Below are positions 1-64,000 of a stretch of DNA of 64,000 nucleotides, piece by piece (position 1 is the first letter of the stretch; each line of letters begins with the position of its first letter). Origin of the DNA: Malacoraja senta (taxonomy: Eukaryota); NCBI GenBank assembly GCA_038087875.1, contig CM075988.1, positions 19,656,001 through 19,720,000 of the forward strand, read 5' to 3'. The translations under genes were made by a program, and so were the position numbers. Under the pieces are notes generated by a model, which saw only the letters and a program-made list of their open reading frames with translations, did no database searches and had not been told where the DNA came from.

Positions 1-166
1 AATCTTGTTAACTATTTATATTAGCTTTAACGTTTTAAATTATTTAAATTTTTTTGAAGTGTTTGGAAGTAGTTTGCTATTTGCTTCTAAATTTTTAATA
101 GTATTATTTTTAATATGCACCTGTTATTTCAATTGTTACAAGATTATCAATATTTCTGACTGTCAG

Positions 167-260
167 ATGAATCCAAAGAGATTCAAAAAGACAAGGGGAT
201 TAAATATCGGCACAGCAGAGTTCCTGATTCTTCTGTCAAAGTATCTCTGCCTGTTTGTGG
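167..260 (+). CDS. Candidate internal exon of an unidentified plus-strand gene (ESKEIQKDKGIKYRHSRVPDSSVKVSLPVC)
   Basis: tttctgactgtcag acceptor, open frame (phase 1 in, phase 2 out), GG|gtgggt donor; unique sequence; no homolog recognised. Confidence 0.3.
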
Positions 261-391
261 GTGGGTGTGTCTGGATCACACCAAGTAGAGTCCTACAGGC
301 ATGTAGAGCTTCACCAGGAAGTTCTTAAAGCTTATCGTTGTCCAGAGAGATAGGATTGTCAAGAGAGTCAAGAGTGTTCTTTATTGTCACA

Positions 392-585
392 CTAGACCAA
401 GTGGGACCCGTTGGGTCCCTGTCACATGGGAGGCCTGGTCCCCCAACGCAACCCTTTCCCCAACGCAATATTGCACCATCAACCCGTAACCCCCAGGGGC
501 GAGGCGTGTTCCCCCAACTGAACCCGTTCCCGAACATAAGATCCCAGCACTCCCCTGCCTCCCTCAGCAGTGGACTTAAAATAAA
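392..585 (-). mobile_element. Helitron 3' end fragment
   Basis: Minus strand ends GGGACCCAACGGGTCCC hairpin followed by CTAG|T; same terminus as the element at 10379. Confidence 0.7.
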
Positions 586-785
586 ATTCCCATGCGATCT
601 AACCTTCCAAAGCAGCCTACCATGTGGAACCTTGTCAAATGCCTTACTGACATCCATGTATACAACATCTATAACTGCCCTCGTCGACCTTTTTGGTCAC
701 GTCTTCAAAAAAATCAATCAGATTTGTGAGACACGACCTCCCACATCTAAAACCATGCTGACTATCCCTAATCAGCCCTTGCCTG
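586..785 (-). mobile_element. CR1-type LINE reverse transcriptase fragment
   Basis: Translates to MDVSKAFDKVPHGRLLWKVRSHG, the typical CR1 RT motif. Confidence 0.85.
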
Positions 786-1647
786 TCCTTATTTGGAGGT
801 TGCAGTTTAATAGCCTGATAGCTGTGGGGATGTAGCTGTTCCTGAACCTGAATGTTAGTTTTCCAGTTTTCAATACAATTGTCCCTAATGCCTCTGAACG
901 TGCTTGTCTCCAGCAGAGAGTGCTAGCCGCTGTGGCTCAACCCATAGACCGGAGAATCCAGTCTGAAGAAGGGTCCCGACCCAATGCGCCACGTATTCAA
1001 GTTCTCCAGGGATTCTTCCTGACCGGCTGAGTTACTCCAGCACCGTCAGCTTCTGTGTTCAGCAAATCCTGATGCCAAGACTGAAATGTAAATCATCTTT
1101 GATTGCAGGCATGAAGAGGGAAGAGAAATACTGACCTTTCCATCACAGGTCATTTCTTGAATATAACGTAGGCAAATATTGTCCAAATGTTTATGTAAAT
1201 TGGTGCCCATTACGTGAGGTATAGCAACATTGCTTTCGGTGACTTTGAATCGAGGCCAAGTCTAACAGAGAGACTGAATTGCAAATCCTCCCATCATTAA
1301 GCCTCCCCAGCACCAAGACCCCTCACCCTGACATATATATACTCAGTTCTCAGATAAATGTGCACTGAACTTTAGGATCCTTTGAAATTGAAATATCTAA
1401 GGTGACGGCTGAGGCTGTGGATACTCCAGTGACCCACCTCCCACCACAGCACTATGGCTTTTCTGCTTACTCATGCTGATTGGGAGGAGGAGAACTGCAG
1501 TGCCCATCTGCACTTCAAACATTTGATGTGTCTTGTCCTTCTCCACTGCACGACTTTCAGAGCCACAATTCACCTCCTGTGAAGCAGACATTAACTCTGT
1601 GGAAGTCTCTCATGTCTCACGGCCGTTTCTCTTACATTCCATCAAAT

Positions 1648-1946
1648 TTAGTTTTCGTTTAGTTTAGTTGTGAGATAATGCGCGGAAACAGGCAATTTGG
1701 CCCACCGAGTCCGCACCGCCCGCACACTAACGCTATCCTGCACACAGCAGGGACAATTTATAATTATACCAGGCCAATGAACCCACAAACCCATACATCT
1801 TTGGAGTGTGGAAGGAAACCGGATATCCCAGAGAAACCCCACGCAGGTCACGTGGAGAACGTACAAACTTCGTACAGACAAGTACCCGAGCCCGGGTCTC
1901 TGGCGCTGTAAGGCAGAAACTCTATCGCTGTGCCACCGTGCTGCCC
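1648..1946 (-). mobile_element. tRNA-derived V-SINE (HE1-like), near full length
   Basis: tRNA-like head (GGGCAGCACGGTGGCACAGCG...), V-domain-like GTTTGTACGTTCTCC...GGTTTCCTTCCACA, CR1-like 3' tail and (CTAAA)n end. Confidence 0.85.
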
Positions 1947-2839
1947 AATATTAAATAATAATTAAATATTAAATCTTTAATGCCCACAGCCCTTCACTAT
2001 TTTGTAATCGTACACCAGAACGACCAAATCTGACGGTCCTTTGAAGATTATTGTTGAAATCAAGCTTTCCATAGAATCAACAAAAAAAACTGATTTCTGA
2101 AATAAGATCAAATAGATTAATTTCCGTATTGATCGCTTTGTTTCTTTAAAAGTTGCCAGATTCTGGGCTGGATCTCAGTGAGCCTGCAGCAAGCGTTAGA
2201 TGTCTCTGTATCATTATAGAAATATACAGCAAGGGGACAGGCTCTTCAGCCCATCTTGTCTCTGCTAACCTTCAAACACCTATTCATCACAATTTGTTCT
2301 CACCATTGTCCATGTGATGTCAAGTCGAGTTTATTGTCTATGCACAAGTACATTGAGGTTCTGGTGAATGAAAATTTGCGAGTGAATATTTTGGTTCTTG
2401 ATAAAGCTGTAGAATGGGGATTGAGGGAATCAACAGTGGTGGAGAAAAAGGGAATCACACAGAGTGCAAGACAAAGAGAACAGCACCATTGAATGTTTTT
2501 TGTCCAAATTTTAGCAAACTGTACCAATGTTAAAGTTATGATCTTGAAGCATCCTTAATTAAATGCAACCTATATCAAGGCTTTAGTGTGCTGTTACAAA
2601 AGTCAGATACCATTGCATCAAGGAATGATTTTCAATTTTGTGTGCATACAAATGGGGCATTGACAATATAACTCCAACAGGGCTCTTTGGGAGATACCAC
2701 ATTCATACCTCAAATTTGGCTGTGCACAGTAGTTCATTTTAATCTCGCTTTTGCTCCACATTGGCCTACAAGCATGTCCTAACCCATGAATCCATAACAC
2801 AGCCTATCCCAATGAAAACCAATGATAAATATTCCCCAG

Positions 2840-2880
2840 GAGTTTACCCACTCAGGGCTGCTCAACTCTGATGTTCAAAG
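2840..2880 (+). CDS. Candidate 41-nt exon (SLPTQGCSTLMFK)
   Basis: attccccag acceptor and strong AAG|gtgagg donor; phase 2 in, phase 1 out, fitting the neighbouring candidates. Confidence 0.3.
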
Positions 2881-3503
2881 GTGAGGTTCACAAACTTCTC
2901 CAGAACTAGTGAGAAATGTTCAACACCCTGGGAGACTACACACCAGAACCTTAATTTCAGTGGTGGAACTCCAGTGTGCAAGTGATGCTCTTGTTTGTGC
3001 AAGCCATGAGATTGATCACTAAACCATCGCCAACTCATTCACTGAAGCATATGAGATGATTGGTTTTACATTCAAGGTCCACAAGACTACAGTCAACACT
3101 GCCCTTTGACAACAAAGGTTCACAACAACAATCTGCAGAATGAGAGTGTGTTTTCCCTCTTGAGGGAATACAGAATTAGGGGCTGCACTTTTAAAACAAG
3201 GGGTTTCACACTTTCAACTGAGATTTTAGTTTTGTTTGGTTTAGAGATACAGTAAGAAAACAGACCCTTCCCCCCACCGTGTCCGCAGTAGTTCGATCCT
3301 ACATGACTAAGGACAATTTACAGAAGCCAATTAACCTACAAACCAGCATGTCTTTGGAATGTGGGAAGAAACAAGAACACCCAGAGAAAATCCACGCAGT
3401 CACAGGGAGAACATGCAAACTCTGTGAGGCCCAAGATGAGGATATTCTTCCCTCAGGGGTCACTGTACCTTTACATCTCACCGACCAGGGAGTTGTGGTG
3501 GCT

Positions 3504-4232
3504 GGTAGACAAAAGTGCTGGAGAAATTCAGCGGGTGCAGCAGCATCTATGGAGCGAAGGAAATAGGCAGCGTTTTGGGCCGAAACCCTTCTTCAGACTG
3601 ATGGAGGGTGGGGGGGGGGGGGCGGGGCAGGGAGATGAAAGGAAAATGGAAGAGGAGGAGCCCAAGGGCTGAGGGAGACCTGAGAAGGGGAGGAGACAGC
3701 AAGGGCCACCGGAAATTGGAGAATTCAATGTTTATGCCGCTAGGGTGCAGACTGCCCAAGCGGAATATGAGGTGCTGGCTATGAGACTTTCCGGTGGTGC
3801 TCACTCTGGCCATGGAGGAGGCCCAGGACAGAGATGTCAGATTTGGAATGGGAGAGGGAGTGCTGAGAGGGAGAGGGAGGTCAGATTGGTTAATGCGGAC
3901 CGAGCGGAGGTGTTCGGCGAAACGATCGCCAAGCCTACGCTTGGTCTCACCGATGAGATCAGCTGACATCTAGAGCAGCGGATGCAATAGATGATGTTGG
4001 AGGAGATGCAGGTGAACCTCTGTCACACCTGGAATGACTGTTTGGGTCCTTGAATGGAGTCGAGGGGGGAAGTAAAGCGACAAGTGTAGCATCTCTTGCG
4101 GTTGCAAGGGAAAGTGCCCGGGGAGGGGGTGGTGCGGGAGGGAAGGGAAGAATTGACAAGGGAGTTACGGAGGGAGCGATCTTTGCGGAAAGCAGACAGG
4201 GGGGAGATGGGAAGGTGTGGCGAGTGGTGGCT
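3504..4232 (-). mobile_element. Penelope-like retroelement 3' portion (GIY-YIG endonuclease remnant plus terminal repeat)
   Basis: Encodes IGETKRRLGDRFAEHLRSVR and QHLIFRLGSLHPSGINIEFSNF, with frameshifts; followed by the CTGAAGAAGGG...terminal repeat ending TTTTGTCTACC. Confidence 0.85.
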
Positions 4233-4990
4233 GAGTCATTGAGATTCTTCAAGGCAGCGATCAACTGAGACGTAGTCACTGGGAACAACCACTAGAATGG
4301 AACTGAGGCCAAGACCAACCATCCATGTTGATATGGAACGACTGGACATATCTGAGTAACCTACATGTGGTTGATTCCTGCTGCTTTCTCATATGGCAAA
4401 ATGGGATCAGATCACTGTGACCATAAATAAATGTTCCAATGTCTGGCTTTTTCACAAGTGCTTGACATCAGGCTGCCTTCCATAAGCAAGCTACTTGACG
4501 CTGGTTGTAGGATGGGTAGTTTGGCAAAGGCTGGATGTGAAAAGATTAATCAGTACAAATCAAGGAAATCAACTCCTAGAAATTGAAACTACAAGGCGCA
4601 ATTTAAAGTTACAGTACTTCTTGTTGATTTAACTCTCAATTCAGTTGGATTTTCCATCTCGACCAATGTAATTAATTAATGAAAGAAACGGATTCATTTG
4701 TGTGGCTCCGATTGTTTATTGAAAAAACTTATTAAACTATATTCCAGCAAATAAATAAATTCCAGGAGCCTTACTTAAACAAGAGAAACTGTGTTTTATT
4801 AAATCGCTTTATCATATCACACGTAATATACAATTATGTTGGAATAATTCAGTATGAATTATATTTTATCAATGACCTTTCAGCCAAAGACAAGCCAAGA
4901 TTGGATTGTGAGCTAAATGGAAAAGTAGTGATTATCATTGTTTATATATCTTTGTATCTTGCATTAGTTTGAAAATTGTCTTATTTGTAG

Positions 4991-5118
4991 ATCAAGAGAC
5001 GAGGGGACATCATAATCAAACGGTATGAACGTTGACTGATGCACAGTAGATTACAGAGTGTGAAATAATCAGAAACAATTTCAGGCCTTGCATTTTTCAG
5101 GTGATGCAGTATTGGTAG
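4991..5118 (+). CDS. Candidate last two exons (4991-5022, 5101-5118): DQETRGHHNQT-VMQYW*
   Basis: ttatttgtag/CG|gtatga exon, 78-nt intron, catttttcag acceptor, TAG stop, AATAAA at 5259-5264. Confidence 0.35.
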
Positions 5119-6798
5119 GACAAATCATTGGCGTACACTTTGATGAGAATTTGTATAAACAGGAATTGCCTTATATCTCCACATGCTGTAATGTCTTACC
5201 TTATTGTCCAGGCTGTTTCCAACCAAGATTAAGTAAATTGGAAAGAAATAGTGGTTTGAATAAAGTCTCTGCGGAAGTGACAGTGATAAATGATGCAGAG
5301 CTGAGCACAGCGAGATTGCTGCTGCTCTGTACATTTCAACCTGCTTTCATTTCTGCCTGTGCAACAGAATAACTTGACAATTTACACTGCATTTTGTAAA
5401 GGGGAAACAAAATAAGTGGGAGATATTCTGCAAAATCGCAGCAACTTCATTTTACTTCTTAAACATGCCCCAGGATTCCTGCAAACAAAACGTTCCAATA
5501 TTGCGAATAAATAATATGAAAGTCAGAGACCCGTTTGGAATGTTCAGGCTTTTGCAGAAAATATTGCGGGCTTTTTCCATTGGCGAATGAAGTCTTGGAT
5601 GTGAAATTTGACAGCCCGGGTCTTCTGCTGCCCTGAGAGAGGTTCCATATTATAGGTTGCTGAACTTTCATTGGCTTTCACCAGAGAATAATGACTAGTT
5701 CCATCCTCTGATTCTGGATTGCACCACCAGACAATTACAATGGACGACCTATTGCACTATCATGGACTTGCTTGTCCTAAAAATAAACTACTGGAGGAAC
5801 TCAGGGGGTCAAGTCGCATCTGTGGAGGCAATCAAGTCTGAGGAAAGGTCTGACCTGAATTGTCATCTGTGCTTTTCCTTCCACGGATACTGCCTGGCCC
5901 GTTGAGTTTTTCCAGCACATTATAGTTAGGGCATCTCCCTTCCAATTCAGCTCCGGATTCCTGCATCTTCAGTTCCTAGTGTCTTGTAAATGTTTCTAAT
6001 TGTGTTCCCTGATGGGTTTTTTTAATTCTTCTTACTGTCTACCAGAATGTAGGTGTCATTTATGTATAATTTGTGTTGTTTTGTCTTTGTCTTAGTCTGT
6101 CTGCTAACGCAAGTAAGATTTTTCATTGTACCTGTGCTTTTCTGCACACGTACATACGGTAGGTTAATTGGCCTCTGTAAAATTCTCCCTGGTGTGTAGG
6201 GAATGGATGCATAAGTGGGATAACATTGGACCAGTATGAACAGGTGATCGATGGTCAGATGGACTCAGTGGGACGGAGGGTCTGTATCTCTAAACTAAGC
6301 TTAATTATGGCCAACCTATCTCTGTCATGTCCCTAGTGTCCACGTGGGATCTGCTCTGGGAGCCGCTCGCTAAATTGCACTCCACTTAGCAGCAGGTAGT
6401 TCCAATCCTCTAACGATGGTGAGAGGGGAACAACAACATTCTCTGCATGTCTGATGTGAGATTACCAATGGTTCACAGCAGAGTGTGGAGTGGGTATTCA
6501 AAGTCACAGCTTGTACACGCCCAGGTATACAAACGTACACATTAGGTCTCAGACTCACTCAGAGATTTGTTTAGTTTAGTTTATTGTCAAGTGTATAGTG
6601 AAAAGCTTTTGTTGTGTGCTAGCCAGTCAGCAAAAAGACAATACATGAGTACAATTCAGCCATCCACAGTGTACAGATACATGATAAAGGGAATAACATG
6701 AATAATGTTTAGTGCAAGATAAAGTTCAGTAAAGTCTGATCAAAGATAGTCCAACGGTCCCCAATGAGGGAGATAGGAGCCCAGGACTGCTCTCTAGT

Positions 6799-6891
6799 CT
6801 GAAGAAGGGTTTCGGCCTGAAACTTTGCCTATTTCCTTCGCTCCATAGATGCTGCTGCACCCGCTGAGTTTCACCAGCACTTTTGTCTACC
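6799..6891 (+). mobile_element. Solo Penelope terminal-repeat unit with hammerhead-like core, inserted in an older LINE tail
   Basis: Flanked by direct repeat ACTGCTCTCTAGT (6786-6798 and 6892-6904). Confidence 0.75.
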
Positions 6892-7895
6892 ACTGCTCTC
6901 TAGTTGTTGGTAGGATGGTTCAGTTGCCTTGGTTTTACTTTTGTCAGGAGTACCAAGATTTGTTTGTGATTTATTTGGATTGTGAGCTAACCAGTCAAAT
7001 CACATCACACTGTACCACCGTGCATTTAATGAAGAGATTGGGGATCTGATTGCAACCTCCACTCCACATTCCCATCTGCCTGTGGTAACCTTTCACCTCT
7101 TTACTTATCAACTATCAAACACCTCTCCCTTAAAAATATTCAAATATTCACAATTGCAATCTAATATTAATTTGCAGAGACAGAAATAAACAACTAGACA
7201 TGACTGAATTTCCAGACCAATGGATTTCCAGAGCCATTGAATATCAATATAGATATTTGCTCCATAGATGCTGCCTCACCCACTGAGTTTCTCCAGCATT
7301 TTTGTCTACCTTCGATTTTCCCAGTATCTGCAGTTTTCTTAAACAAAATATAGAAAATTAATTCACGTGTTTCTATCAAATTTTCTTTGCTAGGAAGTAA
7401 TACTTTTTTTACAGTTAAAATATCAAAATTAAAACATTCATTGACAGTCTATTTATCCTACCTTTCTGAAAAAATGCAAAATTGCATAAATTGTACAGAG
7501 GAATCAATCACCTAAAATATCGCCATCAGAATGAAAGCATCTGTCAATGCAATCCCGATGTAAAACTAAAGGTTCTGCTGAAGTAACTCAGCGGGTCAGG
7601 CAATATTTCTGGAGGACATGGACAGGCAATGTTTCAAGTCGGACCTTTCTTCAAAATCAATTTATTATTTTCATGTGTCCTGAGATGCTGTCTTACCTGC
7701 TGAGTTACCCCAGCACTTTATGTTTTACCATACAGCAAGGAAACAGGTCCTTCAACCCAGCTTGCCCATGCCAACCAAGGTGCCCATCTACATGAATCCC
7801 AGTTGCCGACATTTGACCCATATCCTTCTAAACGATTCCTATCCTTACATTTGGATGTAAGCAGGAAAACAGTCACAAATTATTGTATTCCCCCA

Positions 7896-8088
7896 TAGTA
7901 GCGATGTTACAAAACTTACCTTCAGCAGCGCTGCAGTTCTGCCGCTGGTCGTGTGCACGACTTTGGCGCCTTTGGGGGGGAGGGTGGGATTAAAATGCCG
8001 TTTTCTCCTGCTTTTCGGAGGCGGATTTCCTCGGGCTTTTTTGCAGACTTGATTTTTTAAATTTCAAAATTTTGTAACATTGCTACCA
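7896..8088. mobile_element. MITE / internally deleted DNA transposon
   Basis: 19-bp terminal inverted repeats TAGTAGCGATGTTACAAAA / TTTTGTAACATTGCTACCA (17/19 match); left part homologous to 9422 onward. Confidence 0.75.
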
Positions 8089-8224
8089 ATTAGAAATGAA
8101 AACAGCCTAGGTTTAGGTTTAGGTTTAGTTTAGGTTTACTATTGTCCCCTGCACCGAGGAACAGCCTTGTCTTGCATGCTATCCAAACAGCTTGGATTTC
8201 CTCTGCTCCTTATTCCACATAATG

Positions 8225-8503
8225 GTGGCATGATGGTGCAAAGGTAGAGCTGCTGTCTTACAGCGCCAGAAACCTGGGTTCAATCGTGACTATGGATGCT
8301 ATCTATGTGGACTTTACACGTTCTCCTTGTGACTGTGCAGGTTTCCTTCAGGTGCTCCGGTTTCCTCCCACATTCCAAAAGATGTGCAGATTTGTAGGTT
8401 AATTGGTTTCAGTAACTTGGTCCAAGTGTGTTGGAGGCAAAACTGGGATAACATAGAACGAGTATACAGGTGATTGTTGGTCGGTCCAGACGGCATGGGT
8501 CGA
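8225..8503 (+). mobile_element. HE1-like V-SINE
   Basis: Same head, V-domain and tail layout as the other copies. Confidence 0.8.
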
Positions 8504-9421
8504 AGTTTGATGTTTGATGCTTTGAGATCAAACATTCACTTTGAAGAGCAGTTCCCACCATTAACAGATGATGTTGACGCATCAGTAGAATACGGGACAG
8601 AGCCCAATGCATTGAGACTGCCTGAGAACCACCCACTTCCTTCACACGAGGAGTGGCTTAACTAAAGGAGCAAAGCAGTTTCTATTAAAACTACACAAAT
8701 GTTAACTCAACAAAATGTTTCAAAGGCACATTATGCAAAGTTATATATGTTTATGCATTTTAGAAGCACTAATTTAGACATAAGCACAACAGCATGATTT
8801 TACTATTAATTAATCCTCATAAATATGCAAATACAAACAGTTAAATTCTGATAAATGCATAAACAGATTGCCAAGTAATTTTATGCTTTGATCTTTGATA
8901 GGCCGGTTACAGAAAAAGAGTTAAATTGTGTCATTTGCTATACAATCCATTTAATCCCCTATTATGTAATTCAATCGAAACAAAAACATATTTCATACAT
9001 AAATGATGCCTTCTGAAGTATTTCTAGCCGAGATTTGCCATTGAAAGGAGGCTTTGATTAACTTGAATGTGTTTTTAAATATTTTGAACTGATGTCTCAC
9101 TCTTTTGAAGAGAATCTGCCACTCATTGTTAACCAACAGATGTTTATCTAAACCCCTCAGCAGATGTAGGTTCCTAGTTAGCAGGCAGGAGGTGGGGAGC
9201 CTGGGATTTATCCGTCTTAGCAAATAAGAATAGGAAAATAGATTGATGTACCTGGTTTATGCATATCGGAGACGGTGCCTCAGAAAGGCAGCCAATATCA
9301 TCAGAGACCCACACCTACCTTGGCTACGATCCCATCTCACTTCTACCATCGGGTAGGAGGTACAGGAGAAGCCTGTGAACCATGACCTCCAGTTGGAAAT
9401 ACGGCTTATTTCCAGCAACCA

Positions 9422-10274
9422 TTAGTAGGTATGTTACAATACTTACCTTCAGCAGTGCTGCAATTCTGCCACTGGCCGTGTGCGCGATTTTGGCGCCTTT
9501 AACGGGGGGGGCGGGGTTAAACGCAGGTTTCTCCTACCTTGTCCTGGTTAATATTTCGTTGGAGTACAAGCGTTTGCTGAAAAATCGTTCCTACGGGCGT
9601 TTTGTGTATTTTTTATTTTTATTGGATCGACAATGTCAGCGCTGGAGTCATTTTAAAATCAGCTTCTGAAGCCATCAACGCCGACAACGGGGACGGATTT
9701 CACACATGGGACAGGTAAACGAAAGTAGTTTATTTTAATGTATAAAAGTGCTTCTTAAGAAGCCTTTAATTCCCATTTTTTAATGCGAAACGGTCATTCT
9801 TTTCCCCGAACTAACGGCAGAATTTTTCATGCTGATACGGAGTTAAATTCACCGCAAATCAACGTTCCAATTGATCGCGTTGATTCGCATTCGAATATTC
9901 GAACCATTCGCAAGATGATTTAAATGCCCATTAATTTACAGGTATTAAACTTTAAATTCCTTCCATTTGGCCTGTAAATCCATGACAATGAGATTAAAAA
10001 ATTATGTTATATTGTGAATTCTTGTGTGAATGTTATTTGGACACTTAGGCTATTTAAAAATGTTAATCTATTCTTAAGAAATTGATAGATGTTTAGATCT
10101 AGTAATTGAATTTTGTAATTATCTACAATTAGGTAACTAACTAATTATATGCTTTAATTTCATGTCATCTAAGTAAGATTGTTTCATATTTGTTTCAGAA
10201 TGCTTCAATCTATAATAACTGAAAATGTCTTTCAGTTCTCTTCATTTTTAAGAAAGTTATGGGCTTTTGACTGT
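9422..10274. mobile_element. Non-autonomous DNA transposon, right end missing
   Basis: Begins TAGTAGGTATGTTACAATACTTACCTTCAGCAG, shared with the MITE at 7896. Confidence 0.65.
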
Positions 10275-10378
10275 GATTTGCTATGGACTGTGTCTTTGGT
10301 TGCACCATGAAGCTCAGTTGTGCACTGTTATGTTTATTTGGCATTACAGTCATTAATTCATTGTATTTTTGTTTATTA

Positions 10379-11690
10379 CTAGACTGGGTGCGGACCCGTT
10401 GGGCCAGTCCCACAAGGCAATGTTCCACCACAGCCCCCAACTGCGCAGGCACAGCTGACCGTTGTGACGTGAGTCACGGCAACCCTCCCCAACTGCGCAT
10501 GAGCGGCCGGCAAGTGGGAGCGCGACTGCGATGTTTGTAAAGTTCAAAATGGCAATAACCTGTAAAATATATGATAAATGTGAATGCATCTCACTCCCTC
10601 TTCAGTCCCCATTAACCTCCCTCTCCCCACCCTCCACCAACCCTCCTCTGCTTCCTCCCCTCACCCCTCCCTCCCTTCCTCCCTCTCCCCTCCTCCATCA
10701 CCTCGCCATCCCTCTTCCTACCCCTATCCTCCACCATTCCCCCTCATCCCCCAGCACTCCCTCCCCCTCCTCTTAAAGCTCCTTCTTCTTTCCCCTCTCC
10801 TCCTCCCCTCCCCCACTCCCTCCCTCACCTCTCCCTTCCTCTCATTTTCCCTACCCTCAGTCACCCCCTCCCTCCCTCCATAACCCTTCTCCCCTCCCTA
10901 CCCCCTCCTCTCCATCCCCTGCTCCCCCACTCCTCACCTTCCCTTATCCTACCCCCCCACTCTCCCTCCTCAACTCCCCCACTGCCCTCCTCTCCCCCCA
11001 CCCCCACTCCCTACCTCCCCCACTCCCCCCTCCTCTCCCTCTATCTACCCTCCTCCCCCACTCTCCCTCCTCACCTCCCCCACTTTCCCCTCCCTCTCCC
11101 TCCCTACCCCTCTCCTCTCCCTCTACCCCCCTGCTCCCCCACCCCTGAGCTCCCCCTATCCCACGCCCCCCCACAATGAAAACTGCAATGGTTTTTTTAA
11201 ATGAAACTTCCCCCATATCCCACCCCCCACAATGGAAATCGCGATGTTTAAAAAAAAAAAAGATTCTTAATGAAAATCGGGTTTTTTCTTTAACCTAAAC
11301 ACAGTTAGCTGTTAATGAAAGCAGAAAAAATTGATTAAAACAGTGTTTATTTTAGAATAAAATCAATGTCAATGAAAATCGCGATTTGTTATGTAAATGA
11401 AATTCGGGATCCCATTGTGATGTAAATTGCGACTGAAGGGCAGGGCAAGTGGAAAAGTGGTTTTGTAAAGTGTTTTTTTGTAAAGTTTAAAATGTGAATA
11501 ACTTGTAAAATATAACATCAATCTGAACGAAACTTGGCTATTGCACACCCCAGGACAATGGTGAGTAAGATGGGCCAAAAATTGTAGCACTATCGTATAC
11601 CTTTTTGGCTGTGTTTTGGGAAATCACTCACACGCATACAAACAAACAAACATATAAACAAACAAGATGAGAGTTTTAGTAATATATGGA
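10379..11690 (-). mobile_element. Non-autonomous Helitron
   Basis: Minus strand starts TC and ends with an imperfect hairpin then CTAG; inserted between A and T with no TSD; removing it rejoins the host LINE tail (ttatta|tatccttatc); (CAAA)n near the 5' end. Confidence 0.8.
10590..11230. repeat. C-rich polypyrimidine low-complexity tract
   Basis: Roughly 600 bp dominated by C and T on the + strand. Confidence 0.9.
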
Positions 11691-12114
11691 TATCCTTATC
11701 TCTGTGTTATTGCTTTTAAGGACCTGTTAAGCTGCAGTAAGTAAGAATTTCTTTGTTCCATTGCCAGAACATGTAACAATTAAACACTCTTGAATCTGGA
11801 CGGACCTTTGCAGATTGAACGCATGTTTGGTCATTGAGAGGCATATATACTCTAGGTAGACAGTCAGATTCTTTCCCTTGAGTATAAATGTCAGACTAGA
11901 GAGAGTAGCTTTATAGTCAGAGAAGGAAAGTTTAAATGAGATATGCTGGGCAATTTATAACACCTAGAGTTGTGAGTGCCTGGTATACACTGCCACGGGT
12001 AGTGGTGGAGGCAGATACAATAATGGCATTTAAGATAGCCACGTGGATACGTAAGGAATGGAGGGTTGTGAACACGTGCATGCACAGGAGATTGGTTTAA
12101 CTTGTTTTTTTAAA

Positions 12115-12386
12115 TATACAGATACAGCATGGAAACAAGCCCTTTGGCCCACCAAGTCCATGCCACCCAATGATCACCCGTGCACTAGTTCTATCCTACA
12201 CACCAGGGACAATTTGCAGAAGCCAATAAACCTACAAACCTGCACATCTTTGGAATGTGGTAGGAAACCAGAGTAGCCAGAGAAAACCCACACGGTCACA
12301 GGGAGAACATACAAACTCCATGCAGACAGGACCTGTAGTCAGGATCAAACCCGGGTCTCTAGCGCTGTAAGGCAGCATCTCTACCA
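12115..12386 (-). mobile_element. HE1-like V-SINE inserted in a CR1 3' fragment (about 11840-12525, +)
   Basis: SINE consensus match; CR1 3' UTR continues on both sides. Confidence 0.8.
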
Positions 12387-13310
12387 TCATGGTCTCTCAT
12401 GCGTCACTGTGCATGGGTCACATGCAGACAGCAGACAGAGGAGATTAGCTTAACTTGGCACCATGTTCAGCATGTACATTGTGGGCCGAAGGGCCTGTTC
12501 TTGTGCTGCACCATTCAATGTGCTAATGAGTTCAAATCTATGCTGCTAATTTTTCATCCCACTGCTAATTAGTATAGGGCTCCCTTATCTTACATTGTAC
12601 ACCTCAATTATATCAGTTCCAAAGCACCAACCCCATTGTATCCCTGCATTCCTCACAGCTAACACTTTCCAGTCCGGGTGGCCTTTCTCTGGCTTGTCTT
12701 CACCTGATCTAAATGCTTCACCTAAATGGTTTACAATCTGAACAATCATGTTCCTTCAGTCAGCACCTTCGCAGTTCAATACGTCCTGGTCAACATGTGC
12801 CTGTCCTCAAACTCTTTACTCATTTGCAAACCATTGATTGGAAAATCCGCCTTAACTAAATCTGGCATTGAAAGCTTGCAACGACCACAAAACTACCGGG
12901 TTGTTATAAAAACCGGCCTGACTGACTGATGTTCTTCAGGGAAAAGAAGTTTGCCAATTTTCCCCAGTCTCCAACCTCACCGCAGTGTGTTTGACTTTTA
13001 ACTGCCGTCTGAAATTGCTGAGCTAACAGTCTGCTGTGGGATCACAAATGCTGGCCTTGCCAATGCTCTCCACATCCCATGCATACATAATTGGACACAT
13101 TATAAAAGCATAATAACACTTGCAAAGACTCACAGAAGTTTGTGAGATGGTAGTCTTTCTATTCTCAGTCTGAAGCGGGCACATGCTTCCCTGGACACGA
13201 TGCCATCTGGTACGAGGCACTCCCATGAGGGGAAACATCGACCCATCTGTTCATCCTGTCATCCAAAGAAGTGGTTCAATAAGATCACCGTTCATTCTTC
13301 TGAACAACAA

Positions 13311-13640
13311 GGGCGGCATAGTGGCGCAACAGTCGAGTTACTGCCTCACAGCACCAGAGACCTGGATACCATCCTGACTATGGGTGTTGTCTGTGCAGAG
13401 TTTGTACGTTCTCCCTGTAACCGCGTGGGTTTTTCTCCGGGTGCACCAGTTTTCGCCAACATCCCATAGACGTGCAGGTTTGTAGCTCTATAGGCCTCCG
13501 TAAATTGCCCTTGGCGTGTAGGGAGTGGGTGCGAAAGTGGATCTAACATAGAATGAGTACGAATGGGTGATCGATGGTCAGCGTGGACTTGGTGGACCGA
13601 AGGGCCTGTTTCCACACTGTATCTCTAAACTAAACTAAAC
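13311..13640 (+). mobile_element. HE1-like V-SINE, full length
   Basis: From GGGCGGCATAGTGGCGCA to a (CTAAA)3 tail. Confidence 0.85.
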
Positions 13641-14043
13641 AAGTACAGGTCCAATCTGTTGAAAACCGTTTCTGCATTTAACCACTCACCTATTTCCACG
13701 TAGCAATTTGTACTAACCAATTACCCATCAACCCACCTGTCTTTTGGATGAGGCAGGAAACTGGAACACTTGTGGAAAACAGAGAACACCATAAATTAGG
13801 ATTAAACCTTAGCTGCTAGAGCAGTGGATAATTCTACCGCAATGTTATGCAGAACAAGACATTGCATTGAATGGCAACTCACAAGCAAGGTTATTTTGCA
13901 CTCTTAAAATAGACTTCAGGCAAACAGCACACGAAGAACTCCAAGTTTCCGAAACACCATCGGTAAATACTCCTGCTCATGTCTGTGGGAGCAGAGTAAT
14001 GGAAAATAACTATTAATCGATTGAAGTTTAGTCAAGACACCAT

Positions 14044-14331
14044 TCAAAGGGACTGTATAATCCAGCAGGAATCAATAGTTAATTCAGTGCAAGTATGATA
14101 GAAAACAATTATGTATGCTTGTTCCTGCCACATGAAACTTCTGTTGATCATTTCGTCTTCAAACTTGACAACATTGTCAGTTGTTTTGTTTGAAAATTGT
14201 ACGTCTCCCCTTTTAAAGTATAGCACAAAGTCTCTTTCAGAACCCTTTGTAATTTTTGGTGACACGACTTCAAAGATATTATTTTCCAATACCAATCTTC
14301 CTGGCTGCTCTCCACTGAAAAGACAGGCTTC
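14044..14331 (-). CDS. Candidate isolated terminal exon or pseudo-exon, 95 codons, product unknown
   Basis: gatattttctag acceptor directly followed by open frame EACLFSGEQPGRLVLENNIFEVVSPK...DSCWIIQSL*; unique sequence. Confidence 0.3.
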   Translation of the reverse strand, partial: EACLFSGEQPGRLVLENNIFEVVSPKITKGSERDFVLYFKRGDVQFSNKTTDNVVKFEDEMINRSFMWQEQAYIIVFYHTCTELTIDSCWIIQSL

Positions 14332-14699
14332 CTAGAAAATATCACACTAATGACACCTTATTTTGCAGTTGAAACAATAAAGAAACAGGCTTGTTTGGGA
14401 TTAAGCAAGGATTGTATGCGTGTAACACAAACCTCGAACAACATGTGCGTTCCATTTTTGTTTCTTTCTTTTAGTGTGCTCTATTGAAATTTGACAATGA
14501 TGGATCATGTCAGAGTGCTGTATGAAAGATAAAGAACTGAGTTATTATGAGAAGTCTAACCTCATCATGTCTTTGTTTCACCTTGGTGTAATTATCCTAT
14601 TCTTGGAAAGTTAAGAAGCCGCAAAACCATAGAAGAGATACAGAGGTTCTGTTCCTGTTTCTTCAATGCTGGCATTGGTCGGAGATGCTTAGATTTATA

Positions 14700-15112
14700 G
14701 AGCTGTACAACACTGAAGAAGGTCCTTCAGCCCATCTTGTCTAGGCCAACCAAGTTGGCGTACAGAGCTAATCCTATTTGCCTGCTTGTAGCCCGTATCC
14801 CTCCATATCCTTCCAACTGGCACGTCTTTTAAAAGCCATATTTTTATCCACTTCTATTATTTCCTCTGGCAGCTCATTCCAGATATGGACCGCCCTCTGA
14901 GTTGTCCCTGAGGTACCTCTCAATTACCCCCCCCCCCCCCGACCCCCTCTCACCTTAAGCCTATGGCCTCTAGTTTTAGAATCCTCCACCCTGGGGAAAA
15001 AAGGTTGTGAGCGTTCATTTTATCCAGGTCCCCTAAGATCTTGTACACCTCAATAAGGTCACCGCTCAGCCTTCCATGCTCCAAAGAAAAATGTCCCAAC
15101 CTATCCAGCCTT
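14700..15112 (-). mobile_element. CR1-type LINE 3' fragment
   Basis: LDRLGHFSLEHGRLSGDLIEVYKIL motif plus CR1 3' UTR. Confidence 0.8.
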
Positions 15113-15256
15113 AACCCAGAATAATTGTATAAGAAACCAAGAACTAGGAGAAGGAATAAAGCCAAACAGCCCCTCGATCTTATTCCAGAAAATAATAAGA
15201 TCTTGATGGATCTGATCTTGGCCTGAACTCCACTTCCAGGCAATTTTTTTTGTGAC

Positions 15257-15486
15257 TTTTAGTTTAGAGATACAGCATGGAAATAGGTCTTTTGGCCCAC
15301 CGAGTCCACACCGACCAATGATCACCCATACACCAGTTCCATGTTAACCCAGTTGCACACCCTGCACACTAGGGGCAATTTTACAGAAGCCAATTAACCT
15401 TCAAACCCGCACGTCTTTGGAATGTGGGAGGAAACCAGAGCACCAGGAGAAAACTTACACGGTCACAGGGAGAATGTGCAAACACT
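15257..15486 (-). mobile_element. HE1-like V-SINE, 5' truncated
   Basis: V-domain and tail present. Confidence 0.8.
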
Positions 15487-17381
15487 CACAATCTTCAGGC
15501 TCGGAGATCGATAGATGTTTCAATATTAGGGGAGTTCAGGGATATGGAGTTAGTGCTGGTATGAGATGCTGCAGTGAAGGAGAATCTATCATCAAAGATC
15601 CCCACCATCCAGGCAATGTCCTCTTCTTTCTACTACAGTCGGGCAGGAGGTACAGAAGCCTGAAGTCCCACACACCACCAGGTCCAGGAACAGCTACTTT
15701 CCTACAACCATCAGGTTCTTGAACCAACCCGCACAACCCTAATCCTATCTCGGTAACGGAACACTACGGACGACGTCTTGCACTATCGCGGACTTGCTTT
15801 GAGTGTTCTCTGAAGCTCTTCCACCGAGCTGGACTTGTTTCTTCTTCTAATTATGTTTTTGCACTAATGTCTTGTGTTGTTTTGCAAAGCTTTCATTTAG
15901 AATTTTATATATGATTTCTATATAATTGTTTGTGTGTGTGTTTGTCTGAGTCCACGTGCGTGCGATGATGCTGCAAGCTAGACTTTCATTGTACCTTTAG
16001 ACTATAGACGTTAGAGATACAGCGCGGAAACAGGCCCTTTGTCCCGCTGAGTCCACGCCAACTAGCGATCACCCCATACACTAGGGACAATTTTCAAATT
16101 TTACCAAAGTCAATTGACCTACAAACCTGCATGTCTTTGCAGTGTGGAGAGGAACTGGAGCACCCAGTCAAAGTCAAAGTCTCTTTGATGTTCAAAGGTC
16201 ACAGAGGGAATGTACAAACTCTGTAGAATGATCGCTGGATGACGCGGACTCGGTGGGATGAAGGGCTTGTTTCTGCACGGTATCTATAAAGTCTAAAATA
16301 AACTATTGTCATGGAATTGGATGCATTGGCATCAGGTGCACCTATAAAATGCACATTGAAGGAAGTTCATGACAAATCGAACTCACTTTTCTCTCTCCAG
16401 TGGAGATTTCTCATGGGCAAGTAACAGTCAAGCGCATCACTCAATGAATATTTCATCAAAGTGATGAAGCGTTTTCACTCTAATGAGTTCACCTTCATCA
16501 TTCAGAGATCAATTATTCCAATACAAATGAACTCCAGCTTGGTGGAAGAGCTTAGGAATACTTCGAGAACACTCAAAGCAAAGAGCTTTTACCTGTGATG
16601 TTCAAAGGGAACAATTCTTCAAAATGTGAATTGGTAATTAAGTTTAAAAGTAACCAGAGAAAGCCATGTCATTATTGGTGACAATTGATTTGTTCCCGTC
16701 ACTGTTAAAGTCTCTTATTGTCCACCTCAGGGGAGATTGCATTGTTTCTGCAACAATATAGTGAAATGAGATGGGAAGATACAGAAGAGATTCTTTAGGG
16801 ATATATCTGGCTTTGTCTGAGGTCTTTTAAATTTGAACAGTGCTTGTTCTGTGCTGACACTGGAGTGTGCCTATCCACAATTGCTGTTCACCGCCACAAA
16901 CGGGTTAGAGTTAACGGCGACTTGGCCAAAGCCATGGCTTGCCTTCCTTTATGGCCAAACATTTTATTTCTATTCTGAATTATTCGGAATTATTATTTTG
17001 CTTCTGAAGAAGGGTCTCAACCTGAAACGTCACCCATTCCTTCTCTCCAGAGGTGCTGCCTGTCCCGCTGAGTTACTCCAGCATTTTGTGTCAATCTTCG
17101 ATTTAAACCAACATCTGCAGTTCCTTCCTGCACATTTTCTTTTTATTGATTAATTTTACAGAACGTTATTATAGAGTGATGTGTGCAAACATGCAGTGTG
17201 CAAACAGGCACTTCGGCCCAACTTGCCCACACCAACCAATATGTCCCATCTACACTTGTCCCACTTGTCTGCATTTGGCCCAATATTCTTCCAAATCTGT
17301 CCTTTGCATGTACCAGTCTAATTGCTTCTTAAATGTTGCGATAGTCCATGCCTCAGCTACCTCGTGGCAGCTTGTTCCATA

Positions 17382-17384
17382 TAT

Positions 17385-17415
<31 letters not shown>

Positions 17416-17417
17416 TT
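17382..17417. repeat. (TATT)n microsatellite
   Basis: Seen directly. Confidence 0.95.
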
Positions 17418-17746
17418 CCGAACAAGTAAAGACATTAAAGACATTGATATTAACAAAATCGAAATTATCAAACAATTGAACATTGCAATCAACATTTACA
17501 ATTGAGAAGAACAAAATCAAGGTTCCAATGTCCAACTCAGAGTCTATACAAGCTCGAAAAGGAGTGAGAAGAAGAATAACTTATTAAATCTCACCCCTTT
17601 TCCCACACTTCTATCGTATTTAAAAATCAATTCCTTACTAATAATAGTACTGCCCTAGGCAATTTCCCATAATACATACAGACACTTATATACATTCAAC
17701 TATTATGTACATACAATCTTCATATTTGAAGTACCCAACATCAGTG

Positions 17747-17819
17747 AACAATAGTAAACAAGATAAACATCAACAATAGTAACAAGATAACATCAACGAT
17801 TGTAAACAAGATAAACATC
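17747..17819. repeat. About 25-bp tandem repeat, three copies (AACAATAGTAAACAAGATAAACATC)
   Basis: Seen directly. Confidence 0.9.
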
Positions 17820-17885
17820 TTGAAAAAGGTATCCCTCAGATTCCTATAAAATCTTCCCCCCCTTCACCCTCTATGCCCTCTAGTT

Positions 17886-17979
17886 CTCTTCTCCTTCTCC
17901 TTCTCCTTCTCCTTCTCCTTCTCCTTCTCCTTCTCCTTCTCCTTCTTCTTCTTCTTCTTCTTCTTCTTCTTCTTCTTCT
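17886..17979. repeat. Compound (TCCTTC)n-(TTC)n microsatellite
   Basis: Seen directly; explains the poly-R, poly-L and poly-E ORFs. Confidence 0.95.
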
Positions 17980-18182
17980 TTTTGCGTATGGCGTGCACAG
18001 CCTAAAGTTGTGGGACAACTTGTTTTATTTGATCTTATTTGATTGTGCACGCCAGGTTGATTGCATTCGTCGAAACAGGGCGGACCACGTGAAGTCATTT
18101 GAAGTAGAGTTGGTGGATCTGAACCTGGCTGTGTGCAGAAGAATTTTCAGTTATTTTGATGAGTGACACATTTGCTGTGTTA

Positions 18183-18722
18183 AGGGGCTGTCCCACTTGG
18201 GCGACCTGATTGGCGAGTTTAGAAGAGTTTGAAAAAATGACATGTTGAAGACCTCCTTCGACCTTGTAGAAGACCTCCTTCGACTATGTTGAAGACCTCC
18301 TTCGACTATGTTGAAGACTAGCTACGACTAGCTACGACTAACTTCGGGAAAATTGGACATCGAATAGTGGAGAGTGAAGACGACCTCCTTCGATCTCCTT
18401 CGACCTCCCTTCGACTATGATGAAGACTATCTATGACTACCTTCGACTACCCTCGATTACCTGCGACTAACATGCCGACCTACTACGACTAAACCTACAG
18501 TAAAAAATGTATCGATTTTTTCCATGGCAACCTTTTTTTACTTTTAACATATTGAAAATAACGCCACGACCTAGCTGAGGCCTTGAGTACGCGGAGACCA
18601 CTCGAGCATGAAGGAGAGTTACGAAGACCTCCTACGACCTCGTGTCGACCATGCTGCGAGTATGAGTCGAGGGCAAACTCGCCAGAACTTGCGGATTAGG
18701 TCGCCCAAGTGGGACAGGCCCT
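18183..18722. mobile_element. PIF/Harbinger-like MITE
   Basis: 25-bp TIRs AGGGGCTGTCCCACTTGGGCGACCT (24/25 match), flanks TTA/TCA (3-bp TSD with one mismatch), CpG-rich internal repeats. Confidence 0.8.
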
Positions 18723-19207
18723 TCACAACTTGTAATGTGAGTCGTGATATATGTTTTCAAAATGTTGGTATCATTTGTGTAATAATATTTGTGTTGAATT
18801 TGCAATAGAAACATTTTTTACTTTGGACCCTGATTTGAGAGGACAGTGAAGGCATAACTTGCATATCACTTTCTATATCATCCCATAACACTTTACAGCT
18901 GGAGGTATTCTTAGAACGGCACAGTGGTGTATCAGTCAGTACCTGCTGCCTCACAGCTCCAGCTAACTAGGTTTGATACAATTTTCTGATGCTGGATTTG
19001 TGGAGTTTGCCTGTTCTCCCTGTGGCCACGCAGACTTCCATGAACATATCTGTTTGTTTTCTTCCCACATTCCAAAGCAATACTGATTGATTACAGTAAA
19101 TTACCCCAGGTGTGGGTGGTTTAGTTTAGGGTTAGGGATACACCGCAAGCCTAGTGCATTTCATGTGACACATATAAATTAATGGGTAAACTCACGTTGG
19201 CATCCAC

Positions 19208-19498
19208 TTACAGCACCAGAGACCCGGGTTCGATCCTGACCATGGGTGCTATCTGTCTGACGTTTGCACATTCTTCCTGTGACCGTGTGGGTTTTCTCCG
19301 GGTGCTCCGGTTTCTCCCCACATTCCAAAGATGTGCAGGTTTGTAGGTTAATTGGCTTCTGTAATATTGCCCCTAGTGTGTGGGCTGCAAAACTGGGATA
19401 ACATAGAACTAGTGTATGGGTGATCATTGGTCGGCATGGACTCAGTGGGCCGAAGGGTTTGTTGTCATGCTATATCTCTAAACTAAACCAAACTAAAA
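19208..19498 (+). mobile_element. HE1-like V-SINE (an older decayed copy lies at about 18918-19130)
   Basis: SINE consensus match. Confidence 0.8.
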
Positions 19499-20755
19499 AC
19501 TCTCCCACCCGAACTGTTCCACTCAGAAACGTTGCTCAAGCAACCAAATGCCAACCAGGCTGGTAATCAGCAATCCCAACATAGCCAGTTTTCTCTATTT
19601 CCCTGTGCACCTAAAAAAAATAACGGTTCAGGGTCCAATGATGACATTCCTATTAAATATTGATGACTTTGCGATCAACAATTGTGCTGTTATTTTAAGG
19701 CCCAATTTGATGCCTGTGAGCAAATTCACAATGACATCTTGAAGATTTTCTTCTTAGATAACTTCTTTAGCCAGAATCCAAAATTTCTGATTACACGAGT
19801 GTATTTTTTCTTATCATTGCTCAAGTTCAATTTTCTACTTCTTCCAACTATTTCATTCCAACTCCATTATGAAGGTCAGGGAATTATTTCAATTTACTGA
19901 GGTGACAATTTTGTGGATTTTCAATTCATCACAGTGGTCAAACACAGAGCTGACAGTAAACAAATATTTAGTTTGACTTTAAAGTGTGAAGTCTTGTCTC
20001 CTTGTTGTGCCTCTCAAGACCAATGGAAAAAAAGAAAGTAAGAGTGGAATCCATCCATTCCTTAGAGTACCGCCCTGCAGATGAATGCGATCGTGGATAA
20101 TCATCCAAACATATTCATTGATCCTGCTTTCTTCCCACACCACATGATCTATTAGCCTTGATCTATAAATATATCTAATTTATTTCCATGCCTCATCATC
20201 CTTTATTATTTGTCCTTCCACCACAAGAATCAGTCTAGTCAACTTTTGCATCTTCAGATAAAGAATCCAGAAATGGACTGAAGTGTGCTTGAAGGTTTTG
20301 TATAATTGCAGCAAGACATCTCTCCTCTTATACTTACCATCTCTTGGATCTCCTATCTCCCTCATTGGAGACCCTCGGACTATCTTTAATCGGACTTTAT
20401 CTTGCACTAAACGTTATTCCCTTTGTTCTGTACGCTCTGGACCGTAATCATGATTGTAATCATGTATAGTCTTTCTGCTAAGCTTTTCACTGTACCTCGG
20501 TACATGTGACACAGAACTAAACCAAACTAACATAACCTAAACTAAACTAAACTTGAATCCTGCTGCTGTGAAGACTAACACTTGCCTTATTATTCAGCCA
20601 CTGCAGCTCTGTTTAATATTTCAGGTCCATGGTCTGTCAAAACTGTTCCGACATAGGTTCTTGCATCTGAGACATTAGCACTGTTTCTCTTTCCACAGAT
20701 GCTGCCTGACCTGCTGAGAGTTTGCAGCATTTTCCGTTTTCATTCCACGGTTCAT

Positions 20756-20898
20756 GCCACCATGCTGATGAACACTGTCTGGTGCCATGGCCAAAAAAAC
20801 ATGGTCTGGCTCGATGGCAATAAACTCTCTGCTACCATGGCGATAATCACCGTCTGTTACTATGGCGACAAATAAATACTGTCCACTACCATGGCGAT
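20756..20898. promoter_or_regulatory. Degenerate tandem array of six RFX X-box-like motifs
   Basis: GTTACTATGGCGAC, GCTACCATGGCGAT, ACTACCATGGCGAT and three weaker units at 23-29 bp spacing. Confidence 0.4.
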
Positions 20899-21035
20899 GA
20901 ACACATTATAACACCATGTAAATACAGTAGGTGCCTCTGAAACAAGTTAGAAAAATATTAATGATAGACACAAAATCCTGGCGTAACTCAGTGAGGCAGG
21001 CAGCATTCCTGGAGAAATAGGATACATGACATTTC

Positions 21036-21590
21036 GAGTGGCTGCCTCGTCAACAGTCTGTCTCGTCCCTTTCTTCTTTGTTGTTTTTTAGTATGTGCTG
21101 GAGGTATGTTTTAGTGCTCTTTAGCTTTGTTATATGTGGGGGGTGGGTTGGGGGAAACTTTTTTTAAATCTCTTATCCGTACTACGGCCTAACATCGTGG
21201 AGCTGGCGGGCTCTTGCTGGGGACCGACTTCGGGAGCCTGCAGGACTTAACATCGTGGAGCTGGCGATCCCTGTCTGGGATCGACCTTGGAGCTCCAACC
21301 TTGGAGGTCTGCAGACTTTAGCATCATGGAGCTCGTGGTCCCTTGGGCTAGGGACCGACTTTGGGAGCTTCGACTGCCCCGACCGCGCGAGAATAAAGAG
21401 GGAAGAAGGTTGGACTTTATTGCCTTCCATTACAGTGAGGAATGTGGGGATCCGCTGTGGTGGATGTTTATGTTAACTTTTATGTAGTTGTGTGTCTTGT
21501 TGCTTTTTTTTAGTATGGCTGTAAGGTAAATCGTATTTCACCGTACCTTAATTGGTACACGTGACAATAAAATACCTTTGAACCTTTGAG
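21036..21590 (+). mobile_element. Non-coding retroposon with internal ACATCGTGGAGCT repeats and a LINE-type 3' tail
   Basis: Interrupts a Penelope terminal-repeat unit; ends GTACCTTAATTGGTAC-ACGTGACAATAAA then (ACCTTTGA)2. Confidence 0.55.
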
Positions 21591-21663
21591 GATGTGCTTT
21601 GAACAACTCAAACTGTAAATACAGCAAAAGGTAGAGTTTGTGCAGCTGTGTAGTTTAACTGAT

Positions 21664-22061
21664 GGTACACAAAAATGCTGGAGAAACTCAGCGGGTGCAG
21701 CAGCATCTATGGAGCGAAGGAAATAGGTAACGTTTCGGGCCGAAACCCTTCTTCAGACTGCTTTTTTTTTTTTTTTTTGGGTAAGGATGTGGTCGTAGAG
21801 TTGGAGGGCAGGGGGGATCACAGAGATGGGGCAGTTAGAGAGTTGGGTGTGGAACAGTCTCCGGAGAGAGGAGAACTTCTTCAAAGTAGGCATACCTTGA
21901 CGAGATTTCGCAGTGGAGTAGACAAAGTGTTAAAGAAGGAACTGCAGATGCTGGAAAATCGAAGGTACACAAAAATGCTGGAGAAACTCAGCGGGTGCAG
22001 CAGCATCTATGGAGCGAAGGAAATAGGTAACGTTTCGGGCCGAAACCCTTCTTCAGACTGG
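21664..22061 (-). mobile_element. Penelope-derived cassette: two identical 97-bp hammerhead-like terminal repeats 300 bp apart
   Basis: 21664-21760 is identical to 21964-22060; 11-bp TSD GTTTAACTGAT (21653-21663, 22062-22072); internal short ORF start MPTLKKFSSLRR followed by an A17 tract. Confidence 0.85.
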
Positions 22062-23884
22062 GTTTAACTGATTATTCTTCAAGATGTTTTGATGTAACAC
22101 TCGCATGGCTGCACGTTTCTGTTGATTGCATCTTGTTTGATTATTGATTAATTAAGCATGAAACAGTTAATCAGCTGTCGATGCCCCCAATGTTATCAGT
22201 GATGTTGAAATCATCCATAAACGTGTCGCCAAGGATCAGAGATGTGAAAAGCAGCATCTTCGCATACACCCAACAGTCTGCAGACACAACATCCAAGCAA
22301 ATGACCCATTGTCAAGGAAAAGGCGCTCAGACCAATCTGATCCAACTTCACTGCAGTATATGGGGTGAACGCACAGTCTATTTCCCAGGGTAGGCGATTC
22401 AGAAACTAGAAGAAAGGTTTAAGGTGACAGGGGTATGAGTTTGCATTTTAAGTTTACAGACAAGCACCTGACTACAGGTGCTTGTCTGTACGGAGTTTAG
22501 ACGTTCTCCCTGTGACCCTTGGGTTTTCCCCAGGTGCTCCGGTTTCCTCCCACATTCCAAACACGTGCGGGTTTGTAGGTTAATTGGCTCCGGTAAAGAT
22601 TGTCCCGAGTGTGCAGGATAGTGCTAGTGTACGGGTGTCGCTGGTCAGCGTGGACATGGTGGGCCGAAGGGCCTGTTTCCAAACTGTATCACTCAACTAA
22701 ACTATTGCTAGAAGACCATTGATTCAGTCAAAGCCATCCTTTGGTCGGCCCAAAACATGGTCTTCCTGTACAGTGAGATGCCCGTGAGGGAAATCTGCTT
22801 CCCGGCACATTGCAGGATGCTCAGTGAAGCTCAGTGCATCCGACACAAAGGCTTTGTGTGGAAGGACTGCACTCCAAGGTCCCTCTGCCTCTCGACATTG
22901 AAGGCTAAGCCCTGTGAAGAAACACTTGTACTTTGTATAATCCCAGGAGGCCACATAACTAGCAATGATATTCTGTAGACAAAATATGCTTGCACTACCA
23001 ATGCATAGACCCCAAAGCAATATGATGCTATATTTTTATTATTGTCATGTATATCGAGATACACTGATGAACTTTGTTTGCAGGCCATCCAGTCAAAATC
23101 ATGCTTAAAAGTAACAGGTGGAAAGTTTAAAAAAGATGGGTGAGAAAATATTTTTACACAGAGGGTGTAGGGTGTCTGGAACTCACTGCCAAGTGTGGTG
23201 GTAGAGGCAGATACGATAGTGGTGTTTCAAAGTCTTTTAGATAGCACATGGATATGTAGGGAATGAAGGGATATAGATCACATGCAAGTTGTGGAGATTA
23301 TTTTATCATGGCATCGTGTTCAGCACAGTCATTGTGGGCCAAAGGGCCTGTTCCTGTGCTGTCCTTTCCTAAGTTCTATGTTCTGTATCCCGACCTGCAC
23401 TCCCCCTCACCACTTAATGCTCCCGGATTGTAATCATTCACCGGAACAGATGTGTTGTGATCGAATTTTCGAATTGCCTTGAAGACAGAATGGAAGGATT
23501 GCAGGGAGCTGGAATGGACAGTGCCGACCAGACTGCGGCGATGCTGTAGTCAGCATGATTGCACTCTTATAACAAGGAAAAGTGTCTAAAGAGTGAAGTG
23601 TTACTTCATGGAGAGCTGTTGCAGGTCAGAGAGTACGTTCTCCTCTGAATTCCTTTGTCAACACAATTAACCAGTGAAATTGCTTTTAATCCTTACCCAC
23701 TCAATATTGATTACATAAAGAGTTCTGCCACTGACTTCAGTCGAGATAGTTTTATTGACCTTCATTTCAACCTAAAATGTAAATGTTTCTGTAAACTTCA
23801 TTTCCCTCTTCTGGAAGGCTGAGAATTCAGAGGCGGCCAATATTAATGGGTCTGTTGCTCTGAATCCCAAACCCTTTACTCACA

Positions 23885-24345
23885 ACGTCTGTGGCCAACA
23901 TGATGCCAAGATAAACTCATCTCTTCTGCCTGCATGTGATCCATATCCCTCCATTCCCTAGATATCCATGTGCTATCTAAGAGTCTCTTAAATGCCACTA
24001 TTGTATCTGCCTCCACCACCACCCCTGGGCAAGAAACCTGGACTTTCCTTGCAGTGGGGTCATGGAGGCATGGGGGATAAAGACTCTGTGCATTTGCCCT
24101 ATCTATTCCCCTTACAATTTTATACACAAGATCACCCCTCAGCCTCCTGCGCTCCAAGGAATAAAGTCCAGGCCTACCCAACTTCTCCCTACAGCTCAGG
24201 CTCTCGTGTCCTGGCAATATCCTCGTAAACCTTCTTTGTATCCTTTCTAACTTGATGGCATCCGTCTCAGAACAGGGTGACCAAAACTGAACACAATACT
24301 CCAAATGTCTTGTACGATTGTAATATATCATCCCAACTTCTATAC
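23885..24345 (-). mobile_element. CR1-type LINE 3' fragment
   Basis: HLEYCVQFWSP...LERIQRRFTRILPG...LERRRLRGDL. Confidence 0.85.
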
Positions 24346-26230
24346 TCAGTTGCACACAAAATGCAGGAGTCATTCAGTGGGACAGGCAGCATCTCTGGTA
24401 AAAATAGGTAGGTGCAATTTTTAAGAACGGGACCCTTCTTCATACTTCGTCAAATAGGTCCTGATTCGAAATGCCACATTCATTTTCTCCAGTGATGCTG
24501 CCAGACCCGCTGAGTTACTCAAGCATTTTGTGTCTATTTTTTATATAAACCAGCATCTGCAGTTCCTTTATATTACACTCTACACTCAGTTCCCTGACTA
24601 TAATTTGATATTTTTCCATTACTGGTTTTGCTTCGAGGGTGCTCAGAGGAAATGTTACGATGTAATGATTCAAGGAGCAAGAGCGAATAATGTTGTGAGT
24701 GAGTGGGTCTGGTCAATTGTGACAGAGTGGAGCTACAGTGTAACAAGTGCATCAACCAGCCCCGCTCCGAGGCTGGTGTGTTGTACCTGCTGGGACATTA
24801 CAGCCTCAAACACATTGCTCTGTAGTTCAAATGATTTCGACTTAAACACCAGCAAATGTTAACATTATGGACAAAATGGCAAAGAAGAATAAATTGGGTT
24901 TCAACCCCATAAAACCAGTTGGCTGATATTTCTAAAGAGGATTTTTTGCCTTTGGTCAAGTTTAAGATATTTACTGGTAGAAATGTATCTCTGGTTGTTA
25001 ATGCTAAATGGCATCAGATCGTCACTGTCTGCTGTGTCTACTCCATGAATGGCAACATCTGTGAGGGAATGATTAGGTTTAGGATTAGGTTTAGGTTTAT
25101 TATTGTCACAGGTTAGAGGCCTGGCAGGCAGTTGGCGATCGTGCCATTGCGAGTTCTGTGGAGAATTCCCCTTTAATAGGGACCTGAGGAGCAACCTTTC
25201 ACACTAAGAATGGTGGGTATATGGAACGAATTGCCAGAGGAGGTAGTCGAGGCAGGTACCATCATAACATTTAAAAAACATTAGGACAGGTACATGGATT
25301 GGATAGGTTTAGAGAGATGAGGGCCAAATGCAGGCAGGTGGGACTAGTGTAGATGGGGCATGTTGGTCAGCTTGGGCTCGTTGGGCTGAATGGCCTGATT
25401 CCACGCTGAATGACTCTATGACTCTAAAAACAGTTCGAGGTTGAACGGGCAACTGGCACAGAGACCTCAACAACGAAGGACAATGAGGACTTCACCCTGG
25501 CCCAGGGGCGATCTATGGCTGTGCAGCCTCCTTGCAGTCTTGAAGGCACCTTCTCCTTTCCTCCTCAGTGTTGTTCATGTAAAACTGATTAGCAAAATCC
25601 CAGTGCTGTGTGCTACATTAGTTAATCTTCCATCACCAGATGCCGCTTGAATCTCTAATTTAATTACTATAGCAGGTCGCAACCGTTTTAATTCATTAAT
25701 TTCAAGCCAATTTATAATTTGATGGTAATTTGAAGTATGTAAACAACTTTGCATTTTTAAAACACGGCTTGTAACACCGGTTCATGCCAAGAAAAGGCAA
25801 AGAGCTTAGAGTTGCCTTGGGCAGCAGTGGATTAATTTATATGCAATTCTTATTATTATTTTAGCAGCAAATTAACCATTTAGTACAATTTCAAAACATG
25901 CTTGGTTCATGAGCAAGAAAATTATAAAGAAATTGGATTAAAAATATCCCAATTTAACCTGTTATCGATTTCATGAAGTTAACTCGAAGAAGAAAACGAA
26001 TGCACCATAATCTAAGGTGTTGCAGGAGGAAGCACCTTGTGAGTTGTATGTGGCACAAAGAGTTTAAATGACTCTTGTGCAAGACGATATCTCAGACAGT
26101 GTACACTCTCCCTAGACTCAGAGATTCTCCCCCAATGAAACCGTAGGTTGGACAGGCACGCACTATTCTCTGGGTTAAAACTTGCTCTGCACACCTCCTT
26201 TAAAATTACCCCTCTCACCTTAAACCTTGA

Positions 26231-26530
26231 GCGGCGCAGCGGTAGAGTTGCTGCCTTACAGCGCCCAACACCCGGGTTTGATCTTGACAATGCCTGCTAT
26301 CTGTACGGAGTTTGTACATTCTCCCTGTGACTGCATGTGTTTTCTCCGGGTGCTCCGATTTCCTCCCACACTCCAAACATGTTCAGGTTTGTCGGTTAAT
26401 TGGCTTCTGTAAATTGTAAATTGCCCGTTGTGTGTAGGATAGTGCTAGTGTACGGGTGGTCGCTGGTCGACGTGGACTCAGTGAGCCAAAGAGCCTGTTT
26501 CCATGCTGTATCTCTAAAATCTAGGTAAAG
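26231..26530 (+). mobile_element. HE1-like V-SINE inserted in a minus-strand CR1 fragment
   Basis: SINE consensus; CR1 sequence CCCCTCTCACCTTAAACC...TATGTCTTCTAGT continues across it. Confidence 0.8.
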
Positions 26531-27639
26531 TATAAAGTCTATGTCTTCCTAGTATTGTGATTTCCACCCTGGGAAAAAAAGATTCTGACTGTCTACCCTA
26601 TCTATGCCTCTCATACTTTTACATATTTCTATCAGGTCCTCTCAAGCGCCGATGCTCCAGAGAAAACAATCCAAGTTTGTCCAACCTCCTTCTAGCTAAT
26701 CCTCTTTAATCCTGGCAGCATTCTGATAAACCTCTTCTGCACACACTGCAAAGCTCACTCAGGCTGCCAAATTCATTGGCATGGACAAGGTGATTTGAAG
26801 GGACTGTTTTGGTTCTGTACAGTGTGTCTTTCTCCTCCCTGCAATGGGGCGACCAGACCAGTGCATAACACCACAAATGCAATCCAATCTCAGCTCCATG
26901 AAGCTGCAACCTGACTCCCCGACTCCCACGCTCAATGCCCCATCGATGAAGATACCTTGCAGAGAAGGAGGTGGGTGGAATGCACTGTGTGTCCATGACA
27001 AGATGGGCGTGATAGGTAATGGGTTCTTGATTAGTACGGGCGTCAGGGGTTGGGGTTATGGGGAGAAGGCAGGAGAATGGAGTTAGGAGGGAGAGATAGA
27101 TCAGCCATGATTGAATGGCGGAGTAGAATAGGTGGGCCAAATGGCATAATTCTGCTCCTATCACTTATGAACATGACCTTATAATGGAGAGTTAGGGCCA
27201 AGGGAGATTAAATTAATCAAACAAACTGCACCTGGACTTCACAATGGCAGGTGTACCATTCACACAAATGCGTCCACTTTCCCTTCCACTGAATTCCAAC
27301 GATTCCTGGGAGAGAGTGTTGGAATTTACATTATTAATTAGAATTTACATTATAATTTGTATTCTTATAAATATAAATTGCTAAATTTATGTTGGTTTAA
27401 TAATTGAAATTAGCATTAATTTGTAAAGCAATTTGTATGTTAACTCAAACAACGAGCTGTTGCTCGAGTCAAAAGTCCAGACCGTTACTCAGACTCCGGA
27501 AGCAATTATGACTTGAAAAATGACTGTACGGTCCAGAAAAACACACTTCATTGGTATTTCGATTATTCCTGTCACATGCATCAAGATATAGTGGAAAGCT
27601 TTGTTTGCATGCAACCTTGTCAAATCATATAACAGTCAT

Positions 27640-28495
27640 CAAGTCATACGGCACAGAAACAGGTCCTTCGGCCCAGGACATCCATGCCAACAAAGATGCC
27701 CCATTGAAGCTAGTCCATTTGGCCCATATCCCTCTAAACAATTTCTATCCATGTAGCTGTCCAAATGTATTTTAACTGCTGTTATAGTACCTGCCTCAAC
27801 TACCTCCTTTGGTTCCATATACCCACTCCCCTCTGAATGAAAAAGTTGCACCTCAGGTTCCTATAAAATCTTTCCCCTCTCACCGTAAACCCATGTCCCT
27901 GAGCTCTTGATCCCCCTACCCTGCGTAAAAGACTTTGCATTAGCGTTATCAATAACCAATCGCGGTTTTTTACACCTCTACAAGATCACTGTCTCGCCTC
28001 CTACGCTCCAAGGAATAAAGTCTTAGCTTGTCCAATCTCTCTCAGTAGCTCAGGTCGCCATCCTGGTAACATGCTCCTAAATCTTCTCTGCACTCTTTCC
28101 AGATTAATGACATCCTTCTCATAGTAGGTTGAACCAAACTGAACAAAATACTCTAAATGCGGCCTCACTAAAGTCTTGTACAATTTTAACATAACATCCC
28201 AACTTCTATAATCAATACCTTGATGGATGAAGGCCATTCTAAGCCATCTTGACTGTCCTACCTGCCTGTGACACCACTGTGAGGGAACTGTGTACCTGTA
28301 CTCCTATATCTCTCTGCTCTGCTACAGCACACCCAGGGCCCTGCCACCCTCTGTGAAGGTCCCACCCTGGTTTGACTTCCCAAAATGAAACACCTCACAC
28401 TTATCTGTATTAAGCTCCATTAACCACTCTTCAGCCCACTTGCCCAGCTGATCTAGATCCTGCTGTAATTTTTGATAATCATATTCACTGTGTAC
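27640..28495 (-). mobile_element. CR1-type LINE ORF2 C-terminus and 3' UTR, degenerate
   Basis: LQQDLDQLGKWAEEWLMELNTDKCEVFHFGKSN and LYKTLVRPHLEYFVQF. Confidence 0.9.
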
Positions 28496-28564
28496 ACTAT
28501 CCCCAATATTAGTGTGAAACAAAACCCGTGGTCCCTAGTCCAACCTAGACTGTTCATAGTTTGT

Positions 28565-28920
28565 AGTATTCAAGTGCCTGATGGTTACTGCGAAGAAGCT
28601 ATTCCTGAACCTGGAGGTCACGATTTTCAGAATCTTATACCTTCTTCCCAATGGCAGGAGTGAAATGAGAGCATGGCCAGGGTGGAACGGGTCCTTGTTG
28701 ATGTTGGCTGCCTTTTTGGGGCAGTGCCTCCTATTGGTCCCTTTGATGGTGGGGTGGTCAGTACCAGTGATGGGCCAGGCAGTATTGACCATTTTTGGAA
28801 TCTCCTTTGGCCTTGCGCATTCTAGTTGCTGAACCAGTTGCTGTGATGCATCTGGTCAATTAGCTCTCTACCATACTCTTTTGGAAGGTCTAGAGTTTAT
28901 TCGTCGACCTGCCGAGTCTC
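28565..28920 (-). mobile_element. Rex1/Babar-like LINE 3' fragment
   Basis: DPFHPGHALISLLPLGRRYK...TSRFRNSFFAVTIRHLN. Confidence 0.75.
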
Positions 28921-30911
28921 ACTGACATCAAGTCTGGGGCAACTTCAGTAACAGTACATCATCAAACAGGGTGAGTAGGCCAATCAAACATCATGCACAA
29001 CAACCAGGCAGTTAAATGAAGCACTGGTGCCCAATGCAAAACCCACAGATGATGGAAGTCTGAAGTAACAACTGAAAATCATAGGTCAGGCGGATTCTTT
29101 AGAGAGAAAACAGAATTAACATTACTGATATGTAAAATCTATTCGAGGTCGTTAGATATAGGTTTAGGTTATTATTGTCACGTGTACCGAGGCACAGTGC
29201 AATGCTTTGTTTTGCATGCTGTCCAATTAGATCAGGTAATACAATCAATAAATACAATCAAGCAAAACTCAAGTACAATAGGCACAGCAAAGGGGAAGAA
29301 TATAGTTCAGAGTGCAGAATATAGTTCTCAGCATTGCAGCGCACACAGTTCCACAAAGTCCAATGTCCAGTGGGGTAGAGGTGAATTGGACTGTAACCCA
29401 GTTTATGGCAGGACCGTTCAGAAGCCTGATAGCAGAGAAGAAGCTGTAACTGATGCTTTCATGCTTTTGTATCTTCTGCCCAACAAGAGCAGGGAGAAGA
29501 AGGAATGACCAGAGTGGGACAAGTCTTTCATTATGTTGGCTGCTTTTCTGAGGCCGCGCAATGTATAGATGGAGTCAATGGCAGAGATTCTGGTCTGTGT
29601 GTATTTTCAATCATTGGGACATTCACATGGGATTGGAGCAGAAGCTGAAATCAGGAGACTTACCCAAAAAAAAAAAAAAAAAAGACCTTTTCTTTTTTAC
29701 CTTGGAGTTTGTAATCGGTATGCTGAGAGAATGATATTTTTCAAGGCAAAAGAATCTTCCAGCAGTAATTATGGCTGAATACATTGTTAAAACTGCCTTC
29801 ACATAACAATTAACAAGGCAAAACTCTTCACTTCCTGTAAGATACTTCCTGTTTTACGGTGAGAATGTAAAGTTGAACTTCACATCACATCATTAATTCG
29901 GCGTTGACTGCATCGGTGGAGACCATGACAGGAATTAGGTATTGCTGACTATAGCCTCTGCTTTCTGTGCATTTACAGGCTCGAGAAATACAGTAGCTGT
30001 CAGCTTAAGAGTAATGATGGGAAAAGCTGGCAGATTGTCCTTCATTTTAACTTCAAGAACTGGCCAGGACCTTTATAAAAACAACATTTTAAGATTATGG
30101 TTTTGCAAATTGCCAAGAACACTTTCTCTTTCACGAGTTCTGCAAAGGAGCATTAAATTAATGGGATTCATCGAGTGCTTTTCCCATTTCCAATACAGTG
30201 AATCTGAAATAACCCGTTAAATACACTTCCCGGTGATAAAATGGCATTTCATGAAACACCAGTTTCCACAGGTGAATCCATTATTTAAATTGTAAAGAAC
30301 TTCAATTGCAGCAAGAATATTTCTCAGCTGAAATATGCAGAGAAATTTGCAGTAGGCTGGTGCGTGGATGGCTCTGCAGATTCTTATCATCCACAAATAA
30401 AAAATGTAAGTCAAGCCAGCATAAGGATTTGTGGCCCAATGTGTAAATGATCTGATGTAAACACCCAGCTGTGAGGTGAACAACTTCCATACTTTCATCG
30501 AATGAGCAAGAAATCGCAGAGAGTTGTAGATGTAGACTAGTCCATCACACAGAGCAGTCTTGCCACCATTGTCCCGCACCGGACAATCCTACTTCTCCCT
30601 GCTCCCGTCGGGCAGAAGATTCTGAAGCTTGAAAGCGCGCGCTTCTGAATGGTCCTTTCATCCCCTAGGGTAATGTTCAAATCACCTTTACGCTATTGTG
30701 GACATTGGACTTTGTTTATGGAACTGATGCGCTACAATGCTGAGAATTATATTCTGCACTCGGTACCTTCCTCTTTGCTCTATCTATTGTACTTGAATTT
30801 TGCTGGATCATATTTATACATTGTATTAAATGATTTGTGTAGGAAGGAACTGCAGATGCTGGTTTAAACCGAAGATAGACATTTGATTGGATAGCATGCA
30901 AAATAATGTAC

Positions 30912-31139
30912 TGTAGCGGCGCCACCTAGCGCACGCAGATATCGAACCCACCGTTCGGAAGCCGCGGTCACATGATTCGGGAGGGGCCGTTGTTTTCGCG
31001 CGGTTTTCCCTTGGCGCGCGTTAGTTCAGTGCTGACCACCGATGTGGGTAGACGTGTTTGACAAACCTGTATACTGCAACTTACTTTCGAATAAAGTTTT
31101 TGGTTGAAAACTTCAGTAGTCGTTTCTCAAACCGCCAAA
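30912..31139 (+). mobile_element. Solo LTR (228 bp; 4-bp TSD compatible with Gypsy)
   Basis: Starts TGTAGCGG and ends CCGCCAAA (imperfect inverted ends), GTAC TSD on both sides, internal AATAAA, CpG-rich. Confidence 0.75.
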
Positions 31140-34100
31140 GTACCTCGATACACGTGATAATAATAAACCTAAACCTAAGATGTCACCGAAAGCGTGAAGA
31201 GAATCTACATGCTAATGGAAGCAAGACAAAGGTTTGATGAAATGCTCAATAGTGGGTCAAATTGGAACTTTAAGAATCTCAACATCATCCTAAACAGAGC
31301 AGCAGGCAAGTTCAATATTAGTTTTTGTTCTTTGGTTGCATTAAGGGCTTCGGTTTTGCACAATTATGGTTACCTAGTATTATGATTATTAATTTGTTGT
31401 TATTATTGATTATTATATATTTAACTATGTGTTATTGCATTATGTTGTGAATCTGTGGAATTCTATGCCTCAGAAGGCAGTGGAGGCCGATTCTCTGGAT
31501 GCTTTCAAAAGAGAGTTAGATAGAGCTCTTAAAGATAGTGGAGTCAAGGGATATGTGGAGAAGGCAGGAAGGGGAGTACTGATTGTGGATGATCAGCCAT
31601 GATCACAGTGAATGGCTCAAAGGGCCGAATGGCCTACTCCTACACCTATTATCTAATGTCTATTGTCTATTATAGGCCTGTTAAACCTGGGTTTACTCTA
31701 GGTGCTCCGGTTTCCACCCACATCCCAAAGACGTGTGGGTTTGTACGTTATTTGGCCTCTGCAAATTGCCCCCAGTGTGTAGGGAGTGGATGAGGAAACC
31801 GGAACAGGCAGCATCTCTGGAGAGAAGGAATGGTTCGAGACCCTTCTTCGGACCCTTCTCTTCAGAGATGCTGCATGTCCCACTGTGTTACTCCAGCTTT
31901 TAGTGTCTATCTTCGGTTTAAACCAGTATCTGCAATTCCTGCCTACACACACGTTCTAACACTCTAACAGGATTTCAATGGGAAGCTCTCAGCAGCAATA
32001 TTCAGCAATAATTCAATTGTGTTTACCAAAGGATCCATCCACTGAGTCCTTCTATGGATGGATTTATGATAGTTGATGCATAATTTAACTTAAATATTTA
32101 TATTCTCCCATTATTTATTTTCCAGGCCCTGGGCTTTACTTGAGAGAGCGATGGAAAGTCATCTCTGTGACCTGCCGCAGTCCTTGGGGTGAATGTACTT
32201 CCACTCCACAGTTGGGGAGGAAGGTCAAGAATTCAGAACCAGCAACAGTCAATATTCAAAATCATAATCTTGTACCCACAACAGTCCACCTTTTGTTGCT
32301 ACTATCTGCACGGTTTACATCTTGGATGTTTAAATCAGAGGATCATACAAAATTTAAGACATAGAAGCAGCCAAGTTTGCTCATCAAGACCAAGCCAGTC
32401 ACAGTCATACAGCTGTACAGCACAAAAACAGGCCCTTTGGCCCACCTTGTCCATGCTGACCAAGTTAGCATACTGGACTGGCACACTGGCATTTGGTCCA
32501 TAGCCCTCTGAACCCTTCCTTGAATCCTGGAAACACAGATAGGTGCGACAAGTGTAGATGGGGCATGTTGGTCGGAGTAGGCAAGTTGGGCCTGTTCTAT
32601 GCCTCATGACTCTGTGGGTATCATGATCCCAATAGCTTCCATCAACTCTCACATCTGACAGTTGCAACACTTCACATACCCTGCCATGCCTTCACTAGAA
32701 TAATTATTTATCTAATTCCATCACTAGTATCCTTAGGTATCTCACCAAAGCCACTTACTCATCAAAGTCTGCTCTCTGTGCCCTCTGCGTTGTGCGCTAA
32801 ATATGCATCATGCTTTTAGTTCTTAGCTAGCAATTTATTTGTGTCGCCTGAGCTCGATGAACACATTCTGGTTTGTTACCCAGTGAACGGAAGTCAAAGT
32901 TCCAAAACTGCAAAATTAAGAAGCCTCAAGTTTAGATCTGAATTAATAAAAAATGTACAAAATGTATAAACTCACCCCCTTACCGAAGTCCTCGCTCTAT
33001 GGATGTTGCACTTCGGGGACCTCGTGTTCAGACGAAACCAGGTACTGCTCAAAATTCAACGATAATGCCCCATGCTGAAGTTGAAGTTGTGTCCCGAGGT
33101 ACTGTGAAAACCTATTTGTTGCATACTAACCAGTCAGCGGAAAGACAATGCATGATTACAATCGAGCCATTCACAGTGTGTAGTTTCACGATAAAGGGAA
33201 TAACCGTCAGTGCAAGATAAAGTCCAGTGAAGACATATTAAAGATAGTCCGAGGGTCTCCAATGAGGTAGATGGTAGCTCAGGACCTCTCTCTAGTTGTT
33301 GATAGAGTGGTTCTGGTGCCCGATAACAGCTGGGAAGAAAATGTCCCTGAATCTGGAGGGGTGTGTTTTCACACTTCTGTACCAGTTGGCAGGCGGTGGT
33401 GGTGGGGTGTCTGTAAACAAACAGTAGAAGTCCGGGAATCCAGATGACGGAAGAAGGGTCTCAACCCGAAACGTCACCTATTTCTTTTCCCCTAGGTTGC
33501 TGTGTGACCCGTTGAGTTACTCCAGCTTTTTGTGTCTAACTTATAGTTACAATTTATGAGTTGACGCAACCAATAACTCATGACTAATGAGGTCAAGTGG
33601 TGAGATATGTTTTCTGCTGTAAGCGCCGTTGAAGATTATGTCTATGGTTATTTCTGTCCATCAAAATGAATAGTGGTCACCTGGGACATCCCAGTGAACA
33701 TTGCCACTTACCGCGTAACAGAGAGGCCTCGTTCTTCATTATGTTTCCCCTTTATGTCACAAAATTAAGTCGACAAAAAATTGCCCATGTTAACGATCGA
33801 TGCAACACAGTTCTGGTGTACAGACAACGACACCATCAATCTTTTTCGGTTGTCATTATAAAGTTATCTCCGAGTTGCTCATAAGCATTAACGCATTGCA
33901 AGAGATGAGGCTCGCAGATTCTCTTGCTTCAAGAGCAGGGAAACTTTGGATAACTGGCAGAAGTGGTAAAACGTCGTTGGATGCTGGGAATACTCGGAGG
34001 GTCAAGAGGCACACTGATGATGGGGCCACTGGACTTCTTTAAAAAAAACTCATCTGATTCACTTTAGCTCAGTGAAGGAGGACTTTGACCATTACGTGAC

Positions 34101-34278
34101 CCGTATGCACCAGTGTAGTTGACCTTGAGTTGCTTACTGAGATGACAGAGTACTTCACTCACTCCAATGGGCCATTTAAGGCAGACACCATCTCCTGTAC
34201 ACGAATTAACATGTGCAAATGTGTGAGGTTGGGGTGAAGTTAGTTAGGGGACAATGTCCAATGTCAGAACAACCTGTG

Positions 34279-34609
34279 TGGCGGCAGCGTGGCACAGCTG
34301 GTAGAACCGCTGCCCCACAGCGCCAGAGATCCAGGCTCGATCCTGACCTTAGGTGCTGTCTGTGTGGAGTTTGCATCTTCTCCCTGTGACCACGTGGATT
34401 TCCACTGGGTGCTCCGGTTTCCTCCAACATCCCAAAGCCGCATGGGTTTGTACGTGGATTGGCCCTCTGTAAATTGCCCCAGTGCGTAGGGATGGAAGCA
34501 AATGTGGGATAACAGAGAACTGGTGTGAATGGGTGATCGATGGTTGGCATGGACCCAGTGAGCTGAAGGGCCTGTTTCCATTCTGTATCTCTAAACTAAA
34601 CTAAACTAA
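34279..34609 (+). mobile_element. HE1-like V-SINE, full length (truncated duplicate at 47918-48192)
   Basis: SINE consensus match. Confidence 0.85.
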
Positions 34610-35859
34610 GCCTCATATTGCTGGAGAAACATATTATCCTATGCAGAACTAAGGATGGCAGGAGAATTGCTCTTCCTGTTTCTCAAATATTTCATAGAGA
34701 CATACAACATGGAAACAGGCCTTTCGGCCCAACTCATCCATGCTGACCAAGATGCCCGATCCAACCTAGTCCTTTTGTCCTGCATTTGGCTCATATCCCT
34801 CTAAACCTTTCCTATCCATGAATCTGTCCAAATGTCTTTAAATGTTGTTATTGTTGTTGGCTCAAATGTTGGTTATGGTAGCCATGATCACATTGAATGG
34901 CGGTGCTGGCTCGAAGGGCCGAAGGGCCGAATGGCCTACTCCTGCACCTTTTGTCTATTGTCTATTGTCAACTATTGCCTCTGGCAGCCCGTTTCATATC
35001 CCCACCACATGCCCCGAGACAACTTTGTCCTCCAAGGTACATCCAACATTGACTGCAGATGTAACATTTTCAAGGTTCACACTGTTTAGCTTGTTTAAGC
35101 ATTGGCCGTACATTGACTTATTCTGTGATAATAGTCAGCTCTCCGCTGCTTAGATACACAGACACAGATCAATATTTCATTTTGATGGTATTGTTAGAAC
35201 TGACATAAGAAATAACTCACAAGAATTGTGCCCATCCCATGAACGTGCAATAGGGTTGATTATGTGTTGGCCAATGATCCTGAGATAATCAAACACCATG
35301 TTGAAATCCCATCATTCATGGCAGTCGTGTTGACGTGTGACACAATGATCCGTTCCTGTGGTGTTTGTCTCAGTAACTGTAACCTGGCAGTTCTCTTCCT
35401 CAGGAATAAACCTACTTCAATTAAACTTGAAACCCACTAGCGTGCGTGCAACTAATCCTGAACGGCAATTGATTAGGTTTACAAGTGACAAATCTTATTT
35501 CAGGCACATTTCAATTAAACACTTTTAATTTTATGCACGTTTTAACCAAATCTTTCACGTCCTTCACATCTTGTCTGTAAATCTTCAGATTTGTTCTACT
35601 TCATAATGCTGCAGCAACAAATAACTCACTTGTAACTGCCATTCCTCCTACCTACCACACACTAAATACGTGACAAACTAAAGTGTGTATTGAACTCCAT
35701 TTCCATTCCACTGAAGCCTACAGAACAATAGTTTACAAGTTCCTGCAAGACACAAAATGCTGGAGTAACTCAACGGCACAGGCAGCATCTCTGGAGAGAA
35801 GGAATGGGTGACGTTTCCATGGGTCGAGACGCTTCTTCAGACTGAAGAGCTCTGAAGAT

Positions 35860-36505
35860 CTGTTCTGGGCCCAGCACATTGATGCAATCAGGTCATCAGT
35901 GCCACCAGTTCCTTAGAAGATTGAGGAGATTCAGTGTGTCAAACCCCTACAGGTGCACAGCAGGCAGCATACTGACGGGTTGCATCAAGACCTGGCTCAG
36001 CAACTCGAATGCCCAGGAATGAAGGAGATTGCACAGAGTGGTAGACACTGCCCGGTCCATCACAGACACTGACCTCCCCACCATTGAAAGGATCCACAGG
36101 AAGCACTGCCTCAAAATGGCAGGTAATATCATCAGAGAACCACACCCCCCCCGACCATGCTCTCTTCTCATTTCTGACTCCAGCAAGAAGGTACAGGAGC
36201 CTGAAAACCATGACCTCCTGGTTGAAGAACACTTCCTTCCCAGCAACCATCAGGCTTTTGAACACTGCACGACACTAACCTCAGCAACTATGATCTTCTA
36301 TTAACCGTGTCTTTGGTTGCACTACAGACTTCAGTTTTGCACTGTTATGCTAGTTTAGTAATAGTTATTAATTAATTGTATTATTGATTATCATACAGTA
36401 TATTTATCTCTGCGTTACTGCATTTACAGCCTGTTAAGTTGCAGCAGGTAAGAATTTCATTGTTCTGTGCCTGGTATATATGACAATTAAATATTTTTGA
36501 CTTGA
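35860..36505 (+). mobile_element. Rex1/Babar-like LINE 3' fragment (duplicate at 49443-50088)
   Basis: RRYRSLKTMTSWLKNTSFPATIRLLN plus 3' UTR ending GACAATTAAA. Confidence 0.75.
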
Positions 36506-36846
36506 ATTCAAACTGCCTTTCTCACGACATCTCCAACTTAATGCATGCTGCAGAAGCAAATTTCTATTTTGCCCTGAGACGTTGGTGAAATTCAAAGAAA
36601 GAATTCAGGCTTTTCCGCCGTGCTTGAAATATCCAAGTGTACGAAGTGTCCCCTGCAATATTTGGATGATGAAATTGAGCTCAACAGTGGAGAAGGATGC
36701 ATCAGCACTTCTGTCAGGAACCACTTGAGTATCCGAGTGGAAGTCACAAAATGCAACACAGGCTGTGCTGATTTGGCTGAGGCACTTTTTGAGATATAAC
36801 TTGTTCTGACAACTGGCCTTGTGCCATTCAATGCGTCTCATTATTT

Positions 36847-37126
36847 GGGTGGCACGATGACGCAGTGGTAGTTGCTGCCTTACAGCACCAGAGACCCATC
36901 TTCGATCCTGTCTTCGGGTGCTGTCTGAACGGAGTTTGCATGTTCTCCCCATAACCTGCATGGGTTTTCTCAGAGATCTTCGGCTTCCTCCCACTCTCCA
37001 AAGATGTACAGGTTTGTATGTTAAATGGCTTGGTATAAATGTAGAATTATGTGTGTAGGATAGTGTTAATGTGCGGGGATCGCTGGTCGGTGCAGACACA
37101 GTGGGCCGAGGGGCCTATTTCCGTGC
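36847..37126 (+). mobile_element. HE1-like V-SINE (duplicate at +13583)
   Basis: SINE consensus match. Confidence 0.8.
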
Positions 37127-37489
37127 AGAATCCCCAAAAAATCAATTAGCTGATATCCATCACAGGGGACCTGAAACATCGTCTATCCATTCCCTCCACA
37201 GTTGCTGCCTGACCCACTCAGTTCCTCCAGCACTTTGTGATTTTGCTCAAGGTCCCAGCATCTGCACTTTTTGTGTCGCCATTAAGATGATATCCTCACA
37301 TTTGACTTTGAATAAGCCTGAAGACTTAGGACACGATATTTTCTGCTTAATTTTGCCATTGCTCTGCAGTTGAGATAACTGGAAAAAAAGTATTAGAATT
37401 AGCGCGGCACAGAGGCACAGATGCTGTCTTACAGCGCCAGAGATCCAGGTTCGATTCTGGCTATGCATGCTGTCTGTGGAGTTTGTAAC

Positions 37490-38233
37490 AAGTCAGAGTC
37501 ATACAGCATGGAAACAGGCCATTCAGCCCAACTCATCCATGCTGACCAACATGCATATCTGAGCATTTGCCTGCATATGCCCCATCTCCCTCTCAACCTT
37601 GGTCTGAAGAAGGGTCTCGACCCAAAATGTCATCCATTCCTTCTCTCCAGAGATGCTGCCTGTCCCACTGAGTTACTCCAGCATTTTGTGTCTACTTTCA
37701 ATTTAAACCAGCATCTGCAGTTCTATCCTACACATTCCCTCTCAACCTTTCCTGTTCATGTACCTGGTCAAATGTCTTTAAATGTATGTACCCACACCCA
37801 CAGTGTGAAAAAGTAATCCTTTGGGTCTCTATTAAATCTTTTCCCTCTCACCTTAAACCTATGCCCTTTAGTTTTAGATTCCCCTTCATTGGGACAAAGT
37901 GCATTCACCTTATCTATGCCTATGATTTTATACACCAAAGATCACCTTTCAGCATCCTGAGCTCCAAGGAATAAAGTCCCTGCCTGCCCATACTATACCT
38001 ATAGCTCAGGTCCTGGCAACATCCTCGGAAATCTTCTCTGCACTTTTTTCCGAGCATAATGGCATCCTTCTATAGCAAGACGATGAAAACTGAACCCAAT
38101 ACTCCAAGTGCGGTTTCATGAACATCTTGTACAACTGTAACATGATGTCCCAACTTCTATATTCAACTCCCTGACTGATGAAGGCCAGCGTACCAAAGGC
38201 CTTTTTCACCACCCTGTCTACCTGTGATGTCAT
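37490..38233 (-). mobile_element. CR1-type LINE 3' fragment with a nested Penelope terminal-repeat unit at about 37601-37735 (duplicate at +13583)
   Basis: QVDRVVKKAFGTLAFISQGVEYRSWDIMLQLYK; nested unit flanked by repeated TCCCTCTCAACCTT. Confidence 0.85.
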
Positions 38234-40047
38234 CTAATTTCTTAAATAATGCGGATACATTTACTACCTTCCAATAATGGGAACTATTCTACAAGATGCC
38301 AAGCAGTGCATGCACTCTATCCGTAGGCATAGTCTTCAAAACCTATTGCTGGTCATCACATTTCATACTATTAATTTCTCCTATACTAGTTTCTCTTGAA
38401 CACCAATTTGTGAACATGGATCTTGCACTCACTCCATTTTTTAGGTGCACTTAAGCAGATTCCATTTCTCTCTCTGGGCAAGCGTCATTCGTCTCTACAG
38501 CCTTTCTCTCATTCTTTATTATCATGGCTATCCCATCTCCTTTTCCACTTTATCTCTTTCTTAATAATTTAGTACTCATTTATTTTCATTCAGGCCATTT
38601 ATTTACCCACCCTGTGATAAATTGTGCCTGCGTTTACATACGGAACCTTCAATTACATAAAGTACCTGTTCTCATGTGCAGTATGATTTGCACGCAAACA
38701 AAGCTTTTCATTGCAACCCGGTGAACATGGCAATAATAAATAACACCAATTAAATGGGTCATTTCACAGACCTGCACAGACATGGAATGGTACACTAGCA
38801 AGTAGTCCGTGCCTTCTGCAGAGAGAGGAGACGGAGAAAAGTGAGGGAGATACCAAGAATGAGGACCAAGGCTATATCTAACAGGAATGTAGATTAGTTG
38901 TTAGCACTGTGACGCATCAGTTCCACAGACAAAGTCCAATGTCCGCAATGGGGTAGAGGTGAATCGGACAGATTCCCAGCTGATCACAGTCCCAGCTGTT
39001 CTGAGGAGGGTAGGAGAGGCCAAACTGGCTCTGGAGAAAAGTGCGCTCCCTCTATTGCAGAAGCAGTCCTGACAGTATACTTCTATAAAATAAACATTCA
39101 CTTATCCATGATGAGAGAGAAACTGTGGGTCTCATACTGGGAAGGGGACAACAAGAATATTTGTTGGTAAGATGGTAGTCAATGGAAAGATTACTTTGGT
39201 ATTTATCAAGCTTCTCAAATGAAGTCTAAGTTAATATCCACCCTCAAACTCAGCATAAACTCATTTGTGCCAATTCAGGGAAGCCATTTCTGCACATTTA
39301 GATTGTGGAGAAACAAGTCACTGCAGGAAAATCGTAGGAAGGAACTGCAGATGCTGGCTTAGCTGGACACAAAATGCTGGAGTAACTCAGCAGGACAGGC
39401 AGCATCTCTGGAGAGGAAGGGTCTCGACCTGAAACATCACCCATTCCTTCTCTCCAGCGATGCTGCCTGTCCCGCTGAGTTACGCCAGCATTTTATGTCT
39501 CTCTTCACTGCAGGAAAAGGTGTGACCAGGCCTGTCCTTGGTTGCCGTGGTAACAGACACCCAGGGAGAGTCTCATATCGAGAGATGAGAGATCTTGACA
39601 GACAATGGGTGCACAACTGTGTTGCTTCTTCATGACACAGATTAATTGCAATGTTATTCACAGCCTACACAATGTAAATCAAACCACCGGTCTGCAAAAT
39701 TATAAAGAACTTTAATTACCTCATGGATTAGGACAAAGGTAATTCTCTGCATGCTTTTCATTCCTTTTTTTTTTACTCAATAAAGATTTAATCACAAGGT
39801 GGTACATTTTCAGGCTCGTAAGGAATGTTATTTTTTGTTATTTTTAAATGTCAGTCGGCTTAGAGAATACGTATTTAAGATCACAGGTGAGCTATATATC
39901 CACAGAACAGACATTTGCTTTGTTCAAAACTAAGCATCTATGCTTTGATATCAAAGTATGATATTTAGAAATCATAAATTGCATTATTCCTGAGCAGGAA
40001 AGCCAGATTAAGTTTGGAAATAGCAGGCCTATAAAAAGACTGATCAA

Positions 40048-40563
40048 GAGTCAAGAGTGTTTAATTATCATATGTACCGAAAACAATGAAATTCTTACTT
40101 GCTGCAGATTTACAGGCCAGTAAAAGCAGTAACACACATATAATATATAATAATCAAAAATACAATAAACTAATATCAAATAATTATAATAGTGAGAACA
40201 AATAAAGTCTGCAATAGAGTCCAAGTCATATTTCATAGAAGATCATAGTTGCTGAGGTTAATGTTGTGCAGTGTTCAAGAGCCTGATGGTTGTTGGGGAA
40301 GAAACTATTTTTGAACCTGATGGTCATGGTTTTTAGGCTTCTGGACTTTCTTCCTGATGGTATGAATGAGAGGAGAGCATGGCCAGGTTGGTGAAGGTCT
40401 AGGATGATATTGGTTGTTTTTTTGAGGCTGTGTCTCCTATTGATACCTCTGATGGCGAGGAGGTCAGTACCTGTGATGGACGGGGCAGTGTCTACCACAA
40501 TCTGTCATCTTCTTCATTCCTGGGCTTTCGAGTTACCGAACCAGGCCGTAATGCAACAACCAG
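40048..40563 (-). mobile_element. Rex1/Babar-like LINE 3' fragment (duplicate at +13583)
   Basis: ITGCCITAWFGNS, HQPGHALLSFIPSGRK, RFKNSFFP. Confidence 0.75.
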
Positions 40564-40945
40564 TAATAACAAGCAGCATGTCATTATTTTGCAATAATGA
40601 ACTAATAATAGTCTTAGTATCTGACAGTTTTTTAATCAAATATAATACACCAGCTTTGTTCTTAAAATAATGTCTGATAACATTGAAGTGCAGAGTGCTT
40701 ATCAATGATGTTAAAATGTAACATTTCGTTCAATCATCGCATAAATCTCTTGGTCATTAAGAATTCTTAAGCTATAATTACAGAGATGAACATAATTGAT
40801 AAGTTTTCAAATTGAAGTCTGCCACGGCATTTCAGTACTTTATAAAGTCATCACATTTTGCTCCCATAGTGACTGCTGACACGTCATTTCAGTTACGGTA
40901 TATTGAAATCAAGGAGGTTCTGACAATGACGTGGCTTAGTTAGAG

Positions 40946-41142
40946 TGTGTAAGAAGGAACTGCAGATGCTGGTTTAAACTGAAGATAGACACAAAAAGCT
41001 GGAGTAACTCAGCGGGACCAGGCAGCATCTCTGGAGAGAAGGAATGGATGACGTTTTGGGTTGTCCCGAAAAGTCACCCATTCCTTGTCTCCAGAGATGC
41101 TGCCTGTCCCACTGCATTACTCCAGCTTTTTGTGTCTATCTT
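40946..41142. repeat. Fold-back pair of inverted Penelope terminal-repeat units, about 80-bp arms (duplicate at +13583)
   Basis: 40981-41060 is the reverse complement of about 41065-41142 with few mismatches. Confidence 0.85.
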
Positions 41143-41916
41143 TGGCTTAGTTAGAGCCATGGATTCATAGGCCAAAATGGCAGGGATACAGACCCTTTGG
41201 CCCACCAGGTCAATGCCGACCAAGTTGGCAAATGGTCCAGTCCCACTTGCTTGCATATGGCTTATTCCCATTTGTGGGAAACTGGTCTCTTAACTCCAAG
41301 GTCATGACATAAACATGAAACTCTTCTTCCATTTGCATCGAACAGCACAATTGCAACTTCTACAAAATAACAAGGTTCAAATTGATTTTCACTGGCGAAG
41401 GAACCAGACAATTGCATTAACATTCCTTTTTTTAAACCTGGCCAAGTTAAATAGAATAATATCTCCAATCAAAAGCTAACAATCTTTCAACAGTCAATTA
41501 GAATTAATACGAATTCCAGAAATATCTCAGTGAAATCTTTGGAACTGGAGTAGGAATCTTAGCCCACATTCAGCATTGCCAGTAACCTTGTAAAATTAAT
41601 GAGTAAAACTCATAACATCTAGGTCTAAGAGAGGTCAAAACACATCCTTGATTTCTCTCTCATCTTGCATAGTGACCTTTGGCCATCTGTCTGACACCCC
41701 CTGATATGATGCTGGCCTGTGTGTGGGTAAGTTCTCCCAGTGAGGGCTCTTTTATGATTCGGCAGGCCAATGAGGGTGCCTGAAACGCACTGCCAGGGGT
41801 GATGGTGGAGGCAGACATGATAGTGGTAGATACGACAGGAGCTTTTAGAAGGCACATGGATATGTAGGAGAATGAAGGGATATGGATCATGTGTAATCAG
41901 AGATTAGTTTTCAAAA

Positions 41917-42385
41917 TTACACAAATTGCTAGAGTGACTCATCAGGTCAAGCAACATATCTGGAGAACATGGATAAGTGATGTTTTGTGTTGGGACTCTT
42001 CTTCAGACTGATTGTGGTGAGTGGGGGGGGGGGAGAAAACAGGAAGAGAGGAGGGGCAGGACAAAGCCTGGTGGATGATGGGTGTACACAGGTGAAGTTT
42101 TCTTTGATAGGCAGACAGTTGGACAAAGGCCAGAGATGAAGAGCCAAAAGGGTGTATGATAAGGATAAAAGAGTTGCACACTGAAGAGAGAGAAAGGGCT
42201 GTAGGTGGGAGAGGAAGGAGAAGGGGATAAATGGATACGAGTCAAGGTGGGGCGCAGAGAATGGGGGGGGGGTGTTGTTTGTAGGTTCGTTAACCAAAAT
42301 TGGAGGATTCAATGTTCATATCGTTAGGTTCCCAAGCAAAATATGAGGTGCTGTTCCTCCATTTTGCATGTGGTCTCACTCTGCC
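41917..42385 (-). mobile_element. Decayed Penelope-like 3' fragment (duplicate at +13583)
   Basis: Homologous to 3504-3810, including CTTCTTCAGACTG and AATATGAGGTGCTG. Confidence 0.7.
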
Positions 42386-43486
42386 TTCCTCCCATTTGTG
42401 GATTAGTTTAACCTGGCATCATGCTCAGCATGGACATTGTGGGTCGAAGGGCCTGTTCCTGTGCTTTACTGTTCAATGTTCTCTGTTCCATGGTAAGTCT
42501 TTTGGGCATTGAGAGCAACTGGAGAGATGTGTCCACCATCCCAAAAATCAGATGCAAACTCTGCCATTATTTACTGCTCGAATGAAAATATTTGGGTAAA
42601 ATAAAAAATATTAAGGGTGATTTTAACAAATAGTGCTTTGGGTACTTTGGTTTTTTTTTTCTTCCTTGTTTATTTATTAGAACCAAGAGGATCAAACACT
42701 AAATATGTGCTCTGGCGAATCTGAGAATTCACAGTGCAGCAAAAGATTCTGGTGATGGATTTCATGATCCTATTATGGATTAAAAGGGAGTCACAAAATA
42801 GCAGTTCATCCACCCTCCCCCAGCACTGTGGCCCATCAACCCTGCACAAATATATCTAAAGAGGATGACTTCAGAGGCAAATTTATCAGGATGACAGCAG
42901 AATGATCAATTCAGACTGTGAAATGACTTCGGAGCCATTTTCAACACGCAGGAAAAGGTAATTTACAGGATTATTGGTAAAACAAATCATTTTGTGGCAT
43001 CTCTATATAGTTGATGATTGTGTTTTATCTGCACCATTCTTTTCCACCTGAAACCATAAGGAGATATAATCTAAAATCTGCACTTTCTGATGGGGCGTTA
43101 TAATAAAACAGACACTGAAGATTCTTCGCACTGGCTCCTTCCATTTTAGTGCAAGTACACAGAAAGAGCTGAAAAACTCCGCAGCACAGGAAAGGCACAC
43201 TTTTATGGCAGAATAATAATCCCCAGATTTAACTGTCAGGCACTAGAGGAGAGGTGATGTGTTTATAAACTGTTACCTTAAATGAAAGAAATTCTGGATG
43301 AGGCCAAGGGATGTATAAACACGTAAGAGGCTCTCATCTCACTACTACCATCGGGAAGAAGGTACAGGAGTCTGAAAATCATGACCACCAGGTTCAAGAA
43401 CAGCTTCTTCCCAGCAACCACCAGGCTCTTGAACACTGCACAACATTTAATCTCAGCAACTATGTTCTTCAATGGACTATGTCTTT

Positions 43487-43815
43487 GTTTAGTTTTAGTT
43501 AAGAGATACAGTAGCGGAAGCGGGCCCTTCGGCCCACCGAATCCGTGCCGACCAGCGATCCCCGCACAAGCTTATACACACTAGGAACAATTTACACTTA
43601 TACCAAGTATACAAACCCAAGCCAATTAACCTAACCTACAAACCTGTACGTCTTTGGAGTGTGGGAGGAAACCGATCTCGGAGAAAAACCACACGGTCAC
43701 GGGGAGAACGTACAAACTCTGTACAGACGGCGCCCGTAGTCAGGATTGAACACGAGTCTCTGGTGCTGCAAGCGCTGTAAGGCAGCAACTTTTCCGCTGC
43801 ACCACCGTGCCGCCC
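43487..43815 (-). mobile_element. HE1-like V-SINE, full length (duplicate at +13583)
   Basis: SINE consensus match, CpG-rich. Confidence 0.85.
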
Positions 43816-43859
43816 TTTGGTTTGGTACTATTACGGTTACCTAGTGTTATGGTTATTAA

Positions 43860-44293
43860 TTTAAACTTCCCATCCCATTCCCATTCCCATACTGACCTTT
43901 CTGTCCTGGGCCTCCTCCATTGCCAGAGTGAGGCCACATGCAAATTGGAGGAACAGCACCTCATATTTTGCTTGGGTAGCTTACACCCCAGCGGTATTAC
44001 CATTGAATTCTCTACTTTTAAGTAACTTCTACTAACACTCCCCTTCCCTTCCCACTGTACATATTGTTTTCCTCTTGAGATTATCCCTTCCATAGCCTAC
44101 TATGGGCTTATCAGACACCGCCCTGCTTGAGGTCATTTATGGCTAGCCCTGACTGGTCTTGGTTTTTTCTCGCCTCCAGCGCTTCACCCAACCCCGACTC
44201 TCAGTCTGAAGAAGGATCCCGACCCGAAACATCCTTTTTCTCCAGAGATGCTGCCTGACCTGCTGAGTTACTGCAGCATTTTTTGTCTATCTT
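43860..44293 (+). mobile_element. Penelope-like 3' fragment (duplicate at +13583)
   Basis: KLEEQHLIFCLGSLHPSGITIEFSTF followed by the terminal repeat. Confidence 0.8.
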
Positions 44294-45159
44294 AAGAATT
44301 TCATTATCCTGTTGCCGGAGCATATGACAATTGAACATTCTTGGTTTATGCTGTAGAGGAAGAGGAAGGCAGTTGGTCTCCTCATGCTTGTTGCTGTTAG
44401 AGTCCCAGCACTCTTGTTGTTCTGGAGATACAGGCGACTGCAGATGCCGGAATCTGAAACAAACCAATAAACTGCTGGGGAACGCAATGGGCCGAACATC
44501 ATCTGTGGGGGGCAGAAGGAATTGTTAACATTTCTGTTCCTGTTTTCTAACTGTTCTTCCTCCTCCAGACAGATTGTGTCTCCTGGACCTCCTTGCTCTA
44601 CACCCTACCACAGACACATGATCATAATCATAAGTAACTCAGTGGGTCAGACAGTATCTCCTGAGAAATGGAATAGATGATGTTTCGGGTAAACACCCTT
44701 CTTCAAACCTGAAAACGTCATTGATTCCTTCTCTCCAGAGATGCTGTCTGACCTGGTGAATTACTCCAGCTTTTTGTGTCTATCTTCAGTTTAAACCAGC
44801 ATCTGCAGTTCCTGCATACACTGTGCTTGTTCCTGTTCTTTACTACAATGCTGTAATACTAATGTTCTTTTATGTGTCGGTACAATGTACCAGCACCTCT
44901 AAACAGTTGGTAAGTGAGAAAATGGCATTGTTTTACTTAATTTCACACGTTTCTGCTCAACTTGGGTGGGGTGGGGGAGGGAGTGAGGGGGGGGGGGCAT
45001 TATCTCTGACGTCTTACACCACCCAGGGAGGTCACTCGGTTATCTCGGTCACAACTGCTATAGAGTTATAATGCACGGAACAGGCCCTTCAGCCCAACTT
45101 GGTGATGCTGAAGTGATATAGTCCCATTTGCTTGCATTTGGTCCGCATCCCTCTAAGCC

Positions 45160-45510
45160 TAATGTATGTGGAGAGGATGATTCCGCTAGTGGTCAAGCCT
45201 AGGACCAGAGGCCATTGCCTCAGAATAAAACAACGTGCCTTTAAGAAGGAGAAAAGGAGGAATTTCTTTAGTCAGATGGTGGTGAATCTGTTGAATTCAT
45301 TGCCACAGAAGGCTGTGGAGGCCAAGTTAATGGATATTTTTAAAGCAGAGATTGATACATTCTTGAATGCTACGGGTGTCAGAAGTTATGGGGAGAAGGC
45401 AGGAGAGTGGGGTTGAGAGGGAAAGAGATCAGCCATGATTGAATGGCTGAGTAGACGATGGGCCGAATCGCCTAATTCTGCTCCTATCATTCATGAACTT
45501 ATGAACTTAT
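45160..45510 (+). mobile_element. CR1-type LINE 3' end nested in an opposite-strand CR1 tail (duplicate at +13583)
   Basis: TRGHCLRIK...RRNFFSQMVVNLLNSLPQKAVEA. Confidence 0.8.
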
Positions 45511-46347
45511 AAAACCTTTTTTATCCATGTACTTGTCCAAGTATTTTTAAAATCTTGTTATTGTATCTGCCTCAACTATATCCTCTGGCAGCTCGTTCCA
45601 TATACCCACTGCCCTCTGAGTGAATCACCCACCCTCTGCCTGTCTGCGGTTACATTACACAGAGCCACCTGGACAGTGAGATGCAGCATGAAGCTTACGA
45701 CAGGGAGCTGGTGGAACTATAATGAAGTTTAAAGCGGATTAAAACTCTCTGAGAGCTGGAGGTAGATAGTAAATACACATGACAGGCTCAATAATGCTTC
45801 AAATTAAAATCACCTTATTAAAAGTCGAATATAAGTTAAGGATTGGGTAACCAGTGAGATAGAAAATTGTTTCTTTGTCTTTCAAATAAAGACCAGGGAA
45901 AGGCACCAATCTCATAGCTTTTATTCAAGATTCTAGACAAATAGGTCAATTTTCTAACTCATTGGTCATCCAATCTCTGACTTATTTACGAATGTTCTTT
46001 ACAAGAGACCCATTAGTTCTTGGCAGTGCTGTTCATCAATATTATATTAACTCCATTCAATAACTTTTTGTTCGTCATCACACATTTGACACCGAGCTAA
46101 AGGCGCTATGGAGTTCTGAGCACTGGACATTAATTGTGAATTGTGCCATTGTCCGTAGCCATGAGATGAATTGTACAATGTTACACTCCTTAGCGGTTGT
46201 GTTTCCCAGAGAGCATGTGATTAGCATTGCTCGTATGATGCCGCTAATATTTTTGTTGGAGAATTGTGGGCAGTGGTTGGCTGGGGGAGGGGGAATTGTT
46301 ATGTGGGCAGCTGAGGGTACTAGAGGGATCGAGGATGGTGGGCAGGC

Positions 46348-46654
46348 TTAGTTTAGTTTAGAGATAGAGCACGGAAACAGGCCCTTCGGCCCAACGAGTC
46401 CGTGCCGACCAGCGATCCCTGTACACCAGCACTATCCTACACACACTAGAGACAATTTACAATTATACCAAATCCAATTAGCCTACAAACCTGTACATCT
46501 TTGGAGTGTGGGAGGAAACCAGAGCACCTGGAGAAAACCCACACTGGTCACAGGGAGAACATACCAACTCCGTATAGACAGCACCCGTAGTCAGGATCGA
46601 ACCCGGGTCTCTGGCGCTGTGAGGCAACAACTCTACCGCTGCGCCATCGTGCCA
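46348..46654 (-). mobile_element. HE1-like V-SINE, full length (duplicate at 59931-60237)
   Basis: SINE consensus match. Confidence 0.85.
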
Positions 46655-47299
46655 CAGGCGGAGACACTTGAGTTGTTGCCACTTCCCTACTTGATACCGG
46701 CTTCCATGTACAATCTGTCTCTGCAGGTTATTGTCTGTTAAATAGATCTCAGCCACGGGTCTGTGGGCACGACTTGTGTCTGACTTGAGGACACACGGTA
46801 GAAACTTTAGACGCAAATATCGCAGCTGCCAGTGTGGAACTGAGTGGAGGAGGTCCTGTCGTATGGATCTGCTGCTAAACCTGTCAGAGGTCATGCAGGA
46901 ATTGTTCTTTTATTGTCATGTACACCGAGATACAGTGAAAAATGTATGTGTGCTATCCAGTCAAATTATACTATATATGAGTACAACCAAGCCATACACA
47001 AGTACAACATGTAGTGCAAAGAGCAAAATACCAGAGTGCAGAAGTAATGTTACACAGTACTTTCTTTGTAGACAAAATGGTGCTGGTATGCATATTATTT
47101 ACAAATCAAGACTTGCTCATTCTTAATGTTTAATTGATATGAATTAATAGGTCTTAATATTTAATCCGTCAATATTGTTTCCATCAATATACCTCCCCTC
47201 TTCTGTTCTTCTCGTAACAAAACTAAAAAGTATAAAATCAACGCGTTAAAAATGAATTACAATGCTATACACTAAAACACTTTCCAACTATTTTCCATC

Positions 47300-47655
47300 A
47301 TATAGAGCTCATGAGGGGAATAGTTATGGTGGATGCACAGAGTCTTGTAACCAGAGTAGGGGAATCATGAACCAGAGGACATAGGTTTAAGGTGAGAGGG
47401 AATAGATTTAATAGGAATCTGATGAACAACTTTTTCACACAGAGGGAGATGGGTATATAGAATGAGCTGCCAGAGGAGGTAGTTGAGACAGGTACTATAA
47501 CAACATTTAAAAGACAATTGGACAGGTACATGGCCTGGAAAGGTTTAGAGGGATCTGGACCAGAGGCGAGCAGGCGGGACTAGTGTAGATAGGGCATCTT
47601 GGTCGGCACCGGCCGGTTGGGCCTGTTTCCGTGCTACATGATCCTATCACTCCAA
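47300..47655 (+). mobile_element. CR1-type LINE 3' end (duplicate at +13583)
   Basis: ACCAGAGGACATAGGTTTAAGGTGAGAGGG...GGGCCTGTTTCCGTGCT tail shared with the SINEs. Confidence 0.8.
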
Positions 47656-47717
47656 CTCCATTCTTGATGCTACCCTCCATATGCAATCTGTTTAACAGAT
47701 GTCAGCCATGGGCAGAA

Positions 47718-47917
47718 NNNNNNNNNNNNNNNNNNNNNNNNNNNNNNNNNNNNNNNNNNNNNNNNNNNNNNNNNNNNNNNNNNNNNNNNNNNNNNNNNNN
47801 NNNNNNNNNNNNNNNNNNNNNNNNNNNNNNNNNNNNNNNNNNNNNNNNNNNNNNNNNNNNNNNNNNNNNNNNNNNNNNNNNNNNNNNNNNNNNNNNNNNN
47901 NNNNNNNNNNNNNNNNN
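47718..47917. other. Assembly gap (200 N)
   Basis: Seen directly. Confidence 1.
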
Positions 47918-50900
47918 GCTCGATCCTGACCTTAGGTGCTGTCTGTGTGGAGTTTGCATCTTCTCCCTGTGACCACGTGGATTTCCACTGGGTGCTCCGG
48001 TTTCCTCCAACATCCCAAAGCCGCATGGGTTTGTACGTGGATTGGCCCTCTGTAAATTGCCCCAGTGCGTAGGGATGGAAGCAAATGTGGGATAACAGAG
48101 AACTGGTGTGAATGGGTGATCGATGGTTGGCATGGACCCAGTGAGCTGAAGGGCCTGTTTCCATTCTGTATCTCTAAACTAAACTAAACTAAGCCTCATA
48201 TTGCTGGAGAAACATATTATCCTATGCAGAACTAAGGATGGCAGGAGAATTGCTCTTCCTGTTTCTCAAATATTTCATAGAGACATACAACATGGAAACA
48301 GGCCTTTCGGCCCAACTCATCCATGCTGACCAAGATGCCCGATCCAACCTAGTCCTTTTGTCCTGCATTTGGCTCATATCCCTCTAAACCTTTCCTATCC
48401 ATGAATCTGTCCAAATGTCTTTAAATGTTGTTATTGTTGTTGGCTCAAATGTTGGTTATGGTAGCCATGATCACATTGAATGGCGGTGCTGGCTCGAAGG
48501 GCCGAAGGGCCGAATGGCCTACTCCTGCACCTTTTGTCTATTGTCTATTGTCAACTATTGCCTCTGGCAGCCCGTTTCATATCCCCACCACATGCCCCGA
48601 GACAACTTTGTCCTCCAAGGTACATCCAACATTGACTGCAGATGTAACATTTTCAAGGTTCACACTGTTTAGCTTGTTTAAGCATTGGCCGTACATTGAC
48701 TTATTCTGTGATAATAGTCAGCTCTCCGCTGCTTAGATACACAGACACAGATCAATATTTCATTTTGATGGTATTGTTAGAACTGACATAAGAAATAACT
48801 CACAAGAATTGTGCCCATCCCATGAACGTGCAATAGGGTTGATTATGTGTTGGCCAATGATCCTGAGATAATCAAACACCATGTTGAAATCCCATCATTC
48901 ATGGCAGTCGTGTTGACGTGTGACACAATGATCCGTTCCTGTGGTGTTTGTCTCAGTAACTGTAACCTGGCAGTTCTCTTCCTCAGGAATAAACCTACTT
49001 CAATTAAACTTGAAACCCACTAGCGTGCGTGCAACTAATCCTGAACGGCAATTGATTAGGTTTACAAGTGACAAATCTTATTTCAGGCACATTTCAATTA
49101 AACACTTTTAATTTTATGCACGTTTTAACCAAATCTTTCACGTCCTTCACATCTTGTCTGTAAATCTTCAGATTTGTTCTACTTCATAATGCTGCAGCAA
49201 CAAATAACTCACTTGTAACTGCCATTCCTCCTACCTACCACACACTAAATACGTGACAAACTAAAGTGTGTATTGAACTCCATTTCCATTCCACTGAAGC
49301 CTACAGAACAATAGTTTACAAGTTCCTGCAAGACACAAAATGCTGGAGTAACTCAACGGCACAGGCAGCATCTCTGGAGAGAAGGAATGGGTGACGTTTC
49401 CATGGGTCGAGACGCTTCTTCAGACTGAAGAGCTCTGAAGATCTGTTCTGGGCCCAGCACATTGATGCAATCAGGTCATCAGTGCCACCAGTTCCTTAGA
49501 AGATTGAGGAGATTCAGTGTGTCAAACCCCTACAGGTGCACAGCAGGCAGCATACTGACGGGTTGCATCAAGACCTGGCTCAGCAACTCGAATGCCCAGG
49601 AATGAAGGAGATTGCACAGAGTGGTAGACACTGCCCGGTCCATCACAGACACTGACCTCCCCACCATTGAAAGGATCCACAGGAAGCACTGCCTCAAAAT
49701 GGCAGGTAATATCATCAGAGAACCACACCCCCCCCGACCATGCTCTCTTCTCATTTCTGACTCCAGCAAGAAGGTACAGGAGCCTGAAAACCATGACCTC
49801 CTGGTTGAAGAACACTTCCTTCCCAGCAACCATCAGGCTTTTGAACACTGCACGACACTAACCTCAGCAACTATGATCTTCTATTAACCGTGTCTTTGGT
49901 TGCACTACAGACTTCAGTTTTGCACTGTTATGCTAGTTTAGTAATAGTTATTAATTAATTGTATTATTGATTATCATACAGTATATTTATCTCTGCGTTA
50001 CTGCATTTACAGCCTGTTAAGTTGCAGCAGGTAAGAATTTCATTGTTCTGTGCCTGGTATATATGACAATTAAATATTTTTGACTTGAATTCAAACTGCC
50101 TTTCTCACGACATCTCCAACTTAATGCATGCTGCAGAAGCAAATTTCTATTTTGCCCTGAGACGTTGGTGAAATTCAAAGAAAGAATTCAGGCTTTTCCG
50201 CCGTGCTTGAAATATCCAAGTGTACGAAGTGTCCCCTGCAATATTTGGATGATGAAATTGAGCTCAACAGTGGAGAAGGATGCATCAGCACTTCTGTCAG
50301 GAACCACTTGAGTATCCGAGTGGAAGTCACAAAATGCAACACAGGCTGTGCTGATTTGGCTGAGGCACTTTTTGAGATATAACTTGTTCTGACAACTGGC
50401 CTTGTGCCATTCAATGCGTCTCATTATTTGGGTGGCACGATGACGCAGTGGTAGTTGCTGCCTTACAGCACCAGAGACCCATCTTCGATCCTGTCTTCGG
50501 GTGCTGTCTGAACGGAGTTTGCATGTTCTCCCCATAACCTGCATGGGTTTTCTCAGAGATCTTCGGCTTCCTCCCACTCTCCAAAGATGTACAGGTTTGT
50601 ATGTTAAATGGCTTGGTATAAATGTAGAATTATGTGTGTAGGATAGTGTTAATGTGCGGGGATCGCTGGTCGGTGCAGACACAGTGGGCCGAGGGGCCTA
50701 TTTCCGTGCAGAATCCCCAAAAAATCAATTAGCTGATATCCATCACAGGGGACCTGAAACATCGTCTATCCATTCCCTCCACAGTTGCTGCCTGACCCAC
50801 TCAGTTCCTCCAGCACTTTGTGATTTTGCTCAAGGTCCCAGCATCTGCACTTTTTGTGTCGCCATTAAGATGATATCCTCACATTTGACTTTGAATAAGC

Positions 50901-53900
50901 CTGAAGACTTAGGACACGATATTTTCTGCTTAATTTTGCCATTGCTCTGCAGTTGAGATAACTGGAAAAAAAGTATTAGAATTAGCGCGGCACAGAGGCA
51001 CAGATGCTGTCTTACAGCGCCAGAGATCCAGGTTCGATTCTGGCTATGCATGCTGTCTGTGGAGTTTGTAACAAGTCAGAGTCATACAGCATGGAAACAG
51101 GCCATTCAGCCCAACTCATCCATGCTGACCAACATGCATATCTGAGCATTTGCCTGCATATGCCCCATCTCCCTCTCAACCTTGGTCTGAAGAAGGGTCT
51201 CGACCCAAAATGTCATCCATTCCTTCTCTCCAGAGATGCTGCCTGTCCCACTGAGTTACTCCAGCATTTTGTGTCTACTTTCAATTTAAACCAGCATCTG
51301 CAGTTCTATCCTACACATTCCCTCTCAACCTTTCCTGTTCATGTACCTGGTCAAATGTCTTTAAATGTATGTACCCACACCCACAGTGTGAAAAAGTAAT
51401 CCTTTGGGTCTCTATTAAATCTTTTCCCTCTCACCTTAAACCTATGCCCTTTAGTTTTAGATTCCCCTTCATTGGGACAAAGTGCATTCACCTTATCTAT
51501 GCCTATGATTTTATACACCAAAGATCACCTTTCAGCATCCTGAGCTCCAAGGAATAAAGTCCCTGCCTGCCCATACTATACCTATAGCTCAGGTCCTGGC
51601 AACATCCTCGGAAATCTTCTCTGCACTTTTTTCCGAGCATAATGGCATCCTTCTATAGCAAGACGATGAAAACTGAACCCAATACTCCAAGTGCGGTTTC
51701 ATGAACATCTTGTACAACTGTAACATGATGTCCCAACTTCTATATTCAACTCCCTGACTGATGAAGGCCAGCGTACCAAAGGCCTTTTTCACCACCCTGT
51801 CTACCTGTGATGTCATCTAATTTCTTAAATAATGCGGATACATTTACTACCTTCCAATAATGGGAACTATTCTACAAGATGCCAAGCAGTGCATGCACTC
51901 TATCCGTAGGCATAGTCTTCAAAACCTATTGCTGGTCATCACATTTCATACTATTAATTTCTCCTATACTAGTTTCTCTTGAACACCAATTTGTGAACAT
52001 GGATCTTGCACTCACTCCATTTTTTAGGTGCACTTAAGCAGATTCCATTTCTCTCTCTGGGCAAGCGTCATTCGTCTCTACAGCCTTTCTCTCATTCTTT
52101 ATTATCATGGCTATCCCATCTCCTTTTCCACTTTATCTCTTTCTTAATAATTTAGTACTCATTTATTTTCATTCAGGCCATTTATTTACCCACCCTGTGA
52201 TAAATTGTGCCTGCGTTTACATACGGAACCTTCAATTACATAAAGTACCTGTTCTCATGTGCAGTATGATTTGCACGCAAACAAAGCTTTTCATTGCAAC
52301 CCGGTGAACATGGCAATAATAAATAACACCAATTAAATGGGTCATTTCACAGACCTGCACAGACATGGAATGGTACACTAGCAAGTAGTCCGTGCCTTCT
52401 GCAGAGAGAGGAGACGGAGAAAAGTGAGGGAGATACCAAGAATGAGGACCAAGGCTATATCTAACAGGAATGTAGATTAGTTGTTAGCACTGTGACGCAT
52501 CAGTTCCACAGACAAAGTCCAATGTCCGCAATGGGGTAGAGGTGAATCGGACAGATTCCCAGCTGATCACAGTCCCAGCTGTTCTGAGGAGGGTAGGAGA
52601 GGCCAAACTGGCTCTGGAGAAAAGTGCGCTCCCTCTATTGCAGAAGCAGTCCTGACAGTATACTTCTATAAAATAAACATTCACTTATCCATGATGAGAG
52701 AGAAACTGTGGGTCTCATACTGGGAAGGGGACAACAAGAATATTTGTTGGTAAGATGGTAGTCAATGGAAAGATTACTTTGGTATTTATCAAGCTTCTCA
52801 AATGAAGTCTAAGTTAATATCCACCCTCAAACTCAGCATAAACTCATTTGTGCCAATTCAGGGAAGCCATTTCTGCACATTTAGATTGTGGAGAAACAAG
52901 TCACTGCAGGAAAATCGTAGGAAGGAACTGCAGATGCTGGCTTAGCTGGACACAAAATGCTGGAGTAACTCAGCAGGACAGGCAGCATCTCTGGAGAGGA
53001 AGGGTCTCGACCTGAAACATCACCCATTCCTTCTCTCCAGCGATGCTGCCTGTCCCGCTGAGTTACGCCAGCATTTTATGTCTCTCTTCACTGCAGGAAA
53101 AGGTGTGACCAGGCCTGTCCTTGGTTGCCGTGGTAACAGACACCCAGGGAGAGTCTCATATCGAGAGATGAGAGATCTTGACAGACAATGGGTGCACAAC
53201 TGTGTTGCTTCTTCATGACACAGATTAATTGCAATGTTATTCACAGCCTACACAATGTAAATCAAACCACCGGTCTGCAAAATTATAAAGAACTTTAATT
53301 ACCTCATGGATTAGGACAAAGGTAATTCTCTGCATGCTTTTCATTCCTTTTTTTTTTACTCAATAAAGATTTAATCACAAGGTGGTACATTTTCAGGCTC
53401 GTAAGGAATGTTATTTTTTGTTATTTTTAAATGTCAGTCGGCTTAGAGAATACGTATTTAAGATCACAGGTGAGCTATATATCCACAGAACAGACATTTG
53501 CTTTGTTCAAAACTAAGCATCTATGCTTTGATATCAAAGTATGATATTTAGAAATCATAAATTGCATTATTCCTGAGCAGGAAAGCCAGATTAAGTTTGG
53601 AAATAGCAGGCCTATAAAAAGACTGATCAAGAGTCAAGAGTGTTTAATTATCATATGTACCGAAAACAATGAAATTCTTACTTGCTGCAGATTTACAGGC
53701 CAGTAAAAGCAGTAACACACATATAATATATAATAATCAAAAATACAATAAACTAATATCAAATAATTATAATAGTGAGAACAAATAAAGTCTGCAATAG
53801 AGTCCAAGTCATATTTCATAGAAGATCATAGTTGCTGAGGTTAATGTTGTGCAGTGTTCAAGAGCCTGATGGTTGTTGGGGAAGAAACTATTTTTGAACC

Positions 53901-56900
53901 TGATGGTCATGGTTTTTAGGCTTCTGGACTTTCTTCCTGATGGTATGAATGAGAGGAGAGCATGGCCAGGTTGGTGAAGGTCTAGGATGATATTGGTTGT
54001 TTTTTTGAGGCTGTGTCTCCTATTGATACCTCTGATGGCGAGGAGGTCAGTACCTGTGATGGACGGGGCAGTGTCTACCACAATCTGTCATCTTCTTCAT
54101 TCCTGGGCTTTCGAGTTACCGAACCAGGCCGTAATGCAACAACCAGTAATAACAAGCAGCATGTCATTATTTTGCAATAATGAACTAATAATAGTCTTAG
54201 TATCTGACAGTTTTTTAATCAAATATAATACACCAGCTTTGTTCTTAAAATAATGTCTGATAACATTGAAGTGCAGAGTGCTTATCAATGATGTTAAAAT
54301 GTAACATTTCGTTCAATCATCGCATAAATCTCTTGGTCATTAAGAATTCTTAAGCTATAATTACAGAGATGAACATAATTGATAAGTTTTCAAATTGAAG
54401 TCTGCCACGGCATTTCAGTACTTTATAAAGTCATCACATTTTGCTCCCATAGTGACTGCTGACACGTCATTTCAGTTACGGTATATTGAAATCAAGGAGG
54501 TTCTGACAATGACGTGGCTTAGTTAGAGTGTGTAAGAAGGAACTGCAGATGCTGGTTTAAACTGAAGATAGACACAAAAAGCTGGAGTAACTCAGCGGGA
54601 CCAGGCAGCATCTCTGGAGAGAAGGAATGGATGACGTTTTGGGTTGTCCCGAAAAGTCACCCATTCCTTGTCTCCAGAGATGCTGCCTGTCCCACTGCAT
54701 TACTCCAGCTTTTTGTGTCTATCTTTGGCTTAGTTAGAGCCATGGATTCATAGGCCAAAATGGCAGGGATACAGACCCTTTGGCCCACCAGGTCAATGCC
54801 GACCAAGTTGGCAAATGGTCCAGTCCCACTTGCTTGCATATGGCTTATTCCCATTTGTGGGAAACTGGTCTCTTAACTCCAAGGTCATGACATAAACATG
54901 AAACTCTTCTTCCATTTGCATCGAACAGCACAATTGCAACTTCTACAAAATAACAAGGTTCAAATTGATTTTCACTGGCGAAGGAACCAGACAATTGCAT
55001 TAACATTCCTTTTTTTAAACCTGGCCAAGTTAAATAGAATAATATCTCCAATCAAAAGCTAACAATCTTTCAACAGTCAATTAGAATTAATACGAATTCC
55101 AGAAATATCTCAGTGAAATCTTTGGAACTGGAGTAGGAATCTTAGCCCACATTCAGCATTGCCAGTAACCTTGTAAAATTAATGAGTAAAACTCATAACA
55201 TCTAGGTCTAAGAGAGGTCAAAACACATCCTTGATTTCTCTCTCATCTTGCATAGTGACCTTTGGCCATCTGTCTGACACCCCCTGATATGATGCTGGCC
55301 TGTGTGTGGGTAAGTTCTCCCAGTGAGGGCTCTTTTATGATTCGGCAGGCCAATGAGGGTGCCTGAAACGCACTGCCAGGGGTGATGGTGGAGGCAGACA
55401 TGATAGTGGTAGATACGACAGGAGCTTTTAGAAGGCACATGGATATGTAGGAGAATGAAGGGATATGGATCATGTGTAATCAGAGATTAGTTTTCAAAAT
55501 TACACAAATTGCTAGAGTGACTCATCAGGTCAAGCAACATATCTGGAGAACATGGATAAGTGATGTTTTGTGTTGGGACTCTTCTTCAGACTGATTGTGG
55601 TGAGTGGGGGGGGGGGAGAAAACAGGAAGAGAGGAGGGGCAGGACAAAGCCTGGTGGATGATGGGTGTACACAGGTGAAGTTTTCTTTGATAGGCAGACA
55701 GTTGGACAAAGGCCAGAGATGAAGAGCCAAAAGGGTGTATGATAAGGATAAAAGAGTTGCACACTGAAGAGAGAGAAAGGGCTGTAGGTGGGAGAGGAAG
55801 GAGAAGGGGATAAATGGATACGAGTCAAGGTGGGGCGCAGAGAATGGGGGGGGGGTGTTGTTTGTAGGTTCGTTAACCAAAATTGGAGGATTCAATGTTC
55901 ATATCGTTAGGTTCCCAAGCAAAATATGAGGTGCTGTTCCTCCATTTTGCATGTGGTCTCACTCTGCCTTCCTCCCATTTGTGGATTAGTTTAACCTGGC
56001 ATCATGCTCAGCATGGACATTGTGGGTCGAAGGGCCTGTTCCTGTGCTTTACTGTTCAATGTTCTCTGTTCCATGGTAAGTCTTTTGGGCATTGAGAGCA
56101 ACTGGAGAGATGTGTCCACCATCCCAAAAATCAGATGCAAACTCTGCCATTATTTACTGCTCGAATGAAAATATTTGGGTAAAATAAAAAATATTAAGGG
56201 TGATTTTAACAAATAGTGCTTTGGGTACTTTGGTTTTTTTTTTCTTCCTTGTTTATTTATTAGAACCAAGAGGATCAAACACTAAATATGTGCTCTGGCG
56301 AATCTGAGAATTCACAGTGCAGCAAAAGATTCTGGTGATGGATTTCATGATCCTATTATGGATTAAAAGGGAGTCACAAAATAGCAGTTCATCCACCCTC
56401 CCCCAGCACTGTGGCCCATCAACCCTGCACAAATATATCTAAAGAGGATGACTTCAGAGGCAAATTTATCAGGATGACAGCAGAATGATCAATTCAGACT
56501 GTGAAATGACTTCGGAGCCATTTTCAACACGCAGGAAAAGGTAATTTACAGGATTATTGGTAAAACAAATCATTTTGTGGCATCTCTATATAGTTGATGA
56601 TTGTGTTTTATCTGCACCATTCTTTTCCACCTGAAACCATAAGGAGATATAATCTAAAATCTGCACTTTCTGATGGGGCGTTATAATAAAACAGACACTG
56701 AAGATTCTTCGCACTGGCTCCTTCCATTTTAGTGCAAGTACACAGAAAGAGCTGAAAAACTCCGCAGCACAGGAAAGGCACACTTTTATGGCAGAATAAT
56801 AATCCCCAGATTTAACTGTCAGGCACTAGAGGAGAGGTGATGTGTTTATAAACTGTTACCTTAAATGAAAGAAATTCTGGATGAGGCCAAGGGATGTATA

Positions 56901-59900
56901 AACACGTAAGAGGCTCTCATCTCACTACTACCATCGGGAAGAAGGTACAGGAGTCTGAAAATCATGACCACCAGGTTCAAGAACAGCTTCTTCCCAGCAA
57001 CCACCAGGCTCTTGAACACTGCACAACATTTAATCTCAGCAACTATGTTCTTCAATGGACTATGTCTTTGTTTAGTTTTAGTTAAGAGATACAGTAGCGG
57101 AAGCGGGCCCTTCGGCCCACCGAATCCGTGCCGACCAGCGATCCCCGCACAAGCTTATACACACTAGGAACAATTTACACTTATACCAAGTATACAAACC
57201 CAAGCCAATTAACCTAACCTACAAACCTGTACGTCTTTGGAGTGTGGGAGGAAACCGATCTCGGAGAAAAACCACACGGTCACGGGGAGAACGTACAAAC
57301 TCTGTACAGACGGCGCCCGTAGTCAGGATTGAACACGAGTCTCTGGTGCTGCAAGCGCTGTAAGGCAGCAACTTTTCCGCTGCACCACCGTGCCGCCCTT
57401 TGGTTTGGTACTATTACGGTTACCTAGTGTTATGGTTATTAATTTAAACTTCCCATCCCATTCCCATTCCCATACTGACCTTTCTGTCCTGGGCCTCCTC
57501 CATTGCCAGAGTGAGGCCACATGCAAATTGGAGGAACAGCACCTCATATTTTGCTTGGGTAGCTTACACCCCAGCGGTATTACCATTGAATTCTCTACTT
57601 TTAAGTAACTTCTACTAACACTCCCCTTCCCTTCCCACTGTACATATTGTTTTCCTCTTGAGATTATCCCTTCCATAGCCTACTATGGGCTTATCAGACA
57701 CCGCCCTGCTTGAGGTCATTTATGGCTAGCCCTGACTGGTCTTGGTTTTTTCTCGCCTCCAGCGCTTCACCCAACCCCGACTCTCAGTCTGAAGAAGGAT
57801 CCCGACCCGAAACATCCTTTTTCTCCAGAGATGCTGCCTGACCTGCTGAGTTACTGCAGCATTTTTTGTCTATCTTAAGAATTTCATTATCCTGTTGCCG
57901 GAGCATATGACAATTGAACATTCTTGGTTTATGCTGTAGAGGAAGAGGAAGGCAGTTGGTCTCCTCATGCTTGTTGCTGTTAGAGTCCCAGCACTCTTGT
58001 TGTTCTGGAGATACAGGCGACTGCAGATGCCGGAATCTGAAACAAACCAATAAACTGCTGGGGAACGCAATGGGCCGAACATCATCTGTGGGGGGCAGAA
58101 GGAATTGTTAACATTTCTGTTCCTGTTTTCTAACTGTTCTTCCTCCTCCAGACAGATTGTGTCTCCTGGACCTCCTTGCTCTACACCCTACCACAGACAC
58201 ATGATCATAATCATAAGTAACTCAGTGGGTCAGACAGTATCTCCTGAGAAATGGAATAGATGATGTTTCGGGTAAACACCCTTCTTCAAACCTGAAAACG
58301 TCATTGATTCCTTCTCTCCAGAGATGCTGTCTGACCTGGTGAATTACTCCAGCTTTTTGTGTCTATCTTCAGTTTAAACCAGCATCTGCAGTTCCTGCAT
58401 ACACTGTGCTTGTTCCTGTTCTTTACTACAATGCTGTAATACTAATGTTCTTTTATGTGTCGGTACAATGTACCAGCACCTCTAAACAGTTGGTAAGTGA
58501 GAAAATGGCATTGTTTTACTTAATTTCACACGTTTCTGCTCAACTTGGGTGGGGTGGGGGAGGGAGTGAGGGGGGGGGGGCATTATCTCTGACGTCTTAC
58601 ACCACCCAGGGAGGTCACTCGGTTATCTCGGTCACAACTGCTATAGAGTTATAATGCACGGAACAGGCCCTTCAGCCCAACTTGGTGATGCTGAAGTGAT
58701 ATAGTCCCATTTGCTTGCATTTGGTCCGCATCCCTCTAAGCCTAATGTATGTGGAGAGGATGATTCCGCTAGTGGTCAAGCCTAGGACCAGAGGCCATTG
58801 CCTCAGAATAAAACAACGTGCCTTTAAGAAGGAGAAAAGGAGGAATTTCTTTAGTCAGATGGTGGTGAATCTGTTGAATTCATTGCCACAGAAGGCTGTG
58901 GAGGCCAAGTTAATGGATATTTTTAAAGCAGAGATTGATACATTCTTGAATGCTACGGGTGTCAGAAGTTATGGGGAGAAGGCAGGAGAGTGGGGTTGAG
59001 AGGGAAAGAGATCAGCCATGATTGAATGGCTGAGTAGACGATGGGCCGAATCGCCTAATTCTGCTCCTATCATTCATGAACTTATGAACTTATAAAACCT
59101 TTTTTATCCATGTACTTGTCCAAGTATTTTTAAAATCTTGTTATTGTATCTGCCTCAACTATATCCTCTGGCAGCTCGTTCCATATACCCACTGCCCTCT
59201 GAGTGAATCACCCACCCTCTGCCTGTCTGCGGTTACATTACACAGAGCCACCTGGACAGTGAGATGCAGCATGAAGCTTACGACAGGGAGCTGGTGGAAC
59301 TATAATGAAGTTTAAAGCGGATTAAAACTCTCTGAGAGCTGGAGGTAGATAGTAAATACACATGACAGGCTCAATAATGCTTCAAATTAAAATCACCTTA
59401 TTAAAAGTCGAATATAAGTTAAGGATTGGGTAACCAGTGAGATAGAAAATTGTTTCTTTGTCTTTCAAATAAAGACCAGGGAAAGGCACCAATCTCATAG
59501 CTTTTATTCAAGATTCTAGACAAATAGGTCAATTTTCTAACTCATTGGTCATCCAATCTCTGACTTATTTACGAATGTTCTTTACAAGAGACCCATTAGT
59601 TCTTGGCAGTGCTGTTCATCAATATTATATTAACTCCATTCAATAACTTTTTGTTCGTCATCACACATTTGACACCGAGCTAAAGGCGCTATGGAGTTCT
59701 GAGCACTGGACATTAATTGTGAATTGTGCCATTGTCCGTAGCCATGAGATGAATTGTACAATGTTACACTCCTTAGCGGTTGTGTTTCCCAGAGAGCATG
59801 TGATTAGCATTGCTCGTATGATGCCGCTAATATTTTTGTTGGAGAATTGTGGGCAGTGGTTGGCTGGGGGAGGGGGAATTGTTATGTGGGCAGCTGAGGG

Positions 59901-61300
59901 TACTAGAGGGATCGAGGATGGTGGGCAGGCTTAGTTTAGTTTAGAGATAGAGCACGGAAACAGGCCCTTCGGCCCAACGAGTCCGTGCCGACCAGCGATC
60001 CCTGTACACCAGCACTATCCTACACACACTAGAGACAATTTACAATTATACCAAATCCAATTAGCCTACAAACCTGTACATCTTTGGAGTGTGGGAGGAA
60101 ACCAGAGCACCTGGAGAAAACCCACACTGGTCACAGGGAGAACATACCAACTCCGTATAGACAGCACCCGTAGTCAGGATCGAACCCGGGTCTCTGGCGC
60201 TGTGAGGCAACAACTCTACCGCTGCGCCATCGTGCCACAGGCGGAGACACTTGAGTTGTTGCCACTTCCCTACTTGATACCGGCTTCCATGTACAATCTG
60301 TCTCTGCAGGTTATTGTCTGTTAAATAGATCTCAGCCACGGGTCTGTGGGCACGACTTGTGTCTGACTTGAGGACACACGGTAGAAACTTTAGACGCAAA
60401 TATCGCAGCTGCCAGTGTGGAACTGAGTGGAGGAGGTCCTGTCGTATGGATCTGCTGCTAAACCTGTCAGAGGTCATGCAGGAATTGTTCTTTTATTGTC
60501 ATGTACACCGAGATACAGTGAAAAATGTATGTGTGCTATCCAGTCAAATTATACTATATATGAGTACAACCAAGCCATACACAAGTACAACATGTAGTGC
60601 AAAGAGCAAAATACCAGAGTGCAGAAGTAATGTTACACAGTACTTTCTTTGTAGACAAAATGGTGCTGGTATGCATATTATTTACAAATCAAGACTTGCT
60701 CATTCTTAATGTTTAATTGATATGAATTAATAGGTCTTAATATTTAATCCGTCAATATTGTTTCCATCAATATACCTCCCCTCTTCTGTTCTTCTCGTAA
60801 CAAAACTAAAAAGTATAAAATCAACGCGTTAAAAATGAATTACAATGCTATACACTAAAACACTTTCCAACTATTTTCCATCATATAGAGCTCATGAGGG
60901 GAATAGTTATGGTGGATGCACAGAGTCTTGTAACCAGAGTAGGGGAATCATGAACCAGAGGACATAGGTTTAAGGTGAGAGGGAATAGATTTAATAGGAA
61001 TCTGATGAACAACTTTTTCACACAGAGGGAGATGGGTATATAGAATGAGCTGCCAGAGGAGGTAGTTGAGACAGGTACTATAACAACATTTAAAAGACAA
61101 TTGGACAGGTACATGGCCTGGAAAGGTTTAGAGGGATCTGGACCAGAGGCGAGCAGGCGGGACTAGTGTAGATAGGGCATCTTGGTCGGCACCGGCCGGT
61201 TGGGCCTGTTTCCGTGCTACATGATCCTATCACTCCAACTCCATTCTTGATGCTACCCTCCATATGCAATCTGTTTAACAGATGTCAGCCATGGGCAGAA
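47918..61300. repeat. 13,383-bp duplicated block, copy 2
   Basis: Matches 34335-47717; starts mid-SINE immediately after the gap. Confidence 0.95.
60274..60463 (-). CDS. Candidate cytoplasmic exon A with ITIM-like LRYLRL (duplicate at 46691-46880)
   Basis: tgacctctgacag acceptor in phase 2; open frame FSSRSIRQDLLHSVPHWQLRYLRLKFLP...; paralogous to exon B. Confidence 0.3.
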
Positions 61301-61456
61301 CACAGGTCTGGTCGTAGAGTTAACGACCCACATTAGATACTTTAAACACAAGTATCTCAGCTGCAGGTGTGGAAGTGAGGCAGCGCAGCTCTGCTCATAT
61401 AAAATAAAAGAGTTTGATATTTCACACTTGGGCCCCTTTGCCAAGATGTCCCAGAC
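61257..61456 (-). CDS. Candidate cytoplasmic exon B with ITIM-like LRYLCL
   Basis: gcattgcag acceptor in phase 0; 66 open codons VWDILAKGPKCEISNSFILYEQ...QIAYG; ends at a weak GG|gtagca donor or at the TAG (61253-61255). Confidence 0.35.
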
Positions 61457-61504
61457 CTGCAATGCTGACTGTTTCCTTATCGACAGAAAGAAAATGGCAC
61501 AGAC

Positions 61505-61782
61505 GGGCGGCACATCGGCTCAACGGTAGAGTTGCTGCCTCACAGCGCCAGAGACCTGGGTTTCAATCCTGACTACGGGTGTTGTCTGTGTGGAGTTTGT
61601 ACGTTCTCCCTGTGACCGCGTAGGTTTTCTCCGGGTGCTACGGTTTCCTCCCACATTCCAAGATGTGCAGGTTAATTGGTTTCTGTAAATTGTCCCTAGT
61701 GTGTAGAGTAGAACTACTGTACTGGTGATTGTTGGTCAGCGTGGACTTGCTGGGCTGTATCTCTAAAAGTCAAACTAAACTA
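61505..61782 (+). mobile_element. HE1-like V-SINE
   Basis: SINE consensus match. Confidence 0.85.
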
Positions 61783-62004
61783 AGATGCTGTCTAACTGAA
61801 AATGTTCTTACCATTTTCTGTTTTTATTTTAGACCTGAAACTTTGACCCTGTTTCCTTCTCCACAGAAGCTGCCTGACCTGCTGAGTGTCTCTAGCACTT
61901 TCCGGTATTATCTCCGGGAAGAATGAGGAGAACGCATGACATCAACATTCCTTTGAATGCAACAGTTGGCTTATCAAACAACCGTTGCCTGAATGTTTGG
62001 ATCA

Positions 62005-62590
62005 TGGACTCATACAGCTATACAGCACGGAAACAGGCCCATTGGTCCACCTTGTCCATGTGTCTAAATTGGCATTCTGGACTAGTCCCATTTGCTTGCA
62101 TTTGTCCCATATCCCTCCAAACCGTTCCGATCCTTGTATGGTGCAATATTTATGAAAGTCCTAACTACATTCGCTTCAATAGCTTTCTCTGGCAGCTCAA
62201 TGCAGATACAGACCATACTCAGAGTGAAAACGTTACCTCTGAGGTCCCTCTTAAATCTCTCTTGTCTCACTTTAAGTCTAGTTTTAGAATCCTCGACCCC
62301 AGGGAAAGAGACTGTGAGCATTCATAGGGTCATACAGCTCAAAAGCAGGTCATCGGCCAAACTTGCCCATATCCACAATGACGTCCTATCTACACTAGTC
62401 CCACCTGCCTGTGCTTGGCCCACATCCCTCTAACTGTTTCCTATCATTCATTTGATCAATACCCCCTCGTGATCTTGAGAACCTCAAAAGGGTCACCTCT
62501 CAATCTCCTACACTGGAATAGAAAACATCCCACGTCTCCCTGTAACTCAATCCCACAAGCCCGGGTGACGTCTTGGTGAATTTTCTGCCA
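62005..62590 (-). mobile_element. Decayed CR1-type LINE 3' fragments
   Basis: RLKVRQERFKRDLRGNVFT and RRLRGDPFEVLKI. Confidence 0.75.
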
Positions 62591-63242
62591 ATTAATGTTA
62601 TTGGTTGGTAAATATTTAGCAAAGCACCTGTGATTATCTGATAAACCTACTCTTACTGGGAACCACAAAGAACGCAGAAGATGGACACAAAATGATGGAG
62701 TATCTCAGTGAGGCAGCAACTGAAGAAAAGGAATGAGTGATGTTTCTTCAGAAGAGTCAGAAGAGCTACTGCAGCAATTTTGTGTCCATCTTCAGTGTAA
62801 ACCAGCATCAGCAGTTCCTTCCTATCACAGAGAATGCATCACTGGATAAACTAGGCTGAAACTACACTTAATGATCAGGAAAGGAACTCAAATTCACAAG
62901 CCTGTTACTCAGATGAGAAACCACCACAGCATCGGGCCTGAAGTGGTGCGAGACAGCTCGAGCTTAAGTAAGCAGACTGATATGAATTCACTGCATGAAC
63001 AGAGGTCTGCCTTCCTGAGGCTCACATCACTAAGGTATTATCAGCAGTCAACTCTAGTTCTCAAAGCATTATGGCAAAACAATGGCATTTTTCTGAAAGC
63101 CAGTTCTAATTTAATTTTCAATTTACAAAATGTTCATCCCTAATCCCAAGACTCAATCTGCAGTCACAGTCACTCCAGCATTTCCCTTTAGAACCTCAAA
63201 GTGTGTGTGAGGATCTTTATTCTGCAACCTCCAGAGACATAC

Positions 63243-63400
63243 ATTTTCAGCGCACATCAAACATTTATTAACACGTATCAATGGTGCCGCAGTAACAATG
63301 CAGCCACCAGATAAGATGATGATTACAATGCCGATGGAGTACTTCAGCCATCCTGCCCCTGTTCTCCAACCCCCTGTGAATCCACTGCAGGAGGCATTAG
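63243..63400 (-). CDS. Candidate transmembrane-encoding exon (NASCSGFTGGWRTGAGWLKYSIGIVIIILSGGCIVTAAPLIRVNKCLMCAEN)
   Basis: tccttttatattttag acceptor (phase 1), AAT|gtatgt donor (phase 0), about 22 uncharged hydrophobic residues followed by R and K; missing from the ORF track because it has no in-frame start upstream. Confidence 0.4.
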
Positions 63401-63629
63401 CTAAAATATAAAAGGATTAATGAGTACAAGTCAGTTTTGACAAGACAGAAAGTACAATAACTTAATAAAGCTTTAATTCTTCCATGCTGCGTTAACCTTC
63501 AGTGAATTTTTAGTGCTTTGATAAAGTAGTTAATTTAAATCTTAAAGTTTAAAAAAATTAAGCACTTTAGATAGGATTAAGTGGAAACAAAATGGGATAG
63601 AAATTGGTGTACAGCGCACCTCGTTTTGG

Positions 63630-63835
63630 AAGCTTACATTTTTCTGCATCTTTTTCAGAATGTTCCAAGGCACTTTGCAGTTTAGGGAGTGCTGGCTGTT
63701 GTAGTAAATCCTACATCCGATCTGTGTACAAGTCCCTGCAAACGGTAACGTGATAGTGACCAGATTATCTGTTCCCGTCACGCTGAGCGTTGGGCACAAC
63801 ACCGGGGAGCATTCTTGTTCTTACTGAAAAGAGCA
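63630..63835 (-). mobile_element. Ancient Deu-domain SINE remnant (SacSINE1-like)
   Basis: Minus strand CTCCCCGGTGTTGTGCCCAA...ACAGATAATCTGGTCACTATCAC...TGCAAAGTGCCTTGG...AAATGTAAG follows the recalled DeuSINE core and tail. Confidence 0.6.
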
Positions 63836-64000
63836 CCAGAGAAACACATTCAGAGAGAGGTCTTTCCAGAGAGATACAGCACCCTTTGGCCCAACTTATC
63901 CATGCCGACCAAGATGCCCCATCTAAGCTAGTCCCATTTGCCCCGTATCCCTCGAAGCTCAAGGGAGTGAAAGGCCCCTCACTGTGCTGTTACAACTCAA

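What the first reader, a model, noticed from the sequence alone, without database searches (positions are those of the whole stretch)
21653..22072. Retrozyme-like cassette: two identical hammerhead-like repeats exactly 300 nt apart, flanked by an 11-bp TSD
Seen: on the minus strand each repeat reads CAGT-CTGAAGA-A-GGGT(TTCG)GCCC-GAAA-CGTT-ACC. That is a CUGANGA box, a 4-bp helix II with a UUCG loop, GAAA, and a palindromic AACGTT in place of helix III. The two copies are 97/97 identical and enclose a short ORF start (MPTLKKFSSLRR...) and an A17 tract. Established: Penelope-like elements carry minimal type I hammerhead motifs in their terminal repeats, thought to act as dimers, and tandem hammerheads in metazoan retrozymes release small RNAs that circularise. 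Inference: a transcript could pair the two motifs in cis, cleave near 22029/22028 and 21729/21728, and release a 300-nt monomer, making this a young non-autonomous retrozyme-like unit in an elasmobranch. Caveats: helix I is only 2 bp, there is an extra A after the box, and the triplet here is GUU rather than GUC.
Basis: partly seen in the sequence, partly recalled or inferred. Interest (0 to 1): 0.72.

Follow-up and report, generated by a model that had tools for sequence, protein, structure and literature searches.

The report
Penelope mini-insertion with two hammerhead motifs
This 400-base insertion is a young by-product of a very abundant Penelope-type jumping gene, most likely made when its copying enzyme ran off the front of a short, A-tailed RNA and restarted at the tail, so it is more a clue to how these elements build their repeats than a proven self-cutting RNA circle.

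Summary
In detail: two identical 97-bp repeats 300 bp apart, an 11-bp target-site duplication, an A17 tract and minimal hammerhead motifs. Both repeats start at the base where unrelated solo copies start and end at one of the family's two fixed 3' ends. The interior is the element's own tail, leader and first 39 codons, cut off by poly(A), with one extra G before the second repeat. Best reading (0.65): PLE reverse transcriptase primed internally 97 nt from the 5' end of a short polyadenylated PLE RNA, copied to that end, jumped to the poly(A) tail and copied the RNA again. The hammerheads were copied uncut and need play no part. A propagating circular retrozyme is not excluded (0.15): copy number of the poly(A) junction, cleavage and circles were not testable. 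Against it: 1.32 units only, termini at the presumed RNA end rather than anywhere on a circle, 2-bp helix I, predicted misfolding. A variant of a known class, useful for the open question of PLE tandem formation.

The parts
22062..22072 (-). Target-site duplication, 5' copy (11 bp)
   Evidence: exact match to 21653-21663; chance 2 of 200,000
22061..22061 (-). One extra base (C on the minus strand) at the 5' junction
   Evidence: present on contigs of runs X1 and X2
21964..22060 (-). Repeat R, 5' copy: 97-nt piece of the PLE terminal repeat, from the recurrent 5' start to the first recurrent 3' end
   Evidence: 91/97 and 90/97 identical to copies at 3504-3600 and 6795-6891
22027..22058 (-). Minimal type I hammerhead motif (core starts 22056, predicted cut 22029/22028), helix I of 2 bp
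   Evidence: no Rfam hit
21928..21963 (-). PLE 'tail', about 36 nt, between the two recurrent 3' ends of the family
   Evidence: window alignment ends cluster at reference positions 89-101 (14 of 33) and 124-138 (9 of 33); loose ends with heterogeneous AT-rich flanks at 21928 in X1, X2, X3 and at 21962-21963 in X18
21894..21927 (-). Rest of the PLE 5' leader
   Evidence: multi-copy in all 4 runs laid (table 2); no other copy in the window
21777..21893 (-). First 39 codons of the PLE ORF, ending where the A tract begins
   Evidence: best of 510 registers against 27 PLE N-termini puts its last residue on the first residue of their conserved N-terminal motif; moderate support only
21762..21778 (-). 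A17 tract, read as the poly(A) tail of a short PLE RNA; no AATAAA/ATTAAA in the 122 nt before it
21761..21761 (-). Single extra G between the A tract and the second repeat; candidate cap-templated base
   Evidence: family upstream base is T (copy at 3600; loose ends at 22060); cap-G precedent in L1 (PMC11702581)
21664..21760 (-). Repeat R, 3' copy (first-made cDNA segment in the model), with the second hammerhead motif (core 21756, predicted cut 21729/21728)
21653..21663 (-). Target-site duplication, 3' copy
3504..4264 (-). Reference copy: 5'-truncated, frameshifted PLE remnant (GIY-YIG endonuclease region, pyrimidine-rich 3' region, then R ending at the same base as in the finding)
6796..6891 (+). 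Reference copy: solo R of the same subfamily with its own 13-bp duplication, same start and end

Best explanation
A single retrotransposition event by the reverse transcriptase/endonuclease of an endonuclease-bearing Penelope-like element, acting on a short, prematurely A-tailed RNA of the same family. Steps: (1) a PLE transcript starts at the initiator-like sequence 3-4 nt before the hammerhead core (inferred), and one such RNA ends in poly(A) after 282 nt (inferred from the A tract). (2) The endonuclease nicks the target; the nick primes cDNA internally, 97 nt from the RNA 5' end, at one of the family's two fixed start sites (fixed ends shown here; internal priming shown for an anole PLE in vitro). 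(3) The enzyme reaches the RNA 5' end, adds one base (G in sense, as from a cap), jumps to the poly(A) end of the same or a sister RNA and copies it to the same 5' end (inferred). (4) Repair leaves the 11-bp duplication (shown). When step 3 has no jump, the product is a solo R like 6796-6891. The two hammerhead motifs are passengers copied from uncut RNA; the 300-nt spacing is just the RNA length plus one.
For: R is a PLE terminal-repeat piece: it follows a GIY-YIG remnant at 3688-4264 (tblastn E 3e-43 with P0008; P0008 carries GIY-YIG at 23.2 bits, cut-off 22.6, and a weak RVT_1 match). Fixed 3' ends: two other copies of the subfamily stop at the same base; ends cluster in two groups about 36 nt apart, the 30-40 nt 'tail' that lies between two internal priming sites in PMC11167929. 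Fixed 5' start: of 16 window copies reaching reference positions 1-4, 3 continue into upstream PLE sequence, 5 are head-to-head inverted pairs, and 8 (6 besides the finding's two) start there with no upstream homology (one of the 6, at 37602, scores slightly above background but is bounded by a 14-bp duplication). The start matches the recalled initiator consensus YYANWYY. Both ends of the interior fit a linear RNA: same 5' base twice, poly(A) at the 3' end, no second duplication around the R-interior-A block. Other genomic restarts at the same 5' end: 3 of the 10 family joints shown table 5c restart at R positions 0-2, 2 of them with one extra G in sense. In the anole system hammerhead mutants do not affect insertion and unprocessed RNA is the main substrate.
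Against: One locus; no RNA data (all 4 runs laid were contigs), so the start site, cap and poly(A) end are inferred. The base added at the final 5' junction is C, not G. No canonical polyadenylation signal precedes the A tract. The initiator consensus is weak (1.1% of positions) and the same bases also read as a 3' splice acceptor after a pyrimidine tract. The A-tract junction was not read, so many genomic copies of the junction are not excluded; the interior is multi-copy, and relatively deeper in X2 than in X1 (about 27-fold against 4-13-fold for the flank and neighbouring repeats), which I cannot explain. One of the 10 joints restarts exactly at the predicted hammerhead cut (depth 381 in X2), a hint that the family's hammerhead can cut in vivo. 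Only 12 of 257 rows of that table were shown. The 39-residue match to PLE N-termini is moderate: 0 of 300 shuffles reach it in register (best shuffle almost equal), but 18 of 60 shuffles reach it when the register is free, and 72 of 1000 reach it against a profile.
Confidence: 0.65

Rival explanations
1. Daughter copy of a propagating retrozyme: a 300-nt RNA released by the two hammerheads circularises and is copied by rolling-circle reverse transcription, here for 1.32 turns. The poly(A) junction would have been made once in an ancestor.
For: Two complete, identical motifs 300 nt apart, within the monomer range of animal retrozymes; duplication larger than 4 bp (PMC7229834). GUU is listed among active NUH sites (PMC3138052); the extra A and a 2-bp helix I both occur in PLE hammerheads (PMC4209133). 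Chondrichthyan retrozyme families average 363 bp in the 2026 preprint. A circle would hold all cis signals (R, tail, ORF start). One joint restarts at the predicted cut site.
Against: On a circle the copy could stop anywhere, yet it stops on the very base that follows the poly(A)+G junction, the same start as solo copies. No tandem array called; 1 copy of the junction in the window. Both motifs lack the 2 outer helix I pairs present in the full terminal repeat at 3596. Helix II probability is 0.00 in the 426-nt transcript and 0.005 in the circle; cis dimer costs 26.8 kcal/mol; the two motifs pair with each other in an inactive register. These are secondary-structure estimates only, and minimal hammerheads may need protein help. 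8 of 9 predicted Xenopus dimers did not cleave in vitro. A deeper R-ORF-start-R joint in X2 (depth 700) lacks an intact CUGA box, so such junctions do not need a hammerhead.
Confidence: 0.15
2. Two insertions at one spot: a solo R landed first, then an A-tailed PLE fragment (R, tail, ORF start, poly(A)) was inserted at its 5' junction, by PLE homing to its own terminal repeat or by a LINE enzyme acting on the poly(A).
For: PLEs tend to insert in or next to existing copies (PMC6765202); the anole enzyme cuts near its own ORF/terminal-repeat junction. Solo R copies are common. A poly(A) 3' end is the usual LINE priming site (own knowledge).
Against: No second duplication flanks the R-interior-A block; one duplication encloses everything. 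The repeats are 97/97 identical and share minority alleles (the base after the cut site differs in 71% of X1 and 82% of X2 depth), while two other subfamily copies differ at 6 and 7 positions.
Confidence: 0.12
3. DNA-level deletion of a full or partial-tandem PLE that removed almost all of the ORF between two terminal repeats (a gutted element).
Against: A deletion would leave upstream terminal-repeat sequence or microhomology at the junction; instead there is A17+G and the second repeat begins on the same base as the first. The region upstream of R in the parent is C-rich, not A-rich.
Confidence: 0.05
4. Assembly artefact (local duplication of 97 bp).
For: The window does hold a 13,383-bp, 100% identical duplication around a 200-N gap. 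The poly(A) junction was not confirmed by independent data.
Against: Clean 11-bp duplication, biologically meaningful ends, and the upper junction on contigs of 2 runs with 0 differences.
Confidence: 0.03

Closest known systems
Endonuclease-bearing Penelope-like elements (C-terminal GIY-YIG; Penelope/Poseidon/Neptune type) with pLTR, tail and internal priming (PMC11167929; PMC2377424; PMC8557442)
   Same: Terminal-repeat piece with minimal hammerhead, two 3' ends about 36 nt apart, direct-repeat partial tandem, target-site duplication, head-to-head inverted copies nearby, RT + GIY-YIG parent.
   Different: No coding capacity; the two repeats are joined through a poly(A)+G junction after 39 codons rather than through the ORF 3' end. 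I found no such junction described. Clade (Neptune or Poseidon) was not tested.
Animal non-LTR retrozymes (PMC7229834; bioRxiv 10.64898/2026.07.22.740005)
   Same: About 300-nt unit between two type I hammerhead motifs, non-coding, duplication longer than 4 bp, derived from a PLE terminal repeat.
   Different: 1.32 units, minimal rather than canonical hammerhead, internal poly(A), ends at the PLE start and priming sites; no evidence of a family, of cleavage or of circles.
pLTR-flanked captured sequences of Adineta vaga Penelope (PMC3846280)
   Same: Non-autonomous insert between direct terminal repeats inside one target-site duplication, mobilised in trans.
   Different: There the cargo is unrelated host DNA; here it is the element's own 5' region with an A tail.
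Minimal hammerheads of metazoan PLEs (PMC4209133)
   Same: CUGANGA box, one unpaired base before helix II, G-C first pair of helix II, palindromic stand-in for helix III.
   Different: Helix I only 2 bp (4-5 bp in the Schistosoma families; 2 bp is reported for the D. virilis variant); helix II closed by U.G with a competing hairpin that buries the GAAA box.

Membership tests
PLE-derived insertion (EN+ PLE) | Sequence belongs to an element encoding RT and C-terminal GIY-YIG | tested here: met
   R (91/97 identical) follows a GIY-YIG-region remnant at 3688-4264
PLE-derived insertion (EN+ PLE) | Optional 30-40 nt tail between two 3' ends | tested here: met
   two end clusters about 36 nt apart
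PLE-derived insertion (EN+ PLE) | Direct or inverted terminal repeats inside a target-site duplication | tested here: met
PLE-derived insertion (EN+ PLE) | Interior is the PLE ORF start | tested here: inconclusive
   best register at the conserved N-terminal motif, z 5.0, 0 of 300 shuffles in register, 18 of 60 with free register; direct searches found no convincing relative; contiguous with R and tail and multi-copy in 4 of 4 runs
PLE minimal hammerhead | Core boxes, unpaired base before helix II, G10.1-C11.1, palindromic helix III substitute, NUH triplet | tested here: met
   against PMC4209133; GUU listed as active site
PLE minimal hammerhead | Self-cleavage as dimer or with protein help | not testable with these tools
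   folding estimates are unfavourable; 1 of 10 joints restarts at the predicted cut
Non-LTR retrozyme | Tandem repeat called by TRF with at least two consecutive units bearing complete hammerheads | tested here: not met
   no 300-bp period called (tool's parameters differ from the preprint's); 1.32 units, though with two complete motifs
Non-LTR retrozyme | Canonical type I hammerhead with about 6-bp helix I and loop-loop contacts | tested here: not met
   helix I 2 bp; no Rfam hit. The 2026 preprint also accepts minimal motifs
Non-LTR retrozyme | Non-coding, duplication longer than 4 bp when present | tested here: met
Non-LTR retrozyme | Multi-copy family of the same unit | tested here: inconclusive
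   1 junction in the window; no genome held; junction not read
Non-LTR retrozyme | Expressed as self-processed linear and circular monomers | not testable with these tools
   no raw-read or confirmed RNA run of the organism was offered

The most novel reading that the evidence does not exclude
The locus is a captured intermediate of the general route by which PLEs build tandems and give birth to retrozymes: internal priming near the capped 5' end, then a jump to the poly(A) end, puts two hammerheads around any short PLE transcript in one step; this unit (or the related R-restart junctions seen at 4-29 times single-copy depth) then spreads further as a protein-assisted, hammerhead-released 300-nt circle that still carries its founder's poly(A) scar.
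Probability: 0.2. Interest if true: 0.7.

Novelty: new variant of a known kind. Interest (0 to 1): 0.4.

Why it matters
How PLEs regenerate their pseudo-LTRs and tandems is stated as unresolved (PMC2377424), and the in vitro work stops after internal priming (PMC11167929). Two routes are in print: circular templates after hammerhead cleavage (PMC4209133) and multimeric read-through RNA. This junction points to a third, a jump from the RNA 5' end to a poly(A) end, and makes it countable: in a genome with very many young copies one can tally what lies 5' of R at tandem junctions (poly(A)+G, cut site, or upstream terminal repeat). It would also give a one-step origin for retrozyme-like dimers. 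As a single locus of an abundant known family, it is modest.

Tried and rejected
Own-genome search: no genome held. Rfam 18000-26000: 4 chance matches, no hammerhead. Protein searches with the ORF start: 0 hits among 3 candidates; 4 hits in the representative library, multi-stretch matches, and the 3 of 4 I read were repetitive proteins, rejected; no usable Atlas hit; Pfam only a weak chance match. Pfam on the window's own frameshifted endonuclease pieces: no GIY-YIG hit; the assignment rests on homologues. Profile of 32 PLE N-termini against the 39 residues: not significant. DNA pattern scans for a parent element: 0 in metagenome contigs, 0 in viral contigs. The 24-bp match at 29659-29682 is 7 bases plus an A run without family context, rejected as chance. 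Host-gene context: 12 ORFs scanned, no credible Pfam family, Atlas blank for one; whether the insert lies in an intron is unknown. Empty-site allele: no skip joint among the 15 of 177 joints shown, untested. Depth figures were not used as copy numbers. The constrained active fold of the circle failed to compute and was dropped. PMC10018344 (one passage) was irrelevant; PMC5785218 is not held, title only seen in a reference list. Earlier-finding look-ups by place and by sequence were empty. Supplements were not read; those of the 2026 preprint are closed and may list this or a similar chondrichthyan unit.

Full report
Observation. The sequence is as described. An exact 97-bp repeat lies at 21664-21760 and 21964-22060, and an exact 11-bp duplication at 21653-21663 and 22062-22072. 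Such a word at both junctions arose in 2 of 200,000 random pairs. On the minus strand the order is duplication, one C, R, 185 further nt, A17, one G, R, duplication. The upper junction is on a contig with no differences in both runs of the window's organism that I laid, X1 and X2, though with only 25 letters on the repeat side. Rfam finds no hammerhead, but the motif has the traits listed for PLE minimal hammerheads, including the unpaired base before helix II and the palindrome in place of helix III (PMC4209133, parts 1-2 of 4 read).

What R is. R is not peculiar to this locus. nhmmer finds 45 places in the window, 33 after dropping 12 in an exactly duplicated segment. The copy at 3504-3600 is 91/97 identical and is preceded by a frameshifted remnant whose closest named relatives are elasmobranch proteins with RT and GIY-YIG matches (tblastn E 3e-43). 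R is therefore the hammerhead-bearing part of the terminal repeat of an endonuclease-bearing PLE. In the 4 runs laid, summed contig depth over R is some 10^5 times that of the unique flank and about 80- to 400-fold that of the interior (X2, X1); the tool warns that this is no copy number, so I read it only as very abundant R and a multi-copy interior.

Fixed ends. The finding's lower repeat ends on the same base as the subfamily copies at 3504 and 6891. Alignment ends fall at reference positions 89-101 in 14 of 33 places and 124-138 in 9 of 33; 10 end elsewhere. Loose ends with mixed, AT-rich flanks pile up at 21928 (57, 81 and 83 contigs in X1, X2, X3) and at 21962-21963 in X18. Two ends about 36 nt apart match the PLE tail, which in the anole element lies between two internal priming sites near the 5' end of the RNA (PMC11167929, parts 1-2 of 4 read). 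At the other end, 16 of 33 places reach reference positions 1-4. Of these 3 continue into upstream PLE sequence, 5 are head-to-head pairs and 8 begin there with unrelated sequence in front, 6 of them independent of the finding. Two have clean duplications: 13 bp at 6796 and 14 bp plus one G at 37602. The start matches the recalled initiator consensus, a weak motif (1.1% of positions); it also reads as a splice acceptor, but the AG is kept in the finding. An internal promoter in the terminal repeat is shown for Drosophila Penelope (PMC2377424, passages).

The interior. After R come the tail, 34 nt of leader and an ORF whose 39th codon runs into the A tract. Direct searches found no relative. 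Against 27 of 91 longer PLE proteins that carry a conserved N-terminal motif, the best of 510 registers places the last residue on the first residue of that motif (z 5.0; 0 of 300 shuffles in register, the best almost equal; 18 of 60 with free register); a profile test was not significant (72 of 1000). Together with contiguity to R, depth in all 4 runs and a sister sequence that diverges at 21868 (27, 34, 37 contigs), this is moderate support for the PLE ORF start. No polyadenylation hexamer precedes the A tract.

Mechanism. The simplest single event that gives every junction is internal priming at position 97 of a short A-tailed PLE RNA, copying to its 5' end, addition of one base, a jump to the poly(A) end and a second pass to the same 5' end. 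An extra G at full-length 5' junctions is ascribed to the cap in L1 (PMC11702581, one passage); its use here is inference, and the base at the final junction is C. Of the 12 rows shown out of 257 in the joint-letter table, 10 concern this family; 3 restart at R positions 0-2 without upstream sequence, 2 with one extra G in sense, 1 restarts at position 1 with upstream terminal-repeat-like letters, 1 restarts exactly at the predicted cut site, 1 (depth 700 against 24 for the flank) joins the ORF start back to R without an intact CUGA box, and 4 restart elsewhere. So restarts at the presumed RNA end recur, need no hammerhead, and one row hints that the family's hammerhead can cut. In the anole system hammerhead mutants do not change insertion and no reads began or ended at the cut site.

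The retrozyme reading. It is structurally possible: two motifs 300 nt apart, GUU among active triplets (PMC3138052, passages), unit length in the known range (PMC7229834, passages and Discussion; preprint 10.64898/2026.07.22.740005, parts 1-3 of 5). But a circle has no reason to stop on the base right after the poly(A)+G junction. Both motifs lack the two outer helix I pairs that the full terminal repeat at 3596 can form. In the 426-nt transcript the two motifs pair with each other out of register, helix II has probability 0.00 and the cis dimer lies 26.8 kcal/mol above the free fold; in the circle helix II is at 0.005. An older-subfamily copy at 33448 forms helix II well (0.85-1.0), two others poorly (0.33 and 0). 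These models ignore tertiary contacts and protein help. TRF calls no 300-bp tandem. The decisive count, copies of the poly(A) junction, could not be made: no genome is held, the junction was not read, and the window has 1 copy.

Other rivals. Two successive insertions would leave a second duplication or different repeats; there is one duplication and the repeats share the minority base after the cut site (other base in 71% of X1, 82% of X2, 95% of X3, 97% of X18 depth). A DNA deletion does not explain A17+G. An assembly artefact is unlikely, although the window contains one elsewhere.

Comparison and novelty. The locus is a PLE-derived insertion by every feature tested except the moderate ORF match. 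It works like a PLE partial tandem and looks like a retrozyme dimer, but fails two retrozyme tests (two consecutive units; canonical hammerhead) and the rest are untested. Closest precedents are terminal-repeat-flanked captured sequences in Adineta (PMC3846280, passages) and non-autonomous Chlamys elements (PMC8557442, passages). Three full-text searches returned no listing that describes a poly(A)-to-terminal-repeat junction in a PLE; the library lacks most subscription papers and I read no supplements. Earlier scan notes on other genomes reached similar by-product readings; they are unchecked and not independent support. Verdict: new variant of a known kind, interest 0.4.

Noticed in passing
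window 34335-47717 and 47918-61300: A 13,383-bp, 100% identical direct duplication on either side of a 200-N gap; most likely an unmerged overlap in the assembly.
   Followed up: partly
window 21653-21663 / 22062-22072: The first 6 bases of the duplication (minus strand) equal the family's own 6 bases just before the hammerhead core in the full terminal repeat at 3596; two other duplications (6796, 37602) show no such likeness. Unexplained, possibly chance.
   Followed up: partly
window 5783-5978, 7560-7720, 24351-24578, 31802-31958, 39336-39500, 40930-41144, 44632-44825: Head-to-head inverted pairs of the same PLE terminal-repeat family.
   Followed up: partly
window 43855-44302 (+): Second PLE remnant: endonuclease C-terminal piece followed by R of an older subfamily.
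   Followed up: partly
table 5c, run X2, joint 22053 to 21868: Another R/ORF-start/R junction of about 190 nt at depth 700 (flank 24) with a broken CUGA box: a candidate multi-copy or tandem non-autonomous PLE unit elsewhere in the genome.
   Followed up: partly
table 5c, run X2, joint 22027 to 21968: A restart exactly at the predicted hammerhead cut site (about 61-nt unit, depth 381): a lead for in vivo cleavage in this family; one row only.
   Followed up: partly
window 21765-21869: Interior depth is about 27- to 43-fold higher in X2 than in X1, against 3.6-fold for the unique flank; could be copy-number difference between samples or an effect of summing contigs.
   Followed up: no
window 21941-22010 (minus strand, R positions about 52-120): A hairpin pairs R with the tail; the first fixed 3' end lies in its internal loop and the second just downstream, a candidate for the priming-site structure.
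   Followed up: no
window 21380-21589: The left flank is itself another high-copy repeat ending in an 8-bp tandem at 21574-21589; not identified.
   Followed up: no
window 22455-22490 and 20774-20904: A perfect 16-bp inverted repeat with a 4-nt spacer, and a loose 25-29-bp direct repeat array.
   Followed up: no
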